A DNA stretch of 55,519 nucleotides, filler included, from Jimgerdemannia flammicorona (taxonomy: Eukaryota), in assembly GCA_003990765.1 (NCBI GenBank). It is 3 parts of 3 records of this genome, joined end to end, with 100 filler letters (N's around TTAATTAATTAA, not from the genome) between each part and the next. Parts side by side here need not be neighbours in the genome. Positions count along the whole stretch, not along the records: positions 1 to 18,452 come from RBNJ01002209.1; positions 18,553 to 36,987 come from RBNJ01002210.1; 1 more part is not named here. One strand, written 5' to 3'. Positions 1-55,519 of the stretch are shown in pieces (the first letter of the stretch is position 1; each line of letters opens with the position of its first letter). Below the pieces are notes generated by a model, which was given only the letters and a program-made list of their open reading frames with translations, searched no databases and was not told the DNA's origin. The position numbers and the translations under genes were made by a program.

Positions 1-431
1 TCACGCACCATATTGAAGTCACCCCCCAGACAGTCAATCCCAGCCACCCCCAAGACCCCTGCCTCGCACAAGTCCTTGATCCAGCCTATGCGCTCCCCTC
101 TCTCAGCTGGGCAATAGCACGACCCAACCATCAAAGCATTCCAACCAGGCCTCCTCCACACTCCCCATACCAGCCTACTCCCCCAATGTCCATCATCCCT
201 AATGTCCCCCATCCCTTTTCGAACCAGGATGCCCACCTGCCCTGTCCAAATAGCCGCCCCACCCCATTCCCGAGTCCAGTCCAGTAGGTCCACATCCGGC
301 TCATACCGCACATCCTGCAATAGGAAGAGATCTGCCTCCAGACCCTTCAACCAGCTAAAAATGTTTCTCCGCCATTTTGCCCCCCTTAGCCCATTGACGT
401 TCAAAGAAAAGATTCTAGTTGTACTGTTCAT
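1..431 (-). CDS. LINE ORF2 N-terminus, APE-type endonuclease (partial, open to window edge)
   Basis: ATG at 431 reads MNSTTRIFSLNVNGLRG...DLFLLQDV...SCYCP...CLGGDFNMVR, containing the APE motifs SxNVNG, Y-x-P and GDFN. Confidence 0.9.
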   Translation of the reverse strand, partial: MNSTTRIFSLNVNGLRGAKWRRNIFSWLKGLEADLFLLQDVRYEPDVDLLDWTREWGGAAIWTGQVGILVRKGMGDIRDDGHWGSRLVWGVWRRPGWNALMVGSCYCPAERGERIGWIKDLCEAGVLGVAGIDCLGGDFNMVR

Positions 432-461
432 ATTGAATAATGTTGGTAGGGATATCACAAC

Positions 462-2381
462 CTAGAACTCCATGCTCCTCCTGTCCCCCTCCATATCCAG
501 GCGCCGCTCAGCCTCCAACTCGTCCTCCATCACCTCCCGCGCATCCAGTGCCTCCAAGATTTCCTGGCACTCTGCTTCATCAACTACTTCGAATTCGGTC
601 CGATACTCCCTGCACACTACTCCCCACTTCTCCAACCCTTTCTTCGAGTTCCACAGGTAGGCTGCTCGATCATTCGCAATCACTCGAAGTTCCTCCTCTC
701 GCTGATCATCGACTTGATACTCCACCGACTCCAGGAGCACTGCCAGAATCTCATTCCGGACCTTCTGTGGCACCTCCTCACCTCGCAGAATTTCCTCCCA
801 GTGCCTATCACTCATAACCCGGAAGTCCTCACCTCCCAGCTCCTCAGCCGCCACCCCTTCCAGAGTCTTCCACAGCCACTTCTCCTCCTCCACCACTGCC
901 TTGGCACCCTGGGCACTCCCTTCCCCCCCAACCACTGGGTCCACCACGGCGATCCTCCTTCCCGACTCATCCCACTCCTCCTCTAGGACATCAAGAAGCT
1001 CCTCCTCACCTCCGACTCCTCCCGGGACCCCGTACTGTGGCTGCACTTCTACGCTCATCTCAGCATCCTCCACCACGCCGCCCTGCCCTCCTTCCCCACA
1101 GACCTCTTGGGCCACCCTTTGATCCACTCTGGGCTCCCCAGCCCAGTCACTTTCCCTCGATCCAACGCCACTTCCTCCCTTGCCACCTTCCACCACGCCA
1201 CCTCCCAATTTCTCCAGCAGCTCCTTCTGAATACGCCTCCCCTGCATCTTCTCCCAAGTTCCTCGATCCATCCTGATCTTCTTCCCTTCTACAATTTCCA
1301 CTACCGTCTTGGCCTCATACTCCTTCCAAGCCAATCGTCTCCTCTCGACAGCTCCCGTCAGATCCTCGAGAGCCTCCAGCAAATCCTCCTCTTCCTCCAG
1401 CGTCCCTTTCACCCGAGAGACCCTGCACTCAACTGGTCCCCACTTCAGCGTCGCCGGCCAGTCCCTCGCCTTCCCCGTGTTCTCCCGACCAAACAAGCGC
1501 ACTCTGACATCAACGTCGCCAGTCCTAAGTTCCGTACCCTCCCAGACTTTGAACCCGATATCAATGACATCCCCATACTCCTTCACCACCTCCACAATCA
1601 ACTCCCTAGCCCTCTCCCTTGACACCGTAGGAAGATCCAGAACCGTCAACTGCACCACTCTCGGATCCCAGCGCATGCACCTCGCCATAGGAACTACCAC
1701 TCCACCCACTACTACCCCTTTCTCCATAGCCTCCAGCATCGACACCTCTTCTTCAAACCCAACCTCAATTCCTTCCTTCCCCTTCATGAACTTGACCATA
1801 GCTGCCCCCTTCACCTCCTGCGCCACCAGCCCCAGAATCATCCTCGCAGTCACTGCCAAGCCTCGGAAACACAAAGTGACCGCGTATTCTGACCTCGACT
1901 TTTTGAGTAACGGTGCCGACACCATGCCTGTCACTCCATCAGCCAGGTCCCTGGGCCTCGTGCCCGCTTTCTGTCCAGATCCGCCAACCACCATCACATC
2001 TGGATTTTTTTCCAGATTCCCTGTCACAGCCCCATCAGCAGTCATATCTCCAACCCCTACTCCCCCTCCCCCCATACTGCCTGAGGCTCCCATGGGGGAT
2101 CCTCCCTGCCCTCCTTCTGAACCCAGCATCACCTTCCCCAGTCCCAACCAACCATCCAGCCCTGTGGCCATCTTTCCCATCCTGACCTTGTCGGCAAAGG
2201 TCGCCCTCCCCCCACCTCTCTGCCTCAGTCCACCTCTCCCTCCGCCTCCAGTGCCGCCGCCCACCACAGACGGCCCTGGCATCCCCAAGCCATCTTCTCA
2301 TTCCCTCCCAACCTGTTGCCAGGCGAAGGCATGGCTGCCCCCCTGGCCGACCCACCCACCAGTTTGCTCGTTGCTCACCAT
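462..2381 (-). CDS. LINE ORF1 protein (RRM-like nucleic-acid-binding region), with one in-frame TGA at 2298-2300
   Basis: The 608-aa ORF (462-2288) extends in frame to an ATG at 2381 across one stop. It aligns with ORF1 of copies 2 and 3 (e.g. RWDPRVVQLxV, EYGxVxDIxFxVWExTxxRTGD). No CCHC knuckle seen. Confidence 0.85.
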
Positions 2382-2472
2382 GTTGATAGTAGCTTTTCAC
2401 CAAAAACTTCGCAGAAAGTGATGTCCAAATCTTGTGTCACCTGAATGTTACCGGTGAAAGGTGCAAAGGAGG

Positions 2473-5457
2473 CCACAGGTCTCCACCTAGGCCTCACAGA
2501 TACTCCAGACCCTCACCAAGCTTAAAGTCCTCCACCAGGACACCACCTAGTAACAACCTGTCCCACCGCCACATCTGTGGTCCCCAATCCTCCTCGGCTT
2601 CATCATTTCACTACCGAAGTCCAATCTTCTTCATGCTATCCACCACCCCCCACCAGAAGCCTGTAAACCGCATCCTCCTGCTCTCCTCCATAGCCACCAT
2701 CGCGAGCAGATCACCCAAGTCACCATGTGGGGAGTACCAAACCTCCCACAATTACTGCATGAGTGGCACCCACTCCCGACCATGAAGCTTGCTTGCTCTT
2801 CTCAACCACCAAGCTCTAAGGCATAAGAGCCGCTTAGGAAAGTCCACTAAGCCTAGCTCACCTCTTTCCAAGGGCAGTGTGAGCATCTCCCAACCGACCT
2901 GGCTCCACCTCCCTCCCCAGATCCATGACCTCGCCATCTTCAACAGCCCCTTGACCACTCAGGTTGGGAAATCCAAATGATAACCAATGTACCACAGCTT
3001 TGGTATCCAATACACATTCAGCACCATTACCCTTCCAGCTAGAGACATATGCCAGCCTCCCCAGTACAGCAGAACATTTCCCCACTCTAACAATTTACAA
3101 TCCCACCACACCCAGGAAAGAAGAGACCCGAACACTGAGAAGTAGATCTCCAAATATTGCACTGGTTCTCCAGCTGGTACCACTGTCCCAATGACCTCAC
3201 CACCAATAATTCCAGTACCTAGCACTAGAGTCTCACACTTGTGCCAGTTCAGCTTAGCCCCAGAGCCCCTCTCATATCATTCCACAGACCTCTGTAACTC
3301 CCCCATATCTACCAGGGAGCCCAGCTCGACCACCATGTCATCAGCAAAGGCCCCCACCTTCCAATTAACCCCTAGAATGTCCAAACCCCCAATTCAACGC
3401 TGAATTCGGTCCAGTAGAGGCTCTAGAGAAAGGGCATACAATATGGGTGACAAGGGATCCCCTTGGGGCACCTCCCATCCCAGGGGAAAGGTTACCCCCC
3501 TGTGGTCATTAATAACCAGTACCGCCTGACTGTCCTCCAAGAGGCTGATCAGCGATCCTCAGAACCCTGGGGGGATACCAATCCATTTCAGCACTCCCTC
3601 CAGCCATATCCTCCGCACTCTGTCATAAGCCTTCTCCTGGTCCAGAAACACCAACCTGCCATCAACTCCTGCTGCCCAGGTACCTTCAATTACTCCATGA
3701 ACCCAAGCTGTCCCATCTCAAATCAACCAACCACCAACAAACCCACGCTGCTCCACCCCAAGTACCTGCTGAGCAATTCCTTGTAGCCTTATCACCAAGA
3801 TCTTGGTCACCAGTTTGCGGTCCATGTCGAGAAGCATAATAGGCCACCAGTTCTTCCAGTCCTCATGCCTCCCCTTATCCTTGTAGAGCAAGGAGACTAG
3901 CCCTAAGCACTGTCCCCCAATCCAGGCACCAGACCGAAGAACTTCACCACACATAGCAGTCATCTCCTCCAGCGCCTCACCGACTTCAGCCATTTTCTAC
4001 CAAAAATCCCAGGGAAGCCCATTCTCTCCTGGGGCAGTCCCTTTACTCGTCAAGGCCATAACTCTGCAAATTTCCTTGCCATATACTGGGTCCCCTAATG
4101 CCCCAAGTCCCATCACAGGGTTTGGGTGCCAATCCCCCAGCTGCCTCTCAACATCCATAGCGTCCATCCCTCCTTCTTCCTTACTTCACAAATTCTCCCA
4201 CCAGTTCTGCAATAGGCCCAGAATTGCTGGAGACCCCACCACCAGCTTGCCGTTCATGTCCAGAACCCCCTTCCACTGCTGCCTTGTTCGTTGTGCTTGT
4301 AACAACCTCGATAAAAACCTAGTAGGTCTCTCTCCTTCCTCCAGCCCCTGCTACTGCAAGCGGGCCACCATTCCCTGCAGCTTTATCTCCTCCTCCTTTC
4401 GTAACACTCCTTTAAGCTCTTCAACCTCCTGTCGGATTTGCACAATACGCCAATCAGTCACCTCCCTATCCTCCAGCATACCTGCCCATCTCCCCATAAG
4501 TGCTGCCAGATGCCGGGAGGCCCACAGCACCCTCTGCCTTTGCTGAGTACACTTCCCTTTCCCTGCCTCCCTCCAATATCTCTGGGCAGTTGCCTTCAGT
4601 CTTCTCCAATGGTCTCCAATTCCCAAGCCCTGTTCCTGCCACCTACTAATATTCCCAACCACCTCCGTCTCCCAACCCTCCCACAACACCCTATCTTCCA
4701 ACAAAGAGGAATTTAGCTACCAATGTCCAGGCCCATCCTCATTTCCCCCAAACCTCCCCCCTCCAAGCAGCCCACAGTGATCAGACCATGGACACCATAT
4801 CACTTCCAGCACCAACCAGACATCTGCTCTCCAACACTCCACCATCAGAACCCAGTCAATCCTGGAGCCCAGTCCTGCCGCCCAGTGGGTGTATACCTGC
4901 CAATCGGCCCAAAGGTGTCTTCCTGAGTCCACTAAAGAACACAATCTCTCTATTTCCAGCCAGTCCCCCAGCCCACCACTTTCACCCTACACACCTCTCC
5001 CACCATCAGTTCTATCCATCTCCTTATCCCATACCATATTGAAGTCACCCTCCATACAATCCAGGCCAACTTCTCCCAATACACCAGCCTCTTTCAATTG
5101 GCGAATCCAATCCACCCTCTCCCCTCTTTCAGCTGGATAATAACAAGACCCAACCATCAATGAGCCCCATCCAGGCCTCTTCTACAAACCCCACACCACC
5201 CAAGACCCCCAATGTTCAATGTCTACAATGTCCCCCATCCCTTTCCGAATGAGAATACACACTTTCCCCCTCCATACTGCCATGCCCCCCCATTCCTTAG
5301 TCCAATCCTGTAAGTCCACATCTTTCTCATATTGAACATCCTGTAGCAAGAAGAGGTCCACGTCCAGTCCCTTAAGCTAACCAAATATGTACTTCCTCCT
5401 AGCCGCCCCCTGTAACTCATTAATGTTCAATGAGAATATCCTAGTTGTACTGTTCAT
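2473..5457 (-). pseudogene. LINE ORF2 (APE endonuclease + reverse transcriptase), disrupted
   Basis: Motifs in order on the minus strand: FSLNINEL, LLQDV, GDFN, SRIDWVL, WSDH, KNWWPIMLLDMDRKLVTKIL, LDQEKAYD, VPQGDPLSPILY (~3440-3475), GAFADD (~3335-3355), YLEI. Confidence 0.9.
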
Positions 5458-5488
5458 ATTGAAGAAATGTTGAATTGACTACCCCAAC

Positions 5489-7435
5489 CTAGTACTCTAT
5501 GCTCATCTCATCTCCAGCCAGATCCAAGTGCCATTCCGCCTCCAAGTCACCCTCCACATTAGCCTGAGCATCCAGTGCCTCCAAGATTTCCTAGCATTCC
5601 ACCCCATCCACGATCTCTATATCTGACCGGTAGTCTAGGCAGACTGTGCACCACTTCTCCAGTCCCTTCCTCGAATTCTACAAGAAAAGTATCCTGTCGC
5701 TCACAATCTTCTGAAGCTCCTCCTCCTGCTGATCATCCACTTGATATTCAACAGATTCTAAGAGAACGGCTAGGATCTCATTCCTCATCTTCCTCGGCAC
5801 CTCCTCCCCTTGCAGAATCTCCTCCCAATGCCTCTCCTCCATCACCTGGAAGTCCCCACCCCCCAGCTCTTCCGCCGCCACCCCTTCTAGGGTCTTCCAC
5901 ATCCACTTTTCCTCATCCACTGCCTCTGCCGCACCCTGAGCGATATGTCCCCCATCCACCTCTGGGTCCATCAGTATGCTCCTCCTCACTGATTCATCCC
6001 ACTCCTCATCCCACTCCTTATCCAGCACATCCATCAGCTCCTCCTCCCCCTCAGCCCTACCCAGGACACTATACTGAGGGTGCACACCCTCACCCATTTC
6101 AGCATCTACCACCAACACACCTTCCTCCTCTACCCTCTCTCCAATCTGAGCCCCACCCTGGGCCATTTTACCCCCCTCAGCCCAAGTGCTCTCCTGCAAT
6201 CCTGTAACTCCTTCTTCTGAGCTTCCACCAGCCCTACCCCCACCCAGCCTCACCAGCAGCTCCTTCTGTATTTTCCTCCCCTGCATCTTCTCCCAAACCC
6301 CTTTCTCCATCCAGACCTTCTTCCCATCCACCTCCCCTACCACCGTCCTGGCCTCAAACTCCTTCCAGGCCAATCTCCTCCTTGCAACTGCCCCTTCCAG
6401 ATCCTCCAGTGCCTCTAACAGGTCCTCCTCCTCCTCCTGGGTCCCCTTCACCCTCGCGACCTTACACTCCACTGGTCCCTACCTCAGCATCGCTGGCTAG
6501 TCCCTCCACCTTCCCGTATTCTCCTTCCCAAACAGCCTCACCCTGATATCGACATCACCAGTCCTAAGCATGGTGCCCTCCCAGACCTTGAACCCAACAT
6601 CCACGATCTCACCATACTCCTTGATCACCTCCACAACCATCTCCCTTGTCCTCTCCTTCGACACAGTTGGGAGATCCAACACTATCAACTGCACCACCCG
6701 GGGGTCCCAGCGTATGCACCGGGCCATAGGAACCACAACCCCGCCAACCATCACCCCCTTTTCCATGGCTGCTAACAAGGCGTCTTTCTTCTCAAACCCC
6801 ACCTCAACCCCCTCCTTTCCCCTCAAAAACTTCACTGAGGCCGCTCCCTTAGCCTCTTGTGCCACTAACTCCAAAATCATCCTCACCATCACTACCAAGC
6901 CCCGGAAGCACATAGTGACTGCGAATTCTGACCTCGACTTCTTGAGTAATGGGGCCAACACTATGCCCGTCATGCCATCTGCCAGGTCCCCAGGCCTCAT
7001 GCCCCCTCCCAGTCCCGAATTGCCAACCACCATCATATCTGGATTTTTTGCCAGATCTCCAGTCACAGCCCCATTAGCAGTCACAGCCCCATCTTCAGCC
7101 CCTACTCTGGCTCCTACCCTACCACCAGAGGCTCCCCTGGGCACACCTCCCTGTCCTTCAGCAGCAGCCATCGAAGCCTTCCCCAGGCCCAGCCAACCAT
7201 CAAGCCCAGAAGCCATCTTCCCTATTCTGACCATGTCAGCAAAGGTCGACCTCTCCCCTCCTCTCTGCCTCAGACTGCCCCTCCCTCTACCGCTGGTACC
7301 TCTGCTTGCCCTCAAGGCCTCTGGCATCCCCAAACCATCACCCCTCCTCCCCACCTGCTGCCAGCCAAAGGCACTGTCACCCCCCTGGCCAGTATGCTCA
7401 CCAGTTCGATCAGTGCTGTCCATGTTGCTAGTCAT
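5489..7435 (-). pseudogene. LINE ORF1, copy 2
   Basis: ORFs 6497-7435 and 5678-6472 are collinear with copy-1 ORF1 and are broken by TGG->TAG stops. Confidence 0.88.
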
Positions 7436-7513
7436 CTGACACCAAAAATGTTGTAAAAAGTGTTGTCTGAGTCTTGTGTCACCTGAATGGTACTGGTAAA
7501 AGATGTATAAGAA

Positions 7514-10500
7514 ATCTTACCATAAGCTAGTCTTTTGATACAACTTTATAGTAAAGTCAGTTTATCTAATATAACCTTATATAAATAAAGCCAGTCTTTG
7601 ATATAACTTTACCAAGAATCTGCTACCCAAGTTCTCTGAGTTACCTGAGTTATATATCAAATTATCCAATATTTCCAGAAAAGCTCACCAATTCAGAAGA
7701 ATCTATACTATCTGAGTTATTTTTCAGAAACTGGCCAATTTAGGAGAAATCTATATCATTTGCTATTTTCAAGTATCTGAGTTATCCAAATTATCCACTT
7801 AAGTTATTCAAGTTATTCAAGAAGTTTACTAATTTAGGAGAATCTGCACCAAAATCAAGTTACCTGCTAAATCTATATAAGAAATACTACTAAGATCATT
7901 ATACTAAGATTGTCATACCAAGATTGTTATATCAGAAATTGTATACTTTTGGAGATCACTATACTATATAGAGATTATTACACTATATAAGAGATTGTTA
8001 TATAGAAATTATATAAGGAAATCACTCACATTATATAAAGATTGCCACTGTCTATAAAATCACTACTATATCCAAAAACCATTCTAATAAGAAAATTGAC
8101 TATTATATCCAGATTAACTATTATATTACTAAATACTAATAAGAAATCTTAGAACATTTTGTTGCTTTTAATAAAGTAACTAAGAGCTTAAGCCAAACTA
8201 TACCAACTCTCAATCTTGTAATTTACCTCTATTGAGCTGAGCATATTATATTTAGAGACTCAACTGAAAAGATTTCAAATTAACATAACTTTTCAGCTCA
8301 TAAGAACCTATAGTCAAACTGGATATATTTGATACAATATCAATTTCTGCCACTACAAGAGAACCAGTCATCACCAGCATTTGGACAAGAAGAGAAGTAA
8401 TTACTTCTAGACTTGCTAACTATCTAATATTAAAAGGATCTCAATAGGAAGCTAGCATAGTATAGAATCCTCAGTCTGTACTGACAGATTTCTTATCAGA
8501 TCAACCAGATTATACAGATAGCCCTATTACCAACTTTGACTGAATTGCTCAAGAACTAGAAGATCTCATTAGATAAGCCTGATTTTCTGCAGGACACTCA
8601 CTAATTTTACTTATTGAATCTCTACCACTAGTTGTTATAGAACAAGAAGACCAAGGAGTAGTTCTTTCAAGAATACCTAGATCTATTCCATCTTGCCCAA
8701 GATCCATAATACCATCTTCAGAATACTTAAGAATCCTGAACTCCAGTAATAATTTGGAAAGTAAATAAGAATCAGAATCTAAACTAGAGATAGAATCTAA
8801 ACCAGAATTAGAATCAGAAGACAGTGATGATGAAATGGCCACTCTATTGTCAACTTTTGCAGAATACCTAGAAGAAGACCCAAGAGAATTTCTTAATGAA
8901 ATTGAAGAAATCTCAGCCCTGAAGAATCTCTCTCTTAAAAGAAAGATCACTATCTATAAGACTCAACTCAGAGAGCCAGCCAAAGAAATTTTCACCTAAG
9001 TAAAAAATGACCTAAACTCAGACCTTAGAGCAGCCATCAATGCAGCACCCACTTGGCTAGCAGAGTATAAAGCCATGACCCACTGGCTTATTGAAAAGTA
9101 TACAGGAAATAAGATCTGCTATAAACTTAAGAATCTATCATAAGAATGAAGATATATTCTAGAGATTTATCTAGAGCATTCTTTATAAGAATTCAAAAGA
9201 GAATATATACCACCAGGTTCAATGTCACTAACTAAGACATCATAGGTTCAATGACCTTCATGAATGGAATTCCTCTGAATATTGCTCAGCATATCTACAC
9301 TCTAAATATTAGAAGATCTGAAGAATAAGTAGATGCAGCCCAAGAATATTTTAATATTAGATAAGAAACTATCTAGAGTAATCACAATAAGAAAGATGAC
9401 AAAGAAGACATTCTGATCAAGGCTCTATAAGGACTCCTTTAAGAACAGAAGAGATCTGAAGAAAAGAAGTCAGCTAAAGAATAGAAGAAAAATAGGAGTA
9501 AAATTTAAGACCTTAGTTCCAAGTTACACTGATTGATAGAATAGATTAAAAAACTTATCAAATATGAAAATCAGAACTACCAACAAGATAACTAAGGATA
9601 TATACCCCAAAGGAACCAAGGATACCCACTCAGAGATAATAGAAGTTACTAGTAAGATATCTTATCTAAGATAGAACTCAAGTCCAATACTTCTACTATA
9701 GATAATTTAGACACTATGCTACTGAATATGATAATAAAAGAAGTAACTGAAGAGATTCAGAACTATCAAATTAAAGAAATAAAACTCAGTATAAGAAGAC
9801 TAAAGTCTATTCTATTGAAGACTTCAAAGAAGAAAGTAACAATAAAGACTACAGTAATCTGGACTTATACTTAGCCAAAATCATCACCAGGAAAACAGTT
9901 TATCTAGTAGAGAAAAGAAAGAGACCTATAGGAAGACTATCCAGGAATATCAGCAGAAGAATTCAGGAGGAAGATAAAGAACATAAAGAGGAATAAGTAG
10001 AAATATCTCTCTGATTTCTCTTATCTTTTGTTTCTAAAATAAATAAACTATCTCTAGAGGATGAAGAAATAGAGCAAGAAGAGCCTGCTATCCTAAAGTC
10101 TAAGAAGAAGTACACCCTGAAGACTATGTCTTGAGATATCTATAATAAAGTCTGATAGAAGATTTAAGAAGTCAAGATAGAAGTATCTCTTCTATAGTTT
10201 CTACAACTGATACTAACTAGAGTCTAAAACAAACTACTGAGAACCATTAGGTCTAGCACTGGCTGAGTCTCAATCCCATAGCAAGAGCTAGCCCCCACTC
10301 CTATCCAAACTACAGAGAGACATATCAGCACCTACTTATATGGAGATATTAGAGGACAAAAGGTGAAAATTCTCATAAATATATATAGAAGTAGCTATCT
10401 ATATCATTGCTAAATAATTTCTAGATACCCTTTAATGACCCATTGATAGACCATCTAATCTCAGTATTATAGTAGCAGATGGAGTCCAAATTCAACCTCT

Positions 10501-12590
10501 TGGAGAAGTATAAAACATCATTATCTCTCTTGAACATATTCAGTTTTCTATTCCAAAAGTTGTTATCACCAAAGCTATTATCTATAACATAATTCTTGGC
10601 ACTAACTAAATGAAGAAAATGAATGCAATTATTGATATTAGTCAATAAGTACTCAAGTTTGACTATAGAGGTAAGAAGTACAGAGTTAAGGTAACTAGCT
10701 ATGAGTAATCAAAGAAGAAAAAGAAGATCACCATCTAGGAAGAATATGTCAGTAGTGAAGAGTCTATCACAGAAGAGGAAGAAGAATCTGAAGATAGAAA
10801 TAATCCCAGACTTAATCTCCAAATTAACCTAGTAGATGACAGGCCAGAAGATAATATATAGACCAGAAACACTATCCCTATCACTATTGGAGCTATTACA
10901 GAATAGATCAAAGAATGCCCCATCTGTTTCAAAAGACACAAGTGCTCTGAGCACTCCTCTAAGATCATTGAGATAAGGAATTTGCCTGGTACAGCCTGTC
11001 TTGAGTGTAGAAAGAAAAAGAAGAAATACAGACATGTTCCAGAAATACCTACAGCTAAAGCTACAGAAGTACAAGCAATCTGAGGTCAAGAATCATCTGA
11101 AGAAGAAGAGGTCCCCAAACTCATTTCTTGGAATAACCCTCACTGAACACTATTTGAAGACAATGATTCTTGGAATATTGAAGAAGAACTCAGTATAATT
11201 CCCATTATTCCAAAGTGAGAAATATATCCAAAAAGAGCCTTTTAGTTAGGAAGATATCTATATCAAATAGTCTTCTACTCTCCTCAAGACTACTGCTATC
11301 AGTACTACCTACTGGACTAATAAGAAAGACAGAGACCCTGGAGGTCAGAACTTCCAACTATAGTTACATAGTCAACTATCTTCCAGAAAGTCACTACAAG
11401 ATTATAAAGCCAAGCTAGAGGATAAGGCCTTTTTATCTGAACTGAAATATACTCCTTAGTCATTCTTCTCCCAATCTATAATTAAGATAGATACTGATTT
11501 TTAAGACAATAAGAGATCAATAACTGAGAATAGCATTTTTGAGCAATGAGATATTGTAATAATGAAAGACACTCAGACTGCCAGAACTGCAGACATTAGA
11601 TGATTCATCTTAGTTAAGATATTGTAGTCTATATACTAAAGAGAGGAGACAATAGAACTCAGATCCCAAAAAGTCAAACCAAGAAACCAGAAAGAAGGAC
11701 CCTCAAGATATATAATTTGGGAGAAGATATTCTAGCTCTTATTAGATATACAACTTGCCAAGAATGGGTAGAAGATGCTACCAATTTTATAGAAGCCCTA
11801 GACCCTGCATGACTATAGCACTAATTCTTATTTAGCCTAATCTATAGAAGTCATTTATCCTATATACAAATGTCTCCAAAGATGGTCTTGGAGCAGTTCT
11901 AGCCTAAGAAAGACCTGACCAATAGTACCATATAATAGCTTATATAAGCTGAGCAATCAATCAGCAGCAAACTAACTATAGTAGTACCAAACTAGAATGT
12001 CTTACAGTCATATGAGCAGTTATCCTATTCAAGTATTACTTTATCAGAAAAAAATTCCCTCTTATAACTAATTATACAGCCCTCAAATAGTTATTTAACT
12101 ATAAGAAATCTATCAGAATCCTGGCCTGCTGGATCCTTATCCTTCAGGATTACAAAATTACTATTATTTATAAAGCAGAGAAAGCTCACAATAATGTTGA
12201 TATACTTTCCCACCAACCCTAATGAACTAGAAGAAGAATATACCAAAGAACTATACTCTAAAAGAAGCTTCTCTAACTATCAAGATATAAGAAGATCTCA
12301 TTTAAAAAGAATACCAGAAAGCCCATCAAGAATAGATAAATATAGAAGAAAACTGTAGACAATAGACCAATATTGACTCAATCTCAGAATATAAGTCTGA
12401 GACATACTTAAGAAATATGATATCTGTCAGAAGTACTAAGGAAGAAAGAATTATCAAGCACTACTACAATTAATCATACTACTAGATAATATCTTCTAAA
12501 GATAGAGAGTAGATGTAATTAGATCTCTATCAGCTATACTAAGAAGAAACAAGTATATTCTTATATTTGTAGAATATCTAACCAAGTGAT
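7514..12590 (+). mobile_element. Highly decayed Ty3/Gypsy-like LTR element (gag, protease, RNase H, partial integrase; no recognisable RT)
   Basis: Gag-like EEDPREFLNEIEEI (~8870). Protease-like YGDIRGQKVKILI (~10340). RNase H FILYTNVSKDGLGAVL and NYSSTKLECL (~11850-12000). KAHNNVDILS (~12185). Integrase DICQK and YILIFVEYLTK (12420-12590). The AT-rich repeat region 7514-8330 may be its LTR. Confidence 0.7.
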
Positions 12591-14990
12591 AACTCAACTA
12601 TTTCAAACTCAATCTAATATTAATACTATTATTATATTTATTGACTGCCTAACCAAGATTATAATTACCAAATCAACTACTACCAATACTACTATACCTG
12701 AGATTGTAAGAATCTTCTTCAAGTCTATCTTCTATCACTATAGTCTACTATGAATAATTGTCAGCAATTATGACCCTAAGTTCACTAGTTACTTCTGATA
12801 AACTCTATTCAAGACTCTGGGAACCCAATTGGCTATATTCACTGCCTTTTATCTATAAACTAATAGACAAACTGAGTGTAGATCTCTCTATATCATTTAC
12901 TCCCCACAAAGTATTTCTCTTTCTATATTATTTTTCTTCACAAACTACCCTTCTTTTTATATTATTTATCTTTACAAAATATTCCTCTGCATCATTCAAC
13001 CTTACAAAGTATTCTTCCTTCTATATTGTTTACCTTCACAAGTAATTTAAGATCAGGTTCTTTATATCTATTAGGGGTTTTAGATGGAAGATGTGAAGGG
13101 GGGGTATGGGAGGGTGATGGGTAGGTGATGGAGAGTGTGGGGGTAGAGTTTGGGTTGGGGCATGGAGAGATAGTAGAAGGCATGGGAGTGGGAGTTAGAT
13201 TTGGGTATGGGAAGATAGTAGAAGACATAAAGATAAGATTTGAGTTGAAGTATAGAGAGGTGATGGATAGTATAGAGGAGAGGTTGGGTTCATGTTGGGG
13301 CATAGAGGAATAGTAGAAGACATAGGGGTAGTGATTGAGTTTGGGTGTAAAGAGGTAGTGGAAGGCATGAAGGTAAGGTTTAGGTGGTGGATGGTATAGA
13401 GAGAGGAGAGAGTGGGTTTGGGTTGGGGCATGGGGGAGTGGTAGAAGATATGGGAGTAGAGATCAGGTTCAGATGTGGGGAGATAGTGGAAGGCATGAAG
13501 GTAAGGTTTGGGTTGAGGCATAGAGAGGTGGTGGATGGTATTGTGGGTTTGGTTGGAGTATAGAGAGGTGGTAAAAGGGGGGTTGGGTTCAGATAATGGG
13601 AGGTATGAAGGTAAGATTTGGGTTAGAGCATAGGGAGGTAGTGGACAGTGTGGGAGGAGAGAGTGGATTTGGGTTGGGGTGTGGAAATGGGATTCAGGTC
13701 AGGGTATGGGGATGGAATTCAGGTTGAGACATGAAGAGGTGGTGGAAGGTGTGGGTGGGGTTCAGGTTGGAAATATAGGGAGGTGTGGAGTGGGGTTCAG
13801 TTTGGGTTGAGATATGGGGAGGTTGTAGAGAGCATAGGATGGAGTTTGGGTTCAGAAGGTCAGCAGAGATAAAAAGTACCAGAATGGGATAGGGTTGGTG
13901 AGTACTATAAAATACAGACAAACTGAGTATATGAATAGAACTTTAGAATAAATACTTAGAAACTACATTTCTTGTGAACATAATAATTAGAACTATTACT
14001 TAACTTATACAGAGTTTATATACAATAATGCTGTCCAATCATCTACTGGTCTTTTCTCCTTTTGGCTACTCTATAGCTAAGATTCTAATATCTCTATATA
14101 TAAGTCTATTATCTTTTAAGAAAAGTAGTCAAATATAAGTTTTTACTGCTAAGAACCTCATAGACAAAATAGATAAACTTCTCAAGATTACTACTATAAA
14201 TCTTCAGAAGGCTCAATAGTATTAAGCCAAATATAATGCTATAATATCATCTATACTATTAGAGATTAAGTTCTACTATCTACTGAGAACCTCAGAATAT
14301 AATCTTAAGTCAACTGTCTATCAAACAAATTCTAACTCAAGTATATTGAACTCTTTGAGATTATAGAACAAGTCTCTATATCCTCCTATTGTCTCAAGTT
14401 ACCTAAAACTATAAGAGTATATCCAGTCTTTCATGTATCATATCTTAAAATCTGAAATCAATTACCACCCTACTCTGGTTAAATTCTCAAGTCATCTATC
14501 CTTATAATTATCAAAGACCATATTGAGTATAAAGTTGAGAAAATTCTTAACAAGTGAATTTGCTACTATTGTCCTGAATATCTAATCAAATAGACTATTC
14601 TCAATATGATACTATCTAGAAACTACTGATCAATCTCAAAGACTCTCAAGACCTAGTTCAAGACTTCAAAGCAAAATATATTATCTAATACCTATAGTAA
14701 CTTTTTTAGATTATTAATAACCTATAGTAATAACCAGTGTCTTATGTATTGAAAGTTTACTTTGAGATCCCAGAATGAGCAGAATATCTAATGAATAAGA
14801 AGTCTACCAAAATGAAACTACTAGTTGAGTTCAAACTCCTCTCGGTCTGATAATAGGCTCTCTGCTCTATATGAAGATAGTCAGTTCTCACTAATATACT
14901 AATATAAGTTTGAGAAATTTTGGTTAAGTATAATTAGCTCTATATTACCTAAGAACTCAATAAGGATGTTAGTTCTTAAGAAGAGAGGAA
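12590..14990 (+). mobile_element. 3' half of a second Ty3/Gypsy element (chromovirus): integrase core + chromodomain + polypurine tract
   Basis: IIFIDCLTK, IVSNYDPKFTS, TNRQTE/[insert]/QTEYMNRTLE, YPVFHVS (~14420) and chromodomain EYKVEKIL...EYLIK (~14525-14590). PPT aagaagagaggaa at 14978-14990. Confidence 0.8.
12881..13915 (+). mobile_element. G-rich tandem-repeat insertion flanked by a target-site duplication (putative LINE-mobilised SINE-like element)
   Basis: Splits the integrase at QTE. agacaaactgagtRta occurs on both sides (12865-12880 and 13916-13931). The body is a degenerate ~40-bp G-rich repeat. Confidence 0.7.
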
Positions 14991-15190
14991 TATAATAATT
15001 TCACAGTTATATTTTAGTCTTAGTACTTTTTCACATCTTTTTATTAGGTTTTTCTTATCTTCTCTTACATATTCTACTATATTCTAGTACTTTTCAAATA
15101 CTTAGAAATCTTCTCTTAGTACTAAAACACCACTAGAACATTCTTGTCTTTTTTTTAGTATTAAGTATCTTATCTTAGCTAGTTATAGAA

Positions 15191-16415
15191 CCTTTTATTT
15201 TTATTTTTATTTTTATTTTTATTTTTATTTTTGTTTTATAGACTCAGAGTTCTGTAGATTTTATTGAAAGAAAACCTAGACTATATAGACCAAAACTCTC
15301 CTTTGCCACCTACTAGATATTACTCTCTTATTAATTTAGGCTACCAAATTGTCCTACAGTCTCACTATTTCCACTATATATATCAGATATGCCAACTCCC
15401 ACTATATAGACTAGACTTGTCTATTTATCAGAACTGGATCATCATAACTATATGTGAGAGCACATCTATACATTAGATCTAGCAATACTAGGACTAAATA
15501 AAGAATAACTCTCCAAACTCTAAACAAAGACCTGAGGTAAAGAAAAACCCCCAACTAGTCAACAGAAGATAGAATAGATTCAGAGCAGATAAGTAAAGAA
15601 CTTATATATAAGACCTCCTCAAAAGAATTAATATATAAACTAAGATTTGAAAAAGTCTCACTTCTACTCTCTGAGCCTATAGGTCTCAATTATATTGCTA
15701 TATTAGCTCCTGGTTCCAGTTAGATACTGTCAAATAAGAGAGGTCCCACTTCTCAAGCCTGTGGACCTCAATTATATTACTATATCAGCTCCTAGTTCTA
15801 GTTAGATATAGTTAGAATATTAGTTCCTACACTACTCTATTCTCTGTCAGCCAATTAAAAGGCCCTACTGAGATAATATCTATCTCAATCCCAATGACTG
15901 CTCTCAGCCTAGCACCCTACTAGTCTATCATTATTACCTTTCTGCCTATCTGTAATGGCCATCTCTTCTCTCATCTCAACTCCATCTGAAAAGCAGTCAC
16001 CTACACCAGAACTGTACTTGCCAAGAAGCTTACTAAAGCTCAGAGGGCCCTACTATAGGTACTGAGGACTTATAGATAATCTACACTAGTACTTAATATC
16101 TAAGGTCAGTTGATTTTATATACAGTCTGTAATATATCAGATAATATCTTATTGATAATAGCAAAAAGAAGAAAGTACTGCATCAAAACAAGTATACTCT
16201 AGATATAGTTGAAGATATCAAAAACTACAAAAAAAGAAAGAAGACACTGATCTGACACTAATAAAGGAGCAACTTATTATCATTATCTCCCTCTTATTAT
16301 ATCCTTACAGATACAGTAAACCAATCTGAGATAAAGAGATAATAATAAAGGAAAGGAGACTCAAAAGATTATCTACCAAACCTTATAACTAGTAAGATAG
16401 CAGAAAAAGGAGTTT
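15191..16415 (-). mobile_element. ~1.2-kb non-coding poly(A) retroposon (SINE-like), full-length hypermutated copy
   Basis: A-rich tail at 15193-15236 and AATAAA upstream of it. gttatagaa is duplicated at 15182-15190 and 16416-16424. Its 5' ~280 bp match the young copy at 36705-36987. Confidence 0.8.
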
Positions 16416-16434
16416 GTTATAGAATTCTATTAGT

Positions 16435-16802
16435 TTTTTTTTTATTTTTTTTTATTTTTATAATTACTCAGACTCTTTCTTTTATTAATATACCCATCTA
16501 TACATTATATAATACATTGTACCCACTCCTAACTAATCTCCCTAGGGCTCTCCTCTCTCCTCCCCCCACTCTCTCCTGATGAAAGACCACTTTATTATTC
16601 ACCATCTCTACCCACCCACTACTCTGTTCACATATCTCTTCTATCAGACAGTGATGTTACCCACCCTGGGGACCCCAACCAACCCACCATCCAGTCAGCA
16701 GATCTCCCATCAATCTCTCTCATCTTGACAACTTCTCTTGTATTTCCATCTATTGCTCCTTCTCAAAAACAAAGAGCCAATGTCCCACCAGCTCTATCTA
16801 TA
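16435..16802 (-). mobile_element. 5'-truncated LINE 3' fragment with poly(A) tail
   Basis: Perfect 16-bp TSD atagaattctattagt (16419-16434 and 16803-16818). AATAAA plus A tail. Purine-rich sense strand like the LINE copies. Confidence 0.8.
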
Positions 16803-17053
16803 ATAGAATTCTATTAGTCATCTTTGCTAAGAATCTATTTTTTAGTTTTTCTCTTCTTTTCTAAGATTCTTCCAGATCTTTCTTTCAGATTTTGTATAAA
16901 TATTCTTATTTTCTGCTTAAATAAAGCTTAGAATATTTTCTCTCAGAATTTCTTCAAGAATACTTAAACCTATAAGTATTTCTTAAGCTACTTTAGACTC
17001 ATCAGAACTATTAGTCTTAGCTACTTCCACTTAAAGAAACTAGAACTGTTATA

Positions 17054-17567
17054 GATAAATATATCTTTGAATAATATAGTAACTGATCTGACTAGTTTAC
17101 TTATCTTCTTAAAATATTTAGTTATAATATATCTTATCTGATAGTAAAAAAAATATACTTCTTACTTTTTTAGATATTTCTTCTCTCTTAAAATAAGTTT
17201 GATATTTTTTTTATTCATAAAGTCTAGATTTATTGAAACTAGTCTCACTATTTTAGACTAGTTTTTATGGTAGTTTTTGAAGTTATTATTTTTATAATAT
17301 TTTTATTCAATATAATAGCTATAGATAATGATATCAAATCAATTAGCAATTCTTATAGCTTCTTTAAGAAAGCTTGATTTTTCTAGCTCAATTTTGACTT
17401 ATGTATTTCTTTTAGACCTCAGATATAGTAGTTTATCTTCTCATCTTCTGTAATATTAGTTAGTTTTAAAAGAATTAGTAAGAATTATATATTATATATA
17501 ACTTTATATAGACTTGAGTTGTTTGATATTTACTAGTCTATCTTTAGCTAGTTTGATAGTATTAGCT
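17054..17567 (-). pseudogene. Extremely AT-shifted Ty3 gag fragment
   Basis: Its reverse complement aligns with gag at ~33640-34130 (e.g. acagaagatgagaagataaac vs actgaagacgagaaggtcaac). Confidence 0.7.
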
Positions 17568-18100
17568 AGTATTCTAAATGAGTTAATTCAATCTGAATTG
17601 AATTTAGATTAGATTTGAATTGAATTCTATTTAAATTAGCTTGGATAATTCAAATTGAACATTATTTTGATTTTCAAATTAGATAATTAAATATTTATAT
17701 TAATAACTCAATATATAATTATCTAATTTTAATAATTATAGTATTATTTTAAAATTCTTAATAAGGCCTTTCTAATGATACTAAGAATATTAAGGTAAAT
17801 ATCTAACTTACTGATTTTGAAAATTTCTTCAAAAGAATATTTTTCTTAATAGCTCAACAATATATAATCTAATTCTAATATTCTTGATATTATTAAAAAG
17901 ATCTTATTAAGGGCTTTTAAATGATACTATAATTATAATTATATATTAAGTTATTGATATAAATATTTAATTATCTAATTTGAAAATCAAAATAATATTT
18001 AATTTAAATTGATCTGGATCAGCTCATTTTTCATTTAAGCTGATCTAGATAAGTTTGAATCTAATTTGAATCTGATTTAGCTTAGTTCATTCAAAGTACT
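17568..18100. mobile_element. Foldback/MITE-like element with long inverted arms
   Basis: 17661-17790 is a near-perfect reverse complement of ~17878-17999. The termini agtattctaaatgagt / agttcattcaaagtact are inverted. A related partial copy lies at ~18860-19190. Confidence 0.7.
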
Positions 18101-18452
18101 AGATCTAATATACTATAGTAGTAATTATTTTTTCTAGATTAATCTATATATATCTCTATATCTATATCTTCTACTATAAAGAGATCTAAATAATCACTCG
18201 GACCAAACAGTTGGCTCTGCGTCTAAGCCACCAGAATGGTGAGCTTCTCAAGTTTTGGAGACCACAAATATAGGCTCCAAGGAGCGCCAACAGGTGTACC
18301 TCATCCCTTAGGTATAGGAGTCCCACCTGGTCTTTTCGGCGTAGCCATAGCTTCTAGTTTCAGCAAGTTACAAGGATTTCAAGAATTTCGGGGCAAGACG
18401 GGCAAAACGACACAGGCAAGATGGGCAAGACGGGCAACACGGGTAACACGGG

Positions 18453-18552
18453 NNNNNNNNNNNNNNNNNNNNNNNNNNNNNNNNNNNNNNNNNNNNTTAA
18501 TTAATTAANNNNNNNNNNNNNNNNNNNNNNNNNNNNNNNNNNNNNNNNNNNN
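18453..18552. other. Artificial scaffold gap linker
   Basis: N run, TTAATTAATTAA (stops in all six frames), N run. Confidence 0.97.
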
Positions 18553-18579
18553 AAAAAAAAAAAAAAAAGAGAGAAAAAA

Positions 18580-18800
18580 GTCCCCATCCACTTCACCTGT
18601 CTTTCTACCATACTGGTCTCAGTAGCTACTATAAAACTCTTAGAGAGGTCAAGGCCAGACCTCTTCCTCTCTAAGTACTTAGAGCTTGACAACTCTTAGC
18701 TTGCTATATTACCAAAACTTGATGAAATTTGACAAAACTTATTGTAACTTATAGCTAGACTTCTGCTACATCTAGTACACTAGTATTGGCAAAGTAAAAA
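18580..18800 (-). repeat. Decayed repeat homologous to 26295-26500 (+); possibly the 5' end of a second LINE family
   Basis: gatgtagcagaagtctagct...aagtacttagagaggaagaggtctgg aligns with aatatagcaaaagtctagct...aagtatttaaagagaaaaagatctag. Confidence 0.5.
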
Positions 18801-19577
18801 CTTGAAAATAGATTACTTTTTATAAAAAGATATCTATGTGGCTTAACTTATTCTGAGTGATTTAAGCAAAAGAAGTTTTCTTAAAGAGATCTTTCTGATG
18901 ATATCAAGAATGTTGAAATTAGATGATATATAGACAAGTTATTAATAGAAATATTTTTTAAAGAAATTTCCAAAATCAGCAAGTTGGATCATTTGTATCA
19001 TTTCTATAGCTATATAGTTAAATTGCTCAGCTATACTATCTGATTTTAATATTCTTGATATCATTAAAAAGATCATATTAAGGACATTCAAATAATACTA
19101 TAATCAATAAAATTAGATGATTTTTTATTAAGTTATTGATGTAAATATTTTATTATCTAATTTGGAAATCAAAACAATAATATTGACATATCAAATTTGT
19201 ATCACATAAGTTACTTAGTATAAATTTATAAATATAAAATAATTTTTATTTTTTTTAATATTTTTTTTATTAATAATATATTAGACTATTAAAAGTAAAA
19301 AAATATAAATAATAATATTTTATTATTCAATATAATTCTAATTTGAACTATATAAAATAATTATTATCTTATATTTTCAATTAAATCAGCATTAATAAAA
19401 ATAACTCAAACAATTAGTATTTTTCTATTAATATCAGAAATATGACAGTTGCATTCATTTATTGGTGTTGCATTTAGCGAAAGCACAAAAAAGAAACCAC
19501 AAAAAGACAAAAGAATGAAAGTGTATATAATGCACTAACAAGTTCAATTTACAAAGACAACACTCCTACAGCATTGA

Positions 19578-23731
<4,154 letters not shown>

Positions 23732-24101
23732 CGTTTGGTAAGTCTAGGTGATAGGTCCACGGATTAAAGGATGAGTCAACCGACAAGATAGAAAGCGTAA
23801 GGGCTACAGATGAGTGATGGAATGCCATACGAGTTTTGTGAGTGTGAAGGAGAGGGGGGGAGAGAGAGGTGAGTCACTCAGTGTCTGTGGCAAAGACCTT
23901 TTGTTTCGGAGTTCGGGAAAGACAAGACAAGGCACAGTCGAGTAGCCCAAATGCGTTATGTGTTTCACGGGTCCGCGTGACTGATGACGTCTTCAAATTT
24001 ACATTGTTGGTTACGTATATTAATCAATTCGGATAGCTACATTGTATAAATCATGATACGAAATGCCTAATACTATGTCGCATGATCGCAAAACGGCCCT
24101 G

Positions 24102-25615
24102 TTAGAACCATCTATTGTTTGGTAGAGGCAAGAGAAAAGGGGGGTATAACAACATCAATAACAAATTGACTGATAGTACATAAAACGAAAAGAACATTGC
24201 AAATAAAATACAAACGAGTTATCCTCCTGAATCACTGTGGTGTCGCCATATCCGTCAGTCTCTATGACTGAAATACAATACCCGATTTTGGTTGAGAAGT
24301 CATGGTGTGATATAATGTAGTTTACCTTCCCAAAATATTGAAATTATCTTACTCGTCGTTTCACCACCGAAACCCATGAAACCGGGATCATTCTCGATGA
24401 TAGTAGTGTCGCCATAGCGATCTGCAATATGTTGTTCCAAGAGCATCCTCATACTTAACAGTAGGTCTAAAAATAATACCAATTCAACAGTCAATTGCGT
24501 TGTGCATACCAGTTGTAATGATTTCAGTCTCTCTACCGAAACCCCAACCACGTTCCTCCTCGATTATCGTGGTTGTGTTGCCGTCGTAATCACCAACGTA
24601 TTCGGGTTCGATGACAGTGGTATGGCCACCATCATAAAACCTACCACCGCCGTGATTATGACCATGAGAGCCGTGACCAAACTGAGGCATAAGCAGATTA
24701 CATATATATCAGCCACATTTATGAAGAATCAACCAGACCCATCTGGCAGACTCAATATCAGAAAATAAACAAGTAAAAATCACGAATGCAGCAACCAACC
24801 CTTTCCTCGTCCTTTCTATGCTCAATAACTTCGCCAGCAATGAAACCTGCAAGGCCAGCAGCGGCAGCAGTCCCAGCAAGGGCCAACCCAGTATGTCCCG
24901 TTTTCTTGCCAGATTGTTGCTTTTGCGAAGGAGGCTGCGGAGCATATTGCAGTTGAGGTGGGGGTGCGTAGCCCTGAGGTGGGGGTGCGTAGCCCTGAGG
25001 TGGGGGTGCGTAGCCCTGAGGTGGGGGTGCGTAGCCCTGAGGTGGGGGCGCGTAGCCCTGAGGTGGGGGCGCGTAGCCCTGAGGTGGGGGTGCATAGCCC
25101 TGGGGTGGAGGATAATAACCACTTTGATGGGATTGTGAGGGAGCAGCGTAATAACCACGGGGGTCCTCCTTCAAATTGATGGGGATCATGTAGTGAATAA
25201 AAATTCTGCTTCCCAACAAAAAAAAAAACAATAGTAATAATGAAATCTTCTTACCCAAGTTGTAGTGCGAGTGTTATGGTCAATGACTGCGGGAATGTAA
25301 TTCGGCGTTAGATCTATCATTTTGCCGTAGGAGTTATTTTCGATCCAGGTACCAAGTCGTGACGCTTACAATAGTAGCGGCCATCCTGGGCTTGCTACAA
25401 GACGAAACGGGATGCGACGGACGGACATGAGCAAAATTCACAGTACAGCGTACAATATTTTGAGATGACAATCTCGAGGGGAATTCTCCCTTACTTTGGC
25501 TTCCCAACCTGGATGAGTTGAAAACATGCAAGAAATGAGACTGTCATGAAACGATAGCCATTTGGAAACGAAGAAATAAAACGAAGCACATACCCTGCGG
25601 CAAAGGAGCAGACAT
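24102..25615 (-). CDS. WW-domain, Pro/Gln/Tyr- and Gly/His-rich protein (Wwm1-like), multi-exon
   Basis: Spliced N-terminus MSAPLPQG/WEAK/QAQDGRYYF/IDHNTRTTTW/EDPR is a WW domain. It is followed by (PPPQGYA)n, GLALAGTAAAAGLAG, a His/Gly patch and DxYGDTTII repeats. Predicted end DNSWF*. Confidence 0.8.
24954..25108 (-). repeat. Coding 21-bp tandem repeat, about 7 units (PPPQGYA)
   Basis: Repeated tgaggtgggggYgcgtagccc on the + strand. Confidence 0.95.
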
Positions 25616-26659
25616 TCCAAATAGTTTGTGAGTGTGATGAGAGAAAAAGCAAGGTCAGTGTGTAGAGGGCATGATAGTAATTTTAAATAACTAGGTCACC
25701 AGTGATGATGACGCAACACCCTAGATTGTGAATTATACACCTGGTATTCTTAGTTTTAAAATTCTGGGCCAAATGTGATGAATCAGAGGTCCGCAAATTT
25801 GCTGATGAGGAAAAATTAGTCACTTCCATTTAGAAAATATGGAACCCCATTCTTTGTATAATAACTAAGTGTTATTTTATTTTATTTTATTTTTATTTAT
25901 TAATAAATAGTATAATTACTATATTAATAATATTATTTGATAATCTTATCTAATTAATTTACTAATTTTTATAATATAGACATAGATATATAATTAATAA
26001 TAATAATAACTGGAAGAACTCTATTCTATTTTCAAACTCTAGTCATATTATTTAAATAACTTTTAGTTTACTTAAGTATTTATAATAATACTTATTACTT
26101 CAAGATTATTCTTAGATATATTAGATAATAAGATATTACTTAGAGACTTAATATATAATATATTAAGAGGTCTTTCAATTGTTCTTTCTCTTAGTTACAA
26201 AGTTGAGAAAGTATAGTAAGAACTTCTTTTGTTTAAACTATTTAAAAGAGTTAAGCTATATATATCTTTTAATAAAAAGTAATATATTTAATAGTTTTTA
26301 CTTTATAACTGCTAATGTGTAAAATATAGCAAAAGTCTAGCTTTAGTTTGCAATAATCTTTATTAAAATCTGATAAATTTTAGTAAAATAATAAGCTAAA
26401 ACTCAATAGGCTTTAAGTATTTAAAGAGAAAAAGATCTAGTTTAGAGTTACTCAAGAGCTTTGTAATAATAGCTAGATCTAAAGGTACTAGAAGAAGTAA
26501 AGAAAGACAGAAGAGAGCTACTAAAGTAAAGAGATGATATACTATAGTAGAGAGCAGAAAAGCTACTACTAGATCTATAGTAATAGGATAAAAGAGATAT
26601 AATATTAATAGAAGAGAGAGTCAGATAACTAGTTAGATAACTAATAGAAATTAGAAGTA

Positions 26660-29600
26660 GGTACCTTTCTTCAGTACAATTCATGTTACACCAACTTCAA
26701 GCAACAGTTTTTCAATACAACTCAGAGAAAAGGTATTATAATGATGTCATCAAGCAAGAGTTCTGCTAGGTGTGCTAGATCAGATGGACCTGGGGCTTTT
26801 GGCTGGCAGTATGTAGAGAGGGGTTATGGCCTGGGGATGGGGGCCTTTGGAGGATTGAAGAGTGGCAGGGACTCTGGAGGTGGACTGGTGTCTGGTAGTC
26901 ATGGAGAGAGGTCTGGCCCCCCAAGTTTTGTAGATAAGATGAAGGAGAGTAGGTGGTCAGCTGAGACTAGGGCTAGTATGGCAGTAGGAAAGAGTAAGGT
27001 AAGCCTAGGGAGGGGGGGAGTTGCTCAGGGGGAGAATGCAAGCATAGGTACTAGAGGTGTGATGGCTGAGGATGGGACTGCTGATGGTAGTATAATGGAC
27101 AATCAGGAAAAAAAAAGAGATATGATGGCTGATGGCAGTATGGGGCAGGGGTTCCTGATGTGGAAGGGAGACCTGGCCAATGGTATGACAGGGCTGGTGG
27201 TGGCACTATTACTCAGGAAGTCAATCTCAGAGTTTGTAGTGACGCTGTGCTTCCAAGGCTTGGTGGTAATAGCAAGGATGGTCTTGGGGCTTGTCTTGAA
27301 GCAGGTGACTAGAGCTGTCTCAGTGAAGTTCCTGAAGGGTCTAAAGGGAGTAGAGGTGGGCTTTGAGGAGGTAGGCTTACTGAAAGAGGTGCTGAAGTCT
27401 AGAGTAGTAGTTAGTGAGGTAGTAGTCTCCATGATATGCTATCTGAGGTGGGACCCCAGGGTGGTGCAGCTGCTGGTGAAGGGGGTGCCTACTGTGATGA
27501 AGGAGGAGACTAGGAGGAGAGTAGAGAAGATGATGGCAGAGTATGGCAATGTAGTGGATATCGAGTTCCAGGTATGGGAGGAGACCTCTATTAGGACTGG
27601 TGATATGGAGGTGAAGATTAGACTGACAGGAAGGGAGGCCACAGAGAAGATGAGTGACTGGCCCTCAGTGTTGATTTGGGGGACTTTTGTCTGTAAGGTG
27701 TCAAGGGTACAAGAGAATGAAGAGGAGGAAGAGGACTTATTGGAGGCACTGGAAGAGTTGAGTAGTACTATTGAGAGGAGGGCAAAGGCCTGGAAGTTGT
27801 ATGAGGAGTCAATACATTTGGAGATTGTTGATGGGAAGAGGATTTAAACTGACAAAGGGCAGTAGGAGCATACCCAGGGGCACAAGCAGTAGAGAGAGTT
27901 GTTTGTGAGTATGAGCAGTAGGACTAAGAAGAAGGCAGATGGGGCTGAGGTATCTGGGGGTATTGAAGCCAGTGTCTGGGCCAGTAAAGATGAAGGGGAG
28001 GTAGAGGCAGGCAAGAAAGAAGCTGGGAAGGTGCTGAGCAAGAACTCCTATACTGACAGTACATTCAAGGTCTGGGAGCAGGAATTGGATACCACTCCCC
28101 CCCCTCTTATCAGAAGGGACCTGGCTGTAAAGAGAGGGATAACAGAGGATGTACTGATGCAGGAGGCCCAGCAAGTGCACTTTGGGGTCCCTGATGTGGC
28201 AAAAGGGGGCCAGGTGGTGGCAGTTGGTGAGGACAAGCTGGTGGATATCTCTGAGAAGGAGTAGGATGAGGCTACCAGTGTAGGAGCTGATACCACAATG
28301 TTAAATGTAGGGCAGCCAGAGACTCTGGGAGAGAAGGAGGTGGGGAACTTGTTGTGGATGAGTAAGATGATAGATTACCTCATAGCAGATACATTGGGAG
28401 AAGTGGACCTGCAGGTAATGCCTGAGGAGTATTGGGCATAGATTCTGTATGGTGATAGAGTGGTGGAGGCACTGAAGACAGAAATTCTTGCAATTTTCCT
28501 AGAGGAGGAGGGATATGAGATTGATGAGGTAAGGAAGGCAGAGCTGGTGGTGGTTGCTGATGAGCAGGCAGCCTACTGTTGGGTGGAGCATCATAGTTTG
28601 CAGCTCTGGTAAGAGGCCTGTCTGGAGTATCATGAGGACTTTGAGGAGCAAGAAGATGGGGTGATGATAGAACTTCTGGGAGGGTTGGAGGCACAGGAGG
28701 CTGGAGAAAGGGAACTAGCTGCTGAATATGACTTGGACTTGGTGCAGGAGGAGCCAAATGTGGACTTGTAGAGGATGGGATTATGTATGATATATCATTA
28801 TTTCTTATGAATAGTACAACCAACATTTTCTCTTTGAATGTGAATGGGTTAAGGGGATCTGGGCAGCATAAGAACATTTTTACTTGGCTCAAGGGATTGG
28901 AGGCTGATCTCTTTTTACTATAGGATATTCAGTGTGAGGATGAAGACAATCAGGTGGAGTGGACTAGGGAATGGGGTGGGGCTACTGCTTGGTTTGGAAA
29001 AGTAGCAATTCTGGTGAGGAAGGATAGAGAAGACTTGGGGGGAATCAGAAGCTAGAGTGATCACTTGGTCTGGAGAGATTGGCATCAGCCAGGGTGGGAG
29101 TTGGTGAAGGTTGGTTCTTGCTACTACTCCACAGTTAGGGGTGAGAGGACTGCATGGATTCAGGAGCTGCTGGAGGAGAGTATTCTCTTAGAGGAAGAGG
29201 TTGATGTTCTTAGTAGGGACTTTAATATGGTTCAGGATCAGCATCTAGACAGAACTGATGGAGAGAGGAGTGTAGGGGGGAGAAGTGGAGGTCTGGATGC
29301 TTGGGAGGAGGTGGAGAAGTTGAGCTCCTTAGGAGATATAGGCAGAACACAGTGGGGCAATACCAGGGTCTATATATATTAGATGAATGGCTTGGGTACA
29401 AGGATTGACTGGATTCTGACAGCAGAGTGCTGGGGTTCCAATATTTGAAAGGTGCTAGAGATGGAGTGGTGCTCATGGTCTGATCACTAGAGACTGTTGG
29501 GACAGAGGCAGTTTGGGGGGAGTAGAGATAGACCCAGATATTAGCACCTTAACTCCTCCCTGCTGGCTGAGAAGGGGTTGTGAGACTCATAGGTAGAGGA

Positions 29601-29711
29601 CATTCAGGTGAAGGTTTCTGTCTAGAGGTATGAGGATTTGTCTGTGGGTGTCCATTGGATGAGATTGAAAGAGGCTACAAGGGTCTATTGGAGAGAGGCT
29701 GGTAGAAAAGC
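26660..29711 (+). mobile_element. L1/Tx1-like LINE, copy 3 (diverged, decayed): ORF1 from 26741, ORF2 endonuclease from 28807, cut at 29711
   Basis: ORF 26741-27847 is homologous to ORF1. ORF2 reads MNSTTNIFSLNVNGLRG...LLL*DI...SRDFN...RIDWIL...WSDH. Confidence 0.88.
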
Positions 29712-32637
29712 TGTAAGCACACAACCTCCAAGCCACTGAAATCACATGTCACCCTCTGAACAAGCCACCAAAATCACATGCGACCTCTGAACAAATCTGG
29801 AAATCACCTGCTTGATCACAAAGCTGAGTCAAACCGAAGTCACAGCACATAAAGCTGAGTCAATATGAAGTCATGGAATACAAGACTTATACAAATAGAA
29901 TCTTACCAATCAGGACCAAATGCATATATACCGAGTACCAAAATGCATCAAAACAGAGAACCAAAACAAACAACAACCACAACTTCTGAACACACATAAA
30001 TATGACCACTGAGATCAATAACTGCATCTGTGCTGATATTTGGAATGTTATTGTCAACCAAGCCACACTCCCTCTATCCTTCATGAATATCTATAGCCTA
30101 GCACCCCTCTATTTTATAGAAGCTCAATGGAATGCCCTGAATATGCTTAATGAGGCCCACTGAATCAGACAAATCTCAAGCTATTACCAGATCAGCCACC
30201 TCCTAGAAGTCATGGTCGAACACCACTACAATACAGACATTACCCAGATATCTCAACACCAGAAACTTATTGCCTGCAAATACCAAGAACTCTTTTATGA
30301 ATACAGTACCTTTATTCTCTACCTCTGAGTTATCACTAGTGAAATGGTTACTACTCTTTCCTATGGCAAAATTGACAATATGATACAAGAACTCAACCAC
30401 AAGTACCTTGAGTATGTCCAGACCACAGACAGAATCTTTCTATACCCCACTGACTACATCCTGCAAATGCCCCAAGTTAGATATACTATGAAGAATATCT
30501 ACGATATAATCTGGTTCAATGAAGATGAAGCAGAAGACAACAATCCCTCTGACACCAACATGACCTCAAGCCAAGGATCTCTGCCAACTCTGATTATACC
30601 ACTAACCTTGCTAATGAACTTATAACAGTTCATAACTACTAGCATGAATACTAATCTGCATTCACCCTTGATTACTTCAACTATAATAAAGAGACTGGAG
30701 AATACAATCTGTACCTTCAGACAACCCTTAAGATCGAACCAACTACTCCACCACCTGAGTACGAGTGACATGAACCACAGCTACTAGCTTACTACAACCC
30801 TGTGACTCATAGTGCTATAATCTATAGAAGGTATACAGATAGTGAAACTAATAAAAGTGAAGATGATGCACCACTCCTTTGCCCACCAACACCTTATCCA
30901 GCATACAAGACAGACAATGTAATTCTGTAGGATAGTAATGAAGTTTCAATGTATTATTATCTTAGCGAATAAAGAGAAGTAATCTACGAACTACTCTTCC
31001 TAGATAACTACTTCATCAGAAATGATGTCATCGATAGTAATATCATTGAAGACTACCCAGACAGCATCTAAACCTATAAATAGCTTAGCAGTTATAGTAT
31101 AGTTATATTAACCTTATATAATGTGACTATGAACTGACTTAGCAGTCAGATGATCTCTTAATATATCAGATCATACTTATACTATGTGACTGTATTGTGA
31201 CTCAGCAAGGCACTTAGTGCTACATCCATATCTAGCATAGTTCAGATAGCCCCTCACTAGTATAAATATCCCCTCTCCCAGACCTCAGAATCTCAGACAA
31301 AAACAGACTTGAACAATCTGAACACAACTCCTGAGCACTTCCCCACAATATCCCTTCACACAACTACTTCTAGTATAGCAATATTATGAATAGCAAATAA
31401 ATCTATTTAATAACCCACAAACCACTCTTAAGTAAATCTACTCCCCATTAGGTCCCACTCCTAACCCTATTACAAAATTTCCTAATTGGGTATTGTCTGC
31501 AGCAATATGCCGATTCAACTAAGCTGGTCTTAGTTTCTTGATCTTTCTGAAATATGGAAACTCCTGAACATCCAGAACTAGTCCAGAAATGGACTTTAGT
31601 TGAGACATCAAACTGAACTTGAAATCAATAAGCATAGAGGATATATTCCATATGAAATTGGTCTTGACCTTAAGAAAATGGTCTTCCAGAATATTCTGAA
31701 CTTCCAGAAAATCCTTCCAGAACTATATAATAGTTATCTTAAAAAGAAACCCTCTTATAACTTAGTAGCAGTAGTTTACAATCCAATTCTGCTTCAAGAT
31801 GCTTCCTCATCTTGTTACAAACCCTTCTGAGAATTCCTACAAGTTGGTATAAAGCCCAACCTCTGAACTGGAATTTATCCTGAACTATCTGATAATCTGG
31901 AGAGAATTGAACCTGACATATAAGGACAATTTGACCTCCACATCTGTAACAAGTAGGACAAACTTCATTCAAAAAAAGAAGTACTCTGATTAAATCAGCA
32001 AATAGATGAAACTCTATTCATCAAACTCCTTGCTCTATACCCAGCAAGTCAAGATGAAGAAGGTCTTATTGAAGCCTTCTTTACTCTTCTCAACAAGAGT
32101 TTTGTTAGCTCTACAAATCCAAGTAATCTAGGACAACCAGCAGCCATCTTTCTAGCCTTAGTCTCTCATAAAGCCCAAGCCTCTGTAGCCAAGTGGCTCA
32201 ACTCTACCAACTTTCACCATACTAGGACCAAGACTACATTATACTACTGATTCCAGAACAACAAGGCCCATCATATTCTTAAAGAAGAAGCAAGAGAAAC
32301 CCTTCATCAACTACCTGATCCCAAATCAGAAGCAGGCTCTACTATAGCCCTATCTGAACCTAGAACCAATACTGAATTAGAACTTAACTTTGAATTAAGT
32401 CTATCTGAAATCAGATATATAACTGATTCTGTCTACTTTGATGCTGAGCAAACCCAATTACACAAGGATCAAACTGAAGAGAAGGAGGAGTATCTCAGTG
32501 AATTCAATCCCAGATATACCACCGAAGGAGATGCACCTCCATCAGGCCAGAACACACCTACACAACAATAAATAGTTATCTATCAAGCCCTCACTCTGGA
32601 CCTACAACTATTACTCCAGCAACTTACACAGACTCAA
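29712..32637 (+). mobile_element. Putative LTR element: long LTR-like region (TG at 29712 ... TTACA at 31474) followed by decayed gag-like sequence
   Basis: Abruptly truncates LINE copy 3 at tgtaagc. Short internal repeats at 29725-29880, TATAAATA at 31261, AATAAA at ~31397. Downstream sequence is CpG-poor and coding-like, with no diagnostic motif. Confidence 0.45.
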
Positions 32638-33057
32638 AGAACACCCTCACACTTTGCAATATTTTAGTATAGTTTATTTCTTTTCTCTGTCTTTCTTGAA
32701 TATTCTATAACCTTCTGGCACTTTCCATGTACTTAGAAATCCTTTTTTGGCACTAAGCATTAACTAGTACTTATTTAGCTAGTCACTGATTGTTCTGGAA
32801 ACTTATAGAACTTTATTTGTCATCATTTGTCATCTTTGCTGAGAACTTTCCTCTTGGCATTTTCCTTTGATTTCTCAGATCCTTCCAGATCCTTCTTTCA
32901 GATCTTATATAAATATTCCCTTTGTTCTCATGAATAAAGTCTCAGAATATTTTCTCTCAGAAATCTTTTGAGAACACTTAAATCCTTAGTATCTCTTCAA
33001 GCTACTTAGGACCACCAGAACTAGTTGCTTTCTCATTTAGAAACTAGAACCATTACA
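32638..33057 (+). repeat. 5' LTR of the dUTPase-carrying Ty3/Gypsy element
   Basis: Ends in TTACA. Followed by the PBS-like tggcagcagtgg (33060-33071). Contains a TATA box and AATAAA. Homologous to the LTR at 14991-17053. Left boundary approximate. Confidence 0.75.
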
Positions 33058-33125
33058 CTTGGCAGCAGTGGTTAAGTTACACCTGGCCTTATTAAGAAAC
33101 CTCTCAAGATATTAGTCACAACACT

Positions 33126-36100
33126 ATGGAGGATAATGGGTGGAATTCTTCATACAGTACCTATAGTCCAGACAATGTCTCTTACTATCAGTAAGAAGAA
33201 GAGAAACAGCAAAACCCTACTCAGTCAAATGGGGCCATCAAGAGTCTTTTGTAGACTGCACTAGCTCAGATTGCTCAACTTCAAGAAAACATAGAAAGAA
33301 AGGAAAGCAAGACCTCTGCTCATACCTTCATACCTCTACTGATATCAATATACCTGACAGCAGTCACTATCAAGCCTCAGAAGCCCAATACCTTTGATGG
33401 TCAAAGAGGAGGACTGTCTACTGATATCTGGCTTTTCCAATTAGAGCAATATGGAGAACTAACAAATTTGGAAGAAGCAACACTAATCCAATTCGCTGCC
33501 ACACTCCTCCAAGGAAATGCTGCAATCTGGTGGCGAAATTATGTCTAGAATACTAGATTCTCTGACCAAATCAAGACCTGGGGCAAATTCTCTGATGCTA
33601 TTCAAGGCCAATTCAAACTGGTCAACAGCACTAAGGCCACATGAGACCATCTGGCAAATGTCAAACAACTCAAGTCTGTATAAGTATATAATGTACAATT
33701 TCTGTCAATCCTGCTAAAATTACTACATGTCACTGAAGACGAGAAGGTCAACAAGTACATCCGAGGCCTGAAAGGTCAAACCCAAGTTCATGTTGAACTA
33801 GAAGAACTCAAGGACCTAGATATAGCAATGAAAATTGCTGATAGGTTTGATGTCATCACTTATGGTTACTGCTTTGAACAGAAGAGACTGCCTTTCAATA
33901 ACAACAACAACCACAAAAGAGAGGAACCCAAAGTCAGAACTGTTGGACCTGTCCCCATGGACCTAGACACTATCGACAAGAGCAAGAAAGGCAAGCTTAC
34001 ACCTAAGGAAAAAGAGTGCCTCAAGAAGGCTGGAGTCTGCTTCTTTTGCCATCAGTCTGGTTACATTGTAACCAAATGTCCCAAGAAAACTGCTGAACCA
34101 AAGAGGATCCTGGTCCTATCCAAAGACACTCAAGGTCAATCAGTTGAATAAGAAGTTATACTCAATTTCATATGAGTCAACCCCAAGGCCCAGATCCCTC
34201 AAGCATAGTCAGAAGGAACCATTGGTTTGGACCTTCAAGCAGTATAACAAGTCACTATTCCAGCACATGAAAGAAGGCTCATTCCAACTGGCCTTTCAGT
34301 CAAAATCCCCAAGGAGCATTATGCAAGAATTGTACTAAGATCTGGTCTCAGTTTCAAGTACTCATTGGATGTGGGTGCTGGAGTCATTGATTCTGACTTC
34401 TGAGGTGAAATGTAAGTCCTGCTAGTCAACTATAAGAACCAACCATATACTGTCAATGAAGGAGACAGAATTGCACAGCTCATTCTAGAGTGAGCTGCCC
34501 TATCAGTTATCAAAGAAGTCACCAAGCTATCTTCAACCAAGTGAGATCAGAAAGGCTTTGGCAGTACTGACAAAGTTGCAAGCATAGCTGAGAACTGAGC
34601 CAATTCAATACTCATCTTCAAAGGTCTAGTCAAGAGACAAGAGCTAGATGTTCTCATAGACAGTGGAGCTGTTGGGAACTTCATCAACAAGAATCTCATT
34701 GATAAGCTCAAGATTCTCACAAAACTAGTTGGCAAGAATAGTGGAGTTGTCACTACAGATAGTACCACCTTATCAATTGACTCAATTGCTGCTAAACTTC
34801 CCCTCAAGATCCAGAAGTACTGAGAACATTTAGATTTTGAGGTAGTACCACTAGGAGACCATGACCTGATCCTAGGCAAACCCTGGCTTACACAGCACAA
34901 CCCTCAGATTAATTGGACCAAGAATGAAGTTACCTTGATTCAGAATGGAGCCAATATTACCATCAAGCCAGACAAGACTCAGACAAGAACCCCAATTGTG
35001 ATCCTTTCAGCAATTCAGTTCAAGAAGGCCCTCAAGAAAGCTATCTGTATCTTTGTGGCACTGATCTGACCAAAAAAAGAAGACAAGAAGCTATCCATTA
35101 GTGAAAGCATCAAATTACTGCTGAATAAGTACAAGGATGTCTTCCCAAACAAACTACCTGGTCTACTATCTTCAAGAGACCATGACCACAAAATCAAGTT
35201 GATACCTGATGCAGCTATACCTAAGAAGAAAATATACTGCATGTCTCTACTAGAAATTGAAGCAGTCAAGAAGAAACTCAATGAACTCATCAAGCGAGAA
35301 GCCATTCAGCCAAACAAGTCACCCTTTGGCTCCCCAGTCCTATTTGTCAAGAAAAAGGATGATACTCTGCGAATGTGCATAGACTACTGAGTACTCAACA
35401 AGATCACAGTCAAGAACCATTACCCACTACTGCTCATAGATCAAATCTTTGATGCTCTCAAAAATGCAAAGTACTTCACCAAGATTGATCTCACCTCTGG
35501 GTATCACCAAATTCGAATCAAGCCAGAAGATATACCCAAGACTGCCTTCATGACACTCTTCAGACTCTATGAATTCCTAGTTATGGCCTTTGGTCTCACC
35601 AACACAACAGCAATCTTTCAAGATCTCATACAAACTATCTTTAAGGACCAGCTCTATATCTTTGTACTTGTATACATTGACAATATCCTGATCTTCAGTA
35701 GCACTAAAGAAGAATACCTCAAGCATATTGAATAAGTCCTCAAGATCCTCTGTGAGAACAAGCTCTATGTAAAACTCAAGAAATGTGAATTTTTTAAGGA
35801 TCAAGTTGAATACCTTGGACACATTGTATCAGCCAAGGAAATTCAAGTAGATCTAAGGAAAATACAAGCCATTGAACAGTAGCCTGTACCAGCAAACCTC
35901 ACTGAACTCAGATCCTTTCTTGGTCTGGCTGGATACTACTATCAATTTGTCAAGAACTTCTCTGGTATTACAGAATCTTTGACAAACCTCCTGTGAAAGG
36001 AACTCAACTCTGACCTCTATGTCTCCTACATCTGAGATGCTTTCTGTCAACAAGCTTTTCAAGAACTCAAGAACTGCCTGACCCATGCACCTGTCCTTAG

Positions 36101-36704
36101 AAACATAGACCCAAACTTGAAGTTCACAGTTACTATAGATGCATCTAACTTTGCCATTGGTGCAGTCATTTCTCAAGATGATGGTCAAGGACACCAACCT
36201 ATTGCCTTTGAGTCAAGAAAATCGTCCCCAGCAGAACAAAAGCTGGCTACTCATGAAAAGGAACTCCTAGCAATTATGCATACCCTCAAGACCTGGCAAT
36301 ACTATCTAGAAGGAGTTGAGTTTAACATGATCACTGATCACAGGTCCCTTCAGTATATCAACACTCTACTAACCCTTTCTTGTCAACAAGCTAAGTGGAG
36401 TCAACTACTTCAGACCTTCACCCCAAATATCATCTATAAGCCTGGCAAAACTCTGGTTATACCAGATATACTTTTAAGAAGACCTGACCTTGCGGTAATT
36501 TTACAAGTCACCATGGCATCTGAATTCCTCAATCAGATCAAGAAGGCATATGAACAAGACTCTCTGGTTCTACAAAGGAATACCAAGGAATTCAAGAAAA
36601 AGTACACCATCAAGGATAACCTCATATACTATCAAGATAAAGTATATATTCCTGCCAACCCTGAACTATAGTATAAGATTCTTCATGAACATCATAACTC
36701 CCCA
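33126..36704 (+). pseudogene. Ty3/Gypsy gag-dUTPase-protease-RT-RNase H-(integrase start) polyprotein with in-frame nonsense mutations
   Basis: Gag KPNTFDG..LLQGNAAIWW, PMDLD and knuckle CFFCHQSGYIVTKC. dUTPase. Protease LIDSGAVGNFI. RT LRMCIDY, IDLTSGYHQI, VYIDNILIFS. RNase H IDASNFAIGAV, EKELLAI, ITDHRSL. Integrase ILHEHHNSP. Start position approximate. Confidence 0.92.
34152..34571 (+). pseudogene. Trimeric dUTPase domain within the retrotransposon polyprotein
   Basis: All five motifs in frame: IGLDL, RSGL, GAGVIDSDF*GE, GDRIAQL, *DQKGFGST (* = TGA at Arg positions). Confidence 0.92.
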
Positions 36705-36987
36705 GCTCCTTTCTCCGCTACCTTACCGGTCACAAGGTTTGGTAGGCGACCTTCCGAGTCCCCTTTCCCCTATTATTACCCCCTCTACCTCGGGTTGGTT
36801 TGCTGTGCCTGCAGGGGCATGGTGGGAGGAGGGCAATGGTGATGAGTTGCCCCTTTATCGGTGTCGGATCGGTGCTTCCTCCACTTTTTCGCGGATTCTG
36901 GTGCCTTCAGCTGCGTCTGGGGTGTACCCGTTTTGGTGCGGTGCCTTCTTCCTTTTGCCGTCGCCAACAAGGTGTTGTCTCGGTGTG
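36705..36987 (+). mobile_element. 5' end of a young, CpG-rich copy of the 1.2-kb SINE-like retroposon, inserted in the Ty3 integrase and cut by the gap
   Basis: Collinear with the reverse complement of ~16135-16415. Differences are almost all C->T/G->A in the old copy. Confidence 0.85.
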
Positions 36988-37087
36988 NNNNNNNNNNNNN
37001 NNNNNNNNNNNNNNNNNNNNNNNNNNNNNNNTTAATTAATTAANNNNNNNNNNNNNNNNNNNNNNNNNNNNNNNNNNNNNNNNNNNN
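36988..37087. other. Artificial scaffold gap linker
   Basis: N run, TTAATTAATTAA, N run. Confidence 0.97.
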
Positions 37088-37652
37088 AAAAAAAAAAAAA
37101 AAAAAAAACAGATGCGTATTATCGACACAACATTTTCTGCTTGAGCAGAACGACCAAATGACCATGCCAGATATAATCGCCCCAAGTCCATCGACGAAGA
37201 GATTCTCGTCCATCAACACATGAATCGTTTGGCCAGACCCCTTGCATAGTGGCCTCGGCGTTCTCTCGTCTATAAAACGATCGCCGCCATCTTGGTATGC
37301 AGTGCCATATGGTTACACTGGGTGTTCTAGCTGAAAGTGGCACGGGCGTAGTACTCTAATTTTAGGCGGCAGCACACAAACGGCGGTATCCGTATCTTAC
37401 AAAGCCGATCGCATGCGATACGTGTAAGCAAATGTAAATCTGTGTCGACAGGGAAATAATCAAAGCGAGCAGAAATCGAAAGAGCAAATAACTGTTTGTC
37501 CGACAGACATCAATTTAACATTTTTTCTTAGCTTCGAAAAAAAAAAAAAAGAAAAAAAAAAAAAAAAAACAGACATTGGCATTTCAGTTACAAAAAAGTA
37601 CACCATGCTTCGCAAGCTTAGGCCACCTAGATTCCCTTCCCGCCTCACTCTT

Positions 37653-38394
37653 TCATCCGCCCTGTCGAAATCGAAGTTTGGTTTTGGGCGAAACGGTCAT
37701 GGCAGGATGCACCTTCTCAGGAAGATTGCACCAGGCCACGCCATACGACTGCCCATTAATCGAGAGAGCACAGGTGCGATCAGGTGGAAGGTGAGGACAT
37801 CCCCGGAAGCAACCCTTCTTGCAATATTCCCACCACTAACCCCATTGAATAACGCTGAAATCGATTTGTACGATTGGAAACCCCACCGCGCACCGCCGGA
37901 ATCCATATATGAAGTTCTCTCCGACGAGCCCGACCTGGAGGAATGACTCATTGCTATCGTTAATGCCCATTGATTCGACGAGGATATCCCACTTCCGCAG
38001 GCCGCCCGGCAGGCAGGGACGCCCGGGCGACAAGGTCGATTCCATCACTACGCCATTGTTCGACACGATGACGGGATCCGGCGCCTCCCATCTGTAACAC
38101 ACCACATCGTCACGGGGCCTCTTTTCGCCACGAGATCGAGACGGGTGACCTGGGAGGCATGTTGTGTTTACACAAGCATAGTGCGAAAAGGATTTGTGGT
38201 GCGAGGATGTGACGGTGAGAGCGTCGACGGCTTCCATAACGAGCTTGAGACGATGCGGGCAGACGAGGACAAGATCCATATGCGGCATCATCCTCTGGAG
38301 CGAGGTGCGCGAGCGGTCGTCCTGTATACGAATCTTTGGCACGTCCGTGGAGTTCACGCTGGTGGTTCGAAGCGTGTTCAGCTGCGCGCGACGC
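37653..38394 (-). pseudogene. Truncated duplicate of the BTB-SPRY gene (C-terminal half, frameshifting deletions)
   Basis: 37236-38394 duplicates 39683-40892, including the 3' flank. It has four short deletions and lacks the BTB domain. Confidence 0.88.
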
Positions 38395-40090
38395 GAGGTT
38401 CAGGGGAACCAATGACGTCATCATCAGCATTCATGATATTATAAATACCGCAATCAGCGCGCTGGAAAGTTGGGTCATGAAAGGCTGGTTAAGTGAACCG
38501 TTGTCGCTAGCGGCTTGCTCCAGTTGTGAGATCGGGGGAGAAGCGGACGGGATGCATGGATTGCACAGGCTTGAACTCGTAGCCTTGGAGTTCTGTTGGT
38601 TGTCTTCTGGTACCACACCAAACAATATCCCCGCGAACTGGACCTCGGCGTTTGCGACGCTTACCTAGTCCCTATACTCCACCAGTTTTCCTCCAACCTT
38701 ACAATCCTCCGTCTACCTCATAACGTCCCTCTCGCTCCCCCCCTTCCTATATCATGTCCGATTTTATTACGATGTTCTCTGCTGGCCCCTCCATCCTCCC
38801 ATCTATACCCTCACTGGGCAAGACGAAGAGCTCCCTTATTAAATACAACTGACTATATGTCACTGGTGCGGGCCAAAGAAGTTACAAGTAGTTGAGCAAT
38901 TACGGCCCGAAGAACTGCGAAAGAGCAGAGGTGGAGCTAGAAGGTTGTCGGTCGGAAAACTGAAGGAGAGATCCATGGTGTGCCAGACGCTAGGGGAGGA
39001 AAAATAAAGCGATTTTACCTATATTTCTGAGGCTGAGAGGGACATATTCTTTCCTCTCGGGTAAAGCGACGTGTCGTGCTCTTTCAAAGCGCCCCCTATA
39101 TTTTGAGGGAGGAAACCGAACGACTTCGACGCCATCCGCGCACCCTTGTCCGACGTGCCCAATATCCCTCAAGAACAGCCGGGCTGCAGATCAGGGAAAC
39201 ACAAACCGGTCCGTCCCCGGCGTCGTGCGGCCGGTGACGAAAAACGCATACCACAATAACGTTGCGGCCTCGTGTAGTGCGGCGATCGTTGGGGCCGGTA
39301 ACCAAGATTCTCTGGTTATGGAAGAAGGGGAAGGGGGTTGGCAAGAAGAGGAAAAGAGATCCGAAATTGGATCAGAATTCAGGGTGAGGTTCACATATAT
39401 GTGTCGAAATAGTCGAAATTCCCTAATTGGAAGGAAAACAGGCTTCAGCAGCTCGCGCGAAGTTTGTGATTATGTCCTCGTACTTGTCCTCGCAGCTCTC
39501 GGGACTATGTTCCCCATACCTCTTGGGGCTGTAGGTTTTGGTGTATGCGCCATGGTAGAGCTTCAAACAGAAGCAGGAGGAGAACGAATAGCAGCGGAGC
39601 ACAACCAATAATGCTCAATGTCAAATTCCTGCTTCTGCTTGTTAAGGTGGTGGGTAGGAGGATGACGTCAACTACCACGCTTGACCCCTTACATAGCGGC
39701 CTCGGCGTCCTTTCATCTATAAAACGATCGCCGCCGCTAATCCATCTTGGTATGCAGTGCCATATGGCACACTTGGTATTCTCGTTGCAAGTGGCACGGG
39801 CGTAGTATATACTCTAATTTTAGGCGGCAGCACGCAAACGGCGGCGTATCTTACAAAGCCGATCGCATGCGATACGTGTAAGCAAATGTAAAGCTGTGTT
39901 GACAGGGAAATATTCAAAGCGAGCAGAAATCGGAAAGAACAAATAACTGTTTGTCCGACAGACGTCAACTTAATATTTTTTCTTAGCTTCGAAAAAAAAA
40001 AAAAAAAAACAGACATTGGCATTTCAGTTCAAAAAGTACACCATGCTTCGCAAGCTTAGGTCACCTAGATTCCCTTCCCGCCTCACTCTT

Positions 40091-41536
40091 TCACCCACCC
40101 TGTCGAAATCGAAGTTTGGTTTTGGGCGAAACGGTCACGGCAGGATGCACCTTCTCAGGAAGATTGCACCAGGCCACGCCATACGACTGCCCATTAATCG
40201 AGAGAGCACAGGTGCGATCGTCCATGTTCAGGTGGAAGGTGAGGACATCCCCGGAAGCAACCCTTCTTGCAATATTCCCACCACTAACCCCATTGAATAA
40301 CGTTGAAATCGATTTGTACGATTGGAAACCCCACCGCGCACCGCCGGAATTCATATATGAACCGAGGTTGAAGTTCTCTCCGACGAGCCCGACCTGGAGT
40401 AATGACTCATTGGTAGTGTTAATTCCCACTGATTCGACGAGGATATCCCACTTCCGCAGGCCGCCCGACGCGGCTGTGCAGGCAGGGACGATTCTGGCCG
40501 TCCTGTAATCCCAGCGCAACCCGGGCGACAAGGCAAATTTCACCACCGCGCCATCATCCGACACGATGACGGGATCTGGCGCCTCCCATCTGTAGCGCAC
40601 CACATCGTCGCGGGGCCTCTTTCCGCCACGGGATCGGGACGGGTGACCTGGGAGACATGTCGTGTTCAAACAAGCATAGTGCGAGAAGGCTTTGTGATGC
40701 GAGGATGTGTCGGTGAGAACGTCGACGGCTTCCATGATGAGCTTGAGGCGGTGCGGGCAGACGAGGACAAGATCCATATGCGGCATCATCCTCTGGAGCG
40801 AGGCGTGTGAGCGGTCGTCCTGTATACGGATCTTTGGTACGTCCATGGAGTTCACGCTGGTGGTTCGAAGCGTGTTCAGCTGCGCGCGACGCTCATCGAG
40901 AGGAGGTGGGTTATCAGCGCGTGTCCATGCCCATCCGATAACGCAAAGCAGGAAGCTCTCTTCTGTGGTGGTAAACGCGAGCTCGTTGTCGTCGGTCGTG
41001 TACGTAAGCAGCGTCTCGAGAGCGTCCTCGGACAACTCGTCCAGATCCCCGACCACTAGCTCGTGCTTCCGGAAGGACCTGGTCAGGACGTGAAATAGCG
41101 CGGTCGTCGATTCGTCCTTCTGCAAAGATGCGACAGCTTCATTGAGGAGTGACGACGCGGCCTTGATGTCGTCGACTTCCGCGCGCTCCAGGATCATGCC
41201 CATGAGCTTGGGAAGGAGGAGGACGGACGCGGCGTGATACGCCTCGACGGCAGTCCAGGCCGAGAGTGGTGCCGTACCGATTATATCGGTATGGATAAAG
41301 GCGAGAACGATACGTAGTGCAGGCGATTTGATGTCGCGGAGGACAACGCGGGAGCAGGTGGGGTCGCTGTAGAGAATGCGCTCTAGAACGACGGAACGGG
41401 TGGCGAGGACGGCGCGGCAGGCACCGATCTCGACGCCGTCGGAGCAGACAAGGGTTACGTCATGGAAAGCCGAGTTGGTTATTAGGCGCGTGAAGTCGGC
41501 CTGAATGTCGACGCCGTTATCGTGGGGGAAGGTCAT
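40091..41536 (-). CDS. BTB/POZ + C-terminal SPRY/concanavalin-like domain protein (481 aa, intronless)
   Basis: BTB: FHDVTLVCSDGVEIGACRAVLATRSVVLERILY..LRIVLAFIHTD. SPRY: LQVGLV..ARWGF..GDVLTFHLNMDDRTCALSINGQSYGVAWCNLPEKVHPAVT. Confidence 0.88.
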   Translation of the reverse strand: MTFPHDNGVDIQADFTRLITNSAFHDVTLVCSDGVEIGACRAVLATRSVVLERILYSDPTCSRVVLRDIKSPALRIVLAFIHTDIIGTAPLSAWTAVEAYHAASVLLLPKLMGMILERAEVDDIKAASSLLNEAVASLQKDESTTALFHVLTRSFRKHELVVGDLDELSEDALETLLTYTTDDNELAFTTTEESFLLCVIGWAWTRADNPPPLDERRAQLNTLRTTSVNSMDVPKIRIQDDRSHASLQRMMPHMDLVLVCPHRLKLIMEAVDVLTDTSSHHKAFSHYACLNTTCLPGHPSRSRGGKRPRDDVVRYRWEAPDPVIVSDDGAVVKFALSPGLRWDYRTARIVPACTAASGGLRKWDILVESVGINTTNESLLQVGLVGENFNLGSYMNSGGARWGFQSYKSISTLFNGVSGGNIARRVASGDVLTFHLNMDDRTCALSINGQSYGVAWCNLPEKVHPAVTVSPKTKLRFRQGG

Positions 41537-41597
41537 ACTTGAAGTTGTTTTGAAGAGTGGGCTTTGTTTGATACCTGGCCCTTTAAGTTGGGATAAG

Positions 41598-41605
41598 TGA
41601 CGTCA
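41598..41605. promoter_or_regulatory. CRE/ATF-type palindrome TGACGTCA about 60 bp upstream of the BTB-SPRY start
   Basis: Perfect 8-mer. The same context (tgacgtcatcatca..cattcat) recurs beside the duplicate at 38413. Confidence 0.35.
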
Positions 41606-41820
41606 TCATCACATTCATAGACTTCTTAAAATTCGGAATTGCCACGCGGTTCATCTCGTGAGCCGACAACCTAAGAATGTTATAAAAAGGAATTTTCGTA
41701 AACACTGCTGCCTAAAAAAATCTTGGCATCCACTTGCATGATGAAACATTCGTAAATATAACATAAAACAAGTTTTTGTTTAATGTTTTCCCAACACGAT
41801 AAATATTTGGACATCGTGAA

Positions 41821-43230
41821 CTATGTCCTTCGAATCTGTAAACTGTTTAACAGCGACATGGCTATGGCTTTGGCAATCCAGACGTCTGGCTCAACTACGT
41901 CAAATTTCGGCATTGGCTCCTTAATTTCGACGGTTGGGTTATTGTCCGTGATCGAATCATTATCAGCAGTGATGGGTGTTGATTTTGTTGATGTATCGGA
42001 GTTGGATTGTTCACCGTTGCTGAGATCCGGATCGTTACGGCTCTGTGCCAGAATTCGCTGCTGTTTAAGAATATAACGATGAGCGAACCAATGCGCCCTG
42101 GCGGCATCTGGTTTATCAGCGCGGCCTCTTTTCAGGTTATACTCGACTTGTTGTTTCAACTTTACGTATCGATCGTAAACAGGAGCTAAGTCGAAGGAAA
42201 TTGATCCGTCAAGTTGTTCGAAAGCCGCTTTCCGCTCTTTGCAAAAGTCGTGTATCTCTCGAACTGTTTGGGCGCGCCAGGAATAAGATCGTCGCGTTAA
42301 CCGCCTGGGCGGTTTCTGACAGCATCTATATGGTGGAACTCTGGTAAGCTGCCACAGCAAAGTTCCCAGACAATAGGTATCGCAGGCTAGTGTCACTGCT
42401 GAAGACACGTATGCCACGGGTGAAAGGTATCTACTTAGCCCTAACCAATCACCATCAGTAGACCGATCAATTGTAGTGGCCGCCAAAATCAACGATGTAT
42501 CAATCCCGCTTTGAGTCAGAATTTTGAATTTTGGCACGAATCAGCTCTAGTGATTAGAATTAGTCATCGCTCCATTTTGGGATAGTCCGAATACGGTGCA
42601 AATATACTTGGATGATTAACTGGAAGTGTTACGTAAAGTCAGATATAATCTAGCGTTAGCAAACAATGTGAATCGGCAACATCGAGTATGAGATATAACA
42701 TGTTACCTCTGGCACATATACGGTTTCAGTTACGTCAGGGCCAACTGGTGGTTTTGTTTTTGTCCGCGCCAACTCAACAGATTTCGGAACTTGGACTTCT
42801 TTTGTCGGTGCACCACCACCGTTCCCTTGTAGATTGTCGCAAAACCACCGACATTAAGAAGCTTAATTTTAGTGAATGTACTGTATGGAATCCATGCCAA
42901 ATAGTTCTCCAATATCGGCGGTACCCCAGATGGTGTTGGACAATGTGATCCGTATTAGGAAAACAAAATTTCCACAATTCCACTTCTCTATATCGTCGAT
43001 CAACCGTATCGAAAGGGCCAAGGAGAGACAGAAACGCGCGGGCTTATCGACGGTAATCATGAAGTACAGGTGGTCTTCTTTGGGGAGGGTGGCAGACGTT
43101 GGAAACAGGCCAAGGCTGAGTGATTGTGTATATGTGGCAAGTCCTCGTGTAACGCGTCGGACCATTCTTGGGACGTATATACTTGATTACAGCTCTTGTC
43201 GCACCGAGCCTCCGGGCACCTCTTCACCAT
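41821..43230 (-). pseudogene. Decayed tyrosine-kinase-like (TKL) protein kinase
   Basis: KWNCGN..DHIVQ..YLAWIPYSTFTKIKLLNVGGFATIYKG resembles the WTSGN..LEWIPY..GGF..IYKA signature. GLSRYLSP...CDTYCLGTLLWQL..PPY resembles subdomains VIII-IX. It has frameshifts and no HRD or DFG. Confidence 0.65.
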
Positions 43231-43861
43231 GACCCTTTCGTTGCATCACGCTCATCATTATACGGCATACGCCTTAAGATTTAGCCTCTAAATAGATAAA
43301 TCGGTAGTGGCAATATTCATCATTTATTCACTGCAGAAAATGGAAGTATGTTCGAAACTTTTGGAACAAGTCTCGTGTGGTTCGGGAATCGGACATTGTG
43401 AGAGTATAATGACCGGAATGGGACATATTGGGTCATGTGAGAGCTGTGGCTTTGTGGGCAGACCCCACGTGACCGTAACGCGGATAAACAAAGACGTGAC
43501 ATTCAAGTTCTAACTTCTACGACTCCGTCCAACTGAATCAAAGGTGAGCTGACCAGCCGTTCTTTAAAAAGGCACCATGCGTTTTCATCTAACGCGGCCG
43601 ACGAGCACTTGCCCCTTTCGAACCCTTGATGACTCCTGAACGAACCCCATCTCGCTGTCCGAACACGGGACGCGCTTCGCCGCTTTGTCTGTGGGTGGCG
43701 GCCTTCTCTATGAACGATTTGCCAGCGTAGCCGGATCAAATTTGCGCATAGGCTTTTCGAAAGTTGGCTATACAAAAGTCTGACACTTCCATTTTCCTCT
43801 CATGTGCTACTGTCTACCGTCACACCTTTCCCTCGCTCCTTGGAACGATGTCCAAAGAACT

Positions 43862-46800
43862 ATGACTTTGGAACAAAAGAAGGGCGTGTGTTACTTCTAC
43901 GATGGTATGTATTACACTTCCGCTAAAGTTTTGTCTCGTCGAGCTTGCGTCATTCCCGGCGCTCACCTTACGCTCCTCCGTATCACCGACACCCATCAAC
44001 CAAATCAGCCAACGTTGGCAACTATCACTACGGCCCAGGTCACCCGATGAAGCCGCACCGGATTCGCATGTGTCATGGGTTGGTGATGAATTACGGGCTG
44101 TACAAGAAAATGGAGATTTATGTGAGTTTCAAGTTTTTTGTGGTATAAGGGGTTATAGAGGGAAGGGAAGGGAAGCGCATGTAACGATTCAATCCAATAT
44201 ATGTGATGTTTTTTTCTTCTTTTTCTTCCGGCATCTCACAGCGGGCTAAACCGGCTAACAAGTGGGAGATGACGCAGTTCCACACGGACGAGTACATCGA
44301 TTTTTTGTCACGCGTTACGCCGGAGAATATGGAGCTGTTTGCGAAGGAGCAGGCGAAATGTGAGTGAACTCTCCTTTATTTTATTATTTGTTCATTTAGG
44401 GAGCGAGGCATGGACGAATTTATGGTATAGTATGTTATTTGTCGCTCACGTTTACATTGCTCAACCCAACCCGCCCAAACCCCAGTCAACGTTGGTGACG
44501 ACTGCCCTGTCTTTGAAGGTCTCTTCGAATACTGCGGCCTCTCCGCCGGCGGCTCCATGGGTACGTACCTCTCCTCTTCCCATTCTTCATCGTCTCTTCC
44601 GCCATCCATCGAATTAATCACTCTCTGACCTCCACAGAGGGAGCCGCACGCCTGAACCGCGGGCTCTGCGACATCGCAATCAATTGGGCAGGTGGTCTGC
44701 ACCATGCCAAGAAATCGGAGGCCTCCGGATTTTGCTACGTAAACGACATTGTCCTGGGCATCCTCGAGCTGCTAAGGTACTACCCTCGCGTGCTGTACAT
44801 TGATATCGATATCCATCACGGGGATGGCGTTGAGGAGGCGTTCTATACAACGGATCGCGTCATGACTGTGTCGTTTCACAAATATGGAGAGTACTTCCCC
44901 GGAACGGGAGAGCTTAGGGTAGGTGTTGAAGAGGGACACGAATGTGACGAGTGTTGGGATGTTTTGAATGCATGATACGCGATTTGATGTCGATTTCTTT
45001 CTTTCTTTTGAACTCGCGGTGAATGTAGGACGTGGGCGTCGGCAAGGGCAAGTACTACAGTGTGAATTTTCCGTTAAGGGACGGTATCGACGACGAAAGC
45101 TATAAGAGTGTGTTTGAGCCGGTATGCGGATGGTTCAATGAAATGCCTTGTTGGGGCTTCCTTTGAGTGTTCTCACCATGCTGATCTCGAACCTCTGTCC
45201 CTCAACCCGGTCACCCCAAAGGTGATAGAGAAGGTCGTGGAGTGGTACCGTCCCTCAGCCGTCGTGCTCCAGTGCGGCGCCGACTCGCTGAGCGGCGACA
45301 AACTCGGCTGCTTCAATCTGTCAATGAAGGGTACGTCTCCCCTATATGGTTTCGATAGTTCCCTTCAGCTTTTGCGGCACTATTTGATTTGATTTGATTA
45401 TTTCGGACACGCGTTCCTTCAGGCCACGCCAACTGCGTCTCCTTCGTCAAGAAGTTCAACCTCCCCACCCTGGTCCTCGGTGGCGGTGGATACACCATGC
45501 GCAACGTGTCACGTGCATGGGCATATGAAACGGGGGTCGTCGTCGGACAGGATATCGGGCCCGGTATGAATGCTGCCATTTTATTTTATTTATTTATTTT
45601 TGGGCCAGAGGAAGGGGAGAGGTGAAGGAAATTTATGAGTTTGTGAAATGTGGCGATCGTTCAGATGCTGATTTTATTATTATAATAATTATTACGTTGT
45701 AGACATGCCCTACAACGACTACTACGAGTACTTTGGGCCCGACTACAAGCTCGATGTGCGACCGAGTAACATGGAAAATATGAACTCGTCAGAGTATCTG
45801 GAGAAAATCAAGTACGTTGGTGGAATAAAATTAAGGGTGATGGGGTGTCAGGAGCGGATGTTGATGGGACACAGGTTCATCGCTCGAATTTTACCGGGTT
45901 GACGAGTTGACGATTCTCATTCTCCGATCACAGGATACAGGTCTTCGAGAATCTGGGACGCACGCAGTTCGCGCCGAGCGTGCAGATGCAGGGTATGTGC
46001 CCGGGACGTCGTTTGGGATCTTTGATGGGAAGCTCTGGCTGTCCTGTGGGGATGCTTACGATTTTTTTCTTTACCGATTACAGAGGTACCTGCCGACAAG
46101 GATATATCGGACGACGAGGATGCGGATAACCCGGACGAACGGGTACCGCGTAAGTATTCATTATCAGCACAGCACTCCCACTCCCTAGCAAGTTTTTTTT
46201 TTTTTTTCTTTAGTTCAAATTGCTTACTCTTCACCTCTTCTCCACAGAACGCCTCTGGGACCGTCGCATCGTCCCCGAGAACGAATACTACGACTCGGAC
46301 GAGGGCGAAGCCGAGGGTGCCCCGGGTACGAAACTGAGCCGCAACGAGAACTATCGGCCGTCGCCGGCGTTGGTCGATACGCTGAACGGCGGGCCCGTGT
46401 CGGCCGTCCCGGCCCCACTGCCCGGGCTCATGAGCGTCGTTCTCGAGAAGCGCAAGGCCGCCGAACTCGAGAGGGAGGAGGAGGAGATCGAGGAGTTCAT
46501 GCGCGAGGCTGAGAGGAAAAAGGCCTTGGTCGCGGCCACGGTGGCCGCGGCAGCCGTCGTTGGGGGTGGGAGGGAGGTCGAGGTGGGGGGCGTGGCGGGG
46601 ATGGTCGTCGATGGGGAGGGGGCGAGGCGGGAGGATGGGGAGAGAAGTGGTGAGTTGGTGTTTTTTTATAGGAAGTGGCGTTGTTATGAGGTGTGACCCG
46701 GATATTTTACTGTACCCATGACAAACTCAGACTCACATAGCTAACCCTGCCCGTCTTCCTTCCACCTCAATAGCATCCGCCGAGCCACCCACCGTAACGG

Positions 46801-47012
46801 TCACGAGCGCGACACCTAGCGCTCCCTCAACCCCGGCGCCCGTCGCGACCGCTTCGACCCCGGCAGCGACGGTACCTACTGAGACGGGCGCGATGGACGC
46901 CGATGAAGGGGCAGAGGCGCAGGGTGCGAAGGCTGAGGGCAAGGCGGAGGAAGGTGCGGTGCCGGAGAGAAAGGCCGAGGAGGTAGTGGTGCAACCTATG
47001 GATTTAAGTTGA
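43862..47012 (+). CDS. RPD3: Class I histone deacetylase (Rpd3/HDAC1-2 type), multi-exon
   Basis: [112 protein letters not shown]. Acidic low-complexity tail. Confidence 0.96.
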
Positions 47013-47255
47013 AGGGTAGATGTGGGTTGGAGGCGGGGGAGGTGAGGTTGTAGAGTTTGGGTGTGCAAGCGAGTTGGTGATAGAGAATGTGAACGATGAA
47101 AAAGAGGGTGGGGTGAGTTTCCTCGCAGGGTTACTTGTCGCGTTTTGCTGCCCTATAATTTTGGTTATGTGTTGCCTTGCATGACGGCTTGTTTCCTGCG
47201 AGCTGTGTATTGAAATTTAATGTGATGTATATTTTTTGTAAATGCCGAATCACAA

Positions 47256-47311
<56 letters not shown>

Positions 47312-47711
47312 ATCTCTTGCGTGGTTGGGTATCAACGAAAGGTGGAAAATGGGAACCAGGCTCAGTCGTTTCAGTTGCAGTATGCTTTGTGGCAGTCGGA
47401 TGTTGGGATGGAATCCATTTTGTATTAACTGTATTTTTATAATTGAACCGAGGAATCGTGTTGGTATAATCGTCAAGCTGTCGAGGTAGTATGGGAACTC
47501 ACTATCCCCTAAGCAGGATGATATCAATTACTTGGGCAGCCACACTTAACATCAGACCTATATGGGCTTTGTGTTTTCGTCATGGGTCGATCATTAAGCC
47601 ATGACATCTCCAAAATATACGTATATCGCACAGTATCAATATGGCGACAATTAATATCGTAGGAGGCCAATGAGAATCAAAACAAAAATGAGAACATTGT
47701 CCCTCTCAAAA

Positions 47712-49598
47712 CTACATCTCGAACCCGTCCATATCTAGGCCTTGCAATTCTCCTTCCAACGTCAGCATCTCCTCCAGCTCGTCAATCCTGGCCTGCTGCA
47801 AGTCAATAACGACATCCCTCTCCCGTATCAACCGCCGAAGCTCCACCACCTGTCGCCGGAGCTCTGTCACCCGCTGACGGTTCCGACGGCGCTCCGCCTC
47901 GACCAGCCGTTCCAAGACGGCCACCTGATGGCCCGGGTCCAGCTGCCGCACTCGGTCGCGGAAATCGCTTCTTCTCCTCTGCAAGCGCGCAGAAGGGCCT
48001 ACCTCGAGCGCATCCAGATTCATCGGTTCTTGGGACGAAGAATTGCGTGTGACTTGATCCTCATCCGCGTGCATGCTTCCCCATATGCGATGAGAGTCAG
48101 AAGAGGCCAGGGACTCGGAGAGGTTGACTGCGACGGTGGAGACAGTTGTATGGTTCTGATCGTGCCTTGGCTGCAGTTCGTGAAGACTCATTGCCCCGCC
48201 GTCGTCTCCGCCGAATGGTTCGCTTGCAATGGCCGAGCGCCACTTGCCAACGTTATCGTCGAAGCGCGGCGACGTTGCGGTGGGTGTTGCGATGGGTGTT
48301 GCGGTGGGTGTCGCGGTGGGCATTGATAAATCGCTTATGCGAAAATCAACAATACTGACCGCTGGACTTGCGGGTCGCAACACCTCGGACTCGAGAACTG
48401 GAACGTCGAATTGACGTGGCGTCGCGGGAGAAGTGATCAACGATGCGATGAGTTCTGCACTGGTCGGGAGAATTGATGATGTTACGGTGACCGGCAAACT
48501 GGGGGCATGGTTCAGCCTTGAGGAGTTTGGGGCGCCGAGTGATACCGTTGTAGTAGAGTTAGGCTGGATCGTGTTTGAAGTGAGAGATGATGTTTCCGAC
48601 TGTTTCTCTTCCTTCACTATATGATTCCCGAAAATAGGGAGTTTCTCGGATGCTTTCGCCTCCAATTTCGGTAGCTCTGCCGGGTTTCCCGACCCGGCGG
48701 TGTTTTTTGTGACAGCCGTGTTGGCGAGGCTGACCAAGGCGGCGTTGACATAGAAGATGTCGGGGTGTTCGTTCAGGAGGTCAGTGAGTTTCTTCCCGAG
48801 CATCGACCAGTGGAGGGCTCCAAATCTCCGCTTGTAATAGTTTCCCAATTCCGTTATAGCTACCGACCCACCACCCGTCAAGGCGATGATTTGACGCAAA
48901 TTTTCAATGCATTGGGTCATCGTGATGGCCAGGAAGACTTTGCCCTTGGACATGGCTTTCATGGAAACGTGAAATGTTCCAGGACGTTGTACAAGGAATT
49001 CCGGCAGTGTCTGCTTTGGAACAGACTCATTCCAGCATCCTGGGCCAAAATCCTGCTCGTACCATGCTTCCAAGTTTGTTATGTCCAATGCTGCACCTCC
49101 CACAGATGCTCGCAGAAGGCGTTGAAGTCTCGACACACATCTCATCTCCAGGTCGGCTTGGTTCAAATCAACGTGATCTTCTCCGATGATACGAAACACC
49201 GAGAAAGGCGCGAGGAAAGAGACAAAAGTCATGTGTTGGGGTTGCGGTTTCCAGCATTCGGTCCCGAACTTCAAATGGTACACATGTCTCAATAGAGCCA
49301 ATCTCATGGGTAGCGACTCGTTCACCCCTGCTTCCTTCACAATCTCCTCGAGTCGTTCCATGCAAATCCACTCGTCGTATTTCGGGCTCAAAATGACCAA
49401 CTCGTTTTCGACGTAGAAGACATCCGGATGCCCCTCGAGGAAGGCCAAGAGCGCTCGCTTCGGAGGCTGCTCCCAAACACCGTTGCCGTGTTTGCGAGTG
49501 TATAGCTCTTCGAGCGTCGCGACGGACAACGAGTTATCTGTGTTTGTGCGGAGGGCTTGCGCGAGCTTTTCGATGCAGGCTCTGGCGGCGGTGGACAT
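47712..49598 (-). CDS. Protein with four tandem LOTUS/OST-HTH-like repeats, a Ser/Thr/Pro linker and a C-terminal coiled coil (628 aa, intronless)
   Basis: Four ~70-aa repeats of pattern CxxxL...L..xY..xFG..W....L..FL...P..F.V. The C-terminus is heptad-rich (RVTELRRQVVELRRLIRERD..LQQARIDELEEML). Confidence 0.75.
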   Translation of the reverse strand: MSTAARACIEKLAQALRTNTDNSLSVATLEELYTRKHGNGVWEQPPKRALLAFLEGHPDVFYVENELVILSPKYDEWICMERLEEIVKEAGVNESLPMRLALLRHVYHLKFGTECWKPQPQHMTFVSFLAPFSVFRIIGEDHVDLNQADLEMRCVSRLQRLLRASVGGAALDITNLEAWYEQDFGPGCWNESVPKQTLPEFLVQRPGTFHVSMKAMSKGKVFLAITMTQCIENLRQIIALTGGGSVAITELGNYYKRRFGALHWSMLGKKLTDLLNEHPDIFYVNAALVSLANTAVTKNTAGSGNPAELPKLEAKASEKLPIFGNHIVKEEKQSETSSLTSNTIQPNSTTTVSLGAPNSSRLNHAPSLPVTVTSSILPTSAELIASLITSPATPRQFDVPVLESEVLRPASPAVSIVDFRISDLSMPTATPTATPIATPTATSPRFDDNVGKWRSAIASEPFGGDDGGAMSLHELQPRHDQNHTTVSTVAVNLSESLASSDSHRIWGSMHADEDQVTRNSSSQEPMNLDALEVGPSARLQRRRSDFRDRVRQLDPGHQVAVLERLVEAERRRNRQRVTELRRQVVELRRLIRERDVVIDLQQARIDELEEMLTLEGELQGLDMDGFEM

Positions 49599-49921
49599 TT
49601 TGCTGGGATGGAAATGGTTCAGATGTTGACGGCTTTATAGTGAAAAGATTCGCCAGATCCACGTGCCAGCATGGAATTATAAAATAGTCACACAATCCTG
49701 TCACAAGGAACAATCACTCTTATGTTTGATACGCCATTATTACCCGCTCTACACCCACACCACGTCTGTTACAAAAGAAAAATACAAATTTACAATCCGG
49801 GCACCATATAAACTGAAACCGAGGTCAAAAATACCTTGATAGCAGCCGGGCTGCACCGACAAAATGTATGTTACGGAGATGAAACAGTGCCGAGAATATT
49901 GTCATACTGACTTGCAGGAGG

Positions 49922-49978
<57 letters not shown>

Positions 49979-49986
49979 CTTTTTTT

Positions 49987-50028
<42 letters not shown>

Positions 50029-51006
50029 TGCATGCGACATCCCACAACTAGATTATATTGAGTAGTTTAATATTTTGCCATTTATTTACAACAAAGTGAA
50101 CTCCGCGTTGTGTGGTTTTGTTATTTGTGGGTTTATTGGCCATTCAAGCAGCGTCCCATTCTTTTCTACAGTTCATTTTTTGAATATGAGTATGGTGGTA
50201 GGTACCAAGAGGCAATTAAATTAAATTAAAATTAAAATTTAATAATTGAAATATTTTTTTCTACTGAACTATTTAATTAAGTTTTATTAATATTAGTTTA
50301 AAAGATATTTATACAATTTCTCAAAACTAAGTTAGAGATAAGAATATTATATTTAACTAAAAAATTTCAAATTATTATAAATAATGATATAATTTTTTTA
50401 AGCTATATAATTAATATATTATAATAAAGATTCTTAGTTATCTATTTCTTTTATCTCATTCTTAAAATTAGGTTTAGAATTAGAAACTTTCTAATTTATA
50501 GAATTGAGAGTATGGTTATTATTATATATATAATAATACTAAAATAATAAGACAGTATGGAGATTCTTTAAAAAAGATTTAGCTATTAAGATAAACTAAA
50601 CAAATATTGAGATAGAACTCTGTCTATAAACTGTAACTAGATAAGAAGGATTAAGACAAACTTCTATCAAGTGATATAACGAGTCCCAGAACCGTTTGTT
50701 CCGTGGCCAATTATCATCATTACCAGAATAGTAATTGGACCAACGCTGAAGCCGACAACAAACACTAGCGCCGGCAGGCTGAGTATTGGTGGGACGAGGA
50801 GGATGAGGAGGATGAGAATTTGGAGCTGACTATTTGAACCTTGCTATTTAAGCCCCTTTTTCTTTTCTGGCGCTCCAAACTCGAGGGCTGAAACATTTGA
50901 AACTTTGCCGTGCCGCAGCTTCCGGTGGCTTGTGAGTTGAGAAAACTTCCAACACGCGCCCCATTTGCTTTTCTTGGCTTTCTCTTCTGCAAACACAAAT
51001 CCCCCA

Positions 51007-54000
51007 ATGACCATCTCCCCACTCCCACAACCCTACACTCAAACTTTTGCCTCTTCCACCACTTGTGGTCGCAAACACCGCAAACGCGGCGATCAGCTAC
51101 ACCTCAACGAGGACAGGTGCGGCGAGTTCACCGTGAAGCTGAATACCGGCGAACTCGTACGCGCCTTCTACGTGTTGGACGGCCATGGCGAGACAATACC
51201 AAAGTAATGCCGCGCATTTTCCGTGGCGGAGGGTATCTTTTTGCAAATAAGATCCAAGGATCTCACCCACTGCCATCCCGTTAATCCCCCTAATAACAAC
51301 CAGACATCCCCATTCAACCTTCTCCTCCCACGGTCAGCGTTACGTGAACCTCGTCCAGGTGCTGCTCCCGACCGTCCTTACGACCCTCCTTGATAGCGCC
51401 CTTTCAGCCTCTCCTTCTGACATGGACCCGCTTGTCACCCACCTCTCGCTCTTCCACGAGGAGATCGACACCCGCGCTCAGGCCGTCAATCCAAACCTGT
51501 GCGTCGAAAACGGCTCCACCGCCTTGCTCTCTTTTATCCTGCGCGACACACTGTACGTCCTGAGTGTCGGCGATTCGGCCGCGTTGTTGATGCACGAGGG
51601 GGTGCCGGTGCGTGTATGGAGAAGATGCGGACTCCAGGAGGACGGTGGTGTGTGCTCGTGGCCAGATTCCGTGGATGGATTTCCAAACGTGACAAAAGAA
51701 GGTTGGTAGAATTGAAAACAAAAAGGATGGGAGGCACGTATTGGATCTTATGTCTTTTAAATTGAAACCAACCAATTTATTTTTGGTTTCATTTGCGATC
51801 GCCAACCAGGCCAAACCTTTGAACACCTGAACCATGACTTTTGCGAAGTCTCAGAGAGTATAATAGGAACAGGGGACAATCATTATCGTCTATTATCAAA
51901 GACCTCTGGGTACTCGCTTGCTATGATCAATTCACTCGGTAAGTGTACGTTTTATTTTTTTGTTTTTGTCATTTCGTGTTCTCTATAAAATTATTTAGTA
52001 CGACATTGGATTATAATAAAACTCGCGCTCTCTCCTCTTCCCTCTTCTCCCCCCCCCCCCCCCGCAAGGCAATATGGGCCACAAATCTGTCATGCTCTCG
52101 CGCACGAACGTTTATGCCTTTTACTTGCCAACTCTCTTTCAACTCCTCCACCACCCCGCCAACAACGCTACCCCAGCCCCATTCCCGCCGGGCATCACGC
52201 TCCTCCTCTGCACCGACGGGGCCAAGGATGAGCTCACGTCACGTGAGATCACTCGCCTAATCCATGACCCGCGCGCGGGGATTGCGGCGCTTGCCGGCAT
52301 AGATCTTGGGCCCGACCATGCGGACGACGTGGTGGCGACAAACGCGCTGGTTTCGGCGTGCAATGACATTGTATGCAGGAACGGCGGCACATACGCGCCC
52401 CACGAGGTCAGGAACGCTGAGGCTAAGCGCGCAGTCGTCAGGGCCGTTAGGACGAGACGGGCGTGCATGGCGGCTGAGGGCGCGGGCGCAGAGGCCATGA
52501 AGGAAGAGGAGAAAATGAGGATGTTATTGGAGTGCGGATGCGAGGCTGTTGTCGCTGCGGCGGTGTTGATGGGAACCGATGATGATGTGACATGTGTGGC
52601 GGTTGCGATTACTCAGACTGGGAGTGGCACGCCAGTGGTTGGCATGGTTGGCGCTGGTGTTTGGGAGGGAAGGGGGGAGGGCATTGGTGAGGAAGATGGT
52701 GGTGTTGATAATGGCTGGGTCGGTAGTGCGGACGAGTTGACCGAGACGTGGTTTGAGCGGATGGACGCGACGCCGGACACCGAGGTCTCGCCAAGCCCCA
52801 TCGCCAGCCCGGTTGTTGGCTACCGCATGGATGCTGTCGAAAACGAGCTTGGACGCCGATACGAGACCATGCACGACTTGTTCAGCGACGACGATTCGCA
52901 CGAAGATGAAGACGATGAGGAAGACGATGAAGATCACCACCTCAACTACCTCTTCAGCCACGTGTACGATGAAAAGGAAGAGATCGGGTCGTCGCTGTTG
53001 ACGAGTGAGACGAGCGGGCGGGTGAGTCCGTTGTTGTGGCGGCATGAGGATGCAGATGTGGAGGAGAATGTAGATGTGGAAGTGGGATGGGAGGAGGAAA
53101 GCGAGGAGCAGGAAGAAGTACGGAACCAGCATAATATTCAGGGCGAGGAGAACAAGGAGCCAGCCGGGGAGTTCGATGTGCTCACGTGGTCGAACACGTT
53201 GGCAAACAGGGTTGTCGTAGTGGGGGATATAGAGGCGCGGGCGGGAGATGGCAAGGCTGTCCGGAGAGAGTTGAAAAGGGTATCGTGGGCGGAAGGGGTC
53301 AAAAGCGGCGATGAGAGTGATTTGAGTAGTGATTATGATCTAGATAATGATGTGGACATATGGGAAGAAGATGAGGGCGGGATTGGAGAGGAGGAAATAG
53401 AGGAGAGTGTCGAGGAAGACGAAGATGACTTGGCAGATCGGACGATAGATGCGGAGGATGATGCCGAGCACCTAGACAGCCCCGCAGGAGCGGACAACGA
53501 GACACACGACAGCGAGCTCCCCACAACAAATCATTTTCTCATCGAACCTCTTCCCTTCCCCGACATCCTCCATGCTGTCGAGACGAACACCACCCTCCTC
53601 CTTCCCTCCTCACCTCCCCAATCCCCGGCGCACCTCGCCGCCGCCTGCGAATCTAGTGCCCGCTTGCTGCCCCTCCCGGCTCTCCCCGTCGCTGAGGATC
53701 CCAACGTCGGCCTGCGCGTCATGATCGATCATCGTGCTTCGATCGAGAGCCTCGCGTCGTCGTCTAGCGACCTAGTGTGCGGAGGTGTCCTGCCACCTTT
53801 GTGTGACGTCGATCGCGGCCACATGGAGTCAAACACTGTCTCGCCTGTTTCGGACGGCGTCGATGGTGAGCGCGGGGTGTCGCAATCACGGGTGAAGAGG
53901 GTGCGGTTGATGGACCCCGATGAGGATGATGATACGGTGAGCATGTTTGGCGGCAGAAATGAAGATGATGAGACCATGTGGTCGGCGCAGGATGATGATA

Positions 54001-54101
54001 CGGTAGATGGAATGATTGAGAAAGCCAAGAAGATAATGAAGGTAGCTGTTGAGGCGAAGGTCGGCCAACGGGGGTTGAAACGGAAGGCTGAGGATGATTA
54101 G
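51007..54101 (+). CDS. Divergent PP2C/PPM-family phosphatase with a long acidic disordered C-terminus, multi-exon
   Basis: NEDR, YVLDGHG, GSTAL, SVGDS, NSLG, LLCTDG and DDDVTCV appear in order across exons. Confidence 0.85.
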
Positions 54102-55519
54102 CAAAACAGGGAGGGATGGTCAATAGGATGATTGCGACAAACAACAAACATCGGTATTGCGTAGGAGCAACGCACTTGTCGAACGTGGATTTTTGTCGTG
54201 GATCGGACCAGACATACATGGCTTGTCGATTCACCGATGCCGTCTGAACAGTAGACAGATACATACACCAAATGGACATCTCGTCCCAGGTTGCGAGATG
54301 AGTGTCTTGTTCGGGTTCGTTTTGTGGATCGCGACAACTTTGCGTTGCGAATTGGGTTTGATACTTTCTACCTGGCCTGGGGAGGCGATGTGTACATATA
54401 GAATATACATACATATATACTAATTTGCATGGTTTTGTTTTTGTTGCGATTGTAAACTGCATGTTGAATAATGAAAATAATATGCTTTTCCACTGCTTAC
54501 GGCTTTCTGTTAATGTCTAGTGGAGGATTTTGGGGATGTTTCATGCAGTGTGTTTCCAATGCCCTTTTTTTTTATTGTGTGATACAAACGCCAGAACTTG
54601 CAGCAATGACAAACATCGCGGGATCTTCCGATAGATTTGGAACACAAATCCTCTCTTGATACTGATTGTCAATGACGAGAAACGAAAGGCGTGATCATCA
54701 ACTGACACCGAGGGACGAGTGTGACGGCCCAAGCATATTCGGGAAAAGCAATCTACAAGGAACCCAGAGATCATTTCTAGGACTATTTTGCAGCTTAATG
54801 ATCATGATAATTGACTTTACTGATTTATTTAAAAGTGCTGATGACAGTATGTGAGAAAGGTGTTTTGTAGAGAAATTATGAATTTTGTTTAATTGTCTTA
54901 ATCTAGATTTGAATTTTAATAGTCTAATCTTAGAAAGCTTGAAATCAAGATAAAAAAAATTTAAGAATATAAGATAGTTAATATAAAATTCTTTATTTAA
55001 TTCTTTTTAAATTTAATTAGTACTCTCAACAAATTGATTTGAATTAAATTTGATTTATGTAATTTAAAATATTTAAATTAAATCAATTTAAATTGAGGTT
55101 TCAATTTGAATCAATTTGAATCAATTAAATTAATTAATAATATAAATTTAATTTAAAGTTTAATTCAAGCCTAGTTTTTTAAAATTTAATAAATTTTAGC
55201 TTATTGGATTTACTTTATTAAAATAAATCTAATATAATAAAGAATACTAAATTTAGATATATTTTTATTAAGTTATTATATTTTATTTGAGAGTATATAT
55301 TAGATTTAATATAAAAAAAAACTTTAATAAAAATAAATAAAAAGTAATAAATAATTATTTAAATATACTTAATTTTTAAACTATAGTATTTTATAGATAA
55401 ATTTATTTATAAAAATCTTGAAAAAAAAATTTTTTTAAGATTTTTTTTTAATTTTATATTTTAAGATTTTTTTTTTTTTTTTTTTTAATTTTTAAATTTT
55501 TTTTTTTTTATTTTTTTTT

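Follow-up and report, generated by a model that had tools for sequence, protein, structure and literature searches.

In trypanosomatids, the first bases of the LINE L1Tc are reported to be an internal Pol II promoter that starts at +1 (PMC1874656), and an HDV-like ribozyme is reported in the same 77 nt of the Pr77 hallmark (PMC3185411, PMC3383444). According to a 2018 review, non-autonomous LINEs without ORFs have been recorded in just four clades, RTE, Ingi, Vingi, and R2, with none listed for L1, and the review leaves open whether sampling bias lies behind this clade limit (PMC5786205). The bipartite ORF-less LINEs that it describes retain the 5′ end of the LINE, and Pol II is considered their likely polymerase. 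HAL1 of the L1 clade and TRE5-A.2 of Dictyostelium are also described as keeping a LINE 5′ end, with mobilization in trans by ORF2p (PMC5786205; PMC3159450). Relaxed L1s are reported to copy RNAs without a LINE tail (PMC3747384). In Blumeria, copies of the element Eg-R1 are put at more than 3000; it is described as free of A/B boxes, with T runs inside, an AAUAAA signal, and TSDs, and was read as transcribed by Pol II. Eg-R1 is ~670 bp long, encodes a peptide, and its genomic copies are said to be without poly(A) (bioRxiv 10.1101/242271). The same source describes eight BG_Non-LTR elements of Blumeria whose family members are conserved in the 5′ 100 nt.

The window analyzed here, 55,519 nucleotides of Jimgerdemannia flammicorona DNA (filler between its joined parts included), contains LINEs, two copies of a non-autonomous retroposon that we call the passenger, and a G-rich insert (Table 1). 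A sequence-only reading of the window had proposed a LINE together with a set of unrelated non-coding inserts which share its 5′ head and 3′ tail. The strings it quoted are all present at their positions, and the three inserts it described are flanked by TSDs (15/16 bp for the G-rich insert, 9 bp for a 1.2-kb element, and 15 bp, exact, for a LINE 3′ fragment at 16419-16433 / 16803-16817). Its view of non-tRNA, LINE-end-derived non-autonomous families fits the head of the passenger, and fits neither the 3′ end nor the G-rich insert.

Table 1. Coordinates of the retroposon features in the window.
Feature	Position	Strand	Remarks
LINE copy 1, family A: head, ORF1, ORF2 start	1..2463	-	head at 2463
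LINE copy 2, related family: head, ORF1, decayed ORF2 with endonuclease and RT	2470..7505	-	
G-rich insert 5′ TSD	12865..12880	+	partner 13916-13931, 15/16 match
G-rich insert: spliced retrocopy, internal part of a dispersed low-complexity repeat	12881..13915	+	exon junction 13042/13043
G-rich insert 3′ TSD	13916..13931	+	partner 12865-12880
Old passenger copy 3′ TSD	15182..15190	-	partner 16416-16424, 9 bp exact
Old passenger copy, full-length, subtype II, C>T/G>A-decayed, AATAAA and A-rich tail	15193..16415	-	
Old passenger copy 5′ TSD	16416..16424	-	partner 15182-15190
LINE 3′ fragment, 5′-truncated, L1/Tx1 group: ORF2 end, 3′ UTR, poly(A)	16434..16802	-	
LINE copy 3, family B: head, ORF1, ORF2 start	26662..29700	+	
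LINE-homologous head, ~50 nt	36703..36755	+	putative internal Pol II promoter
Young passenger copy, 5′ part, subtype I (CA+GCT+CCTTTC head)	36703..36987	+	

The LINEs of this genome have two ORFs and poly(A), and their ORF2 comprises an APE endonuclease, an RT, and a C-terminal CCHC, with L1/Tx1 ORF2 as the nearest. The best solved relative is human L1 ORF2p (E 4e-36, vs 1e-13 for R2), and the named relatives are fungal for the most part, one being called Tx1. By domains and similarity rather than by a tree, these LINEs are placed in the L1/Tx1 group, with L1 and Tx1 not separated. ORF1 falls into unnamed clusters of the ESM Atlas, with RRM and zf-CCHC as leads only (<0.9). The 5′ 1.1-1.5 kb of the LINE families are only ~65-80% alike, and the head is conserved in sequence without conserved structure. 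In the window, LINE copy 1 sits within ORF2 of copy 2. The word ctcctttg (2464-2471), once taken as the start of copy 1, belongs to the junction or flank and is absent from all 28 other family-A loci whose upstream sequence is available. The genome loci matching the LINE 3′ fragment have ORF2 upstream, and the fragment scores 51 bits under a LINE-tail HMM whose training set may include its own tail. An internally deleted LINE-A copy was considered as a bipartite family and rejected, its junction being present once.

The young copy, formerly described as SINE-like, and the 1.2-kb element had been regarded as unrelated. The two (the former as the 36705 element) align at 71%, and by alignment they represent two subtypes of a single family of non-autonomous poly(A) retroposons, ~1.17 kb long, with TSDs of 12-18 bp and without a conserved ORF. 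The young copy is 98.9% identical to a full subtype I copy (L017) vs 89% to subtype II. It ends at an assembly gap, and its host site is a decayed Gypsy-type pol region. All of its 30 best genome matches start in common with GCTCCTTTC, indicating a fixed 5′ end. The 1.2-kb element, the old copy, aligns end-to-end with a subtype II copy (L254) at 70%, and 263 of the 319 substitutions between them are G>A or C>T. The subtypes diverge within the middle part, in its 3′ half.

The passenger family has over a thousand copies genome-wide. First-look searches gave 3253 candidates with the 5′ end and 2556 with the 3′ end, and exact head-motif matches numbered 1653, vs 21 for a reversed control. Classification covered 90 of these exact sites, decayed heads escaping an exact motif, and assigned 67 to passengers and 23 to LINEs, so that passengers outnumber LINEs ~3 to 1 among intact heads. 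Ten of the 90 are incomplete: they pass into a different repeat or into DNA without classification, or have lost an internal segment. When 30 loci were fetched by the passenger 3′ end, 6 were lost to contig ends, and the head was reached in 18 of the 24 assessable. Poly(A) and an exact 12-18-bp TSD are present in 14 of 29 full copies having both flanks; the script found no exact TSD in the other 15, several of which look decayed by eye, without scoring. Parts of the passenger were also present in 6 sequencing runs from 4 studies, of which 4 were examined; these are contigs only and show neither a start site nor a strand. A degenerate head pattern had no match in the metagenome contigs available, among which records of near genomes may be missing.

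The head links the passenger to the LINEs. The head of the young copy shares 28 of 37 bases with that of LINE family A, in register from base 1, scoring 35 where shuffles reached 25 at most (0/2000 equal), and it reaches 8.1 bits under a LINE-head HMM (0/500). The resemblance that had been noticed between these heads therefore stands, but the alignment first offered for it does not. The register begins at CCTTTC, not through ACCGGT. An alignment of 11 heads has 20 invariant columns, and a CA dinucleotide precedes the head in 19/67 passengers and 10/23 LINEs. A genome search for a LINE with a nearer head gave 9 matches, all from L1/Tx1 families and none nearer; even the closest head among the LINEs sampled matches that of the passenger at just 76%, so these LINEs did not reveal the donor family. 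By homology, the first ~50 nt of the passenger are descended from the 5′ end of an L1/Tx1-group LINE. The head was most likely captured for the LINE internal promoter, a putative function.

The head is shared as sequence and not as a recognizable structure. The hairpins suggested for the heads are insignificant when folded singly (z −1.5 to +0.2), and RNAalifold over the 11 heads gave 0 pairs and no common structure. No Rfam ribozyme, including the HDV-like model that had been suggested, matched the heads at E up to 10, a search which diverged ribozymes can escape. Rfam matches to the passenger head, the full passenger, and the LINE head were limited to sub-threshold snoRNAs, miRNAs, and lncRNAs. 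ARAGORN found no tRNA in the passenger, and the earlier statement that the head is not of tRNA type was borne out. Words resembling an A box occur only loosely, at 1 mismatch, and a proper B box is absent. In 8 places the passenger has at least 4 consecutive T, a signal that would terminate Pol III transcription. By these predicted features, it is not a classical SINE with a small-RNA head and Pol III transcription.

The body gave no sign of LINE coding sequence. Decayed LINE coding sequence as its source was rejected (best tblastn E 0.25), blastn against 17 LINE loci found nothing inside except the head and one flank match, and no ORF1 remnant was found. As far as these comparisons can detect, the body is without LINE ancestry. 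Its longest ATG ORF has 95 aa and no Pfam match, is open in 11/22 and 1/3 copies, and differs by 8 amino acids between the subtype consensuses, with no sign of coding selection over a sample that holds only 3 copies of subtype II.

The G-rich insert has another origin. Nine unspliced homologues carry a segment of 242-321 nt, bounded by GT..AG (GC..AG in one), at its exon junction. A second spliced copy of the repeat, with another 5′ start, is located in LINE ORF1, so the genome has 2 spliced junctions, each with its own 5′ start; as a spliced form, the insert is nearly single-copy, and the passenger is high-copy. Less decayed homologues extend past the insert on both sides, end in GGCGGGCGCTATAAAATACAG, and have no AATAAA, TGAGT, or poly(A) at the position of its end. 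The start of the insert had been read as a decayed LINE head, but 1524-1854 of 2000 shuffles scored as well against either head, and 363 of 500 did so under the HMM. Its apparent head and TGAGT tail are products of C>T/G>A decay, and the insert, a spliced retrocopy, lies outside the passenger family. It has no poly(A) and terminates at an internal TATAAAATAC, suggesting internal priming.

We propose, with a probability of about 0.72, that the passenger is a Pol II retroposon which captured the internal promoter of a LINE and is copied in trans by an L1-type ORF2p through its poly(A), and that the same relaxed machinery made the spliced G-rich retrocopy and the 5′-truncated LINE fragment. The head of ~50 nt would act as an internal promoter for RNA polymerase II, with the transcription start at base 1, as in the LINE, so that each full-length copy would have its own promoter. 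As its anatomy suggests, the RNA would be polyadenylated at its own AATAAA. The LINE ORF2p would copy it by target-primed reverse transcription, of which the footprints are seen and the enzyme is deduced, and would recognize it mainly by poly(A), not by a LINE-derived tail. The subtypes may have exchanged or rebuilt the 3′ middle part. The real mobilizer of the passenger could also be a LINE of another clade, outside the L1/Tx1 families sampled.

It seems most improbable that the heads are alike by convergence on a host core-promoter motif, or by chance, in an element derived from a cellular non-coding RNA. A body without LINE similarity and a head identity of only 76% would agree with such an origin, but passenger and LINE heads align colinearly for 37-50 nt, beginning at the 5′ end in each and taking in the CA, and all 90 motif sites examined are retroposon heads with no gene promoter among them. 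The original idea that several unrelated passenger families, one of them represented by the G-rich insert, have a LINE head and tail in common is also quite improbable. It could draw on the different 3′ middles of the two subtypes, but the G-rich insert derives, in spliced form, from the interior of another repeat, and none of the 90 exact head sites (of 1653) enters a third body; what was seen as a set is one family with two subtypes.

The tails bear on a further alternative, in which the passenger is a true bipartite element, with head and tail from one partner LINE, unsampled or extinct, and with stringent 3′ recognition. Passenger and LINE tails both have AATAAA ~20-26 nt before poly(A) and a GAGTCC/GTCC word, and each can fold a 4-5-bp hairpin just before poly(A), so that structural 3′ recognition may still operate. 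The tails of LINE families A and B are strongly conserved mutually (0/1000 shuffles equal), which suggests that a LINE tail matters. However, the similarity of passenger to LINE tails was equaled by 97-762 of 1000 shuffles, and under the LINE-tail HMM the passenger tails were equaled by 80/500 and 69/500. A genome-wide pattern for the passenger tail hairpin with other upstream base gave 3 matches, all of them passenger copies. Spliced retrocopies exist, indicating that the LINE machinery copies RNAs without a LINE tail. The likeness of the tails is limited to AATAAA and poly(A), and, compared with the L1/Tx1 families sampled, the passenger is without a LINE-homologous 3′ end. Similarity to LINE ends was thus found at the head and not at the 3′ end, and the borrowed 3′ recognition signal once proposed for the inserts is not upheld. 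We regard this bipartite origin as unlikely.

The 20 invariant head positions are direct targets for a promoter assay. Pol II "SINE-like" families with common heads, such as Eg-R1 of Blumeria, may have arisen by the same design. More tentatively, and with some doubt, the passenger may represent an "inverted SINE" in the L1/Tx1 group, a foreign non-coding RNA which captured only a ~50-nt LINE Pol II promoter and kept its own 3′ end, in place of the small-RNA head and LINE tail of a SINE. If, on this reading, further insert families prove to have the same head, the promoter would be a portable module and a repeated founder of passenger families, and the aligned passenger and LINE heads would delineate, base by base, the core promoter of L1/Tx1 elements in fungi.

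In the literature searched, with subscription journals and Repbase Reports thinly covered, no retroposon was described that has no ORF and a head derived from L1/Tx1. A high-copy element of this kind bears on the clade-limit question as the review poses it (PMC5786205). The G-rich insert resembles the processed retrocopies of relaxed L1s, as that mechanism is described (PMC3747384), in its TSD, 5′ truncation, and removed GT..AG intron; unlike processed pseudogenes, it has no poly(A), and its source is a low-complexity repeat family and no known gene. Like NARTc with L1Tc and RIME with ingi, as these pairs are described, the passenger is ORF-less and non-autonomous and has the first bases of a LINE in common. 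Unlike in NARTc and RIME, the LINE is a two-ORF element of the L1/Tx1 group, the head is 76% identical over 37 nt, no ribozyme or LINE 3′ end was found, and the 1.1-kb body shows no LINE ancestry in the comparisons made. The ORF-less forms of RTE, Ingi, Vingi, and R2 are described as internal deletions with both LINE ends, whereas the passenger keeps the head only. HAL1 and TRE5-A.2 are both reported to keep ORF1, of which the passenger has no remnant, and TRE5-A also needs its own 3′ C-module, unlike the passenger design. Like Eg-R1, to which it is likened by description and not by sequence, the passenger is fungal and high-copy, with T runs, AATAAA, and TSDs; the common head in Blumeria differs in that the source, as cited, states no LINE origin for it (bioRxiv 10.1101/242271).

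The passenger, the poly(A) retroposon family under study, is high-copy and is represented by a young copy at 36705. The 5' end sequence of that copy returned 3253 first-look candidates from the genome searched (231 Mb, 35,354 contigs), and the element begins at the identical base in 30 of the 30 best loci. The full-length copy L017 spans 1.17 kb and closes with AATAAA, 20 further bases and poly(A), within a target-site duplication (TSD) of 15 bp; exact TSDs of 12-18 bp flank 14 of the 29 full copies having both flanks. Exact matches to the head motif number 1653 in the genome, against 21 for a reversed control. Since 67 of 90 inspected motif sites were passengers and 23 were LINEs, we estimate by extrapolation that the motif survives unmutated in roughly 1,200 passenger copies. 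Of 30 loci fetched via the 3' end, 18 extend to the head and 6 are truncated; in the other 6 the contig stops first. Three of the 5'-truncated copies (L189, L190 and L216) have nearly coinciding breakpoints, at positions 771-774 of 1172, possibly a reverse-transcription stop or a second start.

The young element at 36705 and the decayed 1.2-kb element had been described as unrelated. They represent subtypes I and II and therefore belong to one family. The subtypes are 87-88% similar over ~580 nt at the 5' end and ~140 nt at the 3' end and differ between; their middles have in common only a 70-100-nt unit, present in one or two copies. The longest ATG ORF is 95 aa, for which no Pfam match was found. 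Searches of the body with tblastn and blastn found no LINE ancestry, and neither a tRNA nor an Rfam match was found. The body also contains eight stretches of at least 4 T.

Near-complete genomic copies of the LINE encode an ORF1 of 639 aa and an ORF2 of ~1,200 aa with endonuclease and reverse transcriptase domains and a C-terminal CCHC motif. The nearest solved structure to ORF2 is human L1 ORF2p (E 4e-36; R2, E 1e-13). The named relatives of the LINE's ORF2 are mostly fungal and otherwise plant, one being named Tx1, and zf-RVT (PF13966) is frequent among the database relatives. From these comparisons we call the LINE a probable member of the L1/Tx1 group. The family-A head, CACCTTTCACCGGTAACATTCAGG in 30 loci, starts at window position 2463; the 'ctcctttg' proposed as the LINE start lies outside it and is present in 0 of 28 other family-A loci having upstream sequence. 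Families B, B1, C and others have close variants, CA-CCTTTC(A/T)CCGGTA. In both passenger and LINE copies, a few additional bases that vary between copies, frequently with CA last, separate the TSD from the head. The LINE tails read AATAAAGG..AGTCC(A/G)AGTGACTATAAAA, then poly(A), so that the 'TGAGT' noted earlier is a decayed CGAGT or CAAGT. One family-A copy (L233/L322, G000:C54) has base ~700 fused to the last part of ORF2 by an internal deletion of ~4.9 kb, a junction occurring once genome-wide.

The proposed homology of the passenger head to the LINE head is borne out. Aligned from CCTTTC, 28 of 37 bases are identical to family A, a score reached by 0 of 2000 dinucleotide shuffles (2 of 2000 for family B, and 14 of 2000 for the decayed LINE copy 2). 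With a profile HMM built from 39 LINE heads, the passenger head outscores 500 of 500 shuffles, whereas the old decayed passenger copy no longer scores (169 of 500 shuffles as high). The nearest sampled LINE head is 76% identical, with none closer. The suggested head hairpins and ribozyme found no support: single folds were not significant, 11 aligned heads with 20 invariant columns gave no consensus structure, and Rfam found no ribozyme in the heads. The head keeps its letters but no common fold, and it sits precisely at the 5' terminus of copies that are mostly full-length; this fits a putative DNA promoter element.

The LINE 3' tail attributed to the passenger is not supported by the same kind of comparison. 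Over 40, 60 and 120 nt, passenger and LINE tails are never significantly similar (97 to 762 of 1000 shuffles as high); family A and B tails always are (0 of 1000). An HMM of 31 LINE ends gives the passenger subtypes 1.8 and 2.3 bits, scores equalled by 80 and 69 of 500 shuffles. Passenger and LINE tails have in common the AATAAA signal, the word GTCC and a hairpin of 4-5 bp that may form. That hairpin leaves some room for structural recognition of the passenger 3' end; a genome pattern search for the passenger terminal hairpin gave 3 matches, in passenger copies only. A bipartite internal deletion of the LINE is rejected as the passenger's origin, the tail and body tests having failed against the LINE families sampled.

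The G-rich insert (12881-13915) had been read as a TSD-flanked passenger. The TSD stands (15 of 16 positions match); membership does not. Its start showed no likeness to passenger or LINE heads, and its first bases are decayed interior of its source repeat, with 22 homologue candidates in the genome extending beyond both ends. Its end is GGCGGGCGCTATAAAATACAG in less decayed homologues, where more repeat sequence follows without poly(A). Compared with 9 homologues, it lacks a 242-321-nt GT..AG segment (one GC..AG), removed precisely at these sites. The insert is best read as a spliced retrocopy whose reverse transcription was likely primed from an A-rich site inside the RNA. The spliced junction occurs twice genome-wide, and the second copy, located in LINE ORF1, has a different 5' start; a weaker alternative is that both copies stem from a single deletion in the DNA at an AG microhomology. 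The source family (L078:320-1900, L063-L087) has ~20 dispersed copies. Its layout begins with TGACGT palindromes and a run of T, upstream of an exon of C-rich repeats; an intron bounded by GT..AG and made of short repeats comes next, and G-rich repeats of ~700 nt with an AATAAA complete it. No long ORF is evident, and the family is apparently transcribed and spliced. Read this way, the insert shows that the LINE machinery copies RNAs lacking a LINE tail.

The window is eukaryotic scaffolded DNA with abundant nested retroelements, and identity among repeat copies falls from 99% to as low as 70%. Old repeats (7500-18000) decay nearly exclusively by C>T/G>A; these changes make up 263 of 319 substitutions between the old passenger copy and L254, a subtype II copy. 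Sites outside CpG are also hit (fraction of sites changed: CG 0.65, CA 0.52, CC 0.38, CT 0.22, measured against one other copy), a pattern that appears RIP-like or may reflect broad cytosine methylation. The sequence-only reading compared decayed ends, so this decay matters for its comparison. Decayed AT-rich inverted repeats at 17647-18010, 18623-19179 and 26221-26475 are probably DNA transposon or MITE remnants. We take 33100-36700 (+) to be a decayed Gypsy-type element with, by eye, a dUTPase-like segment at ~34180-34580 between gag and protease, and 19700-23740 (-) to be a multi-exon gene, presumably cullin-like by motifs. A small gene adjoins the latter at 24170-25600 and contains tandem repeats of a 21-nt unit (24954-25111). 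Segments 37236-38394 and 39683-40892 form a duplicate pair (87%).

Features located in the window
Feature	Position	Strand	Basis
LINE copy 1	1-2463	-	sequence comparison
LINE copy 2	2470-7505	-	sequence comparison
LINE copy 3	26662-29700	+	sequence comparison
LINE 3' end fragment (genuine, as first proposed)	16434-16802		ORF2 upstream in matching genome loci
Passenger subtype I, young copy	36705 sequence		sequence comparison
Passenger subtype II, decayed 1.2-kb copy	15193-16415		sequence comparison
ORF with BTB and weak SPRY	40091-41602	-	domain matches
ORF with OST-HTH/LOTUS and WH_Egal	47712-49634	-	domain matches

The supposed set comes down to a single passenger family that shares the LINE head, plus a fragment of a LINE and a retrocopy of the ordinary kind; the element is real and was partly misdescribed. 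The passenger has a fixed L1/Tx1-homologous head, a poly(A) signal of its own followed by poly(A), and flanking TSDs; it is present in many copies and has no coding capacity. Passengers lie in LINEs and LINEs in passengers (L236, L140, L225, L229, L251), which indicates activity over the same period. We propose, with a probability of roughly 0.72, that the captured LINE head would drive Pol II initiation at base 1 and that the RNA would be copied in trans by L1/Tx1 ORF2p via poly(A) priming. Such trans copying is described for relaxed L1s in PMC3747384. The four sequencing runs compared with the element consisted of contigs.

A classical SINE was rejected for the passenger. It also differs from HAL1 and TRE5-A.2, as outlined in PMC5786205 and PMC3159450, in the absence of ORF1. 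In PMC5786205 the ORF-less LINE derivatives listed all come from RTE, Ingi, Vingi and R2, and no ORF-less L1/Tx1 case was found in the literature covered, which lay outside Repbase Reports and most subscription journals. The passenger would work like NARTc/RIME, in which the common 77 nt of the head act as an internal promoter for Pol II (PMC1874656), with a LINE-type head presumed to play that role here. The closest resemblance is to Blumeria Eg-R1 and its seven relatives, whose 5' ends are conserved (bioRxiv 10.1101/242271).

Follow-up and report, generated by a model that had tools for sequence, protein, structure and literature searches.

RIP-like C>T hypermutation between repeat copies in DNA of Jimgerdemannia flammicorona, a fungus of the Mucoromycota

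Transposon relics, genes and a spared duplication

The window, by which we mean the whole stretch of 55,519 nucleotides that was analysed, consists of three contigs joined by two linkers. It contains the following features.

1..7520, minus strand: LINE-like copies A (1-2480) and B (5027-7520)
7501..19450, no strand assigned: AT-rich block of transposon relics (GC 0.10-0.35, CpG O/E 0.04, TpA O/E 1.06), which crosses a contig linker
11854..14673, plus strand: older Ty3 relic, covering RNase H, integrase and SH3 of pol; 27 stops lie in frame and TDAS has become TNVS
16139..16414, minus strand: old copy of repeat pair P6, an unclassified, hypermutated repeat (GC 0.28, zero CpG remaining)
18453-18552 and 36988..37087, no strand: contig linkers, N44-TTAATTAATTAA-N44
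26640..29585, plus strand: LINE-like copy C, with 2 CpG left over 2.8 kb
33372..36707, plus strand: younger Ty3 gag-pol relic with 13 in-frame stops and YIDD>YIDN (CpG O/E 0.08)
36704..36987, plus strand: young copy of P6 (GC 0.57, CpG O/E 0.70)
37218..40892, plus strand: P1, a linked 1.2-kb non-transposon duplication (copies 37218-38394 and 39665-40892), used as a control
43862..47009, plus strand: RPD3-type histone deacetylase (HDAC) gene, used for taxonomy and, through its introns, as the neutral reference

The HDAC exons each match Jimgerdemannia flammicorona (Endogonales, Mucoromycota) at 95 to 100% identity, so the host is a Jimgerdemannia and not a Pezizomycotina species, consistent with the non-Dikarya host proposed in a preliminary description of this DNA. 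Protein matches to the BTB/SPRY ORF only hint at Mucoromycota, and a homology search with a 693-aa ORF at 52020-54098 gave one weak match, which was uninformative for taxonomy.

Near 19450 the AT-rich block stops abruptly, with the last cullin exon lying roughly 200 bases away. CpG O/E is 0.00 to 0.08 in the Ty3 and LINE relics (0.00 in the surroundings of the older Ty3, 8000-12990) versus 0.94 to 1.13 in gene regions; the HDAC introns have a GC content of 0.44 and a CpG O/E of 0.93. We also calculated the composite RIP index, TpA/ApT minus (CpA+TpG)/(ApC+GpT), for which values above 0 are the RIP criterion. The index is no more than marginally positive in the AT-rich block (0.04), at 14000-18452 (0.21) and in the old P6 copy (0.12); it is -0.09 in the older Ty3 and lies between -0.43 and -0.58 in genes. 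The second copy of the control duplication P1 (39665-40892) covers the 3' part of the BTB/SPRY gene. The two P1 copies are 93% identical and differ by symmetric changes (28 versus 33) and 18 transversions, with CpG intact (12/183 and 11/185 CpG sites changed), corresponding to a rate of about 0.05 for each C/G site, with transversions at 0.016 per site. Genes, introns and the P1 duplication are thus untouched, and the C>T load is confined to transposons.

The older Ty3 relic is broken by a G-rich array at about 12880-13918. Within the AT-rich block, the stretch 13000-13900 is strongly strand-skewed (G 0.37-0.46, C 0.03-0.06), and a comparison of this part of the array with the rest of the window in purine/pyrimidine space returned low-complexity matches only. 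A search for an LTR pair belonging to either Ty3 relic, in nucleotide and in purine/pyrimidine space, found none, so that the putative change of LTR termini from TG..CA to TA..TA in the preliminary description is unconfirmed.

Spectrum and direction of change between repeat copies

The preliminary description, made from the sequence alone, had singled out the two copies of P6, and both of the strings it quoted are present: the young one on the plus strand from 36706, the old one as the reverse complement of 16135-16415. The copies lie on different contigs, since the window is three contigs joined by linkers. The start of the young copy falls within the Ty3 integrase, in its zinc-finger region (…HEHHNSP|), and the contig end at 36987 truncates the copy. 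In a transition-tolerant local alignment, the copies differ by 87 substitutions over 282 aligned positions. Read toward the AT-rich copy, these comprise 41 C>T, 42 G>A, 1 T>C, 1 A>G and 2 transversions, with 2 gap events, so that forward changes (C>T or G>A) make up 83 of the 87 and reverse changes 2 (binomial p = 1.9e-22), as the claim of nearly pure C:G to T:A change with few indels or transversions had it. The comparison of P6 with P1 is likewise significant (Fisher's test, p = 1e-13). Alignment with MAFFT (alignment A1, columns 17-295) gives 278 aligned positions, 193 of them identical, with 1 gap column; of the 85 substitutions, C>T accounts for 41, G>A for 39 and other changes for 5. The similarity between the copies is not due to chance, because blastn returns the match at an E-value of 6.5e-27 and identity with transitions ignored (purine/pyrimidine space) is 98.9% over 277 bases. 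A degenerate pattern spanning both copies had 0 matches in a metagenome scan.

Mutation of P6 reached about half of its C and G positions. In the MAFFT alignment, 80/158 C/G sites changed versus 4/120 A/T sites, distributed over CpA (20/35), CpC (26/58), CpG (22/30) and CpT (12/35); the transition-tolerant alignment gives 82/159 C/G sites, again in all four CpN contexts, and 60/128 of those outside CpG. After correction, each C/G site carries about 0.73 C>T changes, whereas transversions amount to 0.007 per site and A/T>G/C changes to 0.017 per A/T site. Both strands are hit alike, with 41/80 C sites and 39/78 G sites changed and the two kinds interleaved. Processive mutation of single strands, which would leave strand patches, was rejected for P6, where concordance is 42/101 for adjacent same-base sites versus 27/56 for different-base sites.

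P6 is the only clean pair in the window. The other pairs are older, with 14 to 57 transversions each.

16805..17015, plus strand: old fragment of pair P4 (partner 32815-33030; 25 forward, 8 reverse, 14 transversions)
17085..17580, minus strand: old gag fragment of pair P9, GC 0.21 (partner 33600-34110; 102 forward, 23 reverse, 57 transversions)
26210..26490, minus strand: copy of pair P5 with more mutations (partner 18605-18890; 44 forward, 18 reverse, 21 transversions)

These three pairs share the direction of P6, with forward-to-reverse ratios of 102:23 (P9), 44:18 (P5) and 25:8 (P4). Pooled over the four pairs, the proportion of sites changed is highest at CpG (25/37, 0.68), followed by CpA (93/157, 0.59), CpC (55/120, 0.46) and CpT (80/200, 0.40), indicating a mild CpA preference and no strong CpA targeting. 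The spectrum is not restricted to CpG, as 228 of the 253 forward changes fall at non-CpG sites, which bears out the earlier statement that several contexts are involved. Nor is it the neutral spectrum, given the composition of the introns and the symmetric changes in P1. Grouped by class, the counts are 25/37 at CG, 41/93 at CHG and 187/384 at CHH. A plant-like CHG preference was therefore rejected (CHG versus CHH, p = 0.49).

The direction of change was fixed with codons in the two Ty3 relics. For conserved columns among 20 related reference polyproteins, we counted the amino acid replacements that can be reached in only one way. The younger Ty3 shows 41 replacements reachable only via C>T/G>A versus 2 only via the reverse (45 other), and the older Ty3 shows 59 versus 1 (41 other). 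Further, of the 9 stops at columns covered by 6 or more references with a consensus of 60% or higher, 8 fall on W, R or Q. Together these counts establish C>T/G>A as the derived direction and agree with the directional, RIP-like process that the preliminary description had proposed. The relics also confirm the conversions it listed: CGA, CAA and CAG to stops, YIDD to YIDN in the younger relic and TDAS to TNVS in the older one. The 2.1 kb of the younger Ty3 at 34602-36707 align to the reference polyprotein in a single frame, with zero frameshifts despite the 13 stops. C>T and G>A changes number 16 and 28 in one Ty3 relic and 30 and 37 in the other. For P6 itself, with only two copies in the window, the direction from young and GC-rich to old and AT-rich is suggested by these neighbouring relics and by the mechanism.

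The LINE-like copies show the same tendency. Copy A retains an intact 611-aa ORF1 (462-2297), and the four in-frame stops of copy B all replace codons for W or Q in A (TGG>TAG three times, CAG>TAG once), in line with the TGG>TAG change described earlier for ORF1. CpG counts fall from 88 in A to 38 in B and 2 in C. Between A and B, the excess is modest (243 forward, 159 reverse, 273 transversions). A three-way alignment assigns 235 forward changes, 82 reverse changes and 327 transversions to the C branch, counts that are unreliable because the copies are too diverged (A and C are only 56% identical). Each of the four repeat families in the window is hit; repeat pairs, Ty3 relics and LINE-like ORF1 alike carry C>T/G>A changes, which bears out the earlier view that several transposon families are involved.

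Candidate mechanisms and their reach

RIP-like C>T hypermutation between repeat copies is confirmed by these data, and its interpretation as a process that acts in multiple contexts and families of a non-Dikarya host is supported. As to the enzymes, the preliminary description had allowed for an equivalent mutator or for dense non-CG methylation/deamination. In the explanation that we consider most likely, with about an even chance of being correct, DNMT1 or DIM-2-like enzymes act in the heterochromatin of transposons, and cytosines there are lost by deamination linked to methylation. In this DNA, which comes from J. flammicorona or a very close relative, cytosine-to-thymine mutation has inactivated transposon copies and would act on double-stranded genomic DNA. 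It reaches both strands in equal measure, ends sharply at the repeat edge and proceeds at two speeds: CpG is lost from nearly every transposon copy, and the AT-rich relic blocks also lose non-CpG cytosines (CpA > CpC ~ CpT), up to about half of C/G sites. Many stop codons and hardly any indels or transversions are the outcome. DNMT1-superfamily cytosine methyltransferases would mark transposon heterochromatin, with a CG-maintenance activity accounting for the loss of CpG and a DIM-2-like, heterochromatin-directed methyltransferase acting in all contexts accounting for the non-CpG loss. Deamination of the (methyl)cytosines would follow, assisted by the methyltransferase or else spontaneous but much faster than usual. 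Precedents are the Dim2-dependent mitotic mutator of Zymoseptoria and the DIM-2 branch of Neurospora RIP, in which DIM-2 is reported to mediate C>T mutation via heterochromatin factors (10.1101/115501). The candidate enzyme, DIM-2-like or DNMT1, is suggested by analogy and by one literature passage, which reports DIM-2-like homologues in Endogonales and Glomeromycota (PMC9963178). The Phycomyces methylome, the one Mucoromycotina methylome cited, counts against the non-CG part of the model, with reported levels of 0.3 to 0.5% for non-CG versus 2.2% for CG (PMC7862722). Other points against the explanation are that P6 alone among the pairs is clean, that the context spectrum departs from those of Zymoseptoria and of ascomycete RIP, that the composite RIP index is barely positive, and that a published k-mer screen scored the species as 'no_rip'.

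Homology-triggered RIP appears unlikely to us. In this reading, dedicated machinery (perhaps divergent RID/Masc1-like or other) would act before meiosis or in the sexual phase, namely during zygospore formation, and deaminate duplicated DNA in few intense episodes. A burst would fit the transition load of P6 (83/87, with only 2 transversions and 2 gap events), the 2.1 kb of younger Ty3 that carry 13 stops and no frameshift, and the mutation of all four repeat families; Endogonales are also reported to produce zygospores in sporocarps (PMC5729711). However, P1, although 1.2 kb long, linked and 93% identical, was spared, and its transversions (18/1155) are no lower than those of P6 (2/282). P1 may postdate the last episode and is hence evidence against this reading rather than proof. 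The absence of strand patches in P6, where each site changed independently at about 50%, also speaks against it, as does the order of loss in the LINE-like copies A, B and C (88 > 38 > 2), in which CpG goes first, resembling methylation decay and not the CpA-preferring RIP of ascomycetes. RID-1, moreover, is described in a passage of PMC9963178 as exclusive to Pezizomycotina. Still less probable is that there is no special mutator and that old, unconstrained relics, lying where DNA does not recombine and drifts toward AT, decayed under the ordinary AT-biased spectrum, methylated CpG being lost soonest. CpG is indeed the most depleted context throughout, P9, P5 and P4 have many transversions (57, 21 and 14) together with some reverse transitions, and the excess between LINE-like A and B (243 versus 159, with 273 transversions) is modest. 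Such decay is difficult to reconcile with the load of P6, where corrected C>T reaches about 0.73 per C/G site with transversions at 0.007 per site and A/T>G/C at 0.017 per A/T site, when P1 shows about 0.05 with transversions at 0.016 per site. It is also hard to square with the composition of the introns, the nearest neutral reference (GC 0.44, CpG O/E 0.93), and with the sharp boundary next to the cullin gene.

Two further readings are disfavoured by strand symmetry and by polarity. AID/APOBEC-superfamily deaminases occur in some fungi, and an enzyme of this type, specific for single-stranded DNA, might edit retroelement cDNA or transcribed DNA during retrotransposition rather than in the genome. 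Retroelements (Ty3, LINE-like) are among the victims, and the stretch 13000-13900 of the AT-rich block is extremely strand-skewed. Editing of this kind predicts changes on one strand, whereas in P6 the 41 C>T lie interleaved with 42 G>A, and the Ty3 relics have 16 C>T/28 G>A and 30 C>T/37 G>A; half of the C/G sites on both strands could not be changed in a single editing event, making this reading highly improbable. We give hardly any credence to the reverse polarity, by which the AT-rich copy would be ancestral and the GC-rich copy would have gained G/C through A-to-I RNA editing or GC-biased gene conversion. P6 would allow it, having two copies only in the window and no outgroup, but codon polarisation in the same block makes C>T/G>A derived (59:1 and 41:2, with stops on W, R and Q). 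RNA editing would leave one strand unchanged, biased gene conversion should raise W>S transversions as well although P6 shows only 2 transversions, and 15 CpG would have to be created anew, because the old P6 copy has none.

RIP is usually viewed as a trait of Dikarya, essentially of Pezizomycotina, and an all-context, both-strand C>T pattern in transposons is firmly documented so far only in ascomycetes and some basidiomycetes. A 2025 kingdom-wide k-mer screen scored J. flammicorona as 'no_rip', and its conclusion was that no group but Ascomycota carries RIP-like signatures (PMC12543289). That screen probably had little power for this genome, because it took only scaffolds >50 kb (PMC12543289, section 9), while the N50 of the assembly listed for J. 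flammicorona is about 10.9 kb and its repeat content 73%. In the literature covered, which excludes the possibly relevant Chang et al. 2019 (New Phytol.) and Bewick et al. 2019, we found neither RIP-like mutation nor 5mC reported for Jimgerdemannia or for Endogonales. A RID-independent, RIP-type defence in Mucoromycota, exerted through a DIM-2-like heterochromatin-directed enzyme, with a mutagenic branch that predates Dikarya and ascomycete RIP as a later specialisation, is a possibility that we raise tentatively and hold to be somewhat doubtful. Direct evidence, from copy pairs and codons, of a C>T mutator that acts in all contexts and on both strands of transposons alone would shift the origin of mutagenic genome defence deeper into the fungal tree. 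The Endogonales lineage, which is reported to lack RID and to have a DIM-2-like enzyme, would then let nature show if enzymes of the DIM-2 class are enough by themselves for RIP-like mutation. Such a mutator would also help to explain transposon silence in a 230-Mb genome with >70% repeats.

Comparison with known systems

The pattern shares with RIP in Neurospora crassa and other Pezizomycotina the nearly exclusive C:G>T:A change on both strands, the loss of up to half of the cytosines, stops without frameshifts, and AT-rich relic blocks that adjoin unaffected genes. It differs in that context is broad, with CpG highest and a mild CpA preference, and in that the linked 1.2-kb duplication P1 (93%) is untouched, which speaks against duplication as such being the trigger. 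Canonical RIP acts on duplicates of roughly 0.4-1 kb or more with >80% identity. Unlike here, a CpA preference is reported for ascomycete RIP (PMC12543289, section 9), and the host is a member of the Mucoromycota, whereas RID is reported absent outside Pezizomycotina (PMC9963178).

C>T mutation linked to DIM-2 and heterochromatin resembles our case in that the changes here are confined to transposons, genes are spared, and the edge near 19450 is sharp. In Zymoseptoria tritici, a Dim2-dependent mitotic mutator is reported to act on transposons; it is methyltransferase-linked and does not need the sexual cycle (10.1101/2020.03.27.012203). Confinement to transposons is common to both, and so would be the link to a methyltransferase; a DIM-2-class enzyme is the only candidate reported so far for Endogonales (PMC9963178). 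The spectra differ: in Zymoseptoria, >98% of changes are reported at CA with CG spared (10.1101/2020.03.27.012203), whereas here CpG is most affected and CpC/CpT reach 40 to 46%.

Decay of methylated CpG of the DNMT1/DNMT5 type likewise produces CpG depletion, which here is restricted to repeats, but the mutations are not limited to CpG, as 60/128 non-CpG sites of P6 changed. For Basidiomycota, Amselem et al. in 2015 are said to have described hypermutation or decay of methylated transposons with a CpG bias, as at the TpCpG motif of Microbotryum. That system, of the DNMT1 type, is similar in its CpG depletion restricted to transposons and in RIP-like C>T change without canonical RID-type RIP, and it differs from the present one, in which 228/253 forward changes are non-CpG. 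Finally, a composite-index hint from Zoophthora radicans (Entomophthorales) also suggests RIP-like mutation outside Dikarya (PMC11105155). That case concerns another phylum and was based on dinucleotide indices alone, with caveats given by its authors, whereas the present one draws on spectra from copy pairs and on codon polarisation.

Directional transitions in diverged repeat pairs

Two six-frame-stop linkers (N44-TTAATTAATTAA-N44, at 18453-18552 and 36988-37087) join the three contigs of the window, so the two copies of repeat pair P6 sit on different contigs, and adjacency across a linker point is not physical. All sequence comparisons cover these 55.5 kb of three unlinked contigs, with one clean pair (P6) and three noisier ones. 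Additional diverged pairs were located by transition-blind self-comparison of the window. Forward changes are C>T or G>A toward the AT-richer copy; reverse changes are the opposite transitions.

Repeat pairs and transposon relics in the window
36704-36987 (+) and 16139-16414 (-): P6, young copy and old AT-rich copy
33600-34110 (gag) and 17085-17580 (reverse complement): P9; forward 102, reverse 23, transversions 57
18605-18890 and 26210-26490 (reverse complement): P5; forward 44, reverse 18, transversions 21
32815-33030 and 16805-17015: P4; forward 25, reverse 8, transversions 14
37218-38394 and 39665-40892: P1, linked non-transposon control duplication, 1.2 kb, 93% identical
33372-36707 (+): younger Ty3 relic, 13 in-frame stops
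11854-14673 (+): older Ty3 relic, 27 in-frame stops
1-2480, 5027-7520, and 26640-29585: LINE-like copies A, B, and C
7501-19450: AT block of transposon relics

The P6 strings quoted in the preliminary description are present, the young one from 36706 on the plus strand and the old one as the reverse complement of 16135-16415. Over MAFFT columns 17 to 295, the 278 aligned positions contain 1 gap column and 85 substitutions (41 C>T, 39 G>A, and 5 other). A transition-tolerant local alignment of 282 positions gives 41 C>T, 42 G>A, 1 T>C, and 1 A>G, together with 2 transversions and 2 gap events. Scoring only purine versus pyrimidine, which hides transitions, gives 98.9% identity over 277 bases, against 69% in full nucleotide space. 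Changes affect 80 of 158 C/G sites and 4 of 120 A/T sites, with hits at CpG (22/30), CpA (20/35), CpC (26/58), and CpT (12/35); no CpG remains in the old copy. The strands are equally affected (41/80 C sites, 39/78 G sites). Strand patches are ruled out, as neighboring sites are no more concordant on the same strand (42/101) than on opposite strands (27/56), and the changes resemble independent hits, about 0.7 for each C/G site.

The element behind P6 is unclassified and has no Pfam match; both copies share a terminus near …CTCCTTT. The young copy, cut by the contig end, starts directly after codons for …ILHEHHNSP (36696-36706), within the zinc-finger motif of the Ty3 integrase, so the repeat either inserted into the Ty3 element or was joined to it in assembly.

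In P9, P5, and P4, the AT-richer member carries the excess of changes. Pooled over the four pairs, changes occur at CpA (93/157), CpC (55/120), CpG (25/37), and CpT (80/200), and 228 of 253 forward changes are non-CpG, bearing out the earlier claim of action in several contexts. A CHG preference is ruled out (CHG 41/93 versus CHH 187/384). Asymmetry is weak in two very AT-rich pairs, P10a and P10b (10:8 and 13:6), and between LINE-like copies A and B the forward:reverse counts are 243:159, with 273 transversions, so mutation intensity varies between copies.

Comparison with gene and intron DNA

Genes in the window comprise a cullin, an RPD3-type deacetylase, a BTB/SPRY gene, a LOTUS-domain gene, and a PP2C exon. 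CpG O/E is 0.94 to 1.13 in gene regions and 0.93 in nine HDAC introns (752 bases, GC 0.44). Transposon values are 0.00 (8000-12990), 0.04 (whole AT block), 0.08 (Ty3, 30001-36700), and 0.03 (LINE-like copy C). TpA O/E is 1.06 in the AT block versus 0.66 to 0.69 in the cullin and 37088-49900 gene regions, and CpA+TpG O/E in the block is down to 0.84. The block ends within ~200 bases of the last cullin exon, with GC of 0.10 to 0.12 at 19150-19450, just downstream of the cullin gene, and 0.33 to 0.40 beyond.

The control duplication P1 has 28 versus 33 directional transitions, 18 transversions, and few changed CpG sites (12/183 and 11/185). P6 departs from it both in the direction of change (Fisher p = 1e-13) and in the transition:transversion ratio (p = 5e-5), and after scaling by transversions the old P6 copy carries over ten times the C>T load of this control. 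The introns, the gene regions, the sharp block edge, and P1 thus lead us to reject the neutral spectrum as the cause.

The 3' portion of the BTB/SPRY gene (40094-41602, minus strand), which encodes SPRY, is covered by one P1 copy. The stretches 17647-18010 and 18880-19179 hold a palindromic repeat of extreme AT content with a 75% match to its own reverse complement; pieces related to it occur on the next contig. Downstream of the PP2C exon lies a 693-aa open frame (52020-54098, plus strand) with no Pfam family; among 8000 candidates scored out of 5.8 billion clusters it has one weak relative, 43% identical across 25% of the query. Near-identical simple-sequence tracts are common to 47259-47310, 49925-50030, and 55430-55519 on the third contig.

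Polarity of change in Ty3 and LINE-like relics

Because P6 has only two copies, without an outgroup for direction, neighboring relics were polarized instead. A search with the RNase H ORF (36036-36671) returned 150 Ty3-type polyproteins, and 20 of them, picked by length and a single matched stretch, were placed on the window with tblastn as references; scored columns had at least 6 references aligned and at least 60% agreement. The younger relic aligns in one frame across 34602-36707, with no frameshift. Replacements attributable only to C>T/G>A outnumber those attributable only to the reverse by 41 to 2 in the younger relic (45 other) and by 59 to 1 in the older (41 other), the direction originally claimed. 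Both strands contribute (16 C>T and 28 G>A; 30 C>T and 37 G>A).

Eight of nine stops at scored columns fall on invariant or near-invariant residues.

Stops at scored columns, with references agreeing on the residue
R: TGA (20/20), TGA (7/8)
W: TAG (20/20), TGA (11/12), TGA (16/16), TAG (17/18)
Q: TAA (6/6), TAA (16/16)
H: TGA (6/8), outside the C>T/G>A explanation

LVYIDN in place of YIDD and TNVS in place of TDAS were found as described. Similarly, all four in-frame stops of copy B match W or Q codons of the intact copy A ORF1 (TGG>TAG three times, CAG>TAG once), confirming the TGG>TAG reported for LINE ORF1. No LTR pair for the Ty3 relics was found in the window.

The copy A ORF (611 aa, 462-2297, minus strand) has no Pfam match, and its coding strand is very purine-rich (C 0.43 on the plus strand). 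The older Ty3 integrase is interrupted by a tandem array (12900-13900, period ~128, ~78% matches) of extreme strand skew (G 0.37 to 0.46, C 0.03 to 0.06, no CpG). The preceding 100 bases are oppositely skewed (C 0.26, G 0.02), and 16500-16800 has C 0.37 and G 0.09. The array, which has no informative relative within the window, could reflect C loss confined to one strand or be a satellite with a native skew.

Candidate mechanisms and known RIP systems

Exon 44517-44972 of the deacetylase shares 96% identity with 'histone deacetylase RpdA [Jimgerdemannia flammicorona]', 93% with Umbelopsis, and 92% with Mucorales. The J. flammicorona protein matches the window gene exon by exon at 95 to 100% (99% over residues 403 to 536, 100% over the last 79), indicating that the host is this species or one very close to it (Endogonales, Mucoromycotina), in line with the non-Dikarya host proposed earlier.

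The symmetry between strands rules out that a single-stranded intermediate was edited (cDNA by an APOBEC-type enzyme, or RNA) and points to a process on genomic duplex DNA. Across LINE-like copies A, B, and C, CpG falls from 88 to 38 to 2, with GC going only from 0.57 to 0.49. CpG is lost first and everywhere, and the remaining contexts later, in a subset of copies; this order and the sharp restriction to transposons fit methylation-linked deamination. According to PMC9963178, RID-1 is exclusive to Pezizomycotina, and Endogonales and Glomeromycota have DIM-2-like homologues. DIM-2 is reported to methylate all CpN contexts (PMC13297926, Table 1), to be able to mediate C>T mutation itself via heterochromatin factors in Neurospora (10.1101/115501), and, as Dim2, to drive transposon-specific C>T in mitosis in Zymoseptoria (10.1101/2020.03.27.012203). 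Taken with the patterns above, these reports favor a DNMT1/DIM-2-like, heterochromatin-directed route, which we judge to have an even chance of underlying the transposon C>T changes. Homology-triggered, episodic RIP would suit the burst-like look of P6, but it leaves the untouched duplication P1 unexplained and RID is reportedly absent (PMC9963178), making it unlikely. Under the DIM-2-like route, a DNMT1/DIM-2-like enzyme would methylate cytosines in transposon heterochromatin, and their deamination, spontaneous or enzyme-assisted, would yield C>T. Non-CG methylation is reported to be low in Phycomyces (PMC7862722).

A 2025 kingdom-wide study describes repeat-directed mutation signatures as unique to ascomycetes; in its supplementary table, 'Jimflamm' has RIP_status 'no_rip', with enrichment of 23 k-mers in non-coding DNA and of 0 in repeats (PMC12543289). 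That screen was limited to scaffolds >50 kb, and the listed J. flammicorona assembly has an N50 of 10,860 and 73% repeats, from which we infer that its power on this genome was low. For Entomophthorales, composite-index hints of RIP are reported with the authors' caveats (PMC11105155), and neither RIP-like mutation nor 5mC in Endogonales turned up in literature searches of incomplete coverage. What is new here is the phylum in which the RIP-like outcome is seen, the breadth of the context spectrum, and the probable absence of RID. The spectrum differs from that of ascomycete RIP, which is reported to prefer CpA (PMC12543289), and from that of Zymoseptoria, where changes are reported at CA only (10.1101/2020.03.27.012203), whereas here all four CpN contexts are affected.
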